Positions 1-64,000 of a stretch of DNA of 64,000 nt are shown one piece after another. The translations under genes were made by a program, and so were the position numbers. This stretch comes from Macrostomum lignano (taxonomy: Eukaryota), in contig NIVC01000755.1 in assembly GCA_002269645.1 (NCBI GenBank), forward strand, positions 304,985 to 368,984, in the 5' to 3' direction. Numbering within the stretch: position 1 is the stretch's first letter; each line of letters begins with the position of its first letter. The notes under the pieces are model-generated. The model was not told the origin of the DNA, made no database searches, and saw nothing but the letters and a program-made list of their open reading frames with translations.

Positions 1-973
1 GTGTCAGTGGCTCTCTGGTCGAGTGCGGTTCCTATAATTACAATGGCTATATTAATAATTTTTGTGTTAAGCTTTGAGAGAAAGGTATTTTTTGTTAAAA
101 TGAATTACGAATTGCTAGGATGGGTCCAACAGGATCTTCAGAACTTCAGATGTTTAGAGAGAATAAGTTTCCATTTTAAAATTAGAGAATTAAAGACAAT
201 TAAATTTTACTAAATTAAGAACTTTTAAGATTAAGGATTACTAGGGAAACAAATACCGGAGTTCGCGATTGCATTAAATTCGACGCTAGAAAATCCCTAA
301 CCTTCATCTGTGTCCCATCCAGCTTCCGTGAGCCACGCCTCCTAACAGGCCCAATGCCAGTAAACAGTAATTATTTTCAATTCAAGTCCCATTGCTAAGC
401 GTGTCAGAACAAAGCAGAGCAGACCTTACTGTAGAAAAGATCAGTAGGAAATCGGAAAGTTTGCTGGCATGCATGGACGGCCGAGTTTGCGCATGCATAA
501 TTCAGAGCCAAGGGGCATCGGCAAAGAGCCCTGAGCAGTCAGGCTGTAAGAGTTAGAAGAAAAAGAAGTCCGAAAGTTGGCGCCCGCCATCCCACCCAGA
601 CGGACGCTGCGAGACGGAACCGATGAATGATGAAGGCTGGGAGAGGCTGGGAGAGGATTACTGCTAGCCCGAGGGCTCGAATAGATTGGCTTGCTTTTAG
701 TCTAGCCAGCCGTGAGAGGAGTCTGGGTATGGACTGTCCAAGTCGAAAGCAAAGTGCAGCAGATCCGGTGTGTGCAGCACCAGCTGTCCCGGGCTGACAA
801 TGTCCGATGCAGTGATGGGCCTCAGTGCGACATCTTATAGACCCAGCGGCCTGGTGGCTTTGTGGCCGCATATTAATCGGATTAACGATGGCGGTGGAGT
901 CTGTGTCATATATTAGCCTTAGAATGGGACTTCCATCAGATGTCCATTTATCACTGGTGTTTACGCGCATAGT

Positions 974-2048
974 GTTCACATTGCAGTGTGGCCTCTGCTG
1001 TGTCAGTTCACATTGCAGTGTGGCCTCTGCTGTGTCAGTTCACATTGCTATGTAGCCTCTGAACTGACACAGCAGAGGCCACACTGCAATTTGAACTGAC
1101 ACAGCACATTGCATTGTAGCCTCTGCTGTGTCAGTTCACATTGCAGTGTGGCCTCTGCTGTGTCAGTTCACATTGCAGTGTGGCCTCTGCTGTGTCAGTT
1201 CACATTGCTATGTAGCCTCTGAACTGACACAGCAGAGGCCACACTGCAATTTGAACTGACACAGCACATTGCATTGTAGCCTCAGCTGTGTCAGTTCACA
1301 TTGCAGTGTGGCCTCTGCTGTGTCAGTTCACATTGCAGTGTGGCCTCTGCTGTGTCAGTTCACATTGCTATGTAGCCTCTGAACTGACACAGCAGAGGCC
1401 ACACTGCAATTTGAACTGACACAGCACATTGCATTGTAGCCTCAGCTGTGTCAGTTCACATTGCAGTGTGGCCTCTGCTGTGTCAGTTCAAATTGCAGTG
1501 TAGCCTCTGCTGTGTCAGTTCACATTGCAGTGTAGCCTCTGCTGTGTCAGTTCACATTGCAGTGTAGCCTCTGCTGTGTCAGTTCACATTGCAGTGCGGC
1601 CTCTGCTGTGTCAGTTCACATTGCAGTGTAGCCTCTGCTGTGTCAGTTCACATTGCAGTGTAGCCTCTGCTGTGTCAGTTCACATTGCAGTGTGGCCTCT
1701 GCTGTGTCAGTTCACATTGCAGTGTGGCCTCTGCTGTGTCAGTTCACATTGCAGTGTAGCCTCTGCTGTGTCAGTTCACATTGCAGTGTGGCCTCTGCTG
1801 TGTCAGTTCACATTGCAGTGTGGCCTCTGCTGTGTCAGTTCACATTGCAGTGTGGCCTCTGCTGTGTCAGTTCACATTGCAGTGTGGCCTCTGCTGTGTC
1901 AGTTCACATTGCAGTGTAGCCTCTGCTGTGTCAGTTCACATTGCAGTGTAGCCTCTGCTGTGTCAGTTCACATTGCAGTGTGGCCTCTGCTGTGTCAGTT
2001 AACATTGCAGTGCGGCCTCTGCTGTGTCAGTTCACATTGCAGTGTCTC
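974..2048. repeat. 32-bp minisatellite (TTCACATTGCAGTGTGGCCTCTGCTGTGTCAG); left part organised as a 160-bp higher-order repeat with an inverted segment
   Basis: Direct reading of tandem units; reverse-complement copies at 1061-1106, 1221-1266 and 1381-1426. Confidence 0.95.
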
Positions 2049-4210
2049 TGCTCATATTGCTAATTACGGTGAAGGCAAAACTCATCAGATTATTGCCTCA
2101 GAGATTCATCATCCCAGCTTGAATATTATTGCTATTCCGTCACATTAATTAGCTGAATTGAGCCTTCGGCAGTGGTGCAGCGTTTATAGTACACTTGACC
2201 CGAGGCGAGTCACTTGTCAATCATCTTCATACAATTGGAGGCAGAGCTGAGCTTCCTCAGCTAGCTCATACCAAGTGCCTGATACGCCCGTGAGTTATCT
2301 GAGTATATCTAAAGACAGAGTCAAGTAGGATTTCCCCTGACCAACCGGGATAAATTCGTTATTTGCTCTGTCCAGCCCAATGGATTTTGACAAGCCTGTC
2401 TGCCCTCTCTTTTTATTTGCTCGGTTCTGCAGCCAGCCGTTCCCCGGCCGGGCTGACAGGCGGTTTAGCTGGATGCGCGCAGACACGCACGATTCAGGCG
2501 TGGCCACCCATGGCGTGGCGTGGGCTCGCCGGGTGCGTGACTCGAAGTCTTTCTCTGCATGCTGCAGATGATCTGGGCATGCACAGACGTCTCTCTCATC
2601 CCGTCACTAGAAATCCTCTTTTTTGGAATCGTTTTATCAATGAACGCTCCCAATAGAGAGGGGTTGATAGACACTAGATGCTGCAGCTGGCACTGCTCGC
2701 TTCATCGCCACGCGAGCACTTCCGTATTCAGCAGCGAGGTTTTGTCAGCCAAGCGTGGCTGAGAGGCAGGCAGGCAAAAAGCAAAACATGCTCCCTGCAG
2801 ATCAACACGCAGTCAGACGCAGAGCCGCTATGGATAAAATAACGACAGCACATTGCAGACATTGGGCATGTGGCGCTACTGCAGGCTGGAGGGCACAGGA
2901 TAGAGATGAGGAGAGAGGCAGGGCGCAAATGTCAGTTGAGGCCATGGCAGGGGGCGGCGTCTCCAATTCCCCATTCCATAAACAGCCATGCGGGCGATCC
3001 CAGGCTCTCTCATATCTCAAACGCCCAACCCCCACTGTCCCACAGTCGATTCCAGCTCAATCCCGTGGGGCTCGGAACGGCGAGGCCCTAATCAGAGAGA
3101 CTGCGGGGAAATTAAAATGCCCGTCAGCCAGCCGCAGGGGAGGCCGGGGAAGTCATCGTTGGCAAGGGAGTAATATAAAACAGAGCATTTGCAAAGACTG
3201 ACGCGAAAGGATGCCTCCTTGGGGAGCTGCAACTCAATATTCTTCTTGCTCTCTGCTCTCCTCAGTCCAAGTCGGAGCCCAGATTGGGGCGAGACGGATA
3301 AATTGACACTGAATGCCAGGAGTGATGAGGCATAGCTAAGGTTTCTTCCGAATGATTTCCGTCCTATCGCGAGTGATAGTGTCGCGATTATTGATTGATT
3401 CCTTGTACTACTTCCTTGTTCATCTCTTACCAGACCCTCCGCCCTGTCCTTGGAAGACTGGCTGCACACCAACCCCGCCACAGGTGACGATCTTACGAGC
3501 TACGTACGATGCTGTTACAACAACAAGGACGTCGATCGTAGTCCGTGGGGTCCGTGGCGTTGTTTATGGGGGCATTTAATGTTCAAAAAACAGTTCACAC
3601 AGAGGGGAGAAAGTGGGACGCTTGCGGTTAGATTATCTTCTAGTCCAGGTCCTTGAGTGAAAACTATTCAGAGGTTTTGTCTTGAACGATAAAGTTGTGA
3701 AGCTATGTATTTTAATTAATTTAAAATGGTCGTTAAAATCCTTATTTTTCGTTTTAAGTTTTAATGTCATTCATTAACCTACCTACATGTATAAGTCGTC
3801 CTTGCTCATAGAGTCATAACTCACAAACGCTGTATAAAACATGATAGTCAAACGTTAATGGGACAAAGCAGAAATCAAAGATCGGAATTATTTGCAAAAA
3901 ATGCTTTCTGTCTTAGTCTTAAAAAAATTATCAGAAACATTCCACACATGTTACTTGTTAAAATATATGCTGCATTTTCAGTCGCTGCATTTTTTGGCGC
4001 GAATTCGAAAAGCACGAAAATTCTAATTTCCGTAGAATCGTCCTCCGAACCAACCGAGCAAGGGGTGAATAAAAGTTACTGTACGAGGTCTTTCACAGCT
4101 CCCTGTCCCACTGTTCCTACTGAATTAGATATTATCGCTGACTTTCAAACATATCAAAGTTATTTTGGTTAGTCTTTTGGCATTGAAGTTAAAAAGAGAG
4201 TGAGCGAAAA

Positions 4211-4271
4211 ATGAATATTATTCGAAAACTCGGGAATACCCAACAGTCGAAAAAGAGTGATCCTTCAGATG
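4211..4271 (+). CDS. PRKACA: PKA catalytic subunit, probable coding exon 1 (MNIIRKLGNTQQSKKSDPSD, phase 1)
   Basis: ATG 4211, open for 61 nt, strong donor G|GTGAGT at 4272. Phase 1 fits exon 2 (G|TC AAA = Val-Lys). GNxxxxKKxDP resembles PKA-C N-termini. Confidence 0.75.
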
Positions 4272-5990
4272 GTGAGTATCTGTGAATTTTCAAATAAAAA
4301 TAGAAAACAACCTTTTAAGCTCCAACTATGTCTTGGTGATATACTATACAGTAGTTTATTTCTGTGCTGGGTTTCAGTACTAAAATATGAATGTTTGATT
4401 ATTAGGCTACATTATATATTCTTTAAAAGATACACTTAATTTAATATATATAATATTAATATCCTTAATATGGGTAGAGAAGTTTATATTTGCAAAAAAT
4501 ATATGTAACGAATGCAAAAAAAAATTAAAAGAATAATCTAACAATAAAAAAGAAATAATTTTTTGTTTGCTTATACTCTTTGTCTTAATATTTAATTAAA
4601 ATATTGATTTGAATATTGAATTAGAGATACAATAACATGATATTCAAAAACAAATTTATAGCAAAGCAAAACAAATATACCTGCAATTAAATTATGGTTA
4701 AAAAGGGTTATAAACCTTCAGTTACCATTTTGGCTTTATTTATTTTGCTCAACAAAGAAACTATTTGAAAAAACATGTTATTGTTTGAAAGGTATAGGAA
4801 AAGGCAGAAAAGTTAAAGTAAGAAGGTTTAAAAAGCAAAAATTAAAAAGATATATAATAGTCTATTAAATGTTTAGTTGTCAAATTTATGTATAAAAGAA
4901 AGTTCCTCTAATATAAAAGTATTTTTCTTTATAAAAATATCATCACTGATTACCAAATTAATATTCATAAGGTAATGATTGATCTAGCTATCAATAATAT
5001 GGCATATATATAATAATAATAATAATAAATATTGAACTAATAAAAGTTGTACATTATTGCTATATTTTATTATTACTTTGGTCTTAGAATAACATTGATA
5101 TAAAAGGCAAAAGCAAGTTGCAAGGCATAGGTTATATAAGATCAATTTTAAGATCAGAAAGAACAGGATTGGGATCTTCTTTATTTAGTATTGAAAAAAG
5201 ATAGTTTTTGATATATTGTATTTTATTTAATAGGAAAAAGTAAGACAACATAGAAGAAAAGGCTACAAAACATATATTTACAATAAGATATAGATATATA
5301 TCACTAGAACATCTAGAGATTGGGCCTAAATTAAGGTGTAAATTAATATATTATAGCAGCAATAACATTTTTGGCTAAACATGACATTAGATCAACAAGG
5401 TAAAATTTAAGTGCTAGTATATTAGAGACAAGATAGAATCTAAATCTCAATCTTAAAATCTTATAATCCAAGCAAAAAATGAAGATCTCCTCTACCCATT
5501 CCAAAGAATTTAATCCTGTTTGGCCTTTATATAGTATGCTTACAAGTGTTAGACACATGACTGAGGATTCCAAAATCCTAAAGTCTTCTGATCACTAGGG
5601 TCATATAATCCTAGTTTTTTTAATCTTAGAATGTTCCTGGGATCTTGTAGGTTAGTTTCAGGGTTTCCCAGGATAACCTAGATTTAAAGGCCAAGAAAAT
5701 CCTGGGATCTTAGGATCAACTTCCCTAATGCAAATGGACCACTACCTTCCTGATATAATAGGTCAAACTTCTTGAAACTGCAACTAACTGATTTCAATAG
5801 TAACATTTATGTAAGAGCTATAAGGAATTTTTATGTTTAAATTGACCATCATAGACCTACTCGAACATATGGTGCCCAGTAGGCCCTAAGTTAGAAATTT
5901 CCCACATCTTGAACTCAGTTATAAATAGTTGCTCAAATGATGGTGGCGACAGTGCAACAGTAATCCCCCACCCCATCCCATTTCTCCCAG

Positions 5991-6181
5991 TCAAAGCCTT
6001 TCTGGAGGAGGCCAAGAAGGACTTCCAGGAGAAATGGGACCGGCCGGCCCAGAACACGGCCCAGCTGGACGACTTCGACCGGATCCGCACCCTGGGCACC
6101 GGCAGCTTCGGCCGGGTGATGCTGGTGCAGCACAAGCAGAAGAAGGATTTCTACGCAATGAAGATTCTCGACAAGCAGAAG
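5991..6181 (+). CDS. PRKACA: PKA-C exon 2 ([16 protein letters not shown]...[12 protein letters not shown]...[10 protein letters not shown]): Gly-rich loop and catalytic Lys
   Basis: Acceptor tttctcccag|; GTGSFG motif; 191 nt; ends at KQK with a GC donor (AAG|GCGAGT). Confidence 0.95.
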
Positions 6182-6255
6182 GCGAGTCTGCGACTTTTTG
6201 CATTGATGCTTTGCTGAGGCTTTGATTGACCACCTTTGGTACTTCCTCGATTGCT

Positions 6256-6572
6256 CCATCTTTGCAGTGAGGCAGTTGGTCATCACCCCATCTTTGGAGT
6301 GAGGCAGTTGGTCATCACCCCATATTTGCAGTGAGGCAGTTGGTCATCACCCCATCTTTGTAGTGAGGCAGTTGATCATCACCCCATCTTTGCAGTGAGG
6401 CAGTTGGTCATCACCCCATCTTTGGAGTGAGGCAGTTGGTCATCACCCCATACTTGCAGTGAGGCAGTTGGTCATCACCCCATCTTTGGAGTGAGGCAGT
6501 TGGTCATCACCCCATACTTGCAGTGAGGCAGTTGGTCATCACCCCATCTTTGGAGTGAGGCAGTTGGTCATT
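6256..6572. repeat. 32-bp minisatellite (CCATCTTTGCAGTGAGGCAGTTGGTCATCACC), ~10 copies, PKA intron 2
   Basis: Tandem units read directly. Confidence 0.93.
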
Positions 6573-7664
6573 ATTGCAGTGGGTTGGTCATTGCCCTAGT
6601 CTAGTAGTAAATTCGTCATTATCTCCAAGCCTCTCATCATCATCATCGTAGAGATTTCTGTCTCCAGGTCGCGAGATCGCGAGAAAGCGACAGGGCGACT
6701 CCTCTTTTGTCGCAAGCCGACGGCTGAGGCGGAGTCTAGAAATCCACAGCCAGCAGCCACCGCCCCCCGAGGCTTGAAAGCCTGCAGCGCGACCGGGCCT
6801 TTGACGCTCTGCCCCGCCCCAACCCCCTCCGCTTTCATATCTGCATCGCCCTAATTACAGGAGACTGACCTCGAGCTGATGCAGCGAATATTCTGCATCG
6901 CGTCCTCTTATTTCTCTCCCCCGCTCTTGCCATCCATCCGGCTCTATAATCTTGCCCCCCCTTTGGCCTTGAAGCAGAGTGAAGTCGCCTCTTTAGCTGC
7001 GTCTTGCCAGTTACTTTTTCCCTCCTATAGACTGCTGCCCTGCCGGCTTGCTGCGCCAGCGCTTGGGCAAAAAAACACATTGTTGTTCCCTGCTCGGCTC
7101 TGTTCGAATCTTGCCTGCCCCCGGCCTCAACTGCCGCACAACAACACAGCCTCAACGCAAGATCCAAGCTAAACGAATTACTTGTTGTGCATACTTGACC
7201 CCCCCATCCCAGTGCAAACATTGGCGAGTTTAGCGGAGTCTCAGGGCTGAGCAACTTGCCAGCCAACCCGCCTGCGGAGCTGTTACTGTCGCGCGGTTTT
7301 CTGTTCAAAATTCAAAAAGCCGCGGCTCGCTTTCAGTTTTATCTTTACTTCTAGGCGAGCAAACAGTTTATATGCGTTGAGCTTAATAACTGCTCGATCT
7401 CCAAACATCTGCGCAGTGTTTGCCTTGAGACAGACTAACTTATACATACGAGTGCATATGACGGAGTGTGGGACCATTTAAACGAAGCGCCGTTATATTT
7501 TTGCGCGCCCCACGAGCCAGGGGTTGCAAGATGGAAATTTTATGTAAAAAAACTAACCCCGGTGAGAAATAGTGCTGTTAGTATAGAGCGGATCGGCCCT
7601 GCTGTTTAATGCTCCGTTGCAATAAAGGTCCTGACCTCTTGGCCAGCTTGTAAAACCAAACATT

Positions 7665-8271
7665 TGAGGGTGAGAATGTTTAAGCTGAGATTATCAGCTG
7701 GGTGAGACTGTTTAAGCTGACAGTATCAGCTGGGTGAGACTGTTTAAGCTGAGATTATCAGCTGGGTGAGACTGTTTAAGCTGAGATTATCAGCTGGGTG
7801 AGAATGTTTAAGCTGAGATTATCAGCTGGGTGAGACTGTTTAAGCTGAGATTATCAGCTGGTTGATACTGTCTAAGCTGACATTATCAGCTGGGTGAGAC
7901 TGTCTAAGCTGACATTATCAGCTGGGTGAGACTGTCTAAGCTGACATTATCAGCTGGGTGAGACTGTCTACGCTGAGATTATCAGCTGGGTGAGACTGTC
8001 TAAGCTGAGATTATCAGCTGGGTGAGACTGTTTAGGCTAACATTATCAGCTGGGTGAGACTGTTTAAGCTGACATTATCAGCTGGGTGAGACTGTTTAAG
8101 CTGACATTATCAGCTGGGTGAGACTGTTTGAGCTGAGATTATCAGCTGGGTGAGACTGTTTAAGCTGACATTATCAGCTGACTGAGACTGTCTAAGCTGA
8201 CATTATCAGCTGGGTGAGACTGTTTAAGCTAACATTATCAGCTGGGTGAGACTGTCTAAGCTGAGATTATC
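7665..8271. repeat. 32-bp minisatellite (AGCTGGGTGAGACTGTTTAAGCTGAGATTATC), ~19 copies
   Basis: Tandem units read directly. Confidence 0.93.
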
Positions 8272-9429
8272 AAGCACGATCTTAGACAAAGAGATTCTAA
8301 AGCAGAAATTATTCGACTGAGTGGGGCAGTTCCAGACCAGATGGCACCTACAAAGAGCTGAGGTAGTCAGAGACAGACAGCATTTATGCGAGCAGCAGGC
8401 AGTCTATATTTAGCCGTTTTCTGCTGTCGAAAACTGTGCAAAAACATTCCTTGGAGCTCAAGGAAGCGATGCTAGATAAGAGGCGGCCTGCCACGGCCCC
8501 AGACTCTCCAGCTCTGCATCGCCAGCTCTGTCTGCTCCTCCCACGCCCTCACCCGCCAGCTTCCTGTGGCTGCAGCTCACGCGTTCTCCGAAGCCGGGGC
8601 GCGAGTAGCCTCAAGCTGTCTTACCGGTTACTAAATGGTTGTTGCGAGGCCCGCCTTGCAGATTCCTCTCTCTCTCCTCCCCGCTCACCTCCAGCCCCCC
8701 CCCCGCAGTCGGGAAGCTGCTCGGCTGTTTCTTGTGCTCGCCTCCCCCTTTCGGCGACAAGATGCCGCTTTTCTTACCCAGCCGCAAGCCTCTGTAGCTG
8801 AAATCCCAGCCAGTGAGGCAGCTTCCCCTTATGCTTTCCCATACTTCCTTGACTGACGGAACTCTCTTCTCCAACACCCAAGTCCTGCCTGTATCTCCTC
8901 TCATTCCCGGCTCCGCATGCTAGAGAGTGCGACCGCTGACCGGTCTGACCGATCGACTGGCTGACTGACTGAGCGCCGAGGACACTGGGGGAGGCGGGAG
9001 AGGGAAAGTGCAAAAATGAGAATAATTAAATTGTCTCGCGCCTTCACTCACTCACTCTCCCTTCCCATGCCGCTCCCTCTGAGAGAGCGGATAAGAAATG
9101 AAGGATGAGAAAGAGGACGAACCCGAGTAAAGATGAGGCAGCAAAGAGTCTGGGAAATTAGATTCGCATATATTATATCTATAATAATGAAATATAAAAT
9201 AAGCCTGCAGGCCCGAGGGCCCCGCAATCACGGGCGCTGCTCTGTCGGGCTGAGCGCGTGCCTGGCCTGCGTTGATCTCTCAACTCGCCGCGATGTCAAA
9301 ATGCAGGCGGCCTTCACTATTCATTCTATTCCCAGCTCTCTCGCGCTGCTTGGGGAATAACTTATTAGCTATCTTTTCCGGCAGGGATTTTTGTGGGATT
9401 AATTATTTGTTGGGAATTTCTGATAAAAC

Positions 9430-9520
<91 letters not shown>

Positions 9521-9538
9521 GCCTGCCTGCCTGTCTGC

Positions 9539-9627
<89 letters not shown>
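9430..9627. repeat. (TCTG)n microsatellite
   Basis: Direct reading. Confidence 0.97.
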
Positions 9628-9728
9628 AACAGGGAAAATGTTTATGCCTCGCAAAGCAAGGCTATTTCAATTGCCTTACCGTAAAGTATATATTAAAAAC
9701 AGCGAGATCCATGACTCGAATGCCGCAG

Positions 9729-9827
9729 GTCGTGAAGCTGAAGCAGATCGAGCACACGCTGAACGAGAAGCGAATCCTGCAGGCGATCAGCTTTCCGTTC
9801 CTGGTGCGGCTCGACTATCATTTCAAG
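9729..9827 (+). CDS. PRKACA: PKA-C exon 3 ([33 protein letters not shown]), alphaC helix
   Basis: ccgcag| acceptor, |GTGAGC donor, 99 nt, near-canonical PKA sequence. Confidence 0.97.
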
Positions 9828-9929
9828 GTGAGCTGCGAGGCACCTGGGCGCCTCTCTGATTTCTATATCTGCCTGTATATTAGCTGACATTCGAGGGTCA
9901 CGACAATAACAAACATTCTCGATCCGCAG

Positions 9930-10012
9930 GACAACAGCAACCTCTACATGGTGCTGGAATTCGTTAACGGAGGCGAGATGTTCTCCCACCTGCGCCGTAT
10001 TGGACGATTCAG
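9930..10012 (+). CDS. PRKACA: PKA-C exon 4 ([28 protein letters not shown]), hinge
   Basis: ccgcag| acceptor, AG|GTACGC donor, 83 nt, ends in phase 2. Confidence 0.97.
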
Positions 10013-10044
10013 GTACGCAATGCATTGGCTGAGGCATTGGCTTT

Positions 10045-12392
10045 GTGCTTGTGGTGTTCTGTGCTTGTGGTGGTCTGTGCTTGTGGTGTTCTGTGCTTGT
10101 GGTGTTCTGTGCTTGTGGTGTTCTGTGCTTGTGGTGTTCTGTGCTTGTGGTGTTCTGTGCTTGTGGTGTTCTGTGCTTGTGGTGTTCTGTGCTTGTGGTG
10201 TTCTGTGCTTGTGGTGGTCTGTGCTTGTGGTGTTCTGTGCTTGTGGTGTTCTGTGCTTGTGGTGGTCTGTGCTTGTGGTGTTCTGTGCTTGTGGTGTTCT
10301 GTGCTTGTGGTGTTCTGTGCTTGTGGTGTTCTGTGCTTGTGGTGTTCTGTGCTTGTGGTGGTCTGTGCTTGTGGTGTTCTGTGCTTGTGGTGTTCTGTGC
10401 TTGTGGTGGTCTGTGCTTGTGGTGTTCTGTGCTTGTGGTGGTCTGTGCTTGTGGTGTTCTGTGCTTGTGGTGTTCTGTGCTTGTGGTGTTCTGTGCTTGT
10501 GATGTTCTGTGCTTGTGGTGTTCTGTGCTTGTGGTGTTCTGTGCTTGTGGTGTTCTGTGCTTGTGGTGGTCTGTGCTTGTGGTGTTCTGTGCTTGTGGTG
10601 TTCTGTGCTTGTGGTGTTCTGTGCTTGTGGTGTTCTGTGCTTGTGGTGTTCTGTGCTTGTGGTGTTCTGTGCTTGTGGTGTTCTGTGCTTGTGGTGTTCT
10701 GTGCTTGTGGTGTTCTGTGCTTGTGATGTTCTGTGCTTGTGGTGTTCTGTGCTTGTGATGTTCTGTGCTTGTGGTGGTCTGTGCTTGTGGTGTTCTGTGC
10801 TTGTGGTGTTCTGTGCTTGTGATGTTCTGTGCTTGTGGTGTTCTGTGCTTGTGGTGTTCTGTGCTTGTGATGTTCTGTGCTTGTGGTGTTCTGTGCTTGT
10901 GGTGTTCTGTGCTTGTGGTGTTCTGTGCTTGTGGTGTTCTGTGCTTGTGGTGGTCTGTGCTTGTGGTGTTCTGTGCTTGTGGTGGTCTGTGCTTGTGGTG
11001 TTCTGTGCTTGTGATGTTCTGTGCTTGTGATGTTCTGTGCTTGTGGTGTTCTGTGCTTGTGGTGTTCTGTGCTTGTGGTGTTCTGTGCTTGTGGTGTTCT
11101 GTGCTTGTGGTGTTCTGTGCTTGTGGTGGTCTGTGCTTGTGGTGTTCTGTGCTTGTGATGTTCTGTGCTTGTGGTGTTCTGTGCTTGTGGTGTTCTGTGC
11201 TTGTGATGTTCTGTGCTTGTGGTGTTCTGTGCTTGTGGTGTTCTGTGCTTGTGGTTTTCTGTGCTTGTGGTGTTCTGTGCTTGTGGTGGTCTGTGCTTGT
11301 GGTGTTCTGTGCTTGTGGTGTTCTGTGCTTGTGGTGGTCTGTGCTTGTTGTGTTCTGTGCTTGTGATGTTCTGTGCTTGTGGTGTTCTGTGCTTGTGGTG
11401 TTCTGTGCTTGTGGTTTTCTGTGCTTGTGGTGTTCTGTGCTTGTGGTGTTCTGTGCTTGTGGTGTTCTGTGCTTGTGGTGGTCTGTGCTTGTGGTGTTCT
11501 GTGCTTGTGATGTTCTGTGCTTGTGGTGTTCTGTGCTTGTGGTGTTCTGTGCTTGTGGTTTTCTGTGCTTGTGGTGTTCTGTGCTTGTGGTGGTCTGTGC
11601 TTGTGGTGTTCTGTGCTTGTGGTGTTCTGTGCTTGTGGTGGTCTGTGCTTGTGGTGTTCTGTGCTTGTGATGTTCTGTGCTTGTGGTGTTCTGTGCTTGT
11701 GGTGTTCTGTGCTTGTGGTGGTCTGTGCTTGTGGTGTTCTGTGCTTGTGGTGTTCTGTGCTTGTGGTGTTCTGTGCTTGTGGTGGTCTGTGCTTGTGGTG
11801 TTCTGTGCTTGTGATGTTCTGTGCTTGTGGTGTTCTGTGCTTGTGGTGTTCTGTGCTTGTGGTGTTCTGTGCTTGTGGTGTTCTGTGCTTGTGGTGTTCT
11901 GTGCTTGTGGTTTTCTGTGCTTGTGGTGTTCTGTGCTTGTGGTGTTCTGTGCTTGTGGTGTTCTGTGCTTGTGGTGGTCTGTGCTTGTGGTGTTCTGTGC
12001 TTGTGATGTTCTGTGCTTGTGGTGTTCTGTGCTTGTGGTGTTCTGTGCTTGTGGTTTTCTGTGCTTGTGGTGTTCTGTGCTTGTGGTGGTCTGTGCTTGT
12101 GGTGTTCTGTGCTTGTGGTGTTCTGTGCTTGTGGTGGTCTGTGCTTGTGGTGTTCTGTGCTTGTGATGTTCTGTGCTTGTGATGTTCTGTGCTTGTGGTG
12201 TTCTGTGCTTGTGGTGTTCTGTGCTTGTGGTGTTCTGTGCTTGTGGTGTTCTGTGCTTGTGGTGTTCTGTGCTTGTGGTGTTCTGTGCTTGTGGTGGTCT
12301 GTGCTTGTGGTGTTCTGTGCTTGTGATGTTCTGTGCTTGTGGTTTTCTGTGCTTGTGGTGTTCTGTGCTTGTGATGTTCTGTGCTTGTGATG
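10045..12392. repeat. 16-bp minisatellite (GTGCTTGTGGTGTTCT), ~147 copies, filling PKA intron 4
   Basis: Direct reading; source of the spurious HKHRTPQAQ / CACGVLCL ORFs. Confidence 0.98.
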
Positions 12393-12590
12393 CTCCTCTT
12401 TCGGCTGCTCAATCGTCAAACCTTTTGAGATTTGTTGTTCCATAATGGCAAATGAGGAGAAGTCTGCTTTTCTCCTGTTTTTTATCTCTCAAGTGCAGTA
12501 GTTAGTGACGCCATAATCTCTTTGTGAAATGTCATTCAGCTCTGCTGGTTTCATCAATCAACCTGTTAATTATTCGCTCACGTATTCCAG

Positions 12591-12717
12591 CGAGGACGTA
12601 TCCCGCCTGTACGGGGCCCAAATTGTGCTGGCGTTTGAGTACCTGCACCATCTGGACTTGGTGTACAGGGATCTCAAGCCAGAGAATATTCTCATTAACG
12701 CTGATGGATTTCTTAAG
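12591..12717 (+). CDS. PRKACA: PKA-C alternative exon 5A ([43 protein letters not shown])
   Basis: tattccag| acceptor, AAG|GTTTAT donor, 127 nt, intact YRDLKPEN, same phases as 5B. Confidence 0.88.
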
Positions 12718-12924
12718 GTTTATTTGTTTTAATTTACTCTTTCCAAGAATCGGAGCCGTTTTTGTAACCTAGAAATTTTGCCGCTACAGATTACCAAATT
12801 TTATCGAGGGTTGCGTTTGTTTAAAAATTTTCATCACCCTCTCCTGATTGCATTTGGCTCACCGGCTTTGCTTCTCAATTTAATATTCCCTTCGAGCGCT
12901 AAGCACAGGCTTGAGTCATTCATC

Positions 12925-13745
12925 TAGTCTGCCATCTTGATAATTTGGTGGCTTTGACCTGGGATGACCCCAAAGAGTGTGATCTAATCTGCCATCTTGA
13001 TAATTTGGTGGTCTTGACCCGGGATGACCCCAAAGAGTGTGATCTAATCTGCCATCTTGATAATTTGGTGACCTTGACCGGGATGACCCCAAAGAGTGTG
13101 ATCTAATCTGCCATCTTGATAATTTGGTGGTCTTGACCCGGGATGACCCCAAAGAGTGTGATCTAATCTGCCATCTTGATAATTTGGTGACCTTGACCGG
13201 GATGACCCCAAAGAGTGTGATCTAATCTGCCATCTTGATAATTTGGTGGCCTTGACCCGGGATGACCCCAAAGAGTGTGATCTAATCTGCTAGCCTGATA
13301 TTTTGGTGACCTTGACCCGAGATGACCCCAAAGAGTGTGATCTAATCTCCTAGCCTGATATTTTGGTGACCTTGACCCGAGATGACCCCAAAGAGTGTGA
13401 TCTAATCTGCTCCTGATATTTTGGTGACCTTGACCCGAGATGACCCCAAAGAGTGTGATCTAATCTGCCATCTTGATAATTTGGTGACCTTGACCGGGAT
13501 GACCCCAAAGAGTGTGATCTAATCTGCCATCTTGATAATTTGGTGGCCTTGACCCGGGATGACCCCAAAGAGTGTGATCTAATCTGCCATCTTGATAATT
13601 TGGTGGCCTTGACCCGGGATGACCCCAAAGAGTGTGATCTAATCTGCCATCTTGATAATTTGGTGACCTTGACCGGGATGACCCCAAAGAGTGTGATCTA
13701 ATCTGCTAGCCTGATATTTTGGTGACCTTGTCCCGAGATGACCCC
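12925..13745. repeat. ~60-bp minisatellite (GATGACCCCAAAGAGTGTGATCTAATCTGCCATCTTGATAATTTGGTGACCTTGACC...), ~14 copies, between exons 5A and 5B
   Basis: Period of 59-60 nt read directly. Confidence 0.93.
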
Positions 13746-14375
13746 AAGGACTGCTGGTTTGATCTGTTATCTTGAAACTTACATTGACCTTGACCCGATA
13801 TGACCTGAGTCGCCCTGACACTCGTTGACCGTGACCCTAGTTGACTCCTGTATTCGAATCCATCCGTATGGAGTCCGTGACCCAATTTAAACCTGCACTT
13901 TTGACTTGTCTGAGTCGGTCCGAAGCGCCCCCCCCAGCCATGGTGCCGCCTTGTCAGTGCGAGAAGGAAGCAGTTCACAATTTTTGCCATCTCACACCGG
14001 CTGCATAATCGCTGATTTGCTTTCGATTGCTTAATCAGAATCTAAAGAATAACAATCTCTCCACTCTCAGTACCAGCCTTAAATAAGAAGCTTTGATTTT
14101 TAACAGGGTTGCAGTTTTTCTAATTCAATAATATTATAGAGCTTGTTCGTCACAGGACAACCCTGACAAATTGGCATTGCTTATTAATAATCATTTACCT
14201 TTGTTTATCACAAAATTGCATACCCTTTCACGAGCTGAGAGGCTTCAGTTACTTATCTATTTGGATTTTGTTTTGTCATTTGTCATTAGATTTTCCATAG
14301 CGCTTACTGTAAGTAGTGTCTATGTGAAAGAGTTACTGAGAGCTCAAGTGTCACCCCCCTGTCACATGCTGTTAG

Positions 14376-14502
14376 CGAGCCGCACTCGAGGTTCTACGGT
14401 GCTCAAATCGTGCTCGGTTTCGAGTACCTGCACAGCTTAGACCTGATTTATCGGGATCTGAAGCCTGAGAATCTGCTGATCGATAGCACCGGCTACATCA
14501 AA
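14376..14502 (+). CDS. PRKACA: PKA-C alternative exon 5B ([43 protein letters not shown]), canonical-type
   Basis: ctgttag| acceptor, AAA|GTAAGG donor, 127 nt, close to canonical SEPHARFYAAQIVL... Confidence 0.95.
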
Positions 14503-14784
14503 GTAAGGCAGCACCTCCCGGCTCGCCTGAGCCCCCCCCCCCTGCATAGCCTCTTCTGTTGTGACCTGTCTGCTTTAACCTGGCCTGATGTTAGCTTAGA
14601 CCACTCTGGCATACTGAATTGTTTGATTGAAGGCGGCTAAATGCTCAGATTTTGTTGCATAGCACAATATGCATATTGATTTCTTCTCACTAATAATTCC
14701 ATGTAAAACTTACCCAATACATGTAGAATAGTTTTAGTGTCCCTGGCAGTGACATGGTGCTACCGCTCCTGAGGCTGTTGCCCC

Positions 14785-15220
14785 CTCAAATAAAATGGCG
14801 CCCCCTCAAATGGCGCCCCCTCAATTGAAATGGCGCCCGCCCCCAATTTAAATAGCGCCCCCCCAATTGAAATAGCGCCCACTCAATTGAAATGGCGCCC
14901 CCTCAATTGAAATGGCGCCCCATCAATTGAAATGGCGCCCCCTCAATTAAAATGGCGCCCCCTCAATTGAAATAACGCCCCCTCAATTGAAATGGCGCCC
15001 CCATTGAAATGGCGCCCCCTCAATTGAAATGGCGCCCCCAATTGAAATAGCGCCCCCCCAATTGAAATGGCGCCCCCTCAATTGAAATGGCGCCCCCTCA
15101 ATTGAAATGGCGCCCCCTCAATTAAAATGGCGCCCCCTCAATTAAAATGGCGCCCCCTCAATTGAAATGGCACCCCCTCAATTGAAATGGTGTCCCCTCA
15201 TATAAAATGGCGCCCCCTCA
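14785..15220. repeat. ~21-bp minisatellite (AATTGAAATGGCGCCCCCTC)
   Basis: Direct reading. Confidence 0.9.
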
Positions 15221-15774
15221 AAGACGCGGCCCCCTTATACTAGAGTCTTTATTGCTTGTAATTAGAATTTTTAGGATCAGTTGGTAAGGATTACCTGGGC
15301 AAGAGTTTTGCAATGCCTAATGTTCAGAAAATTCAGTTGCCGCACTCAAATTTCTATATTTGTTTAAGAATTCTTGTCCACCTTCTTTTTGTTTAAACCT
15401 ACGCATGACGGCTTGGTCTATCTCTGTATCTGTCGTAGTTGTTTTAGAACGTCTATATGCCAAAAAGGCCGTCCTGTTGCCCCAGCTGCTCCTTATTAAA
15501 GTTACTTCAATTTCCATTCGACTGCATAGCTTAACTTAAAGTTTTAACTCGAATTAGAGAACTCGAATGTGCCTGATTTTCAGCCAATATTTATTATTTA
15601 TGATTGATTAATTGTTGTTCACACTTCAGTCCGTTTGTCATTAAGCATGCGATGACAACACACTGTCCTGTCTGTAGTTGATTTGCCCACTATATAGATG
15701 TGTCATTGCTACAGAAGCACTTATAGACTTCTTTATCTATAGCCACAGAACCGAAAATAATTGACAGATTTTAA

Positions 15775-15933
<159 letters not shown>

Positions 15934-16019
15934 TAATCTCTGGGGTTATCTTTGAAATCGCTTGGATTGAATCGTTAAATATACAAACTTCAGCATCCTA
16001 AATAGTGCTTAAAGTCACC

Positions 16020-16190
16020 CATACAATCGTCTGTAAATCGCCTTGACAATCGTCTGTAAATCGCCCCGATAATCGTCTGTAAACCGCCCTGAGAATCGTC
16101 TGTAAATCGCCCCGATAATCGTCTGTAAATCGCCCCGATAATCGTCTGTTAATCGCCCCGACAATCGTCCTAAAAATCGCCCTGAGCCGC
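16020..16190. repeat. ~23-bp minisatellite (AATCGTCTGTAAATCGCCCCGAT)
   Basis: Direct reading, ~7 copies. Confidence 0.85.
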
Positions 16191-16260
16191 CCCAAAACCG
16201 ATTTTTTCTGAAGTTCAGAGAATTACTTACCTTGCTCTTCGCTTCATCATGGTCTACTAA

Positions 16261-16611
<351 letters not shown>

Positions 16612-16670
16612 TGAAGATTATCGAATTTTTTCTCGCATGGCACAAAAAATTAGCATTATCTAGTTGTACC

Positions 16671-17546
16671 CTAGCCAATCAGAATGATTTTGATGTGTCC
16701 TAGCCAATCAGAAGGATCGAGATAGTTCCTAGCCAATCAGAATGATTTTGATGTGTCCTGGCGAATCAGAAGGATCGAGATAGTTCCTAGCCAATCAGAA
16801 TGATTTTGATGTGTCCTAGCCAATCAGAAGGATCGAGATAGTTCCTAGCCAATCAGAAGGATCCAAATGTGTCCTGGCCAATCAGAATGACCCAGATGTG
16901 TCCTGGCCAATCAGAAGGATCCAAATGTGTCCTGGCGAATCAGAAGGATCCAAATGTGTCCTGGCCAATCAGAATGACCCAGATGTGTCCTGGCCAATCA
17001 GAAGGATCCAAATGTGTCCTGGCGAATCAGAAGGATCCAAATGTGTCCTGGCCAATCAGAAGGATCGAGATAGTTCCTAGCCAATCAGAATGATTTTGAT
17101 GTGTCCTAGCCAATCAAAAGGATTCAAATCTGTCCTGGCCAATCAGAATGATCCAGATGTGTCCTGGCCAGTCAGAAGGATCGAGATAGTTCCTAGCCAA
17201 TCAGAATGATTGTGATGTGTCCTGGCGAATCAGTAGGATCGAGATAGTTCCTAGCCAATCAAAAGGATCCAAATGTGTCCTGGCGAATCAGAAGGATCCA
17301 AATTTGTCCTGGCCAATCAGAAGGATCGAGATAGTTCCTAGCCAATCAGAATGACTTGATGTGTCCTAGCCAATCAGAAGGATCGAGATAGTTCCTAGCC
17401 AATCAGAAGGATCCAAATGTGTCCTGGCCAATCAGAATGACCCAGATGTGTCCTGGCCAATCAGAAGGATCCAAATGTGTCCTGGCCAATCAGAAAGATC
17501 CAGATAGTTCATAGCCAATCAGAAGGATCCAACTGAGCCAATCAGA
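16671..17546. repeat. 29-bp minisatellite containing (A/G)GCCAATCAG, ~30 copies, last PKA intron
   Basis: Unit GTCCTGGCCAATCAGAAGGATCCAAATGT and variants. Confidence 0.93.
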
Positions 17547-17591
17547 ACTCAGTATCTAACTAACCTCGCTGACCCGCTCTTTGCACCCCAG

Positions 17592-17733
17592 GTGTACAAA
17601 AAAAGAGGTGGAGGCGCCGTTCGTGCCCAAGTCGAAGGGCCCGGGCGACCCGTCCAACTTCGACGAATACGAAGAGGAGCCGCTGCGGATCGCCAGCTCG
17701 GAGAAGTGCGCCAAGGAGTTCGCCGAATTTTGA
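17592..17733 (+). CDS. PRKACA: PKA-C last exon ([46 protein letters not shown]), needing a -1 correction in the A7 run at 17598-17604
   Basis: caccccag| acceptor; AGC C-tail FDEYEEE and FxxF end in the frame starting at 17605; TGA at 17731-17733. Full protein ~356 aa. Confidence 0.9.
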
Positions 17734-19146
17734 CCGGACTGGCGGCCAGTTTGCTGAGCTCGCTGACTCTCTGACCCCCGCGCTCGGGATCTGGTGATTT
17801 CGCGTCAGTTTCTGTTCCCGTTTATTCCCGTTTGTTTATTAATTTGTGTCACTTTGTTTTTTGTTCTACTTTTGATTCAACTGCTTTGAGAAGCAGAAAC
17901 TGACTTGTCTACTCTCGACTGGCCGAGTCTGTCGCGGCTCCCCCAGTCATGTTGCTTGTCTTTTTAAGCATTTCCTTGTGCTTGGGAGGCGAGGAAATCA
18001 GGAGGTCGCGAGTTCGAATCAGTTTTTTTCGCATGTGTTTAATGTTTATTACTATATATATATACTCCACTCCGCTATATTTGATTTATTATTGTTATCG
18101 AATACTCATTGCTGTAGTCTGGAGATTAACTCGCTAATTGGATTAATTACCCGCTTTACTGTACTGCCCGTGCCACGTGTTGTCAGAGCCCCCCACAGCA
18201 GCCCCCTCCCCACACACCTGTGTTAACTGCGCGTACGTTATCGAGATAGTAACTATTAGTAAGCAAAAGTACTTTGCCGTTGTATTATTTCAATCCTTTA
18301 GTATTCGAAAGAGACTATCTGTAACGACGAGCGTATTAGTGCCAGTATCTCGAATTCGCACTCAACTTGTAAATTCTGTTCAACTCCCCGCACAGAGATA
18401 GAAAATATTCGTTCTATACGCCTGACAGTAGACACATTAGGATGCGATAAGTAGCAAGTGTTTTTTGTAGACTAGAAATCTTTTCTGTTCAGTCCCAGTG
18501 AGTGACAATGCAAGAAACTAATAGTACTAATAGTAGTGCTAGTCAGACAAGGCAAGGGTCAGTTCAAACTCGGTTTTCTAAACTTTTCAAATAGTACCTC
18601 TTGTTTATTTGTTATCTTGGATTTAACTAATTGTTAATCCTCTCCTCTCCCTAGCGATCGCGCGACCTATCAAGATGTCTCCGTGTCACATGTAATACCA
18701 TTCACTGATTCACACTGTCCCGCTTCTAATATTATTGACTTTTTATTTAGCAGTTTGTGATGCAGCAGTGCGGCTGCCCCTATTGGACAATATTATATAC
18801 AAATACAAAGGCCTGCTCTGTATTATTTGAGTTTAGTTTAGACTTTTTGTTTCGGCGTTTTCATGTCACAAAACTTGTCCGCGATGTAGCACACAAGCAC
18901 TCGGGCTTACCTGTGTAAGCTTATTGAATTGTTACTACTTTAATAATATTTGGTCCCTGATGGCAAATTTTCTCTTGTGTTCCTAGAAAATTGACTTGCA
19001 GTATTATAGTAATTTTCTTTCTTCGGTGGGATGAAGAGGAGCAGCTGAGTTCCCCACCCATGAGGACTAAGTGCTGTCCTTCTGCTCTCTGCGTACAATT
19101 GTCTGGGATCCGTCGTGAATCCCCGGATTTAGTGGATTTGAAAAAT

Positions 19147-20800
19147 CAGTCAAATTGTCACTCATTGTCAGCAGTCAAACTGTCAGCAAGTTGTCAGCAG
19201 TCAAATTGTCACTGATTGTCAGCAGTCAAATTGTCAGCAGTCAAATTGTCACTGATTGTCAGCAGTCAAACTGTCAGCAGTCAAATTGTCAGCAGTCAAA
19301 TTGTCACTGATTGTCAGCAGTCAAACTGTCAGCAGTCAAATTGTCACTGATTGTCAGCAGTCAAATTGTCACTGATTGTCAGCAGTCAAATTGTCACTGA
19401 TTGTCAGCAGTCAAATTGTCAGCAAGTTGTCAGCAGTCAAACTGTCAGCAAATTGTCAGCAGTCGAATTGTCAGCAAATTGTCAGCAGTCAAATTGTCAG
19501 CAGTCAAATTGTCACTGATTGTCAGCAGTCAAACTGTCAGCAGTCAAATTGTCAGCAGTCAAATTGTCACTGATTGTCAGCAGTCAAATTGTCAGCAGTC
19601 AAATTGTCACTGATTGTCAGCAGTCAAACTGTCAGCAGTCAAATTTTCAGCAGTCAAATTGTCACTGATTGTCAGCAGTCAAATTGTCACTGATTGTCAG
19701 CAGTCAAATTGTCACTGATTGTCAGCAGTCAAACTGTCAGCAGTCAAATTGTCAGCAGTCAAATTGTCACTGATTGTCAGCAGTCAAATTGTCACTGATT
19801 GTCAGCAGTCAAATTGTCACTGATTGTCAGCAGTCAAATTGTCACTGATTGTCAGCAGTCAAATTGTCAGCAGTCAAATTGTCACTGATTGTCAGCAGTC
19901 AAATTGTCACTGATTGTCAGCAGTCAAATTGTCACTGATTGTCAGCAGTCAAATTGTCAGCAGTCAAATTGTCACTGATTGTCAGCAGTCAAATTGTCAA
20001 CAGTCGAATTGTCACTGATTGTCAGCAGTCAAATTGTCAGCAGTCAAATTGTCAGCAGTCAAATTGTCAGCAGTCAAATTGTCAGCAGTCAAATTGTCAC
20101 TGATTGTCAGCAGTCAAATTGTCAGCAGTCAAATTGTCAGCAGTCAAATTGTCAGCAGTCAAATTGTCACTGATTGTCAGCAGTCAAATTGTCACTGATT
20201 GTCAGCAGTCAAATTGTCACTGATTGTCAGCAGTCAAATTGTCAGCAGTCAAATTGTCAGCAGTCAAATTGTCACTGATTGTCAGCAGTCAAATTGTCAG
20301 CAGTCAAATTGTCACTGATTGTCAGCAGTCAAATTGTCAGCAGTCAAATTGTCAGCAGTCAAATTGTCAGCAGTCAAATTGTCACTGATTGTCAGCAGTC
20401 AAACTGTCAGCAGTCAAATTGTCACTGATTGTCAGCAGTCAAATTGTCAGCAGTCAAATTGTCAGCAGTCAAATTGTCACTGATTGTCAGCAGTCAAATT
20501 GTCACTGATTGTCAGCAGTCAAATTGTCACTGATTGTCAGCAGTCAAATTGTCAGCAAGTTGTCAGCAGTCAAACTGTCAGCAAATTGTCAGCAGTCGAA
20601 TTGTCAGCAAATTGTCAGCAGTCAAATATTGTCAGCAGTCGAATTGTCAGCAAATTGTCAGCAGTCAAATATTGTCAGCAGTCGAATTGTCAGCAAATTT
20701 TCTGCAGTCTAAATATTGCCAGCGGTCGAGTTGTCAGCAAATTGTCAGCAGTAAAATGACTGGCAGTCAAATTGTCAGCAGTCAAATTGTCAGCAGTCGA
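19147..20800. repeat. Composite minisatellite of 15-bp (TGTCAGCAGTCAAAT) and 10-bp (TGTCACTGAT) modules
   Basis: Direct reading. Confidence 0.95.
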
Positions 20801-22090
20801 ATGCTAAAAATGTTAATCCCAAGATTATTTTTCCTACTCATAGAGTCAAAGTTCACTAACAATAACTTGCGACAGTAACTTGAATTCATTCATTGAAAAG
20901 TCCGGAAAGCTGTTGTTTTGGTCTAGACTTCAGATTTAAGCCTGCAATCCTGAGATTGGCCAAATTCCGGGATTAAATCCCGGGATCGCAAAAAACGGGA
21001 TTTTGCTATATATATTTAGGCCTGAAAACTAAAAAGTAAATATAAAAATGTTCCTCATTAATTTCACATTCCCAACTCCCTAATGCTGTTTAGTGACTTT
21101 GAAACTTGCTGTACAGGTGCAAATTCAGAGAAGCGGAACATGATTTAAGTCATAACTAATTAATTTCGAATCGCGCACCGTTTGCCTGCCTGCGGTGCTC
21201 GGTGTAGCAAGTTAGCAACACATCGCCTGTAATTATTTGGCTTTGCCATTCCTGTATCTTCAATTAATTTTCTAATATAATATAAGTAGAACAAATCCAC
21301 ATGTTCTCGTTAATTATAAATTTCTACGCTATAGTGTCATAAAGTTTACCGAATCGTTTTTATGGCTTGCTAAATAAAATTGCGTCTTTGTTCAGCCTTA
21401 GTTTGCATGAATTGGGACAAAGCCTTCCGTTTTAGATAAATCACTCGGGCGCCTTGATTTGTTTGAATGCTTAAGCGTACAGGGGGTCCTTTGGAATGGT
21501 GTGAGTTGGGGTGGGTGGTGGTGGTGTGACTGCTTGGCTGGTTGGCACTGTGGGGGGTCTCGGGGGGGGGCGACTGAACGATTAAACCAAACCACAACCT
21601 TTTAACTTTGAGGCGGGGCGGGAAGAGGGGTTGAGATTTTATTGCCTTCTTTGTTAACAAGTCACGACAGGACCATTCCACGCTTTGCGTGATGGGCCCG
21701 AACTTTTCCTTATCTGTTTCAACTGTTGGTTCTAAAAATTAATTTGCTAACATGTTTCTCTAAGTTTGTAAGATTTAGCTTATAGTCTGGATAAAATTCT
21801 TTAGCAAAAAAGGCAGCTCAAGTGCAATAGAAGCAGCTGTACACATTAACAAAACAAATTTTCTGTCTACTCTTGCTTTGGGGAGGTCTGGGCTTTTCTG
21901 GGTCAAGTGATGTTAAATGATTCAGATATTGTAAATGTGACAATTATACAAATTCAGATTCCTGGCCGAAGCCAAATTTTGCATTTTGATATCCTGCTGA
22001 GATTTTTAATTGCTTCAAAATTTCACTTTATTGGAAATTGGAGTTTTTTTATTAACGAACTGCAAAACGATTAACATCAAGATATAAAAC

Positions 22091-22265
22091 AAGCACAGCA
22101 CAGCACATCATATCACAGCACATCACATGCTGTGACCTGTGACTGTGATGTGCTGTGCTGTGATGTGATGTTCTGTGCTGTGCTGTGCTGTGCTGTGCTT
22201 TGCTGTGCTGTGCTGTGCTGTGCTGTGCTGTGCTGTGCTGTGCTATTGCTTTGCTGTGATGTGCT
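22091..22265. repeat. (TGTGC)n pentamer tract with an inverted (GCACA)n left arm
   Basis: Direct reading. Confidence 0.85.
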
Positions 22266-23226
22266 GTGGCAGCTCGTTTCTAATTCTAATCCTGTTTCTA
22301 CTTCATGTATATCAAACAGACGCCAGCCAGATCCTAAAAAAGAACAATGAGTTGAATTGAAATGAAGAGGAAAATAGTGAAACAAAATTTGCTGCACCTA
22401 AATATGAATATGAAGATAAGAAAAAAAGTGAACGAAATAACGTCCACTTAGACCACTATCTTCTGTTTAATTATACGAGTGGATTTTGTGACCTGTGAGG
22501 GCAGATAAATGTACAGCAAGGCAAGCTAGAACTCTGCAGAGGGCCAGGGGCATAGCGACTTTCAATTACAAGTTGATGTGATGTGAGTGTTAAGACCTGG
22601 CAAAAGACAAAGTAAAATGTCTAACAAGCATGATAACTCGAAAACATACGACAATGTGTACTTTTTGTAGAATCAAGAAATTTGCAATTGCAATGATAAA
22701 CTCATTGCGAGATATCCTTCTCCATTAAAACTTTAGCAATTAATCAGACAAAGTTGAAGAGCTTGCCATTCTACTACCAGTAGGCTGTATTGAAAAAATT
22801 GGCAAATTTAAATCGGTAGCATCTTGAATTCTTCCGCTCAGCCAATCACCTACCGGGGGAGGGGGGAGGCACGGATTGATTGGTGGGTAAACCTTGACTT
22901 AAACCTTGGAGTTTTCTCAATTCACTCCTATTCCATCCACCCTGCTGTGCTCTGCCCGTAGTAGCAAAACTCTAGCAATTAATCATTTGTCAAGCAGCAT
23001 TTTTTTGTTCAATTATGTCAGAATTTCCATACGAAATCGAGCTGCAGCTGCAGCTGCTGTTTCTGGCTTTGCAGAAGGACAGGTAAATGACTCGGTTTAT
23101 ATTCCATGATATGAGTAGAATCGAATCAATACCAGGTGTTTAGTAACTGTCATATTGGCAGTGTAAATGACAACTACAAATGTATGTAGTCTATAGAGTG
23201 CAGATTTTGGCTTTAACAACTTTGAC

Positions 23227-23709
23227 ATGTTGACATCCTCCTGTGCTGGTCATCATTCCAGTATGTCCGGTCACCCCCCGCCATGCAGCAGCGAGCCGGT
23301 GCGGGTGCGGGGCGCCTCAAGCTGCGACAGCGCCGTTAGCGGCAGCAGCTTCGCCGCTGGCATCGACCCGAGCCCGAAGCCGAAGCCGTTCCTCCAGCCG
23401 CTGCTGCCCATCGGAGCCCCTCAGCAGCACGAGCAGCTTCGGGCCATCCTGCAGAAGCACGAGCGCCGGCCCTACCGCCCAGTGCTGTGCGTGTTCTGCA
23501 AGAAGAACAACGAGCCCGAGTCGTTCTACCGCGGCCACACCGTCAAGGACGGCAACGGGGACGTCGTCTGCCCGGTGCTGCAGAGCTACGAGTGCCCGAT
23601 CTGCCACGCCACCGGGACGGCCGCGCACACCGTCAAGTACTGCCCGGTTGGCAACGGGGTCGGCGGCGGCAGAGTCTGGAGTCAGGCGGCTCAGGCCAAG
23701 CGTAGCTAA
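23227..23709 (+). CDS. nanos: Nanos (tandem CCHC zinc fingers), 160 aa
   Basis: CVFCKKNNEPESFYRGHTVKDGNGDVVCPVLQSYECPICHATGTAAHTVKYCP is the nanos CCHC-CCHC signature; in-frame stop at 23194 upstream. Start could be 23227 or a later ATG. Confidence 0.95.
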   Translation: MLTSSCAGHHSSMSGHPPPCSSEPVRVRGASSCDSAVSGSSFAAGIDPSPKPKPFLQPLLPIGAPQQHEQLRAILQKHERRPYRPVLCVFCKKNNEPESFYRGHTVKDGNGDVVCPVLQSYECPICHATGTAAHTVKYCPVGNGVGGGRVWSQAAQAKRS

Positions 23710-23826
23710 AAAATGATTTTAACAAAGTTGCTCGAGAAATTTAAACAAATTAATTGCGAATTGGTGTGCATTGTCTTCACAAACTGTTTCTATTCTGCTT
23801 TTTTGGTTTTTTAACAAAATCCCAAT

Positions 23827-24033
23827 TGTAAATATTTCATTTCATTTTATCTCATAAACCCCTCGCATTTTACTGTCCTTTTCTACTCATTTATTATTGA
23901 TAAATCATAACCATAAGCCACATTTATCTTCATATTCTAATCAATCATTTCATTTCAATTTCCGTTCTTCAGTTTTTGTAAATAGCAATTTTAAATTTGA
24001 CATTAACCAATTCCGCTTTGCTAATTCAATAAA
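23827..24033 (+). promoter_or_regulatory. nanos 3'UTR elements: two Pumilio elements TGTAAATA (23827-23834, 23977-23984) and AATAAA (24028-24033)
   Basis: Exact matches to UGUAHAUA within an AU-rich 3'UTR. Confidence 0.55.
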
Positions 24034-24389
24034 ATATCTAAATATTTGTTATACCGATGTAGGGAACTGTCGTCATGGCAACTAATCGCGTCTGACGTGG
24101 TCACGTGACAACAGGCTGGGCGGGCTAGTAATTAAATTGGGCTGGCCAGGACTGCTAGCGCACCTGCTGTTTGTTGCAAAACTCAGTTTCCATTTTCTAA
24201 ATGCACCTAAATTGACGAATTGCAATTGTAATTGTGTTTCTGGCTAGTGGCGCAGTTCTAAATACACAGTTTGAAACACATCACCAACACCAATGGAGCT
24301 GGAGTCCTGCAATTTCAATATTTTTCGACCTCTTGAAATTTGAAAAGGCTTTTTAATTCAGTGATTCAAGTTTCAAGCAATTTAATGAG

Positions 24390-25005
24390 CTGCCAGCCTG
24401 TCACTCTTGTCTCAGTCAATGAGCCGCCAGCCTGTCACTCTTGTCTCAGTCAATGAGCCGCCAGCCTGTCACTCTTGTCTCATCCAATGAGCCCCTAGCC
24501 TGTCACTCACTTGTCTCATTTAATGAGCCCCCAGCCTGTCACTCTTGTCTCAGTCAATGAGCCCCTAGCCTGTCACTCTTATCAATCAATAAGCTGCTAG
24601 CCTGTCACTCTTGTCTCAGTCAATGAGCTGCCAGCCTGTCACTCTTGTCTCAGTCAATGAGCCCCTAGCCTGTCACTCTTATCAATCAATAAGCTGCTAG
24701 CCTGTCACTCTTGTCTCAGTCAATGAGCCGCCAGCCTGTCACTCTTGTCTCAGTCAATGAGCTGCTAGCCTGTCCTCTTGTCTCAGTGAATGAGCTGCCA
24801 GCCTGTCACTCTTGTCTCATCCAATGAGCCCCTAGCCAGTCACTCACTTGTCTCATTTAATGAGCCCCCAGCCTGTCACTCTTGTCTCATCCAATGAGCC
24901 CCTAGCCTGTCACTCACTTGTCTCATTTAATGAGCCCCCAGCCTGTCACTCTTGTCTCATTCAATGAGCCGCCAGCCTGTCACTCTTGTCTCAATCAATA
25001 AACTG
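24390..25005. repeat. ~34-bp minisatellite (AATGAGCCGCCAGCCTGTCACTCTTGTCTCAGTC)
   Basis: Direct reading. Confidence 0.92.
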
Positions 25006-25454
25006 CCACCTTGATCTAGATAAGCTGCGAGGTTAAATTTTAAAGCAAATACTTTTCTTGCTACTGCAAGTAGCAAGTATTGTAAATGAAGTGTTTGCAT
25101 GTATTTGATACGAGCTAAATGTGCATTTAGTGAACGATAAATGAAAATCGAGAAGCAAGCTCAGCTGAGTAACGCAGCTCGTAATACAAAAGCGAGATAA
25201 AATCTACTTAATGAAATGATGGGTGTCGGTTTGCTAAACTCGCTGCACACTCGTAGACTTGACGACTGGACTGGGCTGTACCAGCAAACGATAGCAGTTG
25301 CCCCAGTTGGTGGGATTCCCCATTCTCGGTTGGTGCGATTCTAATGAATTTTTATTGAGTTTTTTTACAGGATTCGTTTTTGCAATTTGTAAAGCATAGC
25401 ATAGGAAGCTTCCAGTGCGGAACCGCGCAACCATTAAAAAATAGACAGCTGATG

Positions 25455-25785
25455 AGATTCTGTCAGAGATTCTGTCAGAGATTATGTCAGGGATTCTGTC
25501 AGGGATTATGTCAGGGATTCTGTCAGGGATTCTGTCAGGGATTCTGTCAGGGATTCTGTAAGGGATTCTGTCAGGAATTCTGTCAGGGATTCGGTCAGGG
25601 ATTCTGTCAGGGATTCTGTCAGGAATTCTGTCAGGGATTCTGTCAGGGATTCTGTCAGGGATTCTGTCAGGGATTCTGTCAGGGATTCTGTAAGGGATTC
25701 TGTCAGGGATTCTGTCAGGGATTCTGTCAGGGATTCTGTCAGGGATTCTGTCAGGGATTCTGTCAGGGATTCTGTCAGGGATTCT
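25455..25785. repeat. 12-bp minisatellite (GGGATTCTGTCA)
   Basis: Direct reading. Confidence 0.95.
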
Positions 25786-25829
25786 TTCCTCACTCACACC
25801 CACTAATCGCAGAAGCGGTCACACCGCTT

Positions 25830-26924
25830 TCACATCTGCTTGTCCATATCGAAAGTGACTCGGCCGCGACCAGCGCCAACCATTGGCAGCAGCGGCAGCG
25901 CGGCCTTCTCAGCAACCTCGGCGGTCGCAGACGAAGCCGACGTGGAGGCCGTCATTCCTTGCTGTCTGTGCAGATGTAGCGGAGGCCGCGGCGGCAGCGT
26001 GTTGACCAGGTCGGTGCCAGCGTCCATATTGACGTGAATCTCCAACGTGCGGATCTGGCCGTTGCCCTGCTGCTGAGCTGCCGCTGCCGGCTCCTCTTTG
26101 TCCCCGCCGACCCCAGCGCCGCCACCGTCGAGCCGGAGGCTTTTCTCCATCCGCTTCCGACGGACGTCGTAGCCGCAGAGAGCCACCGCCAGAGCAAAGT
26201 GACAGCCGGCGAAGACGAACAGCAGCGAGTAGGTGACGACCTGGTGCAGCTGCTTGCGGGCGGCGATGGCCTCGAGCAGGTCGGCAATGCAGTTGTCCTT
26301 GTGGAAGGCGAGCGCCAGACCCGGCGGCGGCTGTCGCTTTTCCCTTCTTCCAGGCGTCGCTGATGCTGTCGTGTGGTTGCACAGCCGCGGCAGGCGCCGG
26401 TCCAGCTTCCGGCAGCTGGCGAGGCCATCGCGGAACGGCCGGAAGCAGCTGAGACCTGGCCGCGAGCTGTCCAGTGTTGGACGGCCGGCGCAGGTCGCGT
26501 CCAGCGCCTCCCCCAGCTGCTCGCGCAGGTGATCATCGATGCGCACAGTCTGGTCGAAGGCGACCATGTAGCCGGCCAGGACGGACTCGCCGCACAGGCC
26601 GACCAGGAGGAAAACGCCCAGCGCCTTCGGGCTCTGGCAGCAGCAGGAGCAGAAGATGCTCAGCCAGACCAGGGAGACAACAAAGAACGGCACGGCCGCC
26701 TTCAGGCAGGGGTCTCGCTCCAAGAAGGAGGCGCAGCCGCCGAGCTGGCGGGTGCAGACCAGGTAGCCGATGCCGCTGGCCCCGCTCTGGGCGGCGGTGA
26801 GGCCCAGCAGGCCGCAGAGCAGGCCGGCCAGGCAGTGCCAGCTGCGCCTGTAGCGGCTGACCTGCGGCCGGCTGGGCGAGGCCCGCGGCAGCTGCAGGAT
26901 GCTGTCCACTAGGCAGCAGCACAT
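25830..26924 (-). CDS. Intronless four-transmembrane, divergent tetraspanin-like protein (~364 aa)
   Basis: GC3-rich 1.1-kb ORF with ATG at 26924. Four hydrophobic segments with tetraspanin-like spacing (CSCCC after TM2, Glu in TM3, Cys-containing loop ending KDNCIADL before TM4); no CCG motif. Family assignment is tentative. Confidence 0.65.
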   Translation of the reverse strand: MCCCLVDSILQLPRASPSRPQVSRYRRSWHCLAGLLCGLLGLTAAQSGASGIGYLVCTRQLGGCASFLERDPCLKAAVPFFVVSLVWLSIFCSCCCQSPKALGVFLLVGLCGESVLAGYMVAFDQTVRIDDHLREQLGEALDATCAGRPTLDSSRPGLSCFRPFRDGLASCRKLDRRLPRLCNHTTASATPGRREKRQPPPGLALAFHKDNCIADLLEAIAARKQLHQVVTYSLLFVFAGCHFALAVALCGYDVRRKRMEKSLRLDGGGAGVGGDKEEPAAAAQQQGNGQIRTLEIHVNMDAGTDLVNTLPPRPPLHLHRQQGMTASTSASSATAEVAEKAALPLLPMVGAGRGRVTFDMDKQM

Positions 26925-27074
26925 GGCGGCGGAGCGCCTGCGCAACGGCGGGATGGGAAGTCGCGACGTTTATGATGGAGCTGACTTGTTAAGCTGTACA
27001 TGGCTGTCTAGAACGTTCCCATAGACGTAAAAAACAATCTCGTAAATTTTTTGCATCATTGGAAACAAAAGTTT

Positions 27075-27400
27075 TTCTGAGAATCGCCCCTCGGAGAATC
27101 GCCCCTCGGAGAATCGCCCCTCGGAGAATCGCCCCTCGGAGAATCGCCCCTCGGAGAATCGCCCCTTGGATTCAATTTAATCGCCCTTCGGAGAATCGCC
27201 GCTTGGATTCAATTTAATCGCCCTTCGGAGAATCGCCCCTCGGATTCAATTTAATCCCCCCTCGGAGAAGTTCCCCTCGGAGAATCGCCCTCGGAGAATC
27301 GCCCCTTGGATTCAATTTAATCGCCCCTCGGAGAATCGCCCCTCGGAGAATCGCCCCTCGGTGAATCGCCCCTCGGAGAATCGCCCTTCGGAGAGTCGCC
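27075..27400. repeat. 15-bp minisatellite (GAGAATCGCCCCTCG) with interspersed GGATTCAATTTAATCGCCC variants
   Basis: Direct reading. Confidence 0.9.
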
Positions 27401-29504
27401 TGTAAGGCACCAAGAAGACTGAGCATCCTAGTAGGAGGTTCGATACCTCTACTAGCCAATTTAATCTACTTGAAATGTCTTCTCATACTCTGGTCCAACC
27501 AGAGAAATTCTTGTTTTTTCTGTATCTAGTTGGAGATTTGCACTCAGAGGTTTAGAATCAGAATTTGGTGCTCAGAAACGATAAAAGTGCACATAATTGA
27601 GACTTCCGCTCCGGCTGCAGGCTTTGGCAGCCGAGTTTTGAGCAGCTGGCGCAACTCACTGGCTGATGAATGCCTTGTAGCTTCGTGTGTGCCGCTGCGG
27701 CTGCTGCTGCAAGTGCTCCGCCGCCTCGGCCTGACCATTGTCAGGTAGGAACTGTAAGTCAGCGCCGTTGCTAAGGTTACCGGTATTAGAGCCAATTAGC
27801 AGCCGCCGCCGCTGCTGCTCTGCCGCGCTGTCCAAAGTGAACACCGCTGACGGCTTTGTCATCCGCGGTGCCGGGGAGCGGCGCTCTGCCCTGCCCAGCT
27901 CGCGGCAGTTTTGTTGCAAAGTTATCCCGCTGGCCGGTCCAGAGCGGGGCAGAGCGAGGGGACGGGGGGGCAGCTCGCTTTGAGCAGAAGAGAGCGGAGC
28001 GGCGTTGCAATTGGGATTTTAGCAGTGAGTGAATAAGGGGAGATCTGCCGGGTTACTGGGAGTGGCTGGCGCGAGCTCTGTCATAAATAATCCAGGACTG
28101 GGTCGGGATTGGGGAAGGGGAACAGACGGGAAGATTCTCCCCTCCCCTCGCCGATCCCCATCTCGTCTCTGCTCCGCAACGGCCAAACTGCAGCGGATTG
28201 CCGCCTGCGACGCCCCCGCTTTCAGCCACCGCCGCCGCTTCCACCTCTCCGCCGCCTTTACTTTTTCCTTTTTCCCCATCTCTTCTCCCGGCTGCTTGCC
28301 GGGCTGAGGGGGGGGGGTGGGCAAGTTTCGGGAGGCCACGGGAATCGGTCAGAAATGAGCTGAATGAGGAATGGGAGCGTAAAATGGGAGCGGGGGAGTT
28401 GGGGGGCGCATCTCCAGCCCGGCGGCGAGTTTGACCTGCCGTGGCTCTGGTCCCAATCCTGTCGCCTTGTACTTTCCGACATCGCAACTCGCGGGGGGCA
28501 GGCCTAATTATTAGCAAATATAATTTTCCACTTGTTGCCGGGCATGAATGAATAATTATCCCGCACTAAATTATGGGCAGGGAGTAGCAACAGCCCGTGT
28601 TCTCGGCGCAAATTCTATAAGACAAGAGCCATGCTGAACTCGCGAGCTGGCGTTCAACTTGAGCACTGAATAACTGAAGGAAGGCCTGCCCTGCTCCCGT
28701 GTGTCTCTGTAGAAAGCGAACAGCGCTTGAAAGCTAAGAGAAAGTGAAGGCTTGAAGGAGACAGAGCAAACTAGTACAAGTGGGGGGTCTATAGCCTGCC
28801 TTTCTGCTCAGCATTGGGGAAAACTTGACCCAACAAGCCATTCGCCTGTGTCGTCAAAGTCAAACTTTGCGGTGACCGATTCCTCTTGCACTCCACTGCA
28901 ACGCCTGCCTGACAAGTCTACCCCTTGATCCGGGCTTCTGTCAGCCCTAACTCTGCCTCTGCCCCGGATTTGGGTGCACTAATTGAGTGCCAGACTGACA
29001 GGCAGACAGACAGCAGGCAGTTTGCGTTCAGGGACCAAATTGACTGCTGACGGAAGCCTCTAACGACAGGCGGGGTTGCCGTGGGAGGTTCGGAGAGTAA
29101 TTAGCCGCCTGGGCTGCCTAATGCGCCGCTGGATTTGCCGACAGCAGCGCGGCCTAATCTGATCGACGTCAATGGGAGCGCTCGACACTTGTGCAGGCAA
29201 AGGCACACAGGCCATCCGCACGCCTCATCGATGGGCTGTAGGCGATAAGTAGACTCAGGATGCAGGGTGGAGGCTGCGAGACTCATGCAAGGCGAATAAT
29301 TCGATTTCATCATCTCCTACTAAATTGGGTCTAACCACGCTTTGAACCTCTGTCAACCAGACCCTTTGTGCATCGGTGCTATGTTTCGTTTGTAACCCAT
29401 ACCCCGCGGCCCAAAACATAAACAAACCGAAAATACATAAATCTCCGTCGAAGACAGGAACTCCTCCTTAAACAAAATTGGTGTTGGACTTTTAGCGGCT
29501 TTCA

Positions 29505-30218
29505 GAAGCTCCGCTAGTCCCCAACCTTCAGGGGACTCCGCTAGTCCCCAACCTTCAGGGGACTCCGCTAGTCCCCAACCTTCAAGGGACTCCGCTAGTC
29601 CCCAACCTTCAGGGGACTTCGCTAGTCCCCAACCTTCAGTTGACTTCGCTAGTCCCCAACCTTCAGGGGACTCCGCTAGTCCCCAACCTTCAGGGGACTC
29701 CGCTAGTCCCCAACCTTCAGGGGACTCCGCTAGTCCCCAACCTTCAGGGGACTTCGCTAGTCCCCAACCTTCAGGGGACTCCGCTAGTCCCCAACCTTCA
29801 GGGGACTCCGCTAGTCCCCAACCTTCAGGGGACTCCGCTAGTCCCCAACCTTCAGGGGACTCCGCTAGTCCCCAACCTTCAGGGGACTCCGCTAGTCCCC
29901 AACCTTCAGGGGACTCCGCTAGTCCCCAACCTTCCTGGGGCTCCGCTAGTCCCCAACCTTCCTGGGACTCCGCTAGTCCCCAACCTTCAGGGGACTTCGC
30001 TAGTCCCCAACCTTCCTGGGGCTCCGCTAGTCCCCAACCTTCAGGGGACTCCGCTAGTCCCCAACCTTCAGGGAACTCCACTAGTCCCCAACCTTCAGGG
30101 GACTCCGCTAGTCCCCAACCTTCAGGGGACTCCGCTAGTCCCCAACCTTCAGGGAACTCCACTAGTCCCCAACCTTCAGGGGACTCCGCTAGTCCCCAAC
30201 CTTCAGGGGACTCCGCTA
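29505..30218. repeat. 27-bp minisatellite (CCCCAACCTTCAGGGGACTCCGCTAGT), ~26 copies
   Basis: Direct reading; explains the GLAESPEGW ORF. Confidence 0.95.
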
Positions 30219-30499
30219 CTCCGCAGATTTCAACGCCCAACACGCCGACTACTTGCAGAAAAAGTGCAACAAAGTTTCCTATAAAAATATTACTCTGCAT
30301 CTGCTGCTGAAATTCTATACACCGGAAGCGGCTCTCGCCTTGGCATCAAATATACGAGCTGGTAATTTCCGAGCTCAGCAACTTCGGAAAAATCCGATTG
30401 GTTGCTACACCCGGGATCTGGAGGAATTATTTTAGACAAGATCGAGTTGCCAATTATTATGCTAATGAGCTGCTGCTGCGTGGCCAAGATTTGCATGCC

Positions 30500-30606
30500 C
30501 TGACTGACTGACTGACTGACTGACTGACTGACTGACTGACTGACTGACTGACTGACTGACTGACTGACTGACTGACTGACTGACTGACTGACTGGCTGAC
30601 TGACTA
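30500..30606. repeat. (CTGA)n microsatellite
   Basis: Direct reading. Confidence 0.97.
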
Positions 30607-32521
30607 ACATATAATTCCCTAGTCCAAGTGCTTCGTGTCAGGAGTCCTTGACCGGCACAAAGCTGCAGGTTAATGACGTGTCGCTGGCCGATTTTGGCCT
30701 CATTTGGCTGGCCAGATCGAAGCGGCCGCTTGAAGAACAGCCGCAGCTGTCAATCAATTCGGGCCGGCCATGCTGGGTGCCATTGGGACCCGAGTTCCCT
30801 CTCCCCGGCTGTGTCCAAACCAGCCTTATCGATTCGGATTTTACTCATCCGAGCAAGCCGATATATCGACACCAAATCCCCGAGCTGAGTTTTTGTCCTT
30901 TCTGTCTGCCGAAGCAAAAATCCCCAGAGTGCCCCCCCCCCTCCAAACCCTCCCCGCTTCTCGAGTTCCGCCGGTGCCTCCCCAGCCCAGATGCGGATTT
31001 GACAGGCCTCCGGAGCAAGTGGATAACTGCGCACCCGTTTAATGGAGCGTCCGCCGGGTGGGCCCAGCGCCGCCTTACCGAAGGAGCAGACGAAGCCGAA
31101 GTCGCAGGATCCACAGCCGATTCTCCGAGCTTCTGCCGCCGCCGCCGCCGCCTCGGCCGGGGAGATTCGCCGTCAAAACCGCCGGGCGGGGATCCCCTTT
31201 TAGAGCAGGGATCGGAGTCAATCAAATTTGGCTGCCAGCTCCCTCGCGCAGTGGCTCGCCGCCGTGTCCAACAGAGAGCAAGCGGCGAGAGCTGCTCCCC
31301 TGCTGCTCTCCATCGCTGTTGCTTCGCCTCTCCGCCAAGCCCGCGCGCTTTAGGGCGGGATTTTTCTCCCCCAGATACCGGCAGCGCGTGGGGGATGCCG
31401 GGCTGGCTAACAAGCGCCGAGAAACTGGAGGTCCGGAGGGTTGGGAGCGGTTCGAAGTTTGGCGACTAGCGAGCGGCCGAGTAGCCAGCCTCCAGCGAAG
31501 CCTCATATTATACCCCAAATGAGGGATTTGAGAACCGCGGAGGCGGGACAGGCGGGAAGACAAAGCAAGGCAGGGCTGGCCTCCGGGATCTGCTCTAGAG
31601 TAAAAGTCCCAGCAGTAAAAGGGATTTCAAGTCTGCCCCGAACTGCAAATCAAATCCCAATAAGTTTCTCCCCTGACCGCTGGCCTTGGCTCACCCAAGT
31701 TCATCCCCGCAGTCCCGCTGGATTTGAATAATTAAGTTTATACCCTCTGTATTTTGTAGCGAAATAAAATACAGTGCAATGCTTGCTCATCGGTCTGATT
31801 AAAATCTACGATTTTTATTAGTTAATAATTGACTGAATTCAGTTGCCAGCTCGATCGGGTGGGTTGGCTGTTGGATCAATACGCTCTGAGCTGCAGTTCA
31901 ACTCAGTCGGAGAGTTACTGCGAATGCCAGCAACTATTCTAGAAATTACAACTCAAACTTGAAAGCACGCACAACAACTAAATGTGCAATATACTCAAAA
32001 AGCACAGCTTAGAACGCGGGGAGTTTGCTGCTACTTCTAGTACGAAGCAATGTGCATTGCCATTATTTTGAACCCTCCTCTGTAAAACATTTGACTCGCC
32101 GTACGAAGAGGGCCAGGCCGGGACAACCTTCTGGGCGCTCTGGCAGGCGCGGGGTGGCACACAATTTCCAGCCAAAAAGCAAGTTGATCAGAGAGGTCAA
32201 AGCCGGGAAACTCACAGGACGGACTCGAGGTGCGGATGCATGCAAAAAAATTACAAAAAGATCCTTCGGAATTCTGCCAAAGAGCAGCAAGACAAGTGTG
32301 CAAAGCTGGAATAGCGACAGACAGAATGAAGCAAAAATAGGAAAAGATTAGAAAATGTGGATCCACGAGCATGGATACACCACTATCATCAGAGCTCTAG
32401 AAAATTAATAAAAGACCAGGAAATGTTAGCGTAAAGACAAACACAACATTTACTTCTATAAAATTCATTTTAACAACTACAAGATTTTAAGGCTTTGAAG
32501 AGATGTCGGATAGGGGTAGAG

Positions 32522-32745
32522 AAGCCTGAAGGACACGGGGTCAAGGGGTAGCCGAGCCTGAAGGACACGGGGTCAAGGGGTAGCCGAGCCTGAAGGACAC
32601 GGGGTCAAAGGGGTAGCGGAGCCTGAAGGACACGGGGTCAAGGAGTAGCGGAGCCTGAAGGACACGGGGTCAAGGGGTAGCCGAGCCTGAAGGACACAGG
32701 GTCAAGGATAGAGGAGCCTGAAGGACACAGGGTCAAGGGGTAGCG
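32522..32745. repeat. 32-bp minisatellite (GAGCCTGAAGGACACGGGGTCAAGGGGTAGCC), ~7 copies
   Basis: Direct reading. Confidence 0.92.
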
Positions 32746-32901
32746 GATGATTGCCAAATCCGGCTGCATGTATTTTGAGCTTTCAGTGTACAACTTGAAC
32801 TCTCTTCTCCTGGGTACAAGTGAGTTCTAGATATTTCACCAAATAACCCCGCATTTATAGTCACAGTTGCCATGACAACACGTCATGGACCAGTCAACCA
32901 G

Positions 32902-33447
32902 TTATTTCCTCGGTGGCAGCCGGCGCACCTCCTCGGCCAGCCAGTCGATTCCAGCCTGCAGGCCCTCGCCGGAGATGGCGTTGCTAGGCACGATGTTCCA
33001 GGACTTGTTGCTGAGGCAATCCTTCAGACCGAGCATCTGCGTGCACTTCACAGGTGACAGGGCATCTTTGTGGTCCATCTTGTTGGCGTAGAACAGGAAC
33101 GGGATGCCCCGTGTCCGGATGGCGTCGTGGGCCAGCAGCTGTTCCAGTTCGTCCTTGGCCACCACGAAGCGCAGCTTGTCCGAGCTGTCAATCACAAAGA
33201 TGATGGCGTCGCAGTCGCGGTAGTAGTGCTCCCACATGTTGCGGTAGCGGCCCTGCCCGGACATGTCAAAGCAGGTCATGCGCAGATTCTTCATCTCGAG
33301 GCGTTCAACGTTGAAGCCAACAGTCGGGACAATGTTCTGCATGGTGGCGTTGGCCGGCTTCAGCTTGTTGATGATGGTCGTCTTGCCGCTGTTGTCGAGT
33401 CCCACCACCAGAACATTTGCCTCTCGCTTGCCCAGAGCGCTGCCCAT
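32902..33447 (-). CDS. ARL6: ADP-ribosylation factor-like 6 (ARL6/BBS3) GTPase, intronless, 181 aa
   Basis: [51 protein letters not shown] and ANKMD are ARL6-diagnostic; in-frame stop 8 codons upstream of the ATG. Confidence 0.95.
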
Positions 33448-34618
33448 CCCGGACGAGATAAAGCATAGGGTTTAAAATTTATTGAATATGTTTAAATATG
33501 CGCGGGTATCATCTAGCTATATCATACTTAAAACTGGAAAAGCCAGACCTATCGCATTTATCAAATAATTTACTGGCATCACACTTTATAGCTCGTATTG
33601 AAAATTTTAGCTATATCGAAAAGTATTCAATTAATTCGTAACTCATATTGAAATACGTAAGAAACTGTACAGAAGCACCGGAAGAGTCATTAATAATGTA
33701 CAAGGCACTCTAGTTCCAAAAGTCAGATACATACACGATCATTACTAGTAGTTTTTAGCTTGGGCAAAGCAAAACAGAAAAAAAACAGTTTCATTTGAAT
33801 CAGGGAAAGATAGCAGAGATTGCTTGAATAAAAATAAGCCTTGTGCACTGAAAGTATATAATAATCTAGAGATGTGTTACTTGATTATTGAATCTTCTTT
33901 AACGATTTGAGATATCATTTTACTGCATGTAAGAAACAAATAGTTGTAAATGCAAGTAGGAATTGCTAAGAAACTATAATATTCTTGTTATTAACGCATT
34001 GAGCTGATTTGTATTAAATAAAAAATACAACTATTATTCGTTTAACAGTATTGTGTAGAATAATATAGGATAACAAATATCCAGTCATATAATTGCCATA
34101 TCCCTTATACTAAAAATGAAAATCTTGCTTGCTTGCTTGCTTTTTTATTGCCATATAAACGACCTAAAGTTAACACCCAATAAAATTGTTTTAGGTGATC
34201 TTAGTATGACACTATGACAAAGTCTGAGTCTCAGCCATAATATTTCAGAGCTTTCCAAGCTAAGCGCTCACAAATTTAAATCGACAAGCTTCCTTTTGCT
34301 TCAAGTTTGGATGCGAGCAATTCTTCGCATTCCTAAAAAACTTTGCTTTTAACCAAGTTAAATACAGCTAAATACACAGTAATATTGCTTAAATAAAAAT
34401 TTAAAGAGGACCTTTTATTTTAAAACTGTTTATTTTACATGCAAAGAGAAATAGTTGTGCTTTAGTCATTTTTCTTGATTACAATCTAAAGGTTTTGTTT
34501 TTATAAAATAACATTACACAATTATCGCGGATTCGCGGATTCGTTGGGTTCATTCTAAGAAACCAAAGCAGATCAAAATCAATAATTATGCTTACGCTTA
34601 CCAACTGCTGTAAAAGGT

Positions 34619-34923
34619 AATGGCTAGGGTTCCGGCACCGGAACCGGTTTTCTAATGGCTATGGATCCGGCAGTCTTCTGCAGGCAGTTATCTAATATCT
34701 ACTAATGAAGTCTTGAACATTAGAAGTATCTTGATTTGAATCTTATCGCTTCGTTTTGATCTTATCTTGAACAAAATCTCAATATCAACCACCCGTTAAA
34801 AAGTAAAATGTTTCTGCTAGCTATATTATACCCATAAATTGCACTACTGGAATACCACTGGCCGGATCCATAAGACCATATAGCCGTTAGAAAATGGGTT
34901 CCGGTGCCGGAACTCTAGCCATT
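34619..34923. mobile_element. MITE-like foldback element, ~305 bp, with ~45-55-bp imperfect terminal inverted repeats
   Basis: Left AATGGCTAGGGTTCCGGCACCGGAACCGGTTTTCTAATGGCTAT...GGATCCGGC matches the reverse complement of 34856-34923; no clear target-site duplication. Confidence 0.6.
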
Positions 34924-37900
34924 GCGGTTGTAAAAAAGGGCTCATCATCGGTCATTTGATTAAAAATTAAAAGTTACCTTTCTTTACCTAAAGCGAAATC
35001 GTAGCAGTATCGTTTTAATGATAATTGAGTCCTCGTCGCAGATTTAATGCTCGAATGCTTAATATTCTCTTAGTCTTAGCTTAGTAAAAATTTGTATCAA
35101 ATTATGCATTATTACATGATTGGTCATGTATACCTGCTAGTTTTTTATATACAGAGTAATTCACTTCTAATATCATTATTGTTTCTGATACTATCCAAAG
35201 ATTAGTAACAAATAACAAACAGAAAGTAATTTATTTTTTGGCATGAAATTATTAAATCATATTTTTACAAGTAGATTGATAATTTTAGGTATGACATGTC
35301 TATATTATTGACCCATTGATTTCCCTATTGTAGTACAATGTTAATTTGTAACCAATAAATGGCCATCATTATAGTAGAGTGTTTGGGACTAGCACAGATT
35401 GGCCCCTGGCAATGTAGGCACAGTCTGGTACATTGGCATAGTCTAGCATAGAAAATGGGGTTGTCCAGCATAGTTCAAACCTTGGCTGTTATAGAGATTG
35501 GTTATTGTTATTTCTTTTAAAAAGTGAAGTGAATATGTCCTTAAAGTTAAAATGGAAAAAAAAATTTCATACTTTTATTTGGGTTTTACTTTAACAAATG
35601 TAAAGAAAGCTTTTGTTATTATTTTTAATTATAGTAATGTTTACTTGCTTTATTATAACAATTTTCTATTAAAATTAGACTAAAAATAAACTCTCTAGAG
35701 GCTTTCTATAATACTAACAACAAAATACACTTGCACTATCTATAATTGGCAATAGACTATAGAGGGAAATATCAAAAATACTTACCTTTAAGCTGATCTA
35801 AAAAATTTAGCACTTCTAGTTAGATTCAAAATAGGGACTTTTGGCTATATTTTATTTTGTTTTGTAATATTATTTTCAAGTTTGAATTGGTGTAGGCCTA
35901 TATAGTACAACATTAGAAAATGATATCTATGGCCAAAAAGGATAGGATATAGAAGTCTTTTGTACAAGGCAAGTCAATAGTCTATAGTTAAAGTCTATAG
36001 GCCAACAATGTATGCATTGTTATACTACTTGTAATACTATAAAAATAATCCTAGGCACTAATTAAGTGAAAGTTTCAAAACATGCATGGCATTTCCAATG
36101 CCCTCTTTGAGGCATATCTAGAAAAGTTTCTCTAGTGCCACCTCTATTTTAGCTTAGCATTTGGTACTATGCTATTTTAAGTAGCACATTATTATCTATT
36201 ATGACTAATGTTTCTAACTAACTGCCTAATTGACTGACTGTTGATCTTGTTTAATTGTTATATTTACTATTAAAAATAATATTGCAAAACTAACTAGATT
36301 AGATTATCAGGCTTTAAAAGCTATATAGATAGCAAATCATTTGCCATTGGCCTTATTTCTATAAACCCAAATAGCAAGGTCTATTTTAGCTAATGCTTAA
36401 TACTTGTAACAACTTTCTTTATTTGTTTTTCACCTTCTGTCTCTTGCTCCTTTCTTATGCATTGTTGAATTTTGTTTCTTCTTATTCTAATTGGCAATTA
36501 AAGAATACAAAATCCCAAGTTTTGTCAATCCTAGGATTCCTAGGATTGGGATATCTCAGACTTTAAAAAATCTCAAGATTCTTGGATTGGGATATCCTGG
36601 ACTTTGCCAATCCTGGTATCCCAACAAATTGGGCTAGGATCCTGGGATAAAAAAGTTTCTAATTTTTGTTGGTACAATTTTGGTTTATGAAACCATTGAA
36701 TCTGATTTTAAATGGCTTTCAATAATAAAGTAGATTAGAACAAAATATTTTGGTCACAAAAAACTGACAGTGAGCTCTGAATTGGAATGTGATGTATAGA
36801 CTAGCATATTAGATATGCTATTTTACATGCCAGTATCAGCTCATGAAAATCACACTTGATTGTGATATAGCCTAGGGAATGATAGCTTATAGAGTTATAG
36901 CCCAAGGTACTAATACCAGGGTAGAAAGGGATCAGTTTTAAAGGTAGAGACTGCTTAAAGTATATATAGTTCTGCTACCACCTCTATGTTGGACATCTAA
37001 AGGATGTCCCAACAGTGCTAAGAATGAGGTCTTTCATATAAGGGGGGGCTTCTAATCTATGCAAGGTCGTGACCCCCTGATTTTAGCTGGGTTTGAGATC
37101 ATTCAAATGAACAATGATTTCATGATTTGACTCCCATCTAGCAAGCTATAGCACTGTGATTGGAACCAATGAGGAATTGGCCTCTATTGCTTTAGACTCT
37201 GTGTACAGGTTTTAGAATAAAAATTAAATTAGTCTGTGAGTACCATATGCACACAGTTGCATATATATTATTGCACCTGAAATCTCCTACAATCTTACAA
37301 CAGCTTCAGTTTTGTATCCCTGCAGCCTTAGCTTTCTCACTAGCCTACATGTTTAAAAGATTAATAAATCAAAGTAGGACAACTAGGATATGATTTTCAC
37401 CTGACAGTAGCTTAGCTGCAGATACTACTACTAGATAATGAATGATTGAATTATTGCAAGCCAGCATCGGGATCCAAATGGTCAATCCTGGGATTTTTGA
37501 ATCCTGGACAAGTGTGATCCCAGGATTTAGAATCCCAGGATTCAGGCATAATTGAAATCCCAGGATTTGGGCCTAATCCTAGATTTTGGGATCCTGGAAT
37601 TGTATTCCCTGTTGGCTATCTCTCTGTATCTTATATTTATCATTTTACCCTGCCTTTTGGTTGTGCCTTCTACTCACTCTCTATTGCACATGCTGACTTG
37701 TTTTAATTATTATTTTCTACCCCTCCCTTGTATTCTATTGCACAGTTTAAATTTGTATTTGCTAGAAATTTAACTTGCACAGTTAAGTGTCTTACAAATA
37801 TATACATTTGGACTGGCATCTCAATTGCTTGGTTTTGTGTCTTCAACTCAAAATAAAATACAAATAAATTATTTACAGTTATAATAGATTTTAGTGCTAG

Positions 37901-38246
37901 GCTTATAGTTACTATTATTACATATTGCTTTGCAGACCTCTTTGCTTATTTAAAGTAACTATTGATATGCTAAATAATATATTAGCCATGTCAATTTATC
38001 TAGGGCTATAAAATCATTTTAAGCTTATAAAATTTTACTGCTTAATTTTATATCTAGGCAATAAGTTATATCATAATTTAAGATATTTTAGTAAAGTAGT
38101 AGAGTTGTTTTAAAGTGATAAATGGAATGACAAATACTTGTGCATTAAGATTTCTATTCTATTCATGATTTCCTTAAAATCTAGTTAAAGCCAAACGAAA
38201 AACGTCGCTCTTTCACTTCAGTGCACTGACTACTCATTAGCGAACC

Positions 38247-38657
38247 ATGTCTGCCATTAAGAAATGGTTTGAAGACAAAAAGCGCGAGAAGAAATTCTCT
38301 CGCATCGGCCCCGGCCAGCGCCTGTGCGACAGCAGCACCCAGCGGAATGCGCAGGCCGCCGCTGCTGCGGCTTCGTCCGCGTCCACTCCGCGCTTAGCGC
38401 CCTCGGCCTCCGCCGCCCGCGCCGGCGCCGCCGCTCTGGCTCGGTTGGAACGCGCCGAGGCCGAGAAGAAGGCGCCACGCCCGATCGGCGGGTTGCGGGG
38501 CAGCGGCCTGCGCACCGAGGCCGAGGTTCGCCAGGAGATTCAGCTGGAGCAGCAGGACAGGCAGCTGGCTGTGGACAAATTCTCTGAGCCGGTTGAGATC
38601 AACACGGATGCCGCGCCAGTGCTGGCCGTTAAGGGCGTCTACTTTAAGTGCCCGCTG
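38247..38657 (+). CDS. UBXN6: UBX domain-containing protein 6 (UBXD1), exon 1
   Basis: MSAIKKWFEDKKREKKFSRIGPGQRL, AAALARLE and LAVKGVYFKCPL match the UBXN6 N-terminus; donor CTG|GTTGGT, phase 0. Confidence 0.88.
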
Positions 38658-38723
38658 GTTGGTGGCTCGCTGGCTTGTTGCGGGGCGGCTTCTGGGTTAC
38701 TATTTGGGTTGCTCTAATTCAGT

Positions 38724-39687
38724 ACTAGAGAAATCCCCGCTCAGCTATGGGGATTCCCAATCCATAACTAGTAGGGAAATCCCCGCTCAGCTATGGGGAT
38801 TCCCAATCCATAACTAGTAGGGAAATCCCCGCTCAGCTATGGGGATTCCCAATCCATAACTAGTAGGGAAATCCCCGCTCAGCTATGGGGATTCCCAATC
38901 CATAACTAGTAGGGAAATCCCCGCTCAGCTATGGGGATTCCCAATCCGAAACTAGTAGGAAAATCCCCGCTCAGCTATGGGGATTCCCAATCCATAACTA
39001 GTAGGGAAATCCCCGCTCAGCTATGGAGATTCCCAATCCATAACTAGTAGGGAAATCCCCGCTCAGCTATGGGGATTCCCAATCCATAACTGGTAGGGAA
39101 ATCCCCGCTCAGCTATGGGGATTCCCAATCCATAACTAGTAGGGAAATCCCCGCTCAGCAATGGGGATTTACAATCCATAACTGGTAGGGAAATCCCCGC
39201 TCAGCTATGGGGATTCCCAATCCATAACTAGTAGGGAAATCCCCGCTCAGCTATGGGGATTCCCAATCCATAACTAGTAGGGAAATCCCCGCTCAGCTAT
39301 GGGGATTCCCAATCCGAAACTAGTAGGAAAATCCCCGCTCAGCTATGGGGATTCCCAATCCATAACTAGTAGGAAAATCCCCGCTCAGCTATGGGGATTC
39401 CCAATCCATAACTAGTAGGGAAATCCCCGCTCAGCTATGGGGATTCCCAATCCATAACTGGTAGGGAAATCCCCGCTCAGCTATGGGGATTCCCAATCCA
39501 TAACTAGTAGGGAAATCCCCGCTCAGCAATGGGGATTTACAATCCATAACTGGTAGGGAAATCCCCGCTCAGCTATGGGGATTCCCAATCCATAACTAGT
39601 AGGGAAATCCCCGCTCAGCAATGGGGATTTACAATTCATAACTAACAGGGAAATCCCCACTCAGCAATGGGGATTCTCAATCCATAA
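38724..39687. repeat. 46-bp minisatellite with an internal inverted repeat (ACTAGTAGGGAAATCCCCGCTCAGCTATGGGGATTCCCAATCCATA), ~21 copies, UBXN6 intron 1
   Basis: Direct reading. Confidence 0.96.
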
Positions 39688-40042
39688 TGCGCTGTCAGAG
39701 ATGAAGGTTTCCCTTCAGAAACAATGACCCCGACAATAAACCCTTGCTGCCCCCTGTTGTGGCGCGAGTTCTAAGTACGAGTATGGACTATTGAGTACTT
39801 CAGTCGTATCCTATTTATTTTTCAATGTATTCAATATTGTATTCAATTCTCGATCAACTCAAAGCATTGCGTAACATTTAATTCAAGCCAATCTGCCAAG
39901 TGTATACACTCAACGTGCATGCTCATTTACCAATATTAATAAAAAGCAGCGGAGTCAGTCGAGACTCCACGATTCTTATTCGCAATTCTCAGTCGCATAA
40001 AAAACCCACGCGTTCAATACACAACAACCCCACTCACTCCAG

Positions 40043-40497
40043 GTGAGTCCGGAGTCGCTGTCCTGGGAGGAGTGGAAGCCGAAGATCCGGCAGTTCCTGG
40101 CCGAGCAGATGGGTCAGGACTCGGCCCTGTGCGCGGCTGTGGCCATCCGGACGCTGAACCCGGCCGACCGGGCTGAGGAGTGCGCCCAGACAATCGCCAA
40201 GTACGTCAACAATGTGCTGGCCAACCCGGGCGAGGAGAAGTACAGGCGAATCCGCCTCGGCAACGCGGTCTTCCAACAGCGCGTCCACCCCGCCTGCGAG
40301 TCTGCGCTCGACTTCCTGCTGGCCTGCGGCTTCCAGCGCCAGGCGGGCGACTCTGGCGAGGACTTCCTCGTCCTGCCGCCCGAGGCCGACTTGGAAGCCC
40401 TGGCCGCGGCGCTCGAGTGCCTGCAGACCGCCGAGGGCATCGAGCCGCTGCTGGACCGCTGCACCTCCCTGCTGGAGATCTCGCCCGGAAGTGCCGC
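40043..40497 (+). CDS. UBXN6: UBXN6 exon 2 (PUB domain)
   Basis: ctccag| acceptor; TIAKYVNNVLANPGEEKYRRIRLGNAVFQQRV PUB signature; GC|GTAAGA donor, phase 2. Confidence 0.92.
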
Positions 40498-40514
40498 GTA
40501 AGAGCCCGCAAATC

Positions 40515-40910
40515 TGTCTGACCTTCACTCCCTCCTGATCCTTCTGACCTTCACTCCCTCCTGATCCTTCTGACCTTCACTCCCTCCTGATCCTTCTGAC
40601 CTTCACTCCCTCCTGATCCTTCTGACCTTCACCGATCTCCCTTTTGATCCTTCTGACCATCACCGATCTCCCTTTTGATCCTTCTGACCTTCACCGATCT
40701 CCCTTTTGATCCTTCTGACCATCACCGATCTCCCTTCTGATCCTTCTGACCTTCACCGATCTCCCTTCTGATCCTTCTGACCTTCACCGATCTCCCTTCT
40801 GATCCTTCTGACCTTCACCGATCTCCCTTCTGATACTTCTAACTTTCACCGATCTCCCTTCTGATCCTTCTGACCTTCACCGATCTCCCTTCTGATCCTT
40901 CTGACCTTCA
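40515..40910. repeat. 26-31-bp pyrimidine-rich minisatellite (TGATCCTTCTGACCTTCAC...)
   Basis: Direct reading. Confidence 0.9.
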
Positions 40911-42169
40911 ATCTCCCTCATATCCCGATTTATCTCTATTTCCTCTCAGATCCTCATTCATATCTAATCTCTTTCAGATCCCATTCATATCTAATCTCCC
41001 TCAGATCCCCATTCATATCTAATCTCTCTCAGATCCCCGTTTTTCTCTAATCTCCCTCAGGTTGCCGTCTATAGTTCCCTCTGGTCTCCTCTGCCCCATT
41101 TGCTCTCCCTCTCTGGGCCTTAGTTAACGTGACTCCACTTAGTTACTACGAGTATATCCATTTCCCGCTTCCCTGTTTGGTCTAGTAAATCAGAAACTTT
41201 TTCCATATAACTACTTTAAGTAGCAAAGAGTTTCACACATTTGTATAGATAGTTTATTGTGCATGCATTATACCGGCTTCCCCGGTTAATTTGATTTTTG
41301 CTCAACCGGGCGAGCCAAGGCTGGATGTCGCCCTGCTTCTATTGCCAAATTTGTCGCTGGATACATTCGATTTTGCCCGAGTCGTGCTTCGATTTCTAAA
41401 CGGCTATTATCGTGCTTGCGTGGGCGGCCCGGGTTCTTTCCTATTTGATCCCCAGGTCGTGATTCGTTAAAATCCCGCCCGTCCTCATTTTGGCGTTCCG
41501 TCTGGCTTTTTCGCCTGTCGCTCCCGTGAATTCGAAAATGTCGAGTAGAGGCGCGTATTCACACTGGGAATATTTTTGGCTTGGAATTATAAATATCCCC
41601 TTTTTGTAGGCGTATTTTAAGCTTTTCGCTTCACCGTGACTGTCATCAGTGTTATGATTAATATGTTTTGTTTTGTTTTGAATAGCATGGGTGCCGAACT
41701 ACTCGTATAAGATTTTTTCATTAATTTTGGCATTGGCCGGGATTAGCGAGATTATTGCAAACCCTGATATTCCTTCGTTTGCTGATTTTGACTCCGAATG
41801 CTTATTATTATTGATAAATCCGGCATGGCTGCCGCGTGGAACAGTTCCCAGTTTCACCGCGTCACAGAAAGCAGGCGGGGATCTTCAAGTGCCCCGCTTT
41901 ATGGTGCTGCAATGCCTACCGAATTTACGAGCGCTTTGATGATTTTGCCTGTTTGGTGACATTTAATATGACTGAGTGAGTGAGTGAGTCCGATGCTCTG
42001 CAGATCAGCTGCTCCTGTTGCAACTCGAACACTTGCACACTTGGATTGAAATCCTAAGCGACATCAAAACGTCATTAGGAATCCATGCTCGAATGTTGTC
42101 ATTTCTCTGGTTTAACCATCCGGCTCTCCATGCCGCACGAAAAGGGGCTTTCAATGTGTCAAATAGGCT

Positions 42170-43020
42170 TTCAAGGGTCGGAATGGATCTTTTAGGGGGT
42201 CAGAATGGCTCTTTTAGGGGGTCAGAATGGCCTTTAAGGGGTCAGAATGGGTCTTTAAAGGGGTCAGAATGGGTCTTTAAAGGGGTCAGAATGGCCTTTA
42301 AGGGGTCAGAATGGCCTTTAATGGGTCAGAATGGGTCTTTGAAGGGGTCAGAATGGGTCTTTGAAGGGGTCAGAATGGCCTTTAAGGGGTCAGAATGGCC
42401 TTTAATGGGTCAGAATGGGTCTTTGAAGGGGTCAGAATGGGTCTTTAAAGGGGTCAGAATGGGTCTTTAAAGGGGTCAGAATGGGTCTCTGAAGGGGTCA
42501 GAATGGGTCTTTAAAGGGGTCAGAATCGGTCTTTAAAGGGTCAGAATGACCTTTAATGGTTTAGAATGAACTTTAATGGGTCAGAATGGCCTTTAAGGAG
42601 TCAGAATGGGTTTTTGAAGGGGTCAGAATGGGTCTTTGAAGGGGTCAGAATGGGTCTTTGAAGGGGTCAGAATGGGTCTTTGAAGGGGTCAGAATGGGTC
42701 TTTGAAGGGGTCAGAATGGGTCTTTGAAGGGGTCAGAATGGGTCTTTAAAGGGTCAGAATGACCTTTAATGGTTCAGAATGAACTTTAATGGGTCAGAAT
42801 GGCCTTTAGGGGGTCAGAATGGCCTTTAAGGAGTCAGAATGGCCTTTAAGGGGTCAGAATGGGTCTTTGGGTCAGAATGGGTCTTTGAAGGGGTCAGAAT
42901 GGGTCTTTGAAGGAGTCAGAATGGGTCAAAATGACCTCTAATGATTCAGAATGACCTTTAATGGTTCAGAATAACCTTTAATGGGTCAGAATGACCTTTA
43001 AGCGGTCAGAATGGTCTTTA
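42170..43020. repeat. ~21-bp minisatellite (AAGGGGTCAGAATGGGTCTTT)
   Basis: Direct reading. Confidence 0.92.
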
Positions 43021-43144
43021 AGGGGCCAAAATAACTCAAGGTTTCAAGTAGGCATCAATGTGAAAAATCGTGTTGCGGCGATCTCTGTAGTCATTGCCAG
43101 GGGCTTCATGCAAAAGTTTTAACAGTTGCTGATTTCAATTCCAG

Positions 43145-43628
43145 CTCAGTCGCTAACCGAGTCGCCCTGCCCGAGGATTTCTATTCACTGACGCCCGAGG
43201 AGCTCGAACTGGAGCGGCTCCGCTTGCGCCAGGCCGCCGAGTCCGAGGAGATGCTGCGGACGCGCCAAATGCGCGAGTGCGAGCGCCAGCGGGAGACCCG
43301 GCGCTACCGGTTCTGCCTGGTCCGCGTGCGCCTGCCCGGCGGCCGCCTCATCCTGCAGGCCACCTTCGCCGCCACGGAGCAGCTGGCCGACATTTACAGC
43401 TGGCTACGCGACGAATGCCTGGAAGCTTCGGCTGCCACTGCCTTCCGATTGGTGTCGCCGGACAAGCGGCGTCTGGACGAAGCCGACGGGCGCACCCTGG
43501 CGGAGCTGGGGCTCTGTCCGGCCGCTGTGCTGGCGCTGGCCGTCAGCGCCGACGATGGGGCGGCGGCGGCTGGGTCGGCCTCCCGGCTGCGGCCTGCGCT
43601 GGCCGCTCTTGTCCAGCCGCTGGTCTGA
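43145..43628 (+). CDS. UBXN6: UBXN6 exon 3 (UBX domain); full protein ~449 aa
   Basis: ttccag| acceptor in phase 2; LPEDFYSLTPEEL...MLRTRQMRE...RYRFCLVRVRLPGGRLILQATF...ELGLCPAA; TGA at 43626-43628. Confidence 0.92.
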
Positions 43629-43849
43629 GGGCCGCCGCCCCCCTTGACTTGTTGGTTTAAAATATGCATGACAACCATCTGTATTCATTCCGCTTGCCCT
43701 TCTCTGTGACTGGCGCTTTGTATTTTGATGGGGGTCTGGCATACGCGCGCACCGACAGCTCCTCAGTTCTGGCAAAACCGCGCAACAGCAAAAGAGTTTG
43801 TCAAAGTTTACCACTTGGCGCTCACATTTGCCTGCCCCCTTCAACCCAG

Positions 43850-44205
43850 ACTCCGTCATGCTGTGCTCAGTCAGTCTTATCCCGCCAGTCTCCTTCCCCT
43901 CAGACTCGCCATCATGCTGTGCTCAGTCAGTCTCAGCCCGCCAGTCTCCCTCCCCTCAGACTCACCATCATGCTGTGCTCAGTCAGTCTCAGCCCGCCAG
44001 TCTCCCTCCCCTCAGACTCACCATCATGCTGTGCTCAGTCAGTCTCAGCCCGCCAGTCTCCCTCCCCTCAGACTCACCATCATGCTGTGCTCAGTCAGTC
44101 TCAGCCCGCCAGTCTCCTTCCCCTCAGACTCCATCATGCTGTGTTCAGTCAGTCTCAGCCCGCCAGTCTCCTTCCCCTCAGACTCCATCATGCTGTGCTC
44201 AGTCA
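43850..44205. repeat. 56-bp minisatellite (CATCATGCTGTGCTCAGTCAGTCTCAGCCCGCCAGTCTCCCTCCCCTCAGACTCAC), ~6 copies
   Basis: Direct reading. Confidence 0.9.
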
Positions 44206-45344
44206 GTCACTCAGTTAGCCAATCGTTAAGTAGCCACTCTGACCGCCTTACTCTGAGCACCTCTGAGCACTTTTTCCTGGCAGCTTTTTGTGCAACAGTC
44301 GTGTGAGTAAATGGATAATGCAATGGTCGGTTTCGGTTGATCAAAGCAAAGTACAATGGGCCAAGGCAAAGTGCACACTCGCGGCTCATTTACAGGCCAT
44401 CGTAATTAGCGAGACAGGCATGAGTTGCGGTCAGGGGGTGCTGCAATCGATGGTAGCTAGCTGGCCTCAAGTAAGAGGCATCTGACTGCGCGCCTAATAT
44501 ACGCCTCGTACTCGTAAATGTATGGGTATGCAGTACATGTATCATAATTCATTATTCAGAGTTTAAGGCCCTAGTTATAATAGAAAGCAAAAATTTTCAA
44601 GTCAAAAAACCTGTTATTGGCTCTGTATTATACTTATCTAATTTCATTTATTTCTTTATTATTCCATTTATTATTTCAATGAATTTGCTAATTGAAAATT
44701 ATTTTTAATGAAGCCGTAACTATCAGGATGCTTGCTAAGTTGTGGCTCTGGGTAAGTTCCAGGCATTTGCTGAAGTGGGATTGGCAAAAAGAAGTCGTGC
44801 AAATCTTTCAAATTTTTAATTATTTCTGCCTCTCGCTTTCAAGCCAGTCTTTTTTAACTCTAATTGCATGCACCTGTTCGCGCTCCTCTGAGTCTCTCCT
44901 TTTCCCCGGGCTTGGGGATCAGTGACCTTTCTGTTTAATTAGTAAATTATTTTTTGCATTGCTGCACTGGTTCTCTGAATACTATATTATTAATGCTTTG
45001 TATGTTTTTGAAGAGTGACCTTTTTTGTCCACTTAAGGGCGCTGCCGCCCTGTGCACTTAGTAAAACAATAAATAAGTTTTAATATTTTGACATTTTCTC
45101 GTATTTGAATTCATATTTTGAGTATTATATTTTGAGTATAAAAATTTTAGTATGTAGGAAGTATGCTGGTATTTGTACACTGACAGAAATGCAATGGCGA
45201 TCACTTTCCTTATTTAATTTGCTCGGAACTTTTATTGCCCCTGTGTAATGAAGCTATTTTGTTGTACATGTACAAATATATTAATTACCCAATGTACTGC
45301 AATTCTCTGCGAGTTATTCTTGTTCATTTTCTCTATTGCGTGAG

Positions 45345-46735
45345 GTTGGCTCACTGAAGAATCTGGGGGTTTGGGTGAGGGGTTCAGTCTGGCTCACTGA
45401 AGAATCTGGGGTTTGGGTGAGGGGTTCAGTCTGGCTCACTGAAGAATTGGGGGTTTGGGTGAGGGGTTCAGACTGGCTCACTGAAGAATCGGGGGGTTTG
45501 GGTGAGGGGTTCAGACTGGCTCACTAAAGAATCTGGGGTTTGGGTAAGGGTTTCAGTCTGGCTCACTGAAGAATCTGGGGTTTGGGTGAGGGGTTCAGTC
45601 TGGCTCACTGAAGAATCTGGGGTTTGGGTGAGGGGTTCAGTTTGGCTCACTGAAGAATCGGGGGTTTGGGTGAGGGGTTCAGACTGGCTCACTAAAGAAT
45701 CTGGGGTTTGGGTAAGGGTTTCAGTCTGGCTCACTGAAGAATCTGGGGTTTGGGTGAGGGGTTCAGACTGGCTCACTGAAGAATCTGGGGTTTGGGTGAG
45801 GGGTTCAGTCTGGCTCACTGAAGAATCGGGGGTTTGGGTGAGGGGTTCAGACTGGCTCACTAAAGAATCTGGGGTTTGGGTAAGGGTTTCAGTCTGGCTC
45901 ACTGAAGAATCTGGGGTTTGGGTGAGGGGTTCAGTCTGGCTCACTGAAGAATCTGGGGTTTGGGTGAGGGGTTCAGTCTGGCTCACTGAAGAATCGGGGG
46001 TTTGGGTGAGGGGTTCAGTCTGGCTCACTGAAGAATCTGGGGTTTGGGTGAGGGGTTCAGACTGGCTCACTGAAGAATCTGGGGGTTTGGGTGAGGGGTT
46101 CAGTCTGGCTCACTGAAGAATCTGGGGTTTGGGTGAGGGGTTCAGACTGGCTCACTGAAGAATCTGGGGTTTGGGTGAGGGGTTCAGTTTGGCTCACTGA
46201 AGAATCTGGGGGTTTGGGTGAGGGGTTCAGTCTGGCTCACTGAAGAATCGGGGGGTTTGGGTGAGGGGTTCAGTCTGGCTCACTGAAGAATCTGGGGTTT
46301 GGGTGAGGGGTTCAGTCTGGCTCACTGAAGAATTGGGGGTTTGGGTGAGGGGTTCAGACTGGCTCACTGAAGAATCGGGGGGTTTGGGTGAGGGGTTCAG
46401 ACTGGCTCACTAAAGAATCTGGGGTTTGGGTAAGGGTTTCAGTCTGGCTCACTGAAGAATCCGGGGTTGGGTGAGGGGTTCAGACTGGCTCACTGAAGAA
46501 TCCGGGGTTGGGTGAGGGGTTCAGTTTGGCTCACTGAAGAATCGGGGGTTTGGGTGAGGGGTTCAGACTGGCTCACTGAAGAATCCGGGGTTGGGTGGGG
46601 GGTTCAGTCTGGCTCACTGAAGAATCCGGGGTTGGGTGGGGGGTTCAGTTTGGCTCACTGAAGAATCGGGGGTTTGGGTGAGGGGTTCAGTCTGGCTCAC
46701 TGAAGAATCGGGGGTTTGGGTAGGGGTTCAGCTCA
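45345..46735. repeat. 42-bp G-tract minisatellite (GGCTCACTGAAGAATCTGGGGTTTGGGTGAGGGGTTCAGTCT), ~33 copies
   Basis: Direct reading. Confidence 0.96.
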
Positions 46736-47074
46736 CTGGAGAATGGGGGTGAGTGAGAGGTTCAACCCACCCCAGCCCAGCGGGTGTCAGTCCATCGGCC
46801 CGTGAATTTCGCATTCGGGAAGCATTGAATTTTTTTGTTTCAACTGCTTGACAAAGCTCGCATCGGGACAGTGACAGTTTGGATTCGTCACCCTGTTTCA
46901 GTGGAGCCCTGCCTCTCCTTCGAGCTTGGCCAGTGTTGCAAAAGCATCGCTCGAATTCGCGCAGTGGCTGCGACAAAACAGCAACCTCTTAGCAGGACTG
47001 CAGCAGTGTAAGCAGATTTGATACTCGTAGTTACTCTGATGGTCTCAACCTAAGTCGGAGTGAAACGCATGCTG

Positions 47075-47265
47075 TTTAATCCTCAATGCGAGCAAACAAT
47101 GTACATAAGCCTATCCTCAATGCGAGCAAGCAATGTACATAAGCCTATCCTCAATGCGAGCAGACAATGTACATTGGCCTATCCTCAATGCGAGCAGACA
47201 ATGTACATTGGCCTATCCTCAATGCGAGCAGACAATGTACATTGGCCTATCCTCAATGCGAGCAG
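47075..47265. repeat. 34-bp minisatellite (CCTATCCTCAATGCGAGCAGACAATGTACATTGG), ~5 copies
   Basis: Direct reading. Confidence 0.88.
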
Positions 47266-49393
47266 ACATCAAATTGGCGCACCTGGCTGAGTAGCAGTTC
47301 TCAACTGGCTGCAGGCAACAATAGTCGTATCTCAAAAAATTTCTCCTGCTGAAGACGCGTGCACTTTAATTTTTGGAGGCAATGGGTACTTCTTGCATGT
47401 TTCTTTTGTCAGAGAGAGAGCCAGCTTTCTGTAACATCCAATGTTTCACGCCTTTCTCCTCCTCCCATTCTTTCTGCAGCTCCATCAGTGTCAATTCTCA
47501 CAGCCTCGCGGCTCTTCGCATTCCTATTGTTCTTCGTCGCCACTGCACTCGGCTAGGAAAGGAAGTTGTTTTGCGACTGGCGCAGTCTTGTCAGTTTGTC
47601 CTCTTGTTGGCCCTCCTCCCGGTCCTGTTATCCGAGACTGGCCACGAGTGTGAACTCTGCTTTTAAAAAAGAGGCTAAGGAGAAGAACCCGGCTCAAGAG
47701 AAGAGCCGGGTGCTGAGGGTGTGACTGAGAAGTGCGGCGTGTTCGGCCCTGTAGGCTCAAACTCATAAATTCCTTGGCTGTGCGACAGCAAAAGTCGTCG
47801 TTAATCACGAGGCGGGTGGGGCAGGACTTTCTGTCGACCTTGAATGAGGCTCTTCAGCCGCCTGGATTGCTCGAATCGGCGGTCTGTTTTCGGCCGCCCC
47901 TCCGCCTCATCATCGTCTCCCAGTCTCCCATGTCCAGTCGAAAAATCTCATCTGCCTTCTGCTCAGCGCTGAGAAGAAAGTTGCGTGCCAGCTCTCGCGT
48001 TTCTGTCCATCTACGGCCGCCGCCCCTATCTCTTCCGATGATCGGGGGACTATGTGAGCTTCATCAAGCCTTTCCCAGCTTCCTTGTCCCTTGTCTGCAG
48101 TCGCTTCATCAAAAATTCTTTCCGTCGAACTGTGTAGCGAAACTTTGCGTCGCCTACCGCCTTTCCTTCTGCCCGTGCCGCACCGCGTCCTCGCTACACT
48201 GACCGGCTTCGCGCCACTTTTCCTCGCGCTCCTCCTGCTTGGCGCCCGTGCGGAGACTCGGAGGGCGCGCATTAGCAGCGGCCCAATTGATGCTGCCAGT
48301 CTCATCAGCCAGCGTCGGCTTGACTGCAAATGTTATTTTCCTGGGAACTAGAATTGCCCCCCCCACCAGCTAGTTTCATCCTCTCTCCCCATCTGCTTTG
48401 TCCCCCGCTGCAGCGTCTCAGTCCTTTTATCATGCAAAATTCCTAAGTATCGCTCACGGGCCCATAGTTTAGTGCGGGGGTTGGCTAGCTGGCTGAATGT
48501 TTAAGAATAGAGCAAATTTTAAAGCGCTGCCCAGAAAAGTCGGGGTAGACAAGACTGCTCAAGAGGGCGAGGGCCGGAGACGGTTGATGAGGATGGAGGC
48601 ATGCAATTGCAACTGCGACTGTCGCTCGCTGTATTAAGAGAAGTTTCTTTGCCCTTCCACCCAACTTCTCTCGGGGTTCTCCTTTCCTCTCCCTTGCTCA
48701 ACCTTCCCAATCTTTTTGCTCCACGCCTGTTTCCCTTCACCCTGCTGTGTGAGCGCGCCCGCCTCTTTTCTCATTTTTCTCGGAGTTGCAGCAGACCGAT
48801 CTGGAGCAGCTACTCTTGCAATTGGCCTCCCCCCCCCACGGTACTCTCCGCGTTCGCCCATGGCGCGTCCGCATTCAATGATTGGGGGAGCCAGGGGGCA
48901 GGCCGAGGACTGCTGGGCAGCGGGCGGGCGAATGAGGCATTCTCATCTATTCTTGCCCTCCGCGTCCCCTCCCTGCCCCCCTCTAGTCCCCTTATAGAGC
49001 CAATGCGCTGAATCGTGGGAGAGCAGCGCGAAAACGGGTTAGCAGCAGCGATCGAGCGATTTCCTGTAACAGCATCAGAAGCAGCAGAAGCGTTCCCCTG
49101 AGGCTTGTCGAATCGAGTCAGCGCCAGTATTTGGTCTGTCTGTCTGCATTCCCCACTTCCCCACTTCCTGCTCTTGTACCCTCGCAGTGGCGGCAATAGC
49201 CATTTTGCGGCCGGGCCTCCTCTCACTTATTAATATTATTGTGTGCAGCCAGCGTCCATTGAGCCAGCCGCAAAGGCGGTGAAACCCGCGTGCCCCCAGC
49301 TTTGCTACTGCTGCGCCATCTAAGGTGAGCCTTGCCCGGATTTCTCTTTGCCCGATTCCTTCTGTTCCTTGCGTTTCTTGTTGCTGGCCTGTC

Positions 49394-49394
<1 letters not shown>

Positions 49395-49451
<57 letters not shown>
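49395..49451. repeat. (GTCT)n microsatellite
   Basis: Direct reading. Confidence 0.95.
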
Positions 49452-49452
<1 letters not shown>

Positions 49453-50624
49453 CGAATCCGTGCGTAGCCACATTAATCCCGAGCTTGTGCACTAAAATTG
49501 GCCGATGGTTGTCGTGCAATTCATACCGACGGCCAACTCACGAGGCACAAACAGTGCATGCATGTGTTCAGGAGTCAGCAGAATGGGCAGGATTGCCCCA
49601 CCGCTGGTTTTGGGACGACAATTTCGTCGTGGGCACCAGGCTGCTCACCGCCTCCCTCCTGCGAATATTTAATTATCTGTCTTCGACTCTTAGTATCTTA
49701 GAATCTGTCTGTCTGTGTTAATGTCAGTCTCTATCTATCTTTCGTATGCCCTGAAAAAAGTACATCAAATTAGCAGTTTTCACTCCGTACCCAGCTACTT
49801 AATCTTTAATGAGCTAATATATATTAGAAGTGCTTCAAAGGCCTTCTCTGCTCTTCCCAGTTGCTTTTTTTGCACCAAGTGAAGTCAGTAAAATTTTAGA
49901 CTGCTAGCTGGCAGCTGCAGTTTAATGGCTGAGCTGGCAGATCTTGTAACCCAATCTGTTGCCAAGCAATATTGAAAGCCTGGCACGCCTGATCGATTTC
50001 GATGAGTCAATTTTCATTGCATCCAGTTTGAGTTGCTGCTCGCTTATCCCAACAATTCCCATGCCTGGCAGCTGCTGCCACCTGCTCTCACTGCTCAGGC
50101 TGCCCCGATAGATCGATTGAAAAATCTACACCGATGAGGCGCTGGAATGCGAGCTGAGGTGTTCGGTTCCCAGCCTCTTCCCCAGTTTTCCGCTTGAAAA
50201 CAACTCTCGCCACTCGAGAAACCCATTCTCATTGCCGGCCGTCCATATCCTGTTTCTTCTTCGCAGAATCTCATTCTTCATCAGTTCTTTTTTCTGCGCG
50301 GTCTCTCGAGGTCATTGCCAGTGAATGGAGGGCTCTCTATTTTTAGAGAGCCTGGCATTGGGAGAGCTGTCGCGTGTGCTCTGTGCTGCTCTCATGAAAA
50401 ATGCAGATCTGCGCGCCAAGGCCGAAGGTCGCCGTCTGCCTGTCTGTCCTTAGCGGTGGGTCTCAAAATTCTCCCCTTCTCTCTCTCTCTCTCCCTCTCT
50501 CTGGGAGGTATTTAATTACAGAATTAGTCTGGCGGGCTCGCATTGCCGGACCTATTGGGGCTGGTTTAACAGAAGGTGATGGCGGCAGTGCTGCTGCACC
50601 TTGGGATTTGGCAGACGCGTCTGT

Positions 50625-50988
50625 GGGTTTGTGCAGCCGGTGACCCGTGTGTGCGGCACTGCCTGAGGCGGCTGTGCAGCTGGTGACCCGTGTGTGCGGC
50701 ACTGCCTGAGGCGATTGTGCAGCTGGTGACCCGTGTGCGGCACTGCCTGAGGCGATTGTGCAGCCGGTGACCCGTGTGTGCGGCACTGCCTGAGGCGATT
50801 GTGCAGCTGGTGACCCGTGTGTGCGGCACTGCCTGAGGCGGTTGTGCAGCCGGTGACCCGTGTGTGCGGCACTGCCTGAGGCGGTTGTGCAGCTGGTGAC
50901 CCGTGTGTGCGGCACTGCCTGAGGCGGTTGTGCAGCCGGTGACCCGTGTGTGCGGCACTGCCTGAGGCGGTTGTGCAGCCGGTGACCC
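50625..50988. repeat. 43-bp minisatellite (GTGCAGCCGGTGACCCGTGTGTGCGGCACTGCCTGAGGCGGTT), ~8 copies
   Basis: Direct reading. Confidence 0.92.
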
Positions 50989-51334
50989 GTACTGGGAAGG
51001 AGAGTCCTGTGAACCTTTCCCAGTCTCTCTTTTTTCTCTGGCAGTCATTTTTGATCCTGCAAAGCTTCTGCTTCTGCGAAAGCCAAAAAAAGTGCCTCTT
51101 AATTGGAATTGATATGGGATTAAACTAATCCTGTTTCAACTCAATCATTCTCGCTTTGGTTGCAGACTGGGGGGGGGGGGAGTCGACTGTGAGATTGAGA
51201 TCGGGGTGGGGAATCCGCTTTGGCACTCTTTTAGCGTGTTTTATTGCTTTTGCCTGCGTTCGACCGAGCAAGCTGTCTGCTGCAAATATTGGTTATCAAA
51301 TAGGGTTAGATGGATCGATTGCGACTGCCCGGCT

Positions 51335-52865
<1,531 letters not shown>

Positions 52866-54084
52866 ATCGATCAGTCATGCATATACGAGCTATATTGACT
52901 CATAAATCCATCGATAATGATACCATTGGATCGGGAAGCCACCCTGTCTCCAGCGCTCTCTTGACCTTCTCAGGTCACCTGGCGCTCCAATTTTCACAAT
53001 CGCCTCCCGCCGCCCATTTTATTTACGACACCGGAGCTGAGAACTGGACGGCGCAGCCGGCTTGTGGATATTTTGGAGATTGGTTTCTCAATTCAGAAGT
53101 CGCCCGCCCGCCCCCAGTCCCTATTGCGGGCACATAATAGCTAAAACTGCATGGGGGAAATCTTTGCGGCCCTGGAATCAAAGAGTGAGCTGGGGATGGA
53201 GAAAAGAGGAAAATGGTTTTCGGCCGAGGTTAATATCGGCCGCGCTTTGCCCCGGACCGCTGCTCGCCGCTCTGCCCGCCTCCATGGCAGCTCCTGTGAG
53301 GCCGCCTCAATCGGCCTATCTGACTCTATCGGCCACTGGCTGCATACTTTATTATTAACTTTACTATTTGCCCCAGCATTAGTGCCAGGCCCCTGTCTGT
53401 CTCCCCTTTCCCTGTCCCTCTTCTGTGTCTCTAGTGCCTACTCAGCGCGCGGCCTTGGAACTGGTTTTGAGTATTCAGACCGAGCTGCTCTCTCCTCTCG
53501 CTCTCGTTTTTTTCTTATCTTATTTCGGCCGCGCTCCCTCCGGGTCGGGTCCTCTGGATTTGTTAACGATTTCCTATGCATGAATTCTTGTATGGGAGGC
53601 AGCTGTTTTCCTGTGTCAAACTTGCTCAAGACTTCGATCTGTTGCCTGTCTTGGCTGTTATTGTGCCGGCTGCTTCTCAAAGCCCCGCCAGAGATTCTGC
53701 TGGCTTAGGGTGCGCATCCAAAGTCAGCTCGTGCATAGCCAATTAGCTATGCAGAACTGCATTGATCGGAGGGCGCTGCAGGAGCTTATTAAATTCAATT
53801 ATGATTGATTAGGCTAATTTGACGGCATGCTCAGTGAACTGGGTTGCACAGTTAGGCATGTTTTCTCACCAATAGGGCTAGTTATAGTCAAGTTTGCTGG
53901 GGGCTTTGGGCGACAGTCTGCCCGCATGCAGCAAGCTTACTCACTGAGCACACAGGTACACAGAGGCCCCGACTTTATCATCGTCAGGTTTGTGCTTTGG
54001 GGCCGGCCCTCGTGGGCGGGAATCGCCCGAGAAGCCCCGAGCCACTTTTTATGCACTGAGGCCCACCCGGCACTTTAGCGCGAG

Positions 54085-54320
54085 CCCCCCCCCACTCGGG
54101 CCCCCCACTCGGGCCCCCCACTCGAGCCCCCCCACTCGGGCCCCCCCACTCGGGCCCCCCCACTCGGGCCCCCCACTCGGGCCCCCCACTCGGGCCCCCC
54201 CACTCGAGCCCCCACCACTCGAGCCCCCCCACTCGGGCCCCCACTCTGCCCCCCACTCGAGCCCCCCCACTCGAGCCCCCCTTCTCGAGTCCCCCCTTCT
54301 CGAGTCCCCCTCTCGAGCCC
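54085..54320. repeat. 13-14-bp C-rich minisatellite (ACTCGGGCCCCCCC)
   Basis: Direct reading. Confidence 0.88.
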
Positions 54321-56044
54321 CTCCGTTCTACGAGTCGTTTCTTTCTAGCAGGTCCTGGCGCGTCTATTCAGTCTCTTCAAGAAGGATTTTTTTCGAATTC
54401 AAATGGTTTCCCGAAATAGAATTTTATTGTTAATCTGTAGCCCTAAATCACGGCACGCTGCCCACTGGTTCTTATGCTAATAGCCGCAGAGCCGTCCAGT
54501 GTTTATAAGAAGCAGGATGGCAACAATTAGCATGATGAAGTGGCGCGGCCGATTTCATTCGGGAAGTTTTTTTGCAATCCGCTACCCGAGTATCCTCGGA
54601 GCGGTTTTGAAAAGTTTTTTTTTATTGCGCGGAAACAGATTTTATTAGCTGCCTTATATGGAAATTGCGGAGGACTATGAATGTCGGGGATTCAAAGGGC
54701 AGACCGTGCGAGAGAGTGGGTTAATAATCCCCAGCAACCGAATTCCTTGGCCAGGCAGGCTGGCTAGCAGCGCTGCGTGTCCTCAGCATGCGCTTCCAGG
54801 CCGCCTTGACCTGCCCGCTGCATTGCTTTTGAAGTCCTTCCAGTGCTCTGTCCGCTGCACTCTCCGCTCTCCCTACCTCTCCCCTCAACCCCGCCAGTCT
54901 GCTTCGCTTCGTAAAATTCACTCAGACATTGCTTAATTATTTATTCGGCGCTAAAGCCGGCTGCTCAACCCCCACCCCACTGAGCGGTCCGCCATGATCG
55001 TCTGGCTTAGTCTAACTTGCACCTCTGCCTGCCTTTATGCGCCACTCTGACTTGCCGACTCCGGGATAATTAGAGTTCATGATAATCGCTAATCATTGCG
55101 CTGCTATGCTCCGGGATTCACCGCATTTCCCCGCCTCACTGCATCTGACCTCGCCTGTCTGTATGTGTTCCTCTGTGTCCGTCTGTTGTCTGTCTGCCTG
55201 TATTTCCCTGTCAGCCCAGCTCAAAACTGAGTCCTCCCGGGCTCACTTAACTCAGCCAGCCTTTGGCGCCTCAGGGCAGTCCTGGCACGGTTGAATTGCT
55301 GGACAGTTTGGCTGCCCCCCCCCTTCAGTCTCCTGGCCCCGCGCTCAGATTTCTCTGAATTCCTCTACTCTCTGAGTTTCTCGGAATGCTCAAACGGTCT
55401 CGGCAAAGTTTGGGGTCTGGGCTGCCGAGCTGTCGGTATCCTCCGCACAATTCGAGTGGAATATTGAATTTTCGAATTCGGCTCTCAAGTTTCTGGGAAT
55501 CTGACAAAAGAGGCTCTGATGAGTTTTGCCAGCAGCTGCGCAGTCAGGCTGGACCTCCGGCCTTAATTTCCCCCCCCCCCCCAACCAGCCTCCTTGTAAG
55601 CTGAGCTGCCTTTATTGGCTCAGATTTTAGTCAAACTGAACTGTCCGCTATTCACACATCAGCTGCTCCGCCCTCCTTTGCGCTCAATCCCGGATGCCCG
55701 GCTCCGGGCTGCTCATTAATCGAGCCAAAAACGGTTCATTCATTTGTTTGCCGTATAAGGCTGTGCACTTTCCTTATGAGTTGGGCATGCCTCAGGACTA
55801 TGAGAGGGGGTGGTAGCAGTTCGTGCGCGCCAACAGTGCACCGGGCTTGCCTGTCTCAGTTTCTTGTTCGCTCTCTCAGTAGAGTTGGGCAGACTTTTGT
55901 TAAGCAAAAAATGACAGGGTTGCAGCTGCTTAGGGATTTGTACCTGTGCGCGTTGCCTGACAAATACTACATGTATGTGTGAGCAAATTGCACTGTCTTT
56001 GCTTTGTGTGTCTCCTCTACAGTTACATGAATGTCCGATTGTTT

Positions 56045-56395
56045 GGCTTTTGTCTGGCTGTGTCCTTGTGTGCCTATGCAACCATGAAAACAGTGTGAGC
56101 TGTGTCCTTGTGTGCCTATGCAGCCATGGAAACAGTGTGAGCTGTGTCCTTGTGTGCCTATGCAACCATGAAAACAGTGTGAGCTGTGTCCTTGTGTGCC
56201 TATGCAGCCATGGAAACAGTGTGAGCTGTGTCCTTGTGTGCCTATGCAACCATGGAAACAGTGTGAGCTGTGTCCTTGTGTGCCTATGCAGCCATGGAAA
56301 CAGTGTGAGCTGTGTCCTTGTGTGCCTATGCAACCATGGAAACAGTGTGAGCTGTGTCCTTGTGTGCCTATGCAGCCATGGAAACAGTATGAGCT
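56045..56395. repeat. 42-bp minisatellite (GCTGTGTCCTTGTGTGCCTATGCAGCCATGGAAACAGTGTGA), ~8 copies
   Basis: Direct reading. Confidence 0.93.
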
Positions 56396-57582
56396 GTGAG
56401 TTGGTTTAGGGTTAGAGCTTGTGAGGGTTAGGATTAAATATCTGTTCAAAACTGCTTTGCAGGCAACATTTCAACTTCGTGTGCACGATGTCAGCGCCAT
56501 AATTGCATCTTTTCGTTGAAAGATAAATAGGCAAAAGCAACGAGTTGGTAAAAGCCCCCTGATTAGTGCAAGCGCACTGGATCGAGCTGGGCTGCCGGGC
56601 GCTGGTCAAGCAGACAGGCACTCATGCGAGTGTTTGTGTTGCGATCGCGTGACCTGTAGTGCCCGGCAGGGCGAGATATCGTATCGTTGCGCTTGTGTAA
56701 ATGTCAACTCTTTGAGAGGGGAGCCGGCGCAGGTTAATTGCTGCGAGCTGCTGCTCCGCCGTCTCACCTTTCCCTCTTGGTGACAGCAGCCTGCAGAGAG
56801 CTGGGGCTCATCAGCTAAGGCTTGGGCTGAGAGCAATGCGCGGCACCTCTAGTGCTGCTGGGGTGAGCTGTGCGTGCCCCGCCCCTCCATTTCCTCACCG
56901 TAGCCGAACTCTAAGTGAGCCATGACAGGCAGTGTGCGGCTCAGCAGCTTATAAATAAATCAAATCAGGGCCGGTGTTTCTCCCGTGTCTGGCCGCCTGC
57001 CTGTCAGTAGCATTCTATCCTGAGGTATCCCCGAACACTGCTCGTCTGTCTGTTGTAGCTTTTTTAATTGCTAGTCTACTCAAACTCAAACTGCTGACGG
57101 TCCGTTAATGCTGCAGATTATCGCTGCTCAAATATTCGCCATTTCGTTGGCCAGGAAAATCCTGGGAAACTGCTGCTGCTGCTGCCTCTTCTAGAAGGAT
57201 CTTAGGGGAGAATAAAGTGAGAGTTCGAACCGCGCCGGATTGGGATGCGTGGGGATTTTTGGGATCCGGCGGCGGCGGGATTTGAGGCCGGCTTATCTGC
57301 TGTTATTGCCGGGAGTGAAGACAGAAAATGGAACCGTTAAGAGCCGTGCGGCTGAACTGTGAGAACGGGGGACGGGGCGGAGAGAGATAGGGGAAAGGCA
57401 CCAGATCCCCTGATCGCCTGCTTTCTCCTGCACTTTTGCTGCAGGATCGCCTCTCCCTCCCCTGCCAAAATCCTCAAGCAAGTTCCGCCTTTTCTCCGCT
57501 TCCTTTGCAGCTTCAGCCCTCAGCGGCTGGCGAGTCATGTGAGCTTCTGACAAGCAGCCGGCCCCCTGCACACCCAGCAAGC

Positions 57583-57714
57583 ATGAGCAGTCGCGGCTCA
57601 ACCAAACAGCCCCCAGCAACCGTTGCCAAGGGCGTCAACTCCAATTCCGGGGCGGGTGCAGCCTCTTCTTCGTCTTCATCATTGGCAAATTGTAGTAGAA
57701 GCCAACGTAATCAG
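57583..57714 (+). CDS. Probable first coding exon of an unidentified gene (MSSRGSTKQPPATVAKGVNSNSGAGAASSSSSSLANCSRSQRNQ)
   Basis: ATG in a GCAAGCATG context, 44 open codons, strong donor CAG|GTGAGA, minisatellite just inside the intron as in the other genes. No recognisable domain. Confidence 0.5.
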
Positions 57715-57759
57715 GTGAGACCGTTACTGCTGTGCTTAAGCCTGTGTTCTGTACAGCTG

Positions 57760-58095
57760 CCTGTGTCAGTTAGCATCCAGATGTACAGCTGTCTGTGTCA
57801 GTTAGCATCCAGATGTACTGCAACTGTCTGTGTCAGTTAGCATCCAGATGTACTGCAACTGTCTGTGTCAGTTAGCATCCAGGTGTACAGCTGTCTGTGT
57901 CAGTTAGCATCCACATGTACTGCAACTGTCTGTGTCAGTTAGCATCCAGGTGTACAGCTGTCTGTGTCAGTTAGCATTCAGGTGTACAGCTGTCTGTGTC
58001 AGTTAGCATTCAGGTGTACAGCTGTCTGTATCAGTTAGCATCCAGGCGTACAGTTGTCTGTCAGTTGTCATATAGGTGTACAGCTGTCTGTGTCA
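57760..58095. repeat. ~32-35-bp minisatellite (CTGTCTGTGTCAGTTAGCATCCAGATGTACAG)
   Basis: Direct reading. Confidence 0.88.
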
Positions 58096-59009
58096 GCACA
58101 ACTGTATGTATTAGTGTGCATGCTTACAGTTTCCCGTGCTCTGGTACAAATGTCTGCTTTCTGCCATTAAAGTCTCGGTGCCCCTGTAACTCCTATAGTC
58201 ACGCAACGCCGACATGTTGTGCAGTTTAAAAAAGGATGTAATTTTAAAAAAATTTCTGGCGATTCGAGAACCTTTTTTGCCTATAGAAATTCTGTAGGCA
58301 TTGATGCAGGCCTGGCGCTGCCGGTGGAGCACGGCGGAGGGTGGAGGGAGAAGGAGGAGAGCCGAGTGGAGTGCCCGCCGCCCTGCCCACAGCAGATGGC
58401 ATCAAGCATCTAGCGGGATGGTTAGCAGGCAATCTCAGGCCTGAGCTGCTGCTGCAGCGGCTCAGCGGCGCCCCATTTCGTGCGTGTAATTATCCCCACC
58501 CTTCCCCCCTTTTATTTTCCTCATCCCTTAGCTCTCCCGTTTTTCCCTTCCCGCACTCTCCCGAGTCGAGTGGGGGGGCTCAGGTTTTTTGTGCCGCTCC
58601 CGCTGTATTAGTATTAGAGCGGCTGGGCCTGACAGGCAGCCCGGTGGCAGGCGGCTGTGGGGCAGCAAAGCTGAGCTTGGGATCCTGTCCGATCCTCCTC
58701 TTCAAGCCTCTCTATTGAAGTCTGCGTGGCTTTCCCCGTGCGCTGCAGGCACGCACTCGTGCACACGCTCACACGGGGTGTACAACCGCCCTGACTGTCT
58801 AATCTATATCATCTGTCATCTATCTATGTAACATGCGATTGTCTGAAGGTTTTGTTACGTCGTGTACCATTCCCGACTGCGGCTTTTAAATCTACGTGCA
58901 TGATACCATCGCGTTGGGGCTATATGTACTTAATTAAACCATGCAATTATCTATGCTCAAGACTATGTCGTTTATGGGACTGTTTCACTTACTGTGGGCC
59001 AGAAAACTA

Positions 59010-59987
59010 TAGGATTTTTCGTTTGATTTCTTAAAATAGCCATTTGATTTCGTCCATAGAAGTTGGCAGCGCGGCCATAGAGTCTATGGCAATAAAGTGC
59101 GCTGTTTTCCGATTGAATTCATAACTTTGCCACTTCATTTCGTCATACCCAGTAGAAAGACAACAGAAAAGTCAATGCACTTGTCCAGTACAGAAAGAAC
59201 TGTTAAAAACAGAAAGCTGTGTATTTAAGTCACATGAGGAAGTAGGCAGTTCAACAGTGAAATCAGTTATGTCCGCCAAAGTTAATGCTCGTTCGCTGCA
59301 ACAAGCTACAAATTTCACATTATCTGCTGCTCATTGATGCACAGGGGCAGAAACCGCATCACATGTCGTTCCCAGGCAAGGCACTTCGCGGCGGAAATTT
59401 CCTCTAGTGCAACGTAGCCGCAGCGGAAAAGCACCATGAGTCTCCACTGCGTTAGGTTGATGCCATCAGGCGGATAGCTAAGTTCCTGTTGAAGCTCAGG
59501 TGTTGCTAGCTGGCGTTTAAGCGAAGCCTTGAGACAACTGTGTGCCTGCTTCGCGGCGTTAAGAAATGGAGTACACTTCACTATGGAGTACACTGTCTGT
59601 TTGTTGATGTTGAGCCATCGCGCTATTTCCGTCACTTTCTCACCCCTGTTCATTGCTTCAATGACAAGATGCCTTCTGTCGTTTCCAATGGACGCGTATG
59701 CAGCCATTTTTAGGCATACAAGGAAGGTGACTGTTGCCCAAGAAGAGGACACGTTCATATAGGCTTTTCATTTCTATGAGAGGTTTGGCCATAGATATTC
59801 ACCCACTGATATCCCAGCCCCTCTGGCAGTGTTTGAGCCACTCCGCGCGCCAAGTCGAAATGAAGTGGCAAAGTTACGAATTCAATCGGAAAACAGTGCA
59901 CTTTATTGCTATAGACTCTATGGCCGCGCTGCCAACTTCTATGGACGAAATCAAATGACAATTTTATGAAATCAAACGAAAAACCTA
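59010..59987 (-). mobile_element. Non-autonomous IS630/Tc1/mariner-superfamily element, 978 bp, TIRs 59010-59142 and 59856-59987, TA flanks
   Basis: ~133-bp near-identical inverted repeats starting TAGG(A)TTTTTCGTTTGATTTC; TA at 59008-59009 and 59988-59989; internal transposase remnant. Confidence 0.88.
59315..59707 (-). pseudogene. Internally deleted transposase ORF (130 aa): N-terminal HTH fused in frame to the C-terminal region
   Basis: DRRHLVIEAMNRGEKVTEIARWLNINKQTVYSIVK is HTH-like; the following TPFLNAAK resembles the SPxLNPIE motif; the bulk of the DDE core is absent. Confidence 0.7.
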
Positions 59988-60214
59988 TATTTAGAGCACT
60001 TAGAAAAAAGTTGCTATGCTCTGCTCTTGTTCTAGTGCTTTAACATTTGTTTAGTAAGCCTTTTTTGGACTCTCTAAACGCTAATAATCAACAATTTCAA
60101 CAATAAGAAAATAATTTAGTAGAATAGCCCAGCTGGGGGTCGCCATTAAAAACTCAAAAAATCACAAATCTGAAATATCATAACTCAAAAAAATCAAAAT
60201 AGCAACATCCATTG

Positions 60215-60885
60215 CAAACTGGAAATGCCACAAACCGGAAATACCACAAACCGGAAATACCACAAAACCGAAATATCACAAGCCCGAAATATCACAAACC
60301 CGAAATATCACAAACCCGAAATATCACAAGCCCGAAATATCACAAACCCGAAATATCACAAACCCGAAATATCACAAACCCGAAATACCACAAACCGGAA
60401 ATACCACAAACCGGAAATACCACAAACCGGAAATACCACAAAACCGAAATATCACAAGCCCGAAATATCACAAACCCGAAATATCACAAACCCGAAATAT
60501 CACAAGCCCGAAATAACACAAACCCGAAATATCACAAGCCCAAAATATCACAAACCCGAAATATCACAAACCCGAAATACCACAAACCCGAAATACCACA
60601 AACCCGAAATATCACAAACCCGAAATACCACAAACCCGAAATATCACAAACCCGAAATATCACAAACCCGAAATATCACAAACCCGAAATATCACAAACC
60701 CGAAATATCACAAACCGGAAATATCACAAACCCGAAATACCACAAACCCGAAATATCACAAACCCGAAATATCACAAACCCGAAATACCACAAACCCGAA
60801 ATATCACAAACCCGAAATACCACAAACCCGAAATATCACAAACCGGAAATATCACAAACCGGAAATACCACAAACCCGAAAATCA
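60215..60885. repeat. 16-bp minisatellite (AAATATCACAAACCCG / AAATACCACAAACCGG), ~42 copies
   Basis: Direct reading. Confidence 0.96.
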
Positions 60886-62004
60886 AAATACCGTTAGGCG
60901 TTGCTAGAACTTTTGAAATAGTGGCTCAAAAACAATAAATGTCCAGGGTTGGAAAAGGAGTTTCTGCTCTCCAGATTTTATATAGATTTCTTTCTAGTTC
61001 TCCTTGCTTGGCTCTTCCGGTTCAATCCGGTTGCACTGCAGTGCAGACGCGGTATTGCATACAGTACCTTCCTATTATTTTTCTTTTGCTGGAAGCCAAA
61101 CTGATCGCTGAGCCAAGGCGGTTTAAAAATAGCCATATATATAATAAGCTGCAGTCGCTGCCGCTTATACTGCTTCACCTACTGCTGGCCGCAATTGCCG
61201 GGCTCATTTCTAATCAAACTGAATCAGTGACGCGGGAGTGCGGGAGGCCAAGCGGGAGACGGGGCTGGAGGGCGCAAAGCAAGGTGCCTGTTTGAGTGGT
61301 TTTGAGCCCGGACTAAATCGATAAAATGCATAGTTGTATATTTCAATCGGTTATTCAAGCCCCTGGATCGGCAGCTAAGCTGAGCTCCGATTGTTGGCTG
61401 TTGCCTGTTTTCAACCCTCAGCCCCCAGCGAATAAGTGCTGCTATTTGGTCTGCTGCTGACGCCCAGCTGTGACGGCTGCAGTGTGTTTTGTATTGATCT
61501 GCGCGTTCAGTCTCAGTAATTGACAGCTGTGTGTGTGTGCTGTGTGTGTGCTGTGTCTGGGGTTGCTGGGAGCGGCTCTCTCCCTGGGTCTCCAATTAAT
61601 ATCGCCTTCTAGATTCTGTCATTCGGTTTTCACTAATGAGGCATCTTCTTTTGACTTTTGCCCCCCCCCCTGCACCCGCCCGCTTCTGAGCAACTAATGA
61701 CTTGGCAGTGCAGCGGGAGGCGAGGGGGGGGGGTTCAGCCCCACCAATATTTCAGTCTGCCTCTCCGCCTTGCTGCTGCACTCATTCTGCCGGCATCTCA
61801 GAACTATTGTATTTCCCCCGTATCCGGAGTTGCTCTTGCCTTCATCCTGACTAAGCCGGGGCTGCAACACGTGTTCGAGCATGTCTCCTGGTTTAGGATT
61901 GTCATGGCCGTATCTAATGAGCTCTTTTTGAGCACTTTCTGTCCCCTATTCAAGTCTCTTTCCAGCTTCTTCACTCCATCTATGTAATAGTTAAAGTGTG
62001 TACC

Positions 62005-62435
62005 TCAGCGAGTGACTGGCAGGGGGGATGCATCGGTGACTCAGCGAGTGACTGGCAGGGGGATGCATCAGTGACTCAGTGAGTGACTGGCAGGGGGATG
62101 CATCAGTGACTCAGTGAGTGACTGGCAGGGGGATGCATCAGTGACTCAGCGAGTGACTGGCAGTGGGATGCATCAGTGACTCAGTGAGTGACTGGCAGGG
62201 GATGCATCAGTGACTCAGTGAGTGACTGGCAGGGGATGCATCAGTGACTCAGTGAGTGACTGGCAGGGGGATGCATCAGTGACTCAGCGAGTGACTGACA
62301 GGGGATGCATCAGTGACTCAGTGAGTGACTGGCAGGGGGATGCATCGGTGACTCAGCGAGTGACTGGCAGGGGGATGCATCGGTGGCTCAGCGAGTGACT
62401 GGCAGGGGGATGCATCAGTGACTCAGCGAGTGACT
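62005..62435. repeat. 35-bp minisatellite (CAGCGAGTGACTGGCAGGGGGATGCATCAGTGACT), ~12 copies
   Basis: Direct reading. Confidence 0.93.
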
Positions 62436-62821
62436 GGCTTCCACACTCCCCAGTAAGATAGAAGATATTTCTTCTGCAGAATAATTCCTGTAATTGGGCA
62501 GAAACCCCCATGAAGTTTGGTTGCTAGCCGGCATGTCGCTGAGTCAGCCTGGACTCCTGTCACTCTGGCCGGTGCCTGGTGCTTGGGGCGCCCCGCCGTC
62601 TGTCCGAACGGATTGATCAGGGGCGGGCGGGGACGGCCGGCCATCCATCACGGCCGCAATGCCGGCGTGTTTCGCCAGCGGAGCGTGAGCTGAGAAACCC
62701 CGGCTGGTTGTATTTGACATGAAATATTCATCCCGCTGACTGTCCAATGCGTGTCTGCGCTTATTCGATCATGTTTAATCCCTATCGCTCACTCGCTTCC
62801 CCCTCCACCCTCCTTCCAAAG

Positions 62822-62902
62822 TCGCCGGGCTCAGCTGCGTCCGCAAATGGTGGAGCGGCCAGTCTGGAGGAGCCAGCAGCGGCAGCAGCACCCGAGTTTG
62901 CC
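62822..62902 (+). CDS. Probable second exon of the unidentified gene (SPGSAASANGGAASLEEPAAAAAPEFA), phase 0/0
   Basis: Long C/T tract plus AAAG| acceptor, strong |GTGAGT donor, 81 nt, phase-compatible with 57583-57714. Confidence 0.45.
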
Positions 62903-63049
62903 GTGAGTCAGCTTAGTATTAATGCTGATCTCAGAGGAAGCTGGACTTTTTTTTTCAAATCCGTAATCGGCTTTGAGACTGAGCTGATTAAGGGAGTGCT
63001 TTATGCAGCATCTGGACTTGTGGGAACTGACTCAGATTAGGCAGCTGAG

Positions 63050-64000
63050 TGATAGACTATTGATAGGACTGGATAGGATAGACTATTGATAGGACTGGAT
63101 AGGATAGACTATTGATAGGATTGGATAGGATAGACTATTGATAGGACTGGATAGGATAGACTATTGATAGGATTAGATAGGATAGACTATTGATAGAACT
63201 GGATAGGATAGACTATTGATAGGACTGGATAGGATAGACTATTAATAGGACTGGATAGGATAGACTATTGATAGGATTGGATAGGATAGACTATTGATAG
63301 GATTAGATAGGATAGACTATTGATAGGACTGGATAGGATAGACTATTGATAGGACTGGATAGGATAGACTATTGATAGGATTGGATAGGATAGACTATTG
63401 ATAGGACTGGATAGGATAGACTATTGATAGGATTGGATAGGATAGACTATTGATAGGACTGGATAGGATAGACTATTGATAGGATTGGATAGGATAGACT
63501 ATTGATAGGATTGGATAGGATAGACTATTGATAGGACTGGATAGGATAGACTATTGATAGGATTGGATAGGATAGACTATTGATAGAACTGGATAGGATA
63601 GACTATTGATAGGACTGGATAGGATAGACTATTGATAGGACTGGATAGGATAGACTATTGATAGGATTGGATAGGATAGACTATTGATGAGATTGGATAG
63701 GATAGACTATTGATAGGACTGGATAGGATAGACTATTGATAGGACTGGATAGGATAGACTATTGATAGGATTGGATAGGATAGACTATTGATAGGATTAG
63801 ATAGGATAGACTATTAATAGGACTGGATAGGATAGACTATTGATAGGACTGGATAGGATAGACTATTGATGAGATTGGATAGGATAGACTATTGATGAGA
63901 TTGGATAGGATAGACTATTGATAGGATTGGATAGGATAGACTATTGATAGGATTGGATAGGATAGACTATTGATAGGATTGGATAGGATAGACTACTTGA
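63050..64000. repeat. 26-bp minisatellite (TGATAGGACTGGATAGGATAGACTAT), running off the window end
   Basis: Direct reading. Confidence 0.97.

Follow-up and report, generated by a model that had tools for sequence, protein, structure and literature searches.

Tandem-duplicated, probably mutually exclusive exons for the catalytic-loop segment of PKA-C in the flatworm Macrostomum lignano

Introduction

PKA-C is a textbook protein kinase whose core is usually held invariant and whose isoform diversity is N-terminal, and the vertebrate PRKACA gene devotes one exon to the segment that contains the catalytic loop. Aplysia PKA-C is said to use two mutually exclusive cassettes over the same stretch of about 42 residues. 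Among vertebrates, isoform diversity of PKA-C arises from alternative first exons and not from the catalytic core (PMC5526564). A PKA-C gene of Macrostomum lignano, located in a 64-kb stretch of its genome that we analysed as a whole (the window), raises the question of whether a flatworm also carries two usable versions of this exon and can make two enzymes from them.

Results

The window gene and its two versions of exon 5

The gene is a PKA-C gene on the + strand with a coding sequence spanning 4211-17733 (Table 1), in which exons 2, 3, 4, 6 and 7 were placed by tblastn with human C-alpha. The LGN of exon 1 aligns to the MGN of mammalian C-alpha, so that the glycine is not at position 2. 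The unusual donor of exon 2 (AAG/gcgagt) recurs in L002, one of two paralogous loci of the same species, and the other, L001, has gtgagt. The predicted A isoform, with exon 8 repaired as described below, contained the full Pfam Pkinase domain (E 9.2e-72) and matched PDB C-alpha chains from end to end (phmmer, E 1.6e-198; residues 7-356 against 4-354), with APE and TDFG supplied by exon 6 and YRDLKPEN by 5A and 5B alike.

Table 1 Features of the PKA-C gene in the window (positions of the window)
Feature	Position	Strand	Description
Exon 1, coding part	4211..4271	+	MNIIRKLGNTQQSKKSDPSD + base 1 of a Val codon; donor gtgagt; found by tblastn with the N-terminus of P0124
Exon 2	5991..6181	+	A-helix, Gly-rich loop, beta3 Lys; donor GC (6182-6183), not GT
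Exon 3	9729..9827	+	99 nt
Exon 4	9930..10012	+	83 nt; 3' end ...TTC AG, the AG being 2 bases of the Ser139 codon
16-nt minisatellite	10044..12389	.	146.6 copies; most of the intron upstream of 5A
Exon 5A	12591..12717	+	divergent cassette, 127 nt; weak donor AAG/gtttat
60-nt tandem repeat	12922..13805	.	14.8 copies, within the 5A-5B intron
Exon 5B	14376..14502	+	canonical cassette, 127 nt; consensus-like donor AAA/gtaagg
Exon 6	15805..15900	+	96 nt; DFG, activation loop, APE
Exon 7	16324..16596	+	273 nt
Exon 8, coding part	17592..17733	+	C-tail, FAEF; stop TGA 17731-17733

Exons 5A and 5B are equal in length, flanked by AG on the 5' side and GT on the 3' side, and identical in phase: base 1 (C) completes the Ser codon begun by the AG of exon 4, and the remaining bases form 42 full codons, the last of which closes the exon. 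The coordinates, length, flanks and shared phase given in a preliminary description of this DNA were exact on re-check, as were the exon 4 donor (after 10012) and the exon 6 acceptor (before 15805) on either side of the pair. In bovine/human C-alpha numbering the cassette covers residues 140-181, comprising alphaE, the catalytic loop YRDLKPEN and beta7-beta8; the same description had the segment run from alphaE to beta7, and of these limits the start stands and the end moves to beta8. Translation confirmed its count of 12 differences in 42 residues (30 identical; 79 of 127 nt identical) and the retention of YRDLKPEN in both cassettes, with Y164, D166, K168, E170 and N171 the same in each. Human C-alpha, used as a tblastn query within the 64 kb, recovered 5A at E 2.5e-14 and 5B at E 1.1e-19, and these values, together with recurrence of the pair at the two paralogous loci, indicated that the pair is not due to chance.

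We then computed the reading frames of the aberrant products, and these agreed with the earlier claim that including both exons or neither shifts the frame. In a transcript with 5A joined to 5B, the frame closes 31 codons into 5B, and this stop precedes the last exon junction by 403 nt; in one that skips both, the stop comes immediately after ...GRFR, 365 nt upstream of that junction. In frame-enforced mutually exclusive exons, double inclusion or double skipping shifts the frame and nonsense-mediated decay removes the products; 5A and 5B resemble this class in that their length is not divisible by 3 and both aberrant products stop more than 350 nt before the last junction. Only single-inclusion mRNAs would thus be productive, the rest being expected to be lost to nonsense-mediated decay, which would act as clean-up only and not as the primary choice between 5A and 5B.

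The pair recurs in paralogues and its A exons are under selection

The same A-then-B pair of 127-nt exons with AG/GT flanks was found at L001 and L002, which lie on other contigs. The intron between the two exons measures 317 nt in L001, 355 nt in L002 and 1658 nt in the window, where the 60-nt tandem repeat (Table 1) accounts for the greater length. Comparison of A exons across the paralogues gave pS of 0.47-0.69, pN of 0.11-0.21 and dN/dS of 0.09-0.19, a ratio that is computed on near-saturated synonymous sites; Fisher p was 8e-5 to 2e-8 for purifying selection, and the differences fell mostly at third codon positions. For B exons, dN/dS was 0.02-0.03. Within one gene, A and B differed with pS of 0.80-0.97, indicating that the duplication is old and not homogenised. 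Ile172, Phe179 and Leu180 are A-specific and fixed in all three A exons, and at positions 142, 145 and 153 A is unlike B in 3/3. In L002, the central third of the A exon has undergone conversion by a B exon, so that A identity is not inviolable. Judged from these comparisons of sequence, the A/B arrangement predates the split of the three M. lignano PKA-C paralogues, and the A exons are held as coding sequence by purifying selection.

The preliminary description had argued that 5A is not a dead duplicate and had named a dN/dS near 1 as the sign to the contrary. The low ratio of the A exons supports its argument, as do the presence of the pair in three paralogues and an A cassette in a transcript-derived protein of one of them.

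Use of the two cassettes in transcripts

The M. lignano annotation was built from RNA-seq and StringTie transcripts (PMC5730564). In NCBI protein P0124 (BOX15_Mlig002500g1, from L001), exons 4 and 6 flank the A cassette, and P0125 (from L002) has the B cassette; each contains that cassette only, and both are transcript-derived and come from the paralogues. In a collection of 5.8 billion sequences, no protein was found in which the 5A of the window is linked to exons 4 and 6, using queries of 89, 135 and 336 aa that spanned exon 4-5A-exon 6; this search apparently covered proteins of 0.8-1.75 times the query length, and shorter fragments may escape it. The only model of the window gene found, P0036, is of poor quality and uses 5B. 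From selection and the paralogue with an A transcript, we infer that 5A is used in the window copy.

An A7 run in exon 8

A run of seven A (17598-17604) in exon 8, absent from the preliminary description, bears on whether the assembled copy yields a productive mRNA. As assembled, it causes a +1 frameshift that would remove the essential C-tail; the tail with its FxxF motif is in frame only if A7 is read as A6, and the paralogues are in frame. If A7 is real, the window copy is a pseudogene. With one A removed, the 46 downstream codons remain intact, with 97.9% identity to L002. The published M. lignano assemblies are PacBio-based, and broken ORFs have been reported in them (PMC5730564); a homopolymer error therefore explains the run more simply, and A7 is probably a long-read assembly error. 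Rescue of exon 8 by an in-frame acceptor (…aaaaagag/GTGGAG, at the cost of VYKKE) was also considered and judged unlikely, given that this site has no pyrimidine tract and lies about 15 nt past a strong acceptor.

How one cassette might be chosen

Steric hindrance, for which an inter-exon intron of about 60 nt or less was taken as the limit, was not supported by the spacing of the exons in the window or in either paralogue, and the earlier statement that steric branch-point exclusion cannot explain the exclusivity was borne out by the 1658-nt intron. Incompatibility of U2 and U12 sites was not supported, all four splice sites being GT-AG and no donor resembling /RTATCCTT. Searches of the introns of the window, L001 and L002 revealed no splicing-regulator sites or conserved intronic RNA pairings. 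Docking-site/selector pairing of the Dscam type was not supported either, as blastn, inverted-repeat and duplex-energy analyses gave no reproducible signal: blastn between paralogue introns found no conservation except one 30-nt match (window 15588-15616 with L002, 90%, E 0.001), the inverted-repeat scan returned matches at chance level or inside minisatellites, and duplex energies showed no consistent excess over shuffles across the three loci. A U-rich enhancer downstream of the 5A donor occurs in the window and L001, not in L002, and is therefore not conserved.

The donors suggest a scheme in which 5B, with its consensus GTAAG donor, would be the default exon, and inclusion of 5A, with its weak GTTTAT donor, may be under tissue- or stage-specific control. 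The two predicted isozymes would have identical catalytic residues and differ at the start of alphaE and around the C-spine/beta7-beta8 hairpin; a swap of cassette would be expected to adjust the kinetics, the handling of nucleotide or the binding of partners, not to turn activity on or off.

Alternative readings of the pair

We regard 5A and 5B as likely to be a real mutually exclusive exon pair, tandem-duplicated, in M. lignano PKA-C. It is unlikely that the window 5A, or the whole copy, is out of use as a recently silenced exon or pseudogene too young to look decayed. Such disuse would fit the exon 8 frameshift, the lack of a database protein with the window 5A, the use of 5B by the sole model P0036, the weak 5A donor and the minisatellite-swollen introns. 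However, 5A is free of stops and indels and retains every A-specific residue shared with its paralogues, the codons after A7 are intact and near-identical to L002 once one A is removed, homopolymer error is the simpler account in PacBio-based assemblies that break ORFs, and a paralogue's A exon is present in a transcript-derived protein.

A role of 5A mainly as a poison exon, whose inclusion with 5B would bring a premature stop and less PKA-C instead of a second isozyme, could draw on the position of the A+B stop and again on the weak donor; it is nonetheless very improbable, since a poison exon needs no protein-level conservation, whereas the A exons have low dN/dS and A-specific residues fixed in frame, and the transcript-based annotation includes a full-length protein with A only. 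Stitching of haplotypes or paralogues in tandem, or a similar assembly artefact, has in its favour that the M. lignano assemblies show redundancy and many repeats (PMC5730564) and that artefact-like identical cassettes do occur in some tick, mite and nematode models, but 38% of bases differ between 5A and 5B, their synonymous sites are saturated, and the A-then-B order is found at three loci, each on its own contig, whose introns are unrelated, making an artefact extremely improbable. With both copies kept by selection, the M. lignano PKA-C gene is probably able to produce two enzymes that differ slightly.

Cassettes in molluscs and other PKA-C genes

In Pinctada imbricata (L004) the same exon is duplicated as two 127-nt copies in the same phase (21745-21871 and 22146-22272), and bivalve RefSeq isoform pairs also show two cassettes. 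The bivalve models P0126-P0128 take one cassette arbitrarily or fuse both. The molluscan precedent cited in the preliminary description thus holds for bivalves; for Aplysia californica, Beushausen et al. (1988, Neuron 1:853) reportedly dealt with internal cassettes of PKA-C. Molluscs are already known for such cassette pairs, and the flatworm pair is a further case.

As in Macrostomum, the molluscan pair consists of a canonical and a divergent 127-nt exon for residues 140-181, in the same phase and with catalytic residues kept, and in both groups the canonical copy has the stronger donor (AAA/GTAAG) and the divergent copy a nonconsensus one (AAG/GT). The order, in contrast, runs from divergent to canonical at three loci in Macrostomum and from canonical to divergent in Pinctada. 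The changes differ as well: the molluscan divergent cassette is altered within alphaE (AF to VL, Y to H, LI to IM), whereas Macrostomum A is changed at positions 141, 142 and 145 and by L172I, Y179F and I180L. The Macrostomum pair is, moreover, present in at least three paralogous genes. In a cassette tree, which has low power at 42 residues and gave the flatworm A clade 36% support, the molluscan divergent cassettes formed a clade with 91% bootstrap and joined flatworm A in 0/300.

The exon is single in the cestode Echinococcus (L003) and the leech Helobdella (L005), with its 127-nt length, boundaries and phase conserved. These genes and vertebrate PRKACA/PRKACB have one copy where M. lignano has two, and the M. 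lignano protein still aligns with C-alpha end to end. Identical duplicated cassettes in tick, mite and nematode models (P0121, P0207, P0135) were taken as model or assembly artefacts. Recent papers on PKA-C evolution and on mussel isoforms treat 5' exons alone; in a schistosome PKA-C paper exons go unmentioned, and the splicing it treats is N-terminal. Another kinase family, JNK (MAPK8/9/10), has mutually exclusive, duplicated exons 6a/6b in its catalytic domain that yield isozymes with altered substrate handling; these lie in a different subdomain from 5A/5B and stem from an unrelated duplication.

A-like cassettes in annelid-like transcripts

Cassettes with Ile172 and Phe179 also occur in annelid-like marine transcripts. 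Two spliced mRNAs from marine samples, L006 and L007, are 87-89% identical outside the cassette and 67% inside it, one having an A-like and the other a canonical cassette, and a putative polychaete transcript reads SRIY...ENILID...GFLK. The closest sequence to L006 and L007 is putatively polychaete (93.5-93.8%, against about 90-91% for all other phyla); PKA-C is too conserved for the two to be assigned to a taxon. The contrast between L006 and L007 and the putative polychaete transcript hint at a tentative reading, in which the A-type cassette (Ile172, Phe179 and often an altered alphaE start) would be an old spiralian alternative exon that flatworms have in common with annelid-like animals and that differs from the molluscan alternative cassette.

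One duplication or two

The reversed order and the 0/300 bootstraps favour independence, and the flatworm A/B duplication probably arose separately from that of the same exon in molluscs. Of the ancient lophotrochozoan switch and the convergent duplication between which the preliminary description had left the choice, the data lean to independence from the molluscan pair. The alternative, that both pairs descend from one early-spiralian duplication lost in cestodes, leeches and others, would account for the doubling of an identical exon in identical phase in both phyla, for the matching donor pattern and for A-like cassettes in annelid-like transcripts too. We consider it rather doubtful, because the order of canonical and divergent copies is reversed, the molluscan divergent cassettes alter other positions (VLVLEYLHHLDIMY) and never group with flatworm A, and Echinococcus and Helobdella have a lone exon.

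Discussion

The annotation gain from these results is modest but real, as models of the PKA-C family often pick one cassette or fuse both. The pair also offers a natural experiment of 12 substitutions, among them L172I at a C-spine residue and those in the beta7-beta8 hairpin. Transgenesis works in Macrostomum lignano (PMC5730564), which should put reporters and knock-outs specific to one isoform within reach.

A second phylum in which a catalytic-loop segment is alternatively spliced and under selection would make the PKA-C core a recurrent target of isoform tuning, and if the flatworm duplication is independent of the molluscan one, it provides a clear-cut example of convergence in exon duplication. 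Should the A-type cassette also prove to be an old spiralian exon, the 127-nt catalytic-loop exon of PKA-C would have been duplicated independently at least twice, with each pair kept for hundreds of millions of years, and a tunable catalytic core would have evolved repeatedly in a kinase that ranks among the most conserved.

Two alternative catalytic-loop exons in the PKA-C gene

The Macrostomum lignano PKA-C gene in the window carries two copies of the catalytic-loop exon (residues 140-181), the divergent 5A and the canonical 5B, whose coordinates, 127-nt sizes, AG/GT flanks and shared phase match the preliminary description exactly. The Ser codon opened in exon 4 (…TTC AG/C) is completed by the first base of either copy, after which each contributes 42 complete codons and ends on a codon boundary. 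Translation confirmed that 12 of the 42 residues differ, with 79 of 127 bases the same. A tblastn search with human C-alpha matched 5A at E 2.5e-14 and 5B at E 1.1e-19 and found no third cassette copy across the 64-kb window.

Reading the alternative mRNAs bore out the earlier argument that including both copies or neither is unproductive: with 5A and 5B together a stop follows 31 codons of 5B, 403 nt 5' of the last exon junction, and with neither the product ends …GRFR and a stop, 365 nt 5' of that junction. Given these early stops, only single-cassette mRNAs are predicted to be productive, and by the usual rule the double-inclusion and double-skip forms would be cleared by nonsense-mediated decay. 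Once the A7 run of exon 8 is read as A6, the predicted product with 5A or 5B is 356 aa, with a complete Pkinase domain and end-to-end alignment to mammalian C-alpha structures (E 1.6e-198). Its closest full-length proteins are from M. lignano (93% identity), so that the gene is lophotrochozoan as first described, the animal being a flatworm and not a mollusc. The UniRef fragment P0036, also M. lignano, matches the window exactly, including a stretch of exon 2 in the wrong frame.

Features of the window
Feature	Position	Strand	Remark
Exon 1	4211-4271	+	coding
Exon 2	5991-6181	+
GC donor after exon 2	6182-6183	+	AAG/gcgagt in place of GT
Exon 3	9729-9827	+
Exon 4	9930-10012	+
Minisatellite, intron after exon 4	10044-12389		16 nt x 147
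Exon 5A	12591-12717	+	127 nt, AG before, GT after
Minisatellite, intron after 5A	12922-13805		60 nt x 15
Exon 5B	14376-14502	+	127 nt, AG before, GT after
Minisatellite, intron after 5B	14780-15221		20 nt x 22
Exon 6	15805-15900	+
Minisatellite, intron after exon 6	16023-16182		23 nt x 7
Exon 7	16324-16596	+
Minisatellite, intron after exon 7	16670-17531		29 nt x 30
Exon 8	17592-17733	+	coding part
A7 run in exon 8	17598-17604	+
Other tandem arrays, e.g.	~1525-2148, 25234-25979, 29353-30300, 45468-46116, 51156-53137, 60212-60938
371-aa ORF	25830-26945	-	putative; hydrophobic stretches; adjoins tandem repeats
Arf-family ORF	32902-33447	-	181 aa, unbroken; Pfam Arf, E 2.5e-52

The exon 8 run is a caveat absent from the preliminary description. 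The exon reads GTGTAC AAAAAAA GAGGTG, and with seven A's the frame is lost past VYKK together with the C-terminal 42 residues, including the FxxF motif; with six, the C-tail is perfect. Two other M. lignano PKA-C paralogues (loci L001 and L002) are both in frame at the matching site. A very recent mutation could have turned the window copy into a pseudogene, but a long-read homopolymer error is most likely, since the frame beyond the run is intact and the published assemblies are PacBio-based with known ORF-breaking errors (PMC5730564).

A-type exons are maintained in three paralogues

L001 (NIVC01000862.1) and L002 (NIVC01000716.1) are distinct from the window gene, and in each an A-type exon precedes a B-type exon, both of 127 nt with AG/GT throughout and separated by introns of 317 and 355 nt, respectively. 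Between paralogues only the exons align and the introns do not. Nei-Gojobori counts gave pS 0.47-0.69, pN 0.11-0.21 and dN/dS 0.09-0.19 for A against A between paralogues, and dN/dS 0.02-0.03 for B against B. The synonymous excess in the A-A comparisons was significant (Fisher p 8e-5 to 2e-8), with changes clustered at third codon positions; all three A exons have Ile172, Phe179 and Leu180 fixed, and A is unlike B at residues 142, 145 and 153 at all three loci. Low dN/dS, third-position bias and fixed A residues thus indicate that A-type exons have been kept as coding sequence from before the paralogue split, in line with the earlier view that 5A is not a dead duplicate; the dN/dS close to 1 that had been named as evidence against this view did not appear. 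Within genes, pS between A and B reached 0.80-0.97, which points to an old duplication without homogenisation.

The middle third of the L002 A exon (20281-20323, 43 nt) is 88% identical to window 5B and 72-74% to the other A exons, and its outer thirds are A-like. This pattern points to an old conversion of part of the A exon by B. A identity sits in the first and last thirds of the exon.

Evidence for use of the A cassette came from P0124 (NCBI, BOX15_Mlig002500g1, 356 aa), the L001 protein, in which the A cassette is spliced between exons 4 and 6; P0125, the L002 protein at NCBI, carries the B cassette. At least one paralogue thus has an A-only mRNA, since the Mlig_3_7 annotation was derived from RNA-seq via StringTie/TACO and from a de novo transcriptome (PMC5730564). 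No product with the window's own 5A was found in a collection of 5.8 billion proteins searched with queries of three lengths, and this gap is where the case is weakest. In a UniRef model of the L001 paralogue, P0021, exon 6 is joined straight to exon 8 (…EIILSK/VYKKELEAPF…), so that exon 7 (273 nt) is missing without a change of frame; a model error may explain this, or a true exon-skipped transcript lacking helices alphaF-alphaH.

Choice between the two exons

The length of the A-B intron rules out steric exclusion as the mechanism of choice, as had been argued at the outset, and U2/U12 incompatibility was rejected since all splice sites of the pair are U2-type GT-AG. Paralogue intron comparison and pairing scans found no conserved or unusually stable intronic RNA pairings. 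The donors of all three B exons are consensus-like (AAA/GTAAG), whereas those of two of the three A exons are weak (AAG/GTTT), and the canonical and divergent exons of Pinctada show a similar asymmetry. From donor strength we infer that B would be the default exon and A the regulated one.

Probably independent duplications in flatworms and molluscs

In Aplysia, Beushausen et al. reportedly described two alternative cassettes covering about residues 142-183. This molluscan precedent, cited in the preliminary description, found direct support here: in bivalves, the cassette of RefSeq isoforms and gene models is either canonical or divergent (…VLVLEYLHHLDIMY…), and in Pinctada imbricata two tandem exons of 127 nt, in one phase, lie 274 nt apart. 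Three bivalve models, P0126 (Mytilus coruscus), P0127 (Pinctada imbricata) and P0128 (Mya arenaria), hold both cassettes in one protein of 390-454 aa, an annotation error from tandem exons. Echinococcus granulosus and Helobdella robusta have one 127-nt exon each.

The pair had been proposed to reflect either a shared ancient switch or convergent duplication. In a neighbour-joining tree of 33 cassettes (42 residues, 300 bootstraps), the molluscan divergent cassettes formed one clade (91%) and were united with flatworm A exons in 0/300 replicates; the latter were placed, weakly, near neodermatan flatworm cassettes and one A-like sequence. The canonical exon precedes the divergent one in Pinctada, whereas A precedes B in Macrostomum, and the substituted positions of the molluscan divergent cassettes differ from those of Macrostomum A. 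Reversed order, different positions and the tree favour convergence over a shared switch, and the flatworm and molluscan pairs probably arose when one exon was duplicated twice, independently, a question that 42 residues cannot settle.

A-like cassettes were also found in marine-sample transcripts. L006 (ERR1719394) and L007 (SRR8554747), spliced PKA-C mRNA contigs from unrelated public runs, each code for a protein of 350 aa and are 87-89% identical in nucleotides on either side of the cassette but 67% within its 127 nt (CDS 417-543), the cassette being A-like in one (…QVVL…HHLDLIY…ENILIDGTGFLK) and canonical in the other. The pair implies that a marine animal lineage has alternative cassettes of the A-like and canonical kinds. 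Proteins 95-98% identical carry a third variant (…ENILIDHQGYLK, P0156/P0171 group). The closest relative of L006/L007 is a metazoan sequence, with SRIY…ENILID…GFLK, within the transcriptome of Siedleckia, a gregarine-like parasite that inhabits polychaetes; the sequence is therefore presumably host contamination. Together, these transcripts suggest that an A-type alternative cassette (Ile172, Phe179) occurs beyond flatworms.

Other features of the gene and its surroundings

After exon 2, L001 has gtgagt, whereas L002 has the same GC donor (15526-15527) as the window gene, so that the GC-AG intron is conserved. Model P0001 of UniRef runs through this donor and gains two residues (…KQKAS…). Window exon 1 encodes MNIIRKLGNTQQSKKSDPSD. 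Since its LGN lines up with the MGN that opens mammalian C-alpha, the original start Met has been replaced and six residues have been gained upstream. L001 shares this N-terminus (MLMITIIRKLGN…), and L002 instead has a short, different one (MEDFFK…). The window/L001 N-terminus cannot be N-myristoylated at the LGN glycine.

Five PKA-C introns each hold a distinct minisatellite, and the window's many arrays agree with the reported 15% share of simple and tandem repeats in the M. lignano genome. The Arf-family small GTPase ORF appears to be an intronless gene and by eye resembles ARL6/BBS3; the 371-aa ORF had no Pfam match.

Significance

The exon pair is real, and its original reading is supported. 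Such splicing was already known in molluscan PKA-C; new is the flatworm instance, in three paralogues. The pair is of moderate interest to kinase and splicing specialists, and this interest would rise if the A-type cassette were an old spiralian feature apart from the molluscan one.
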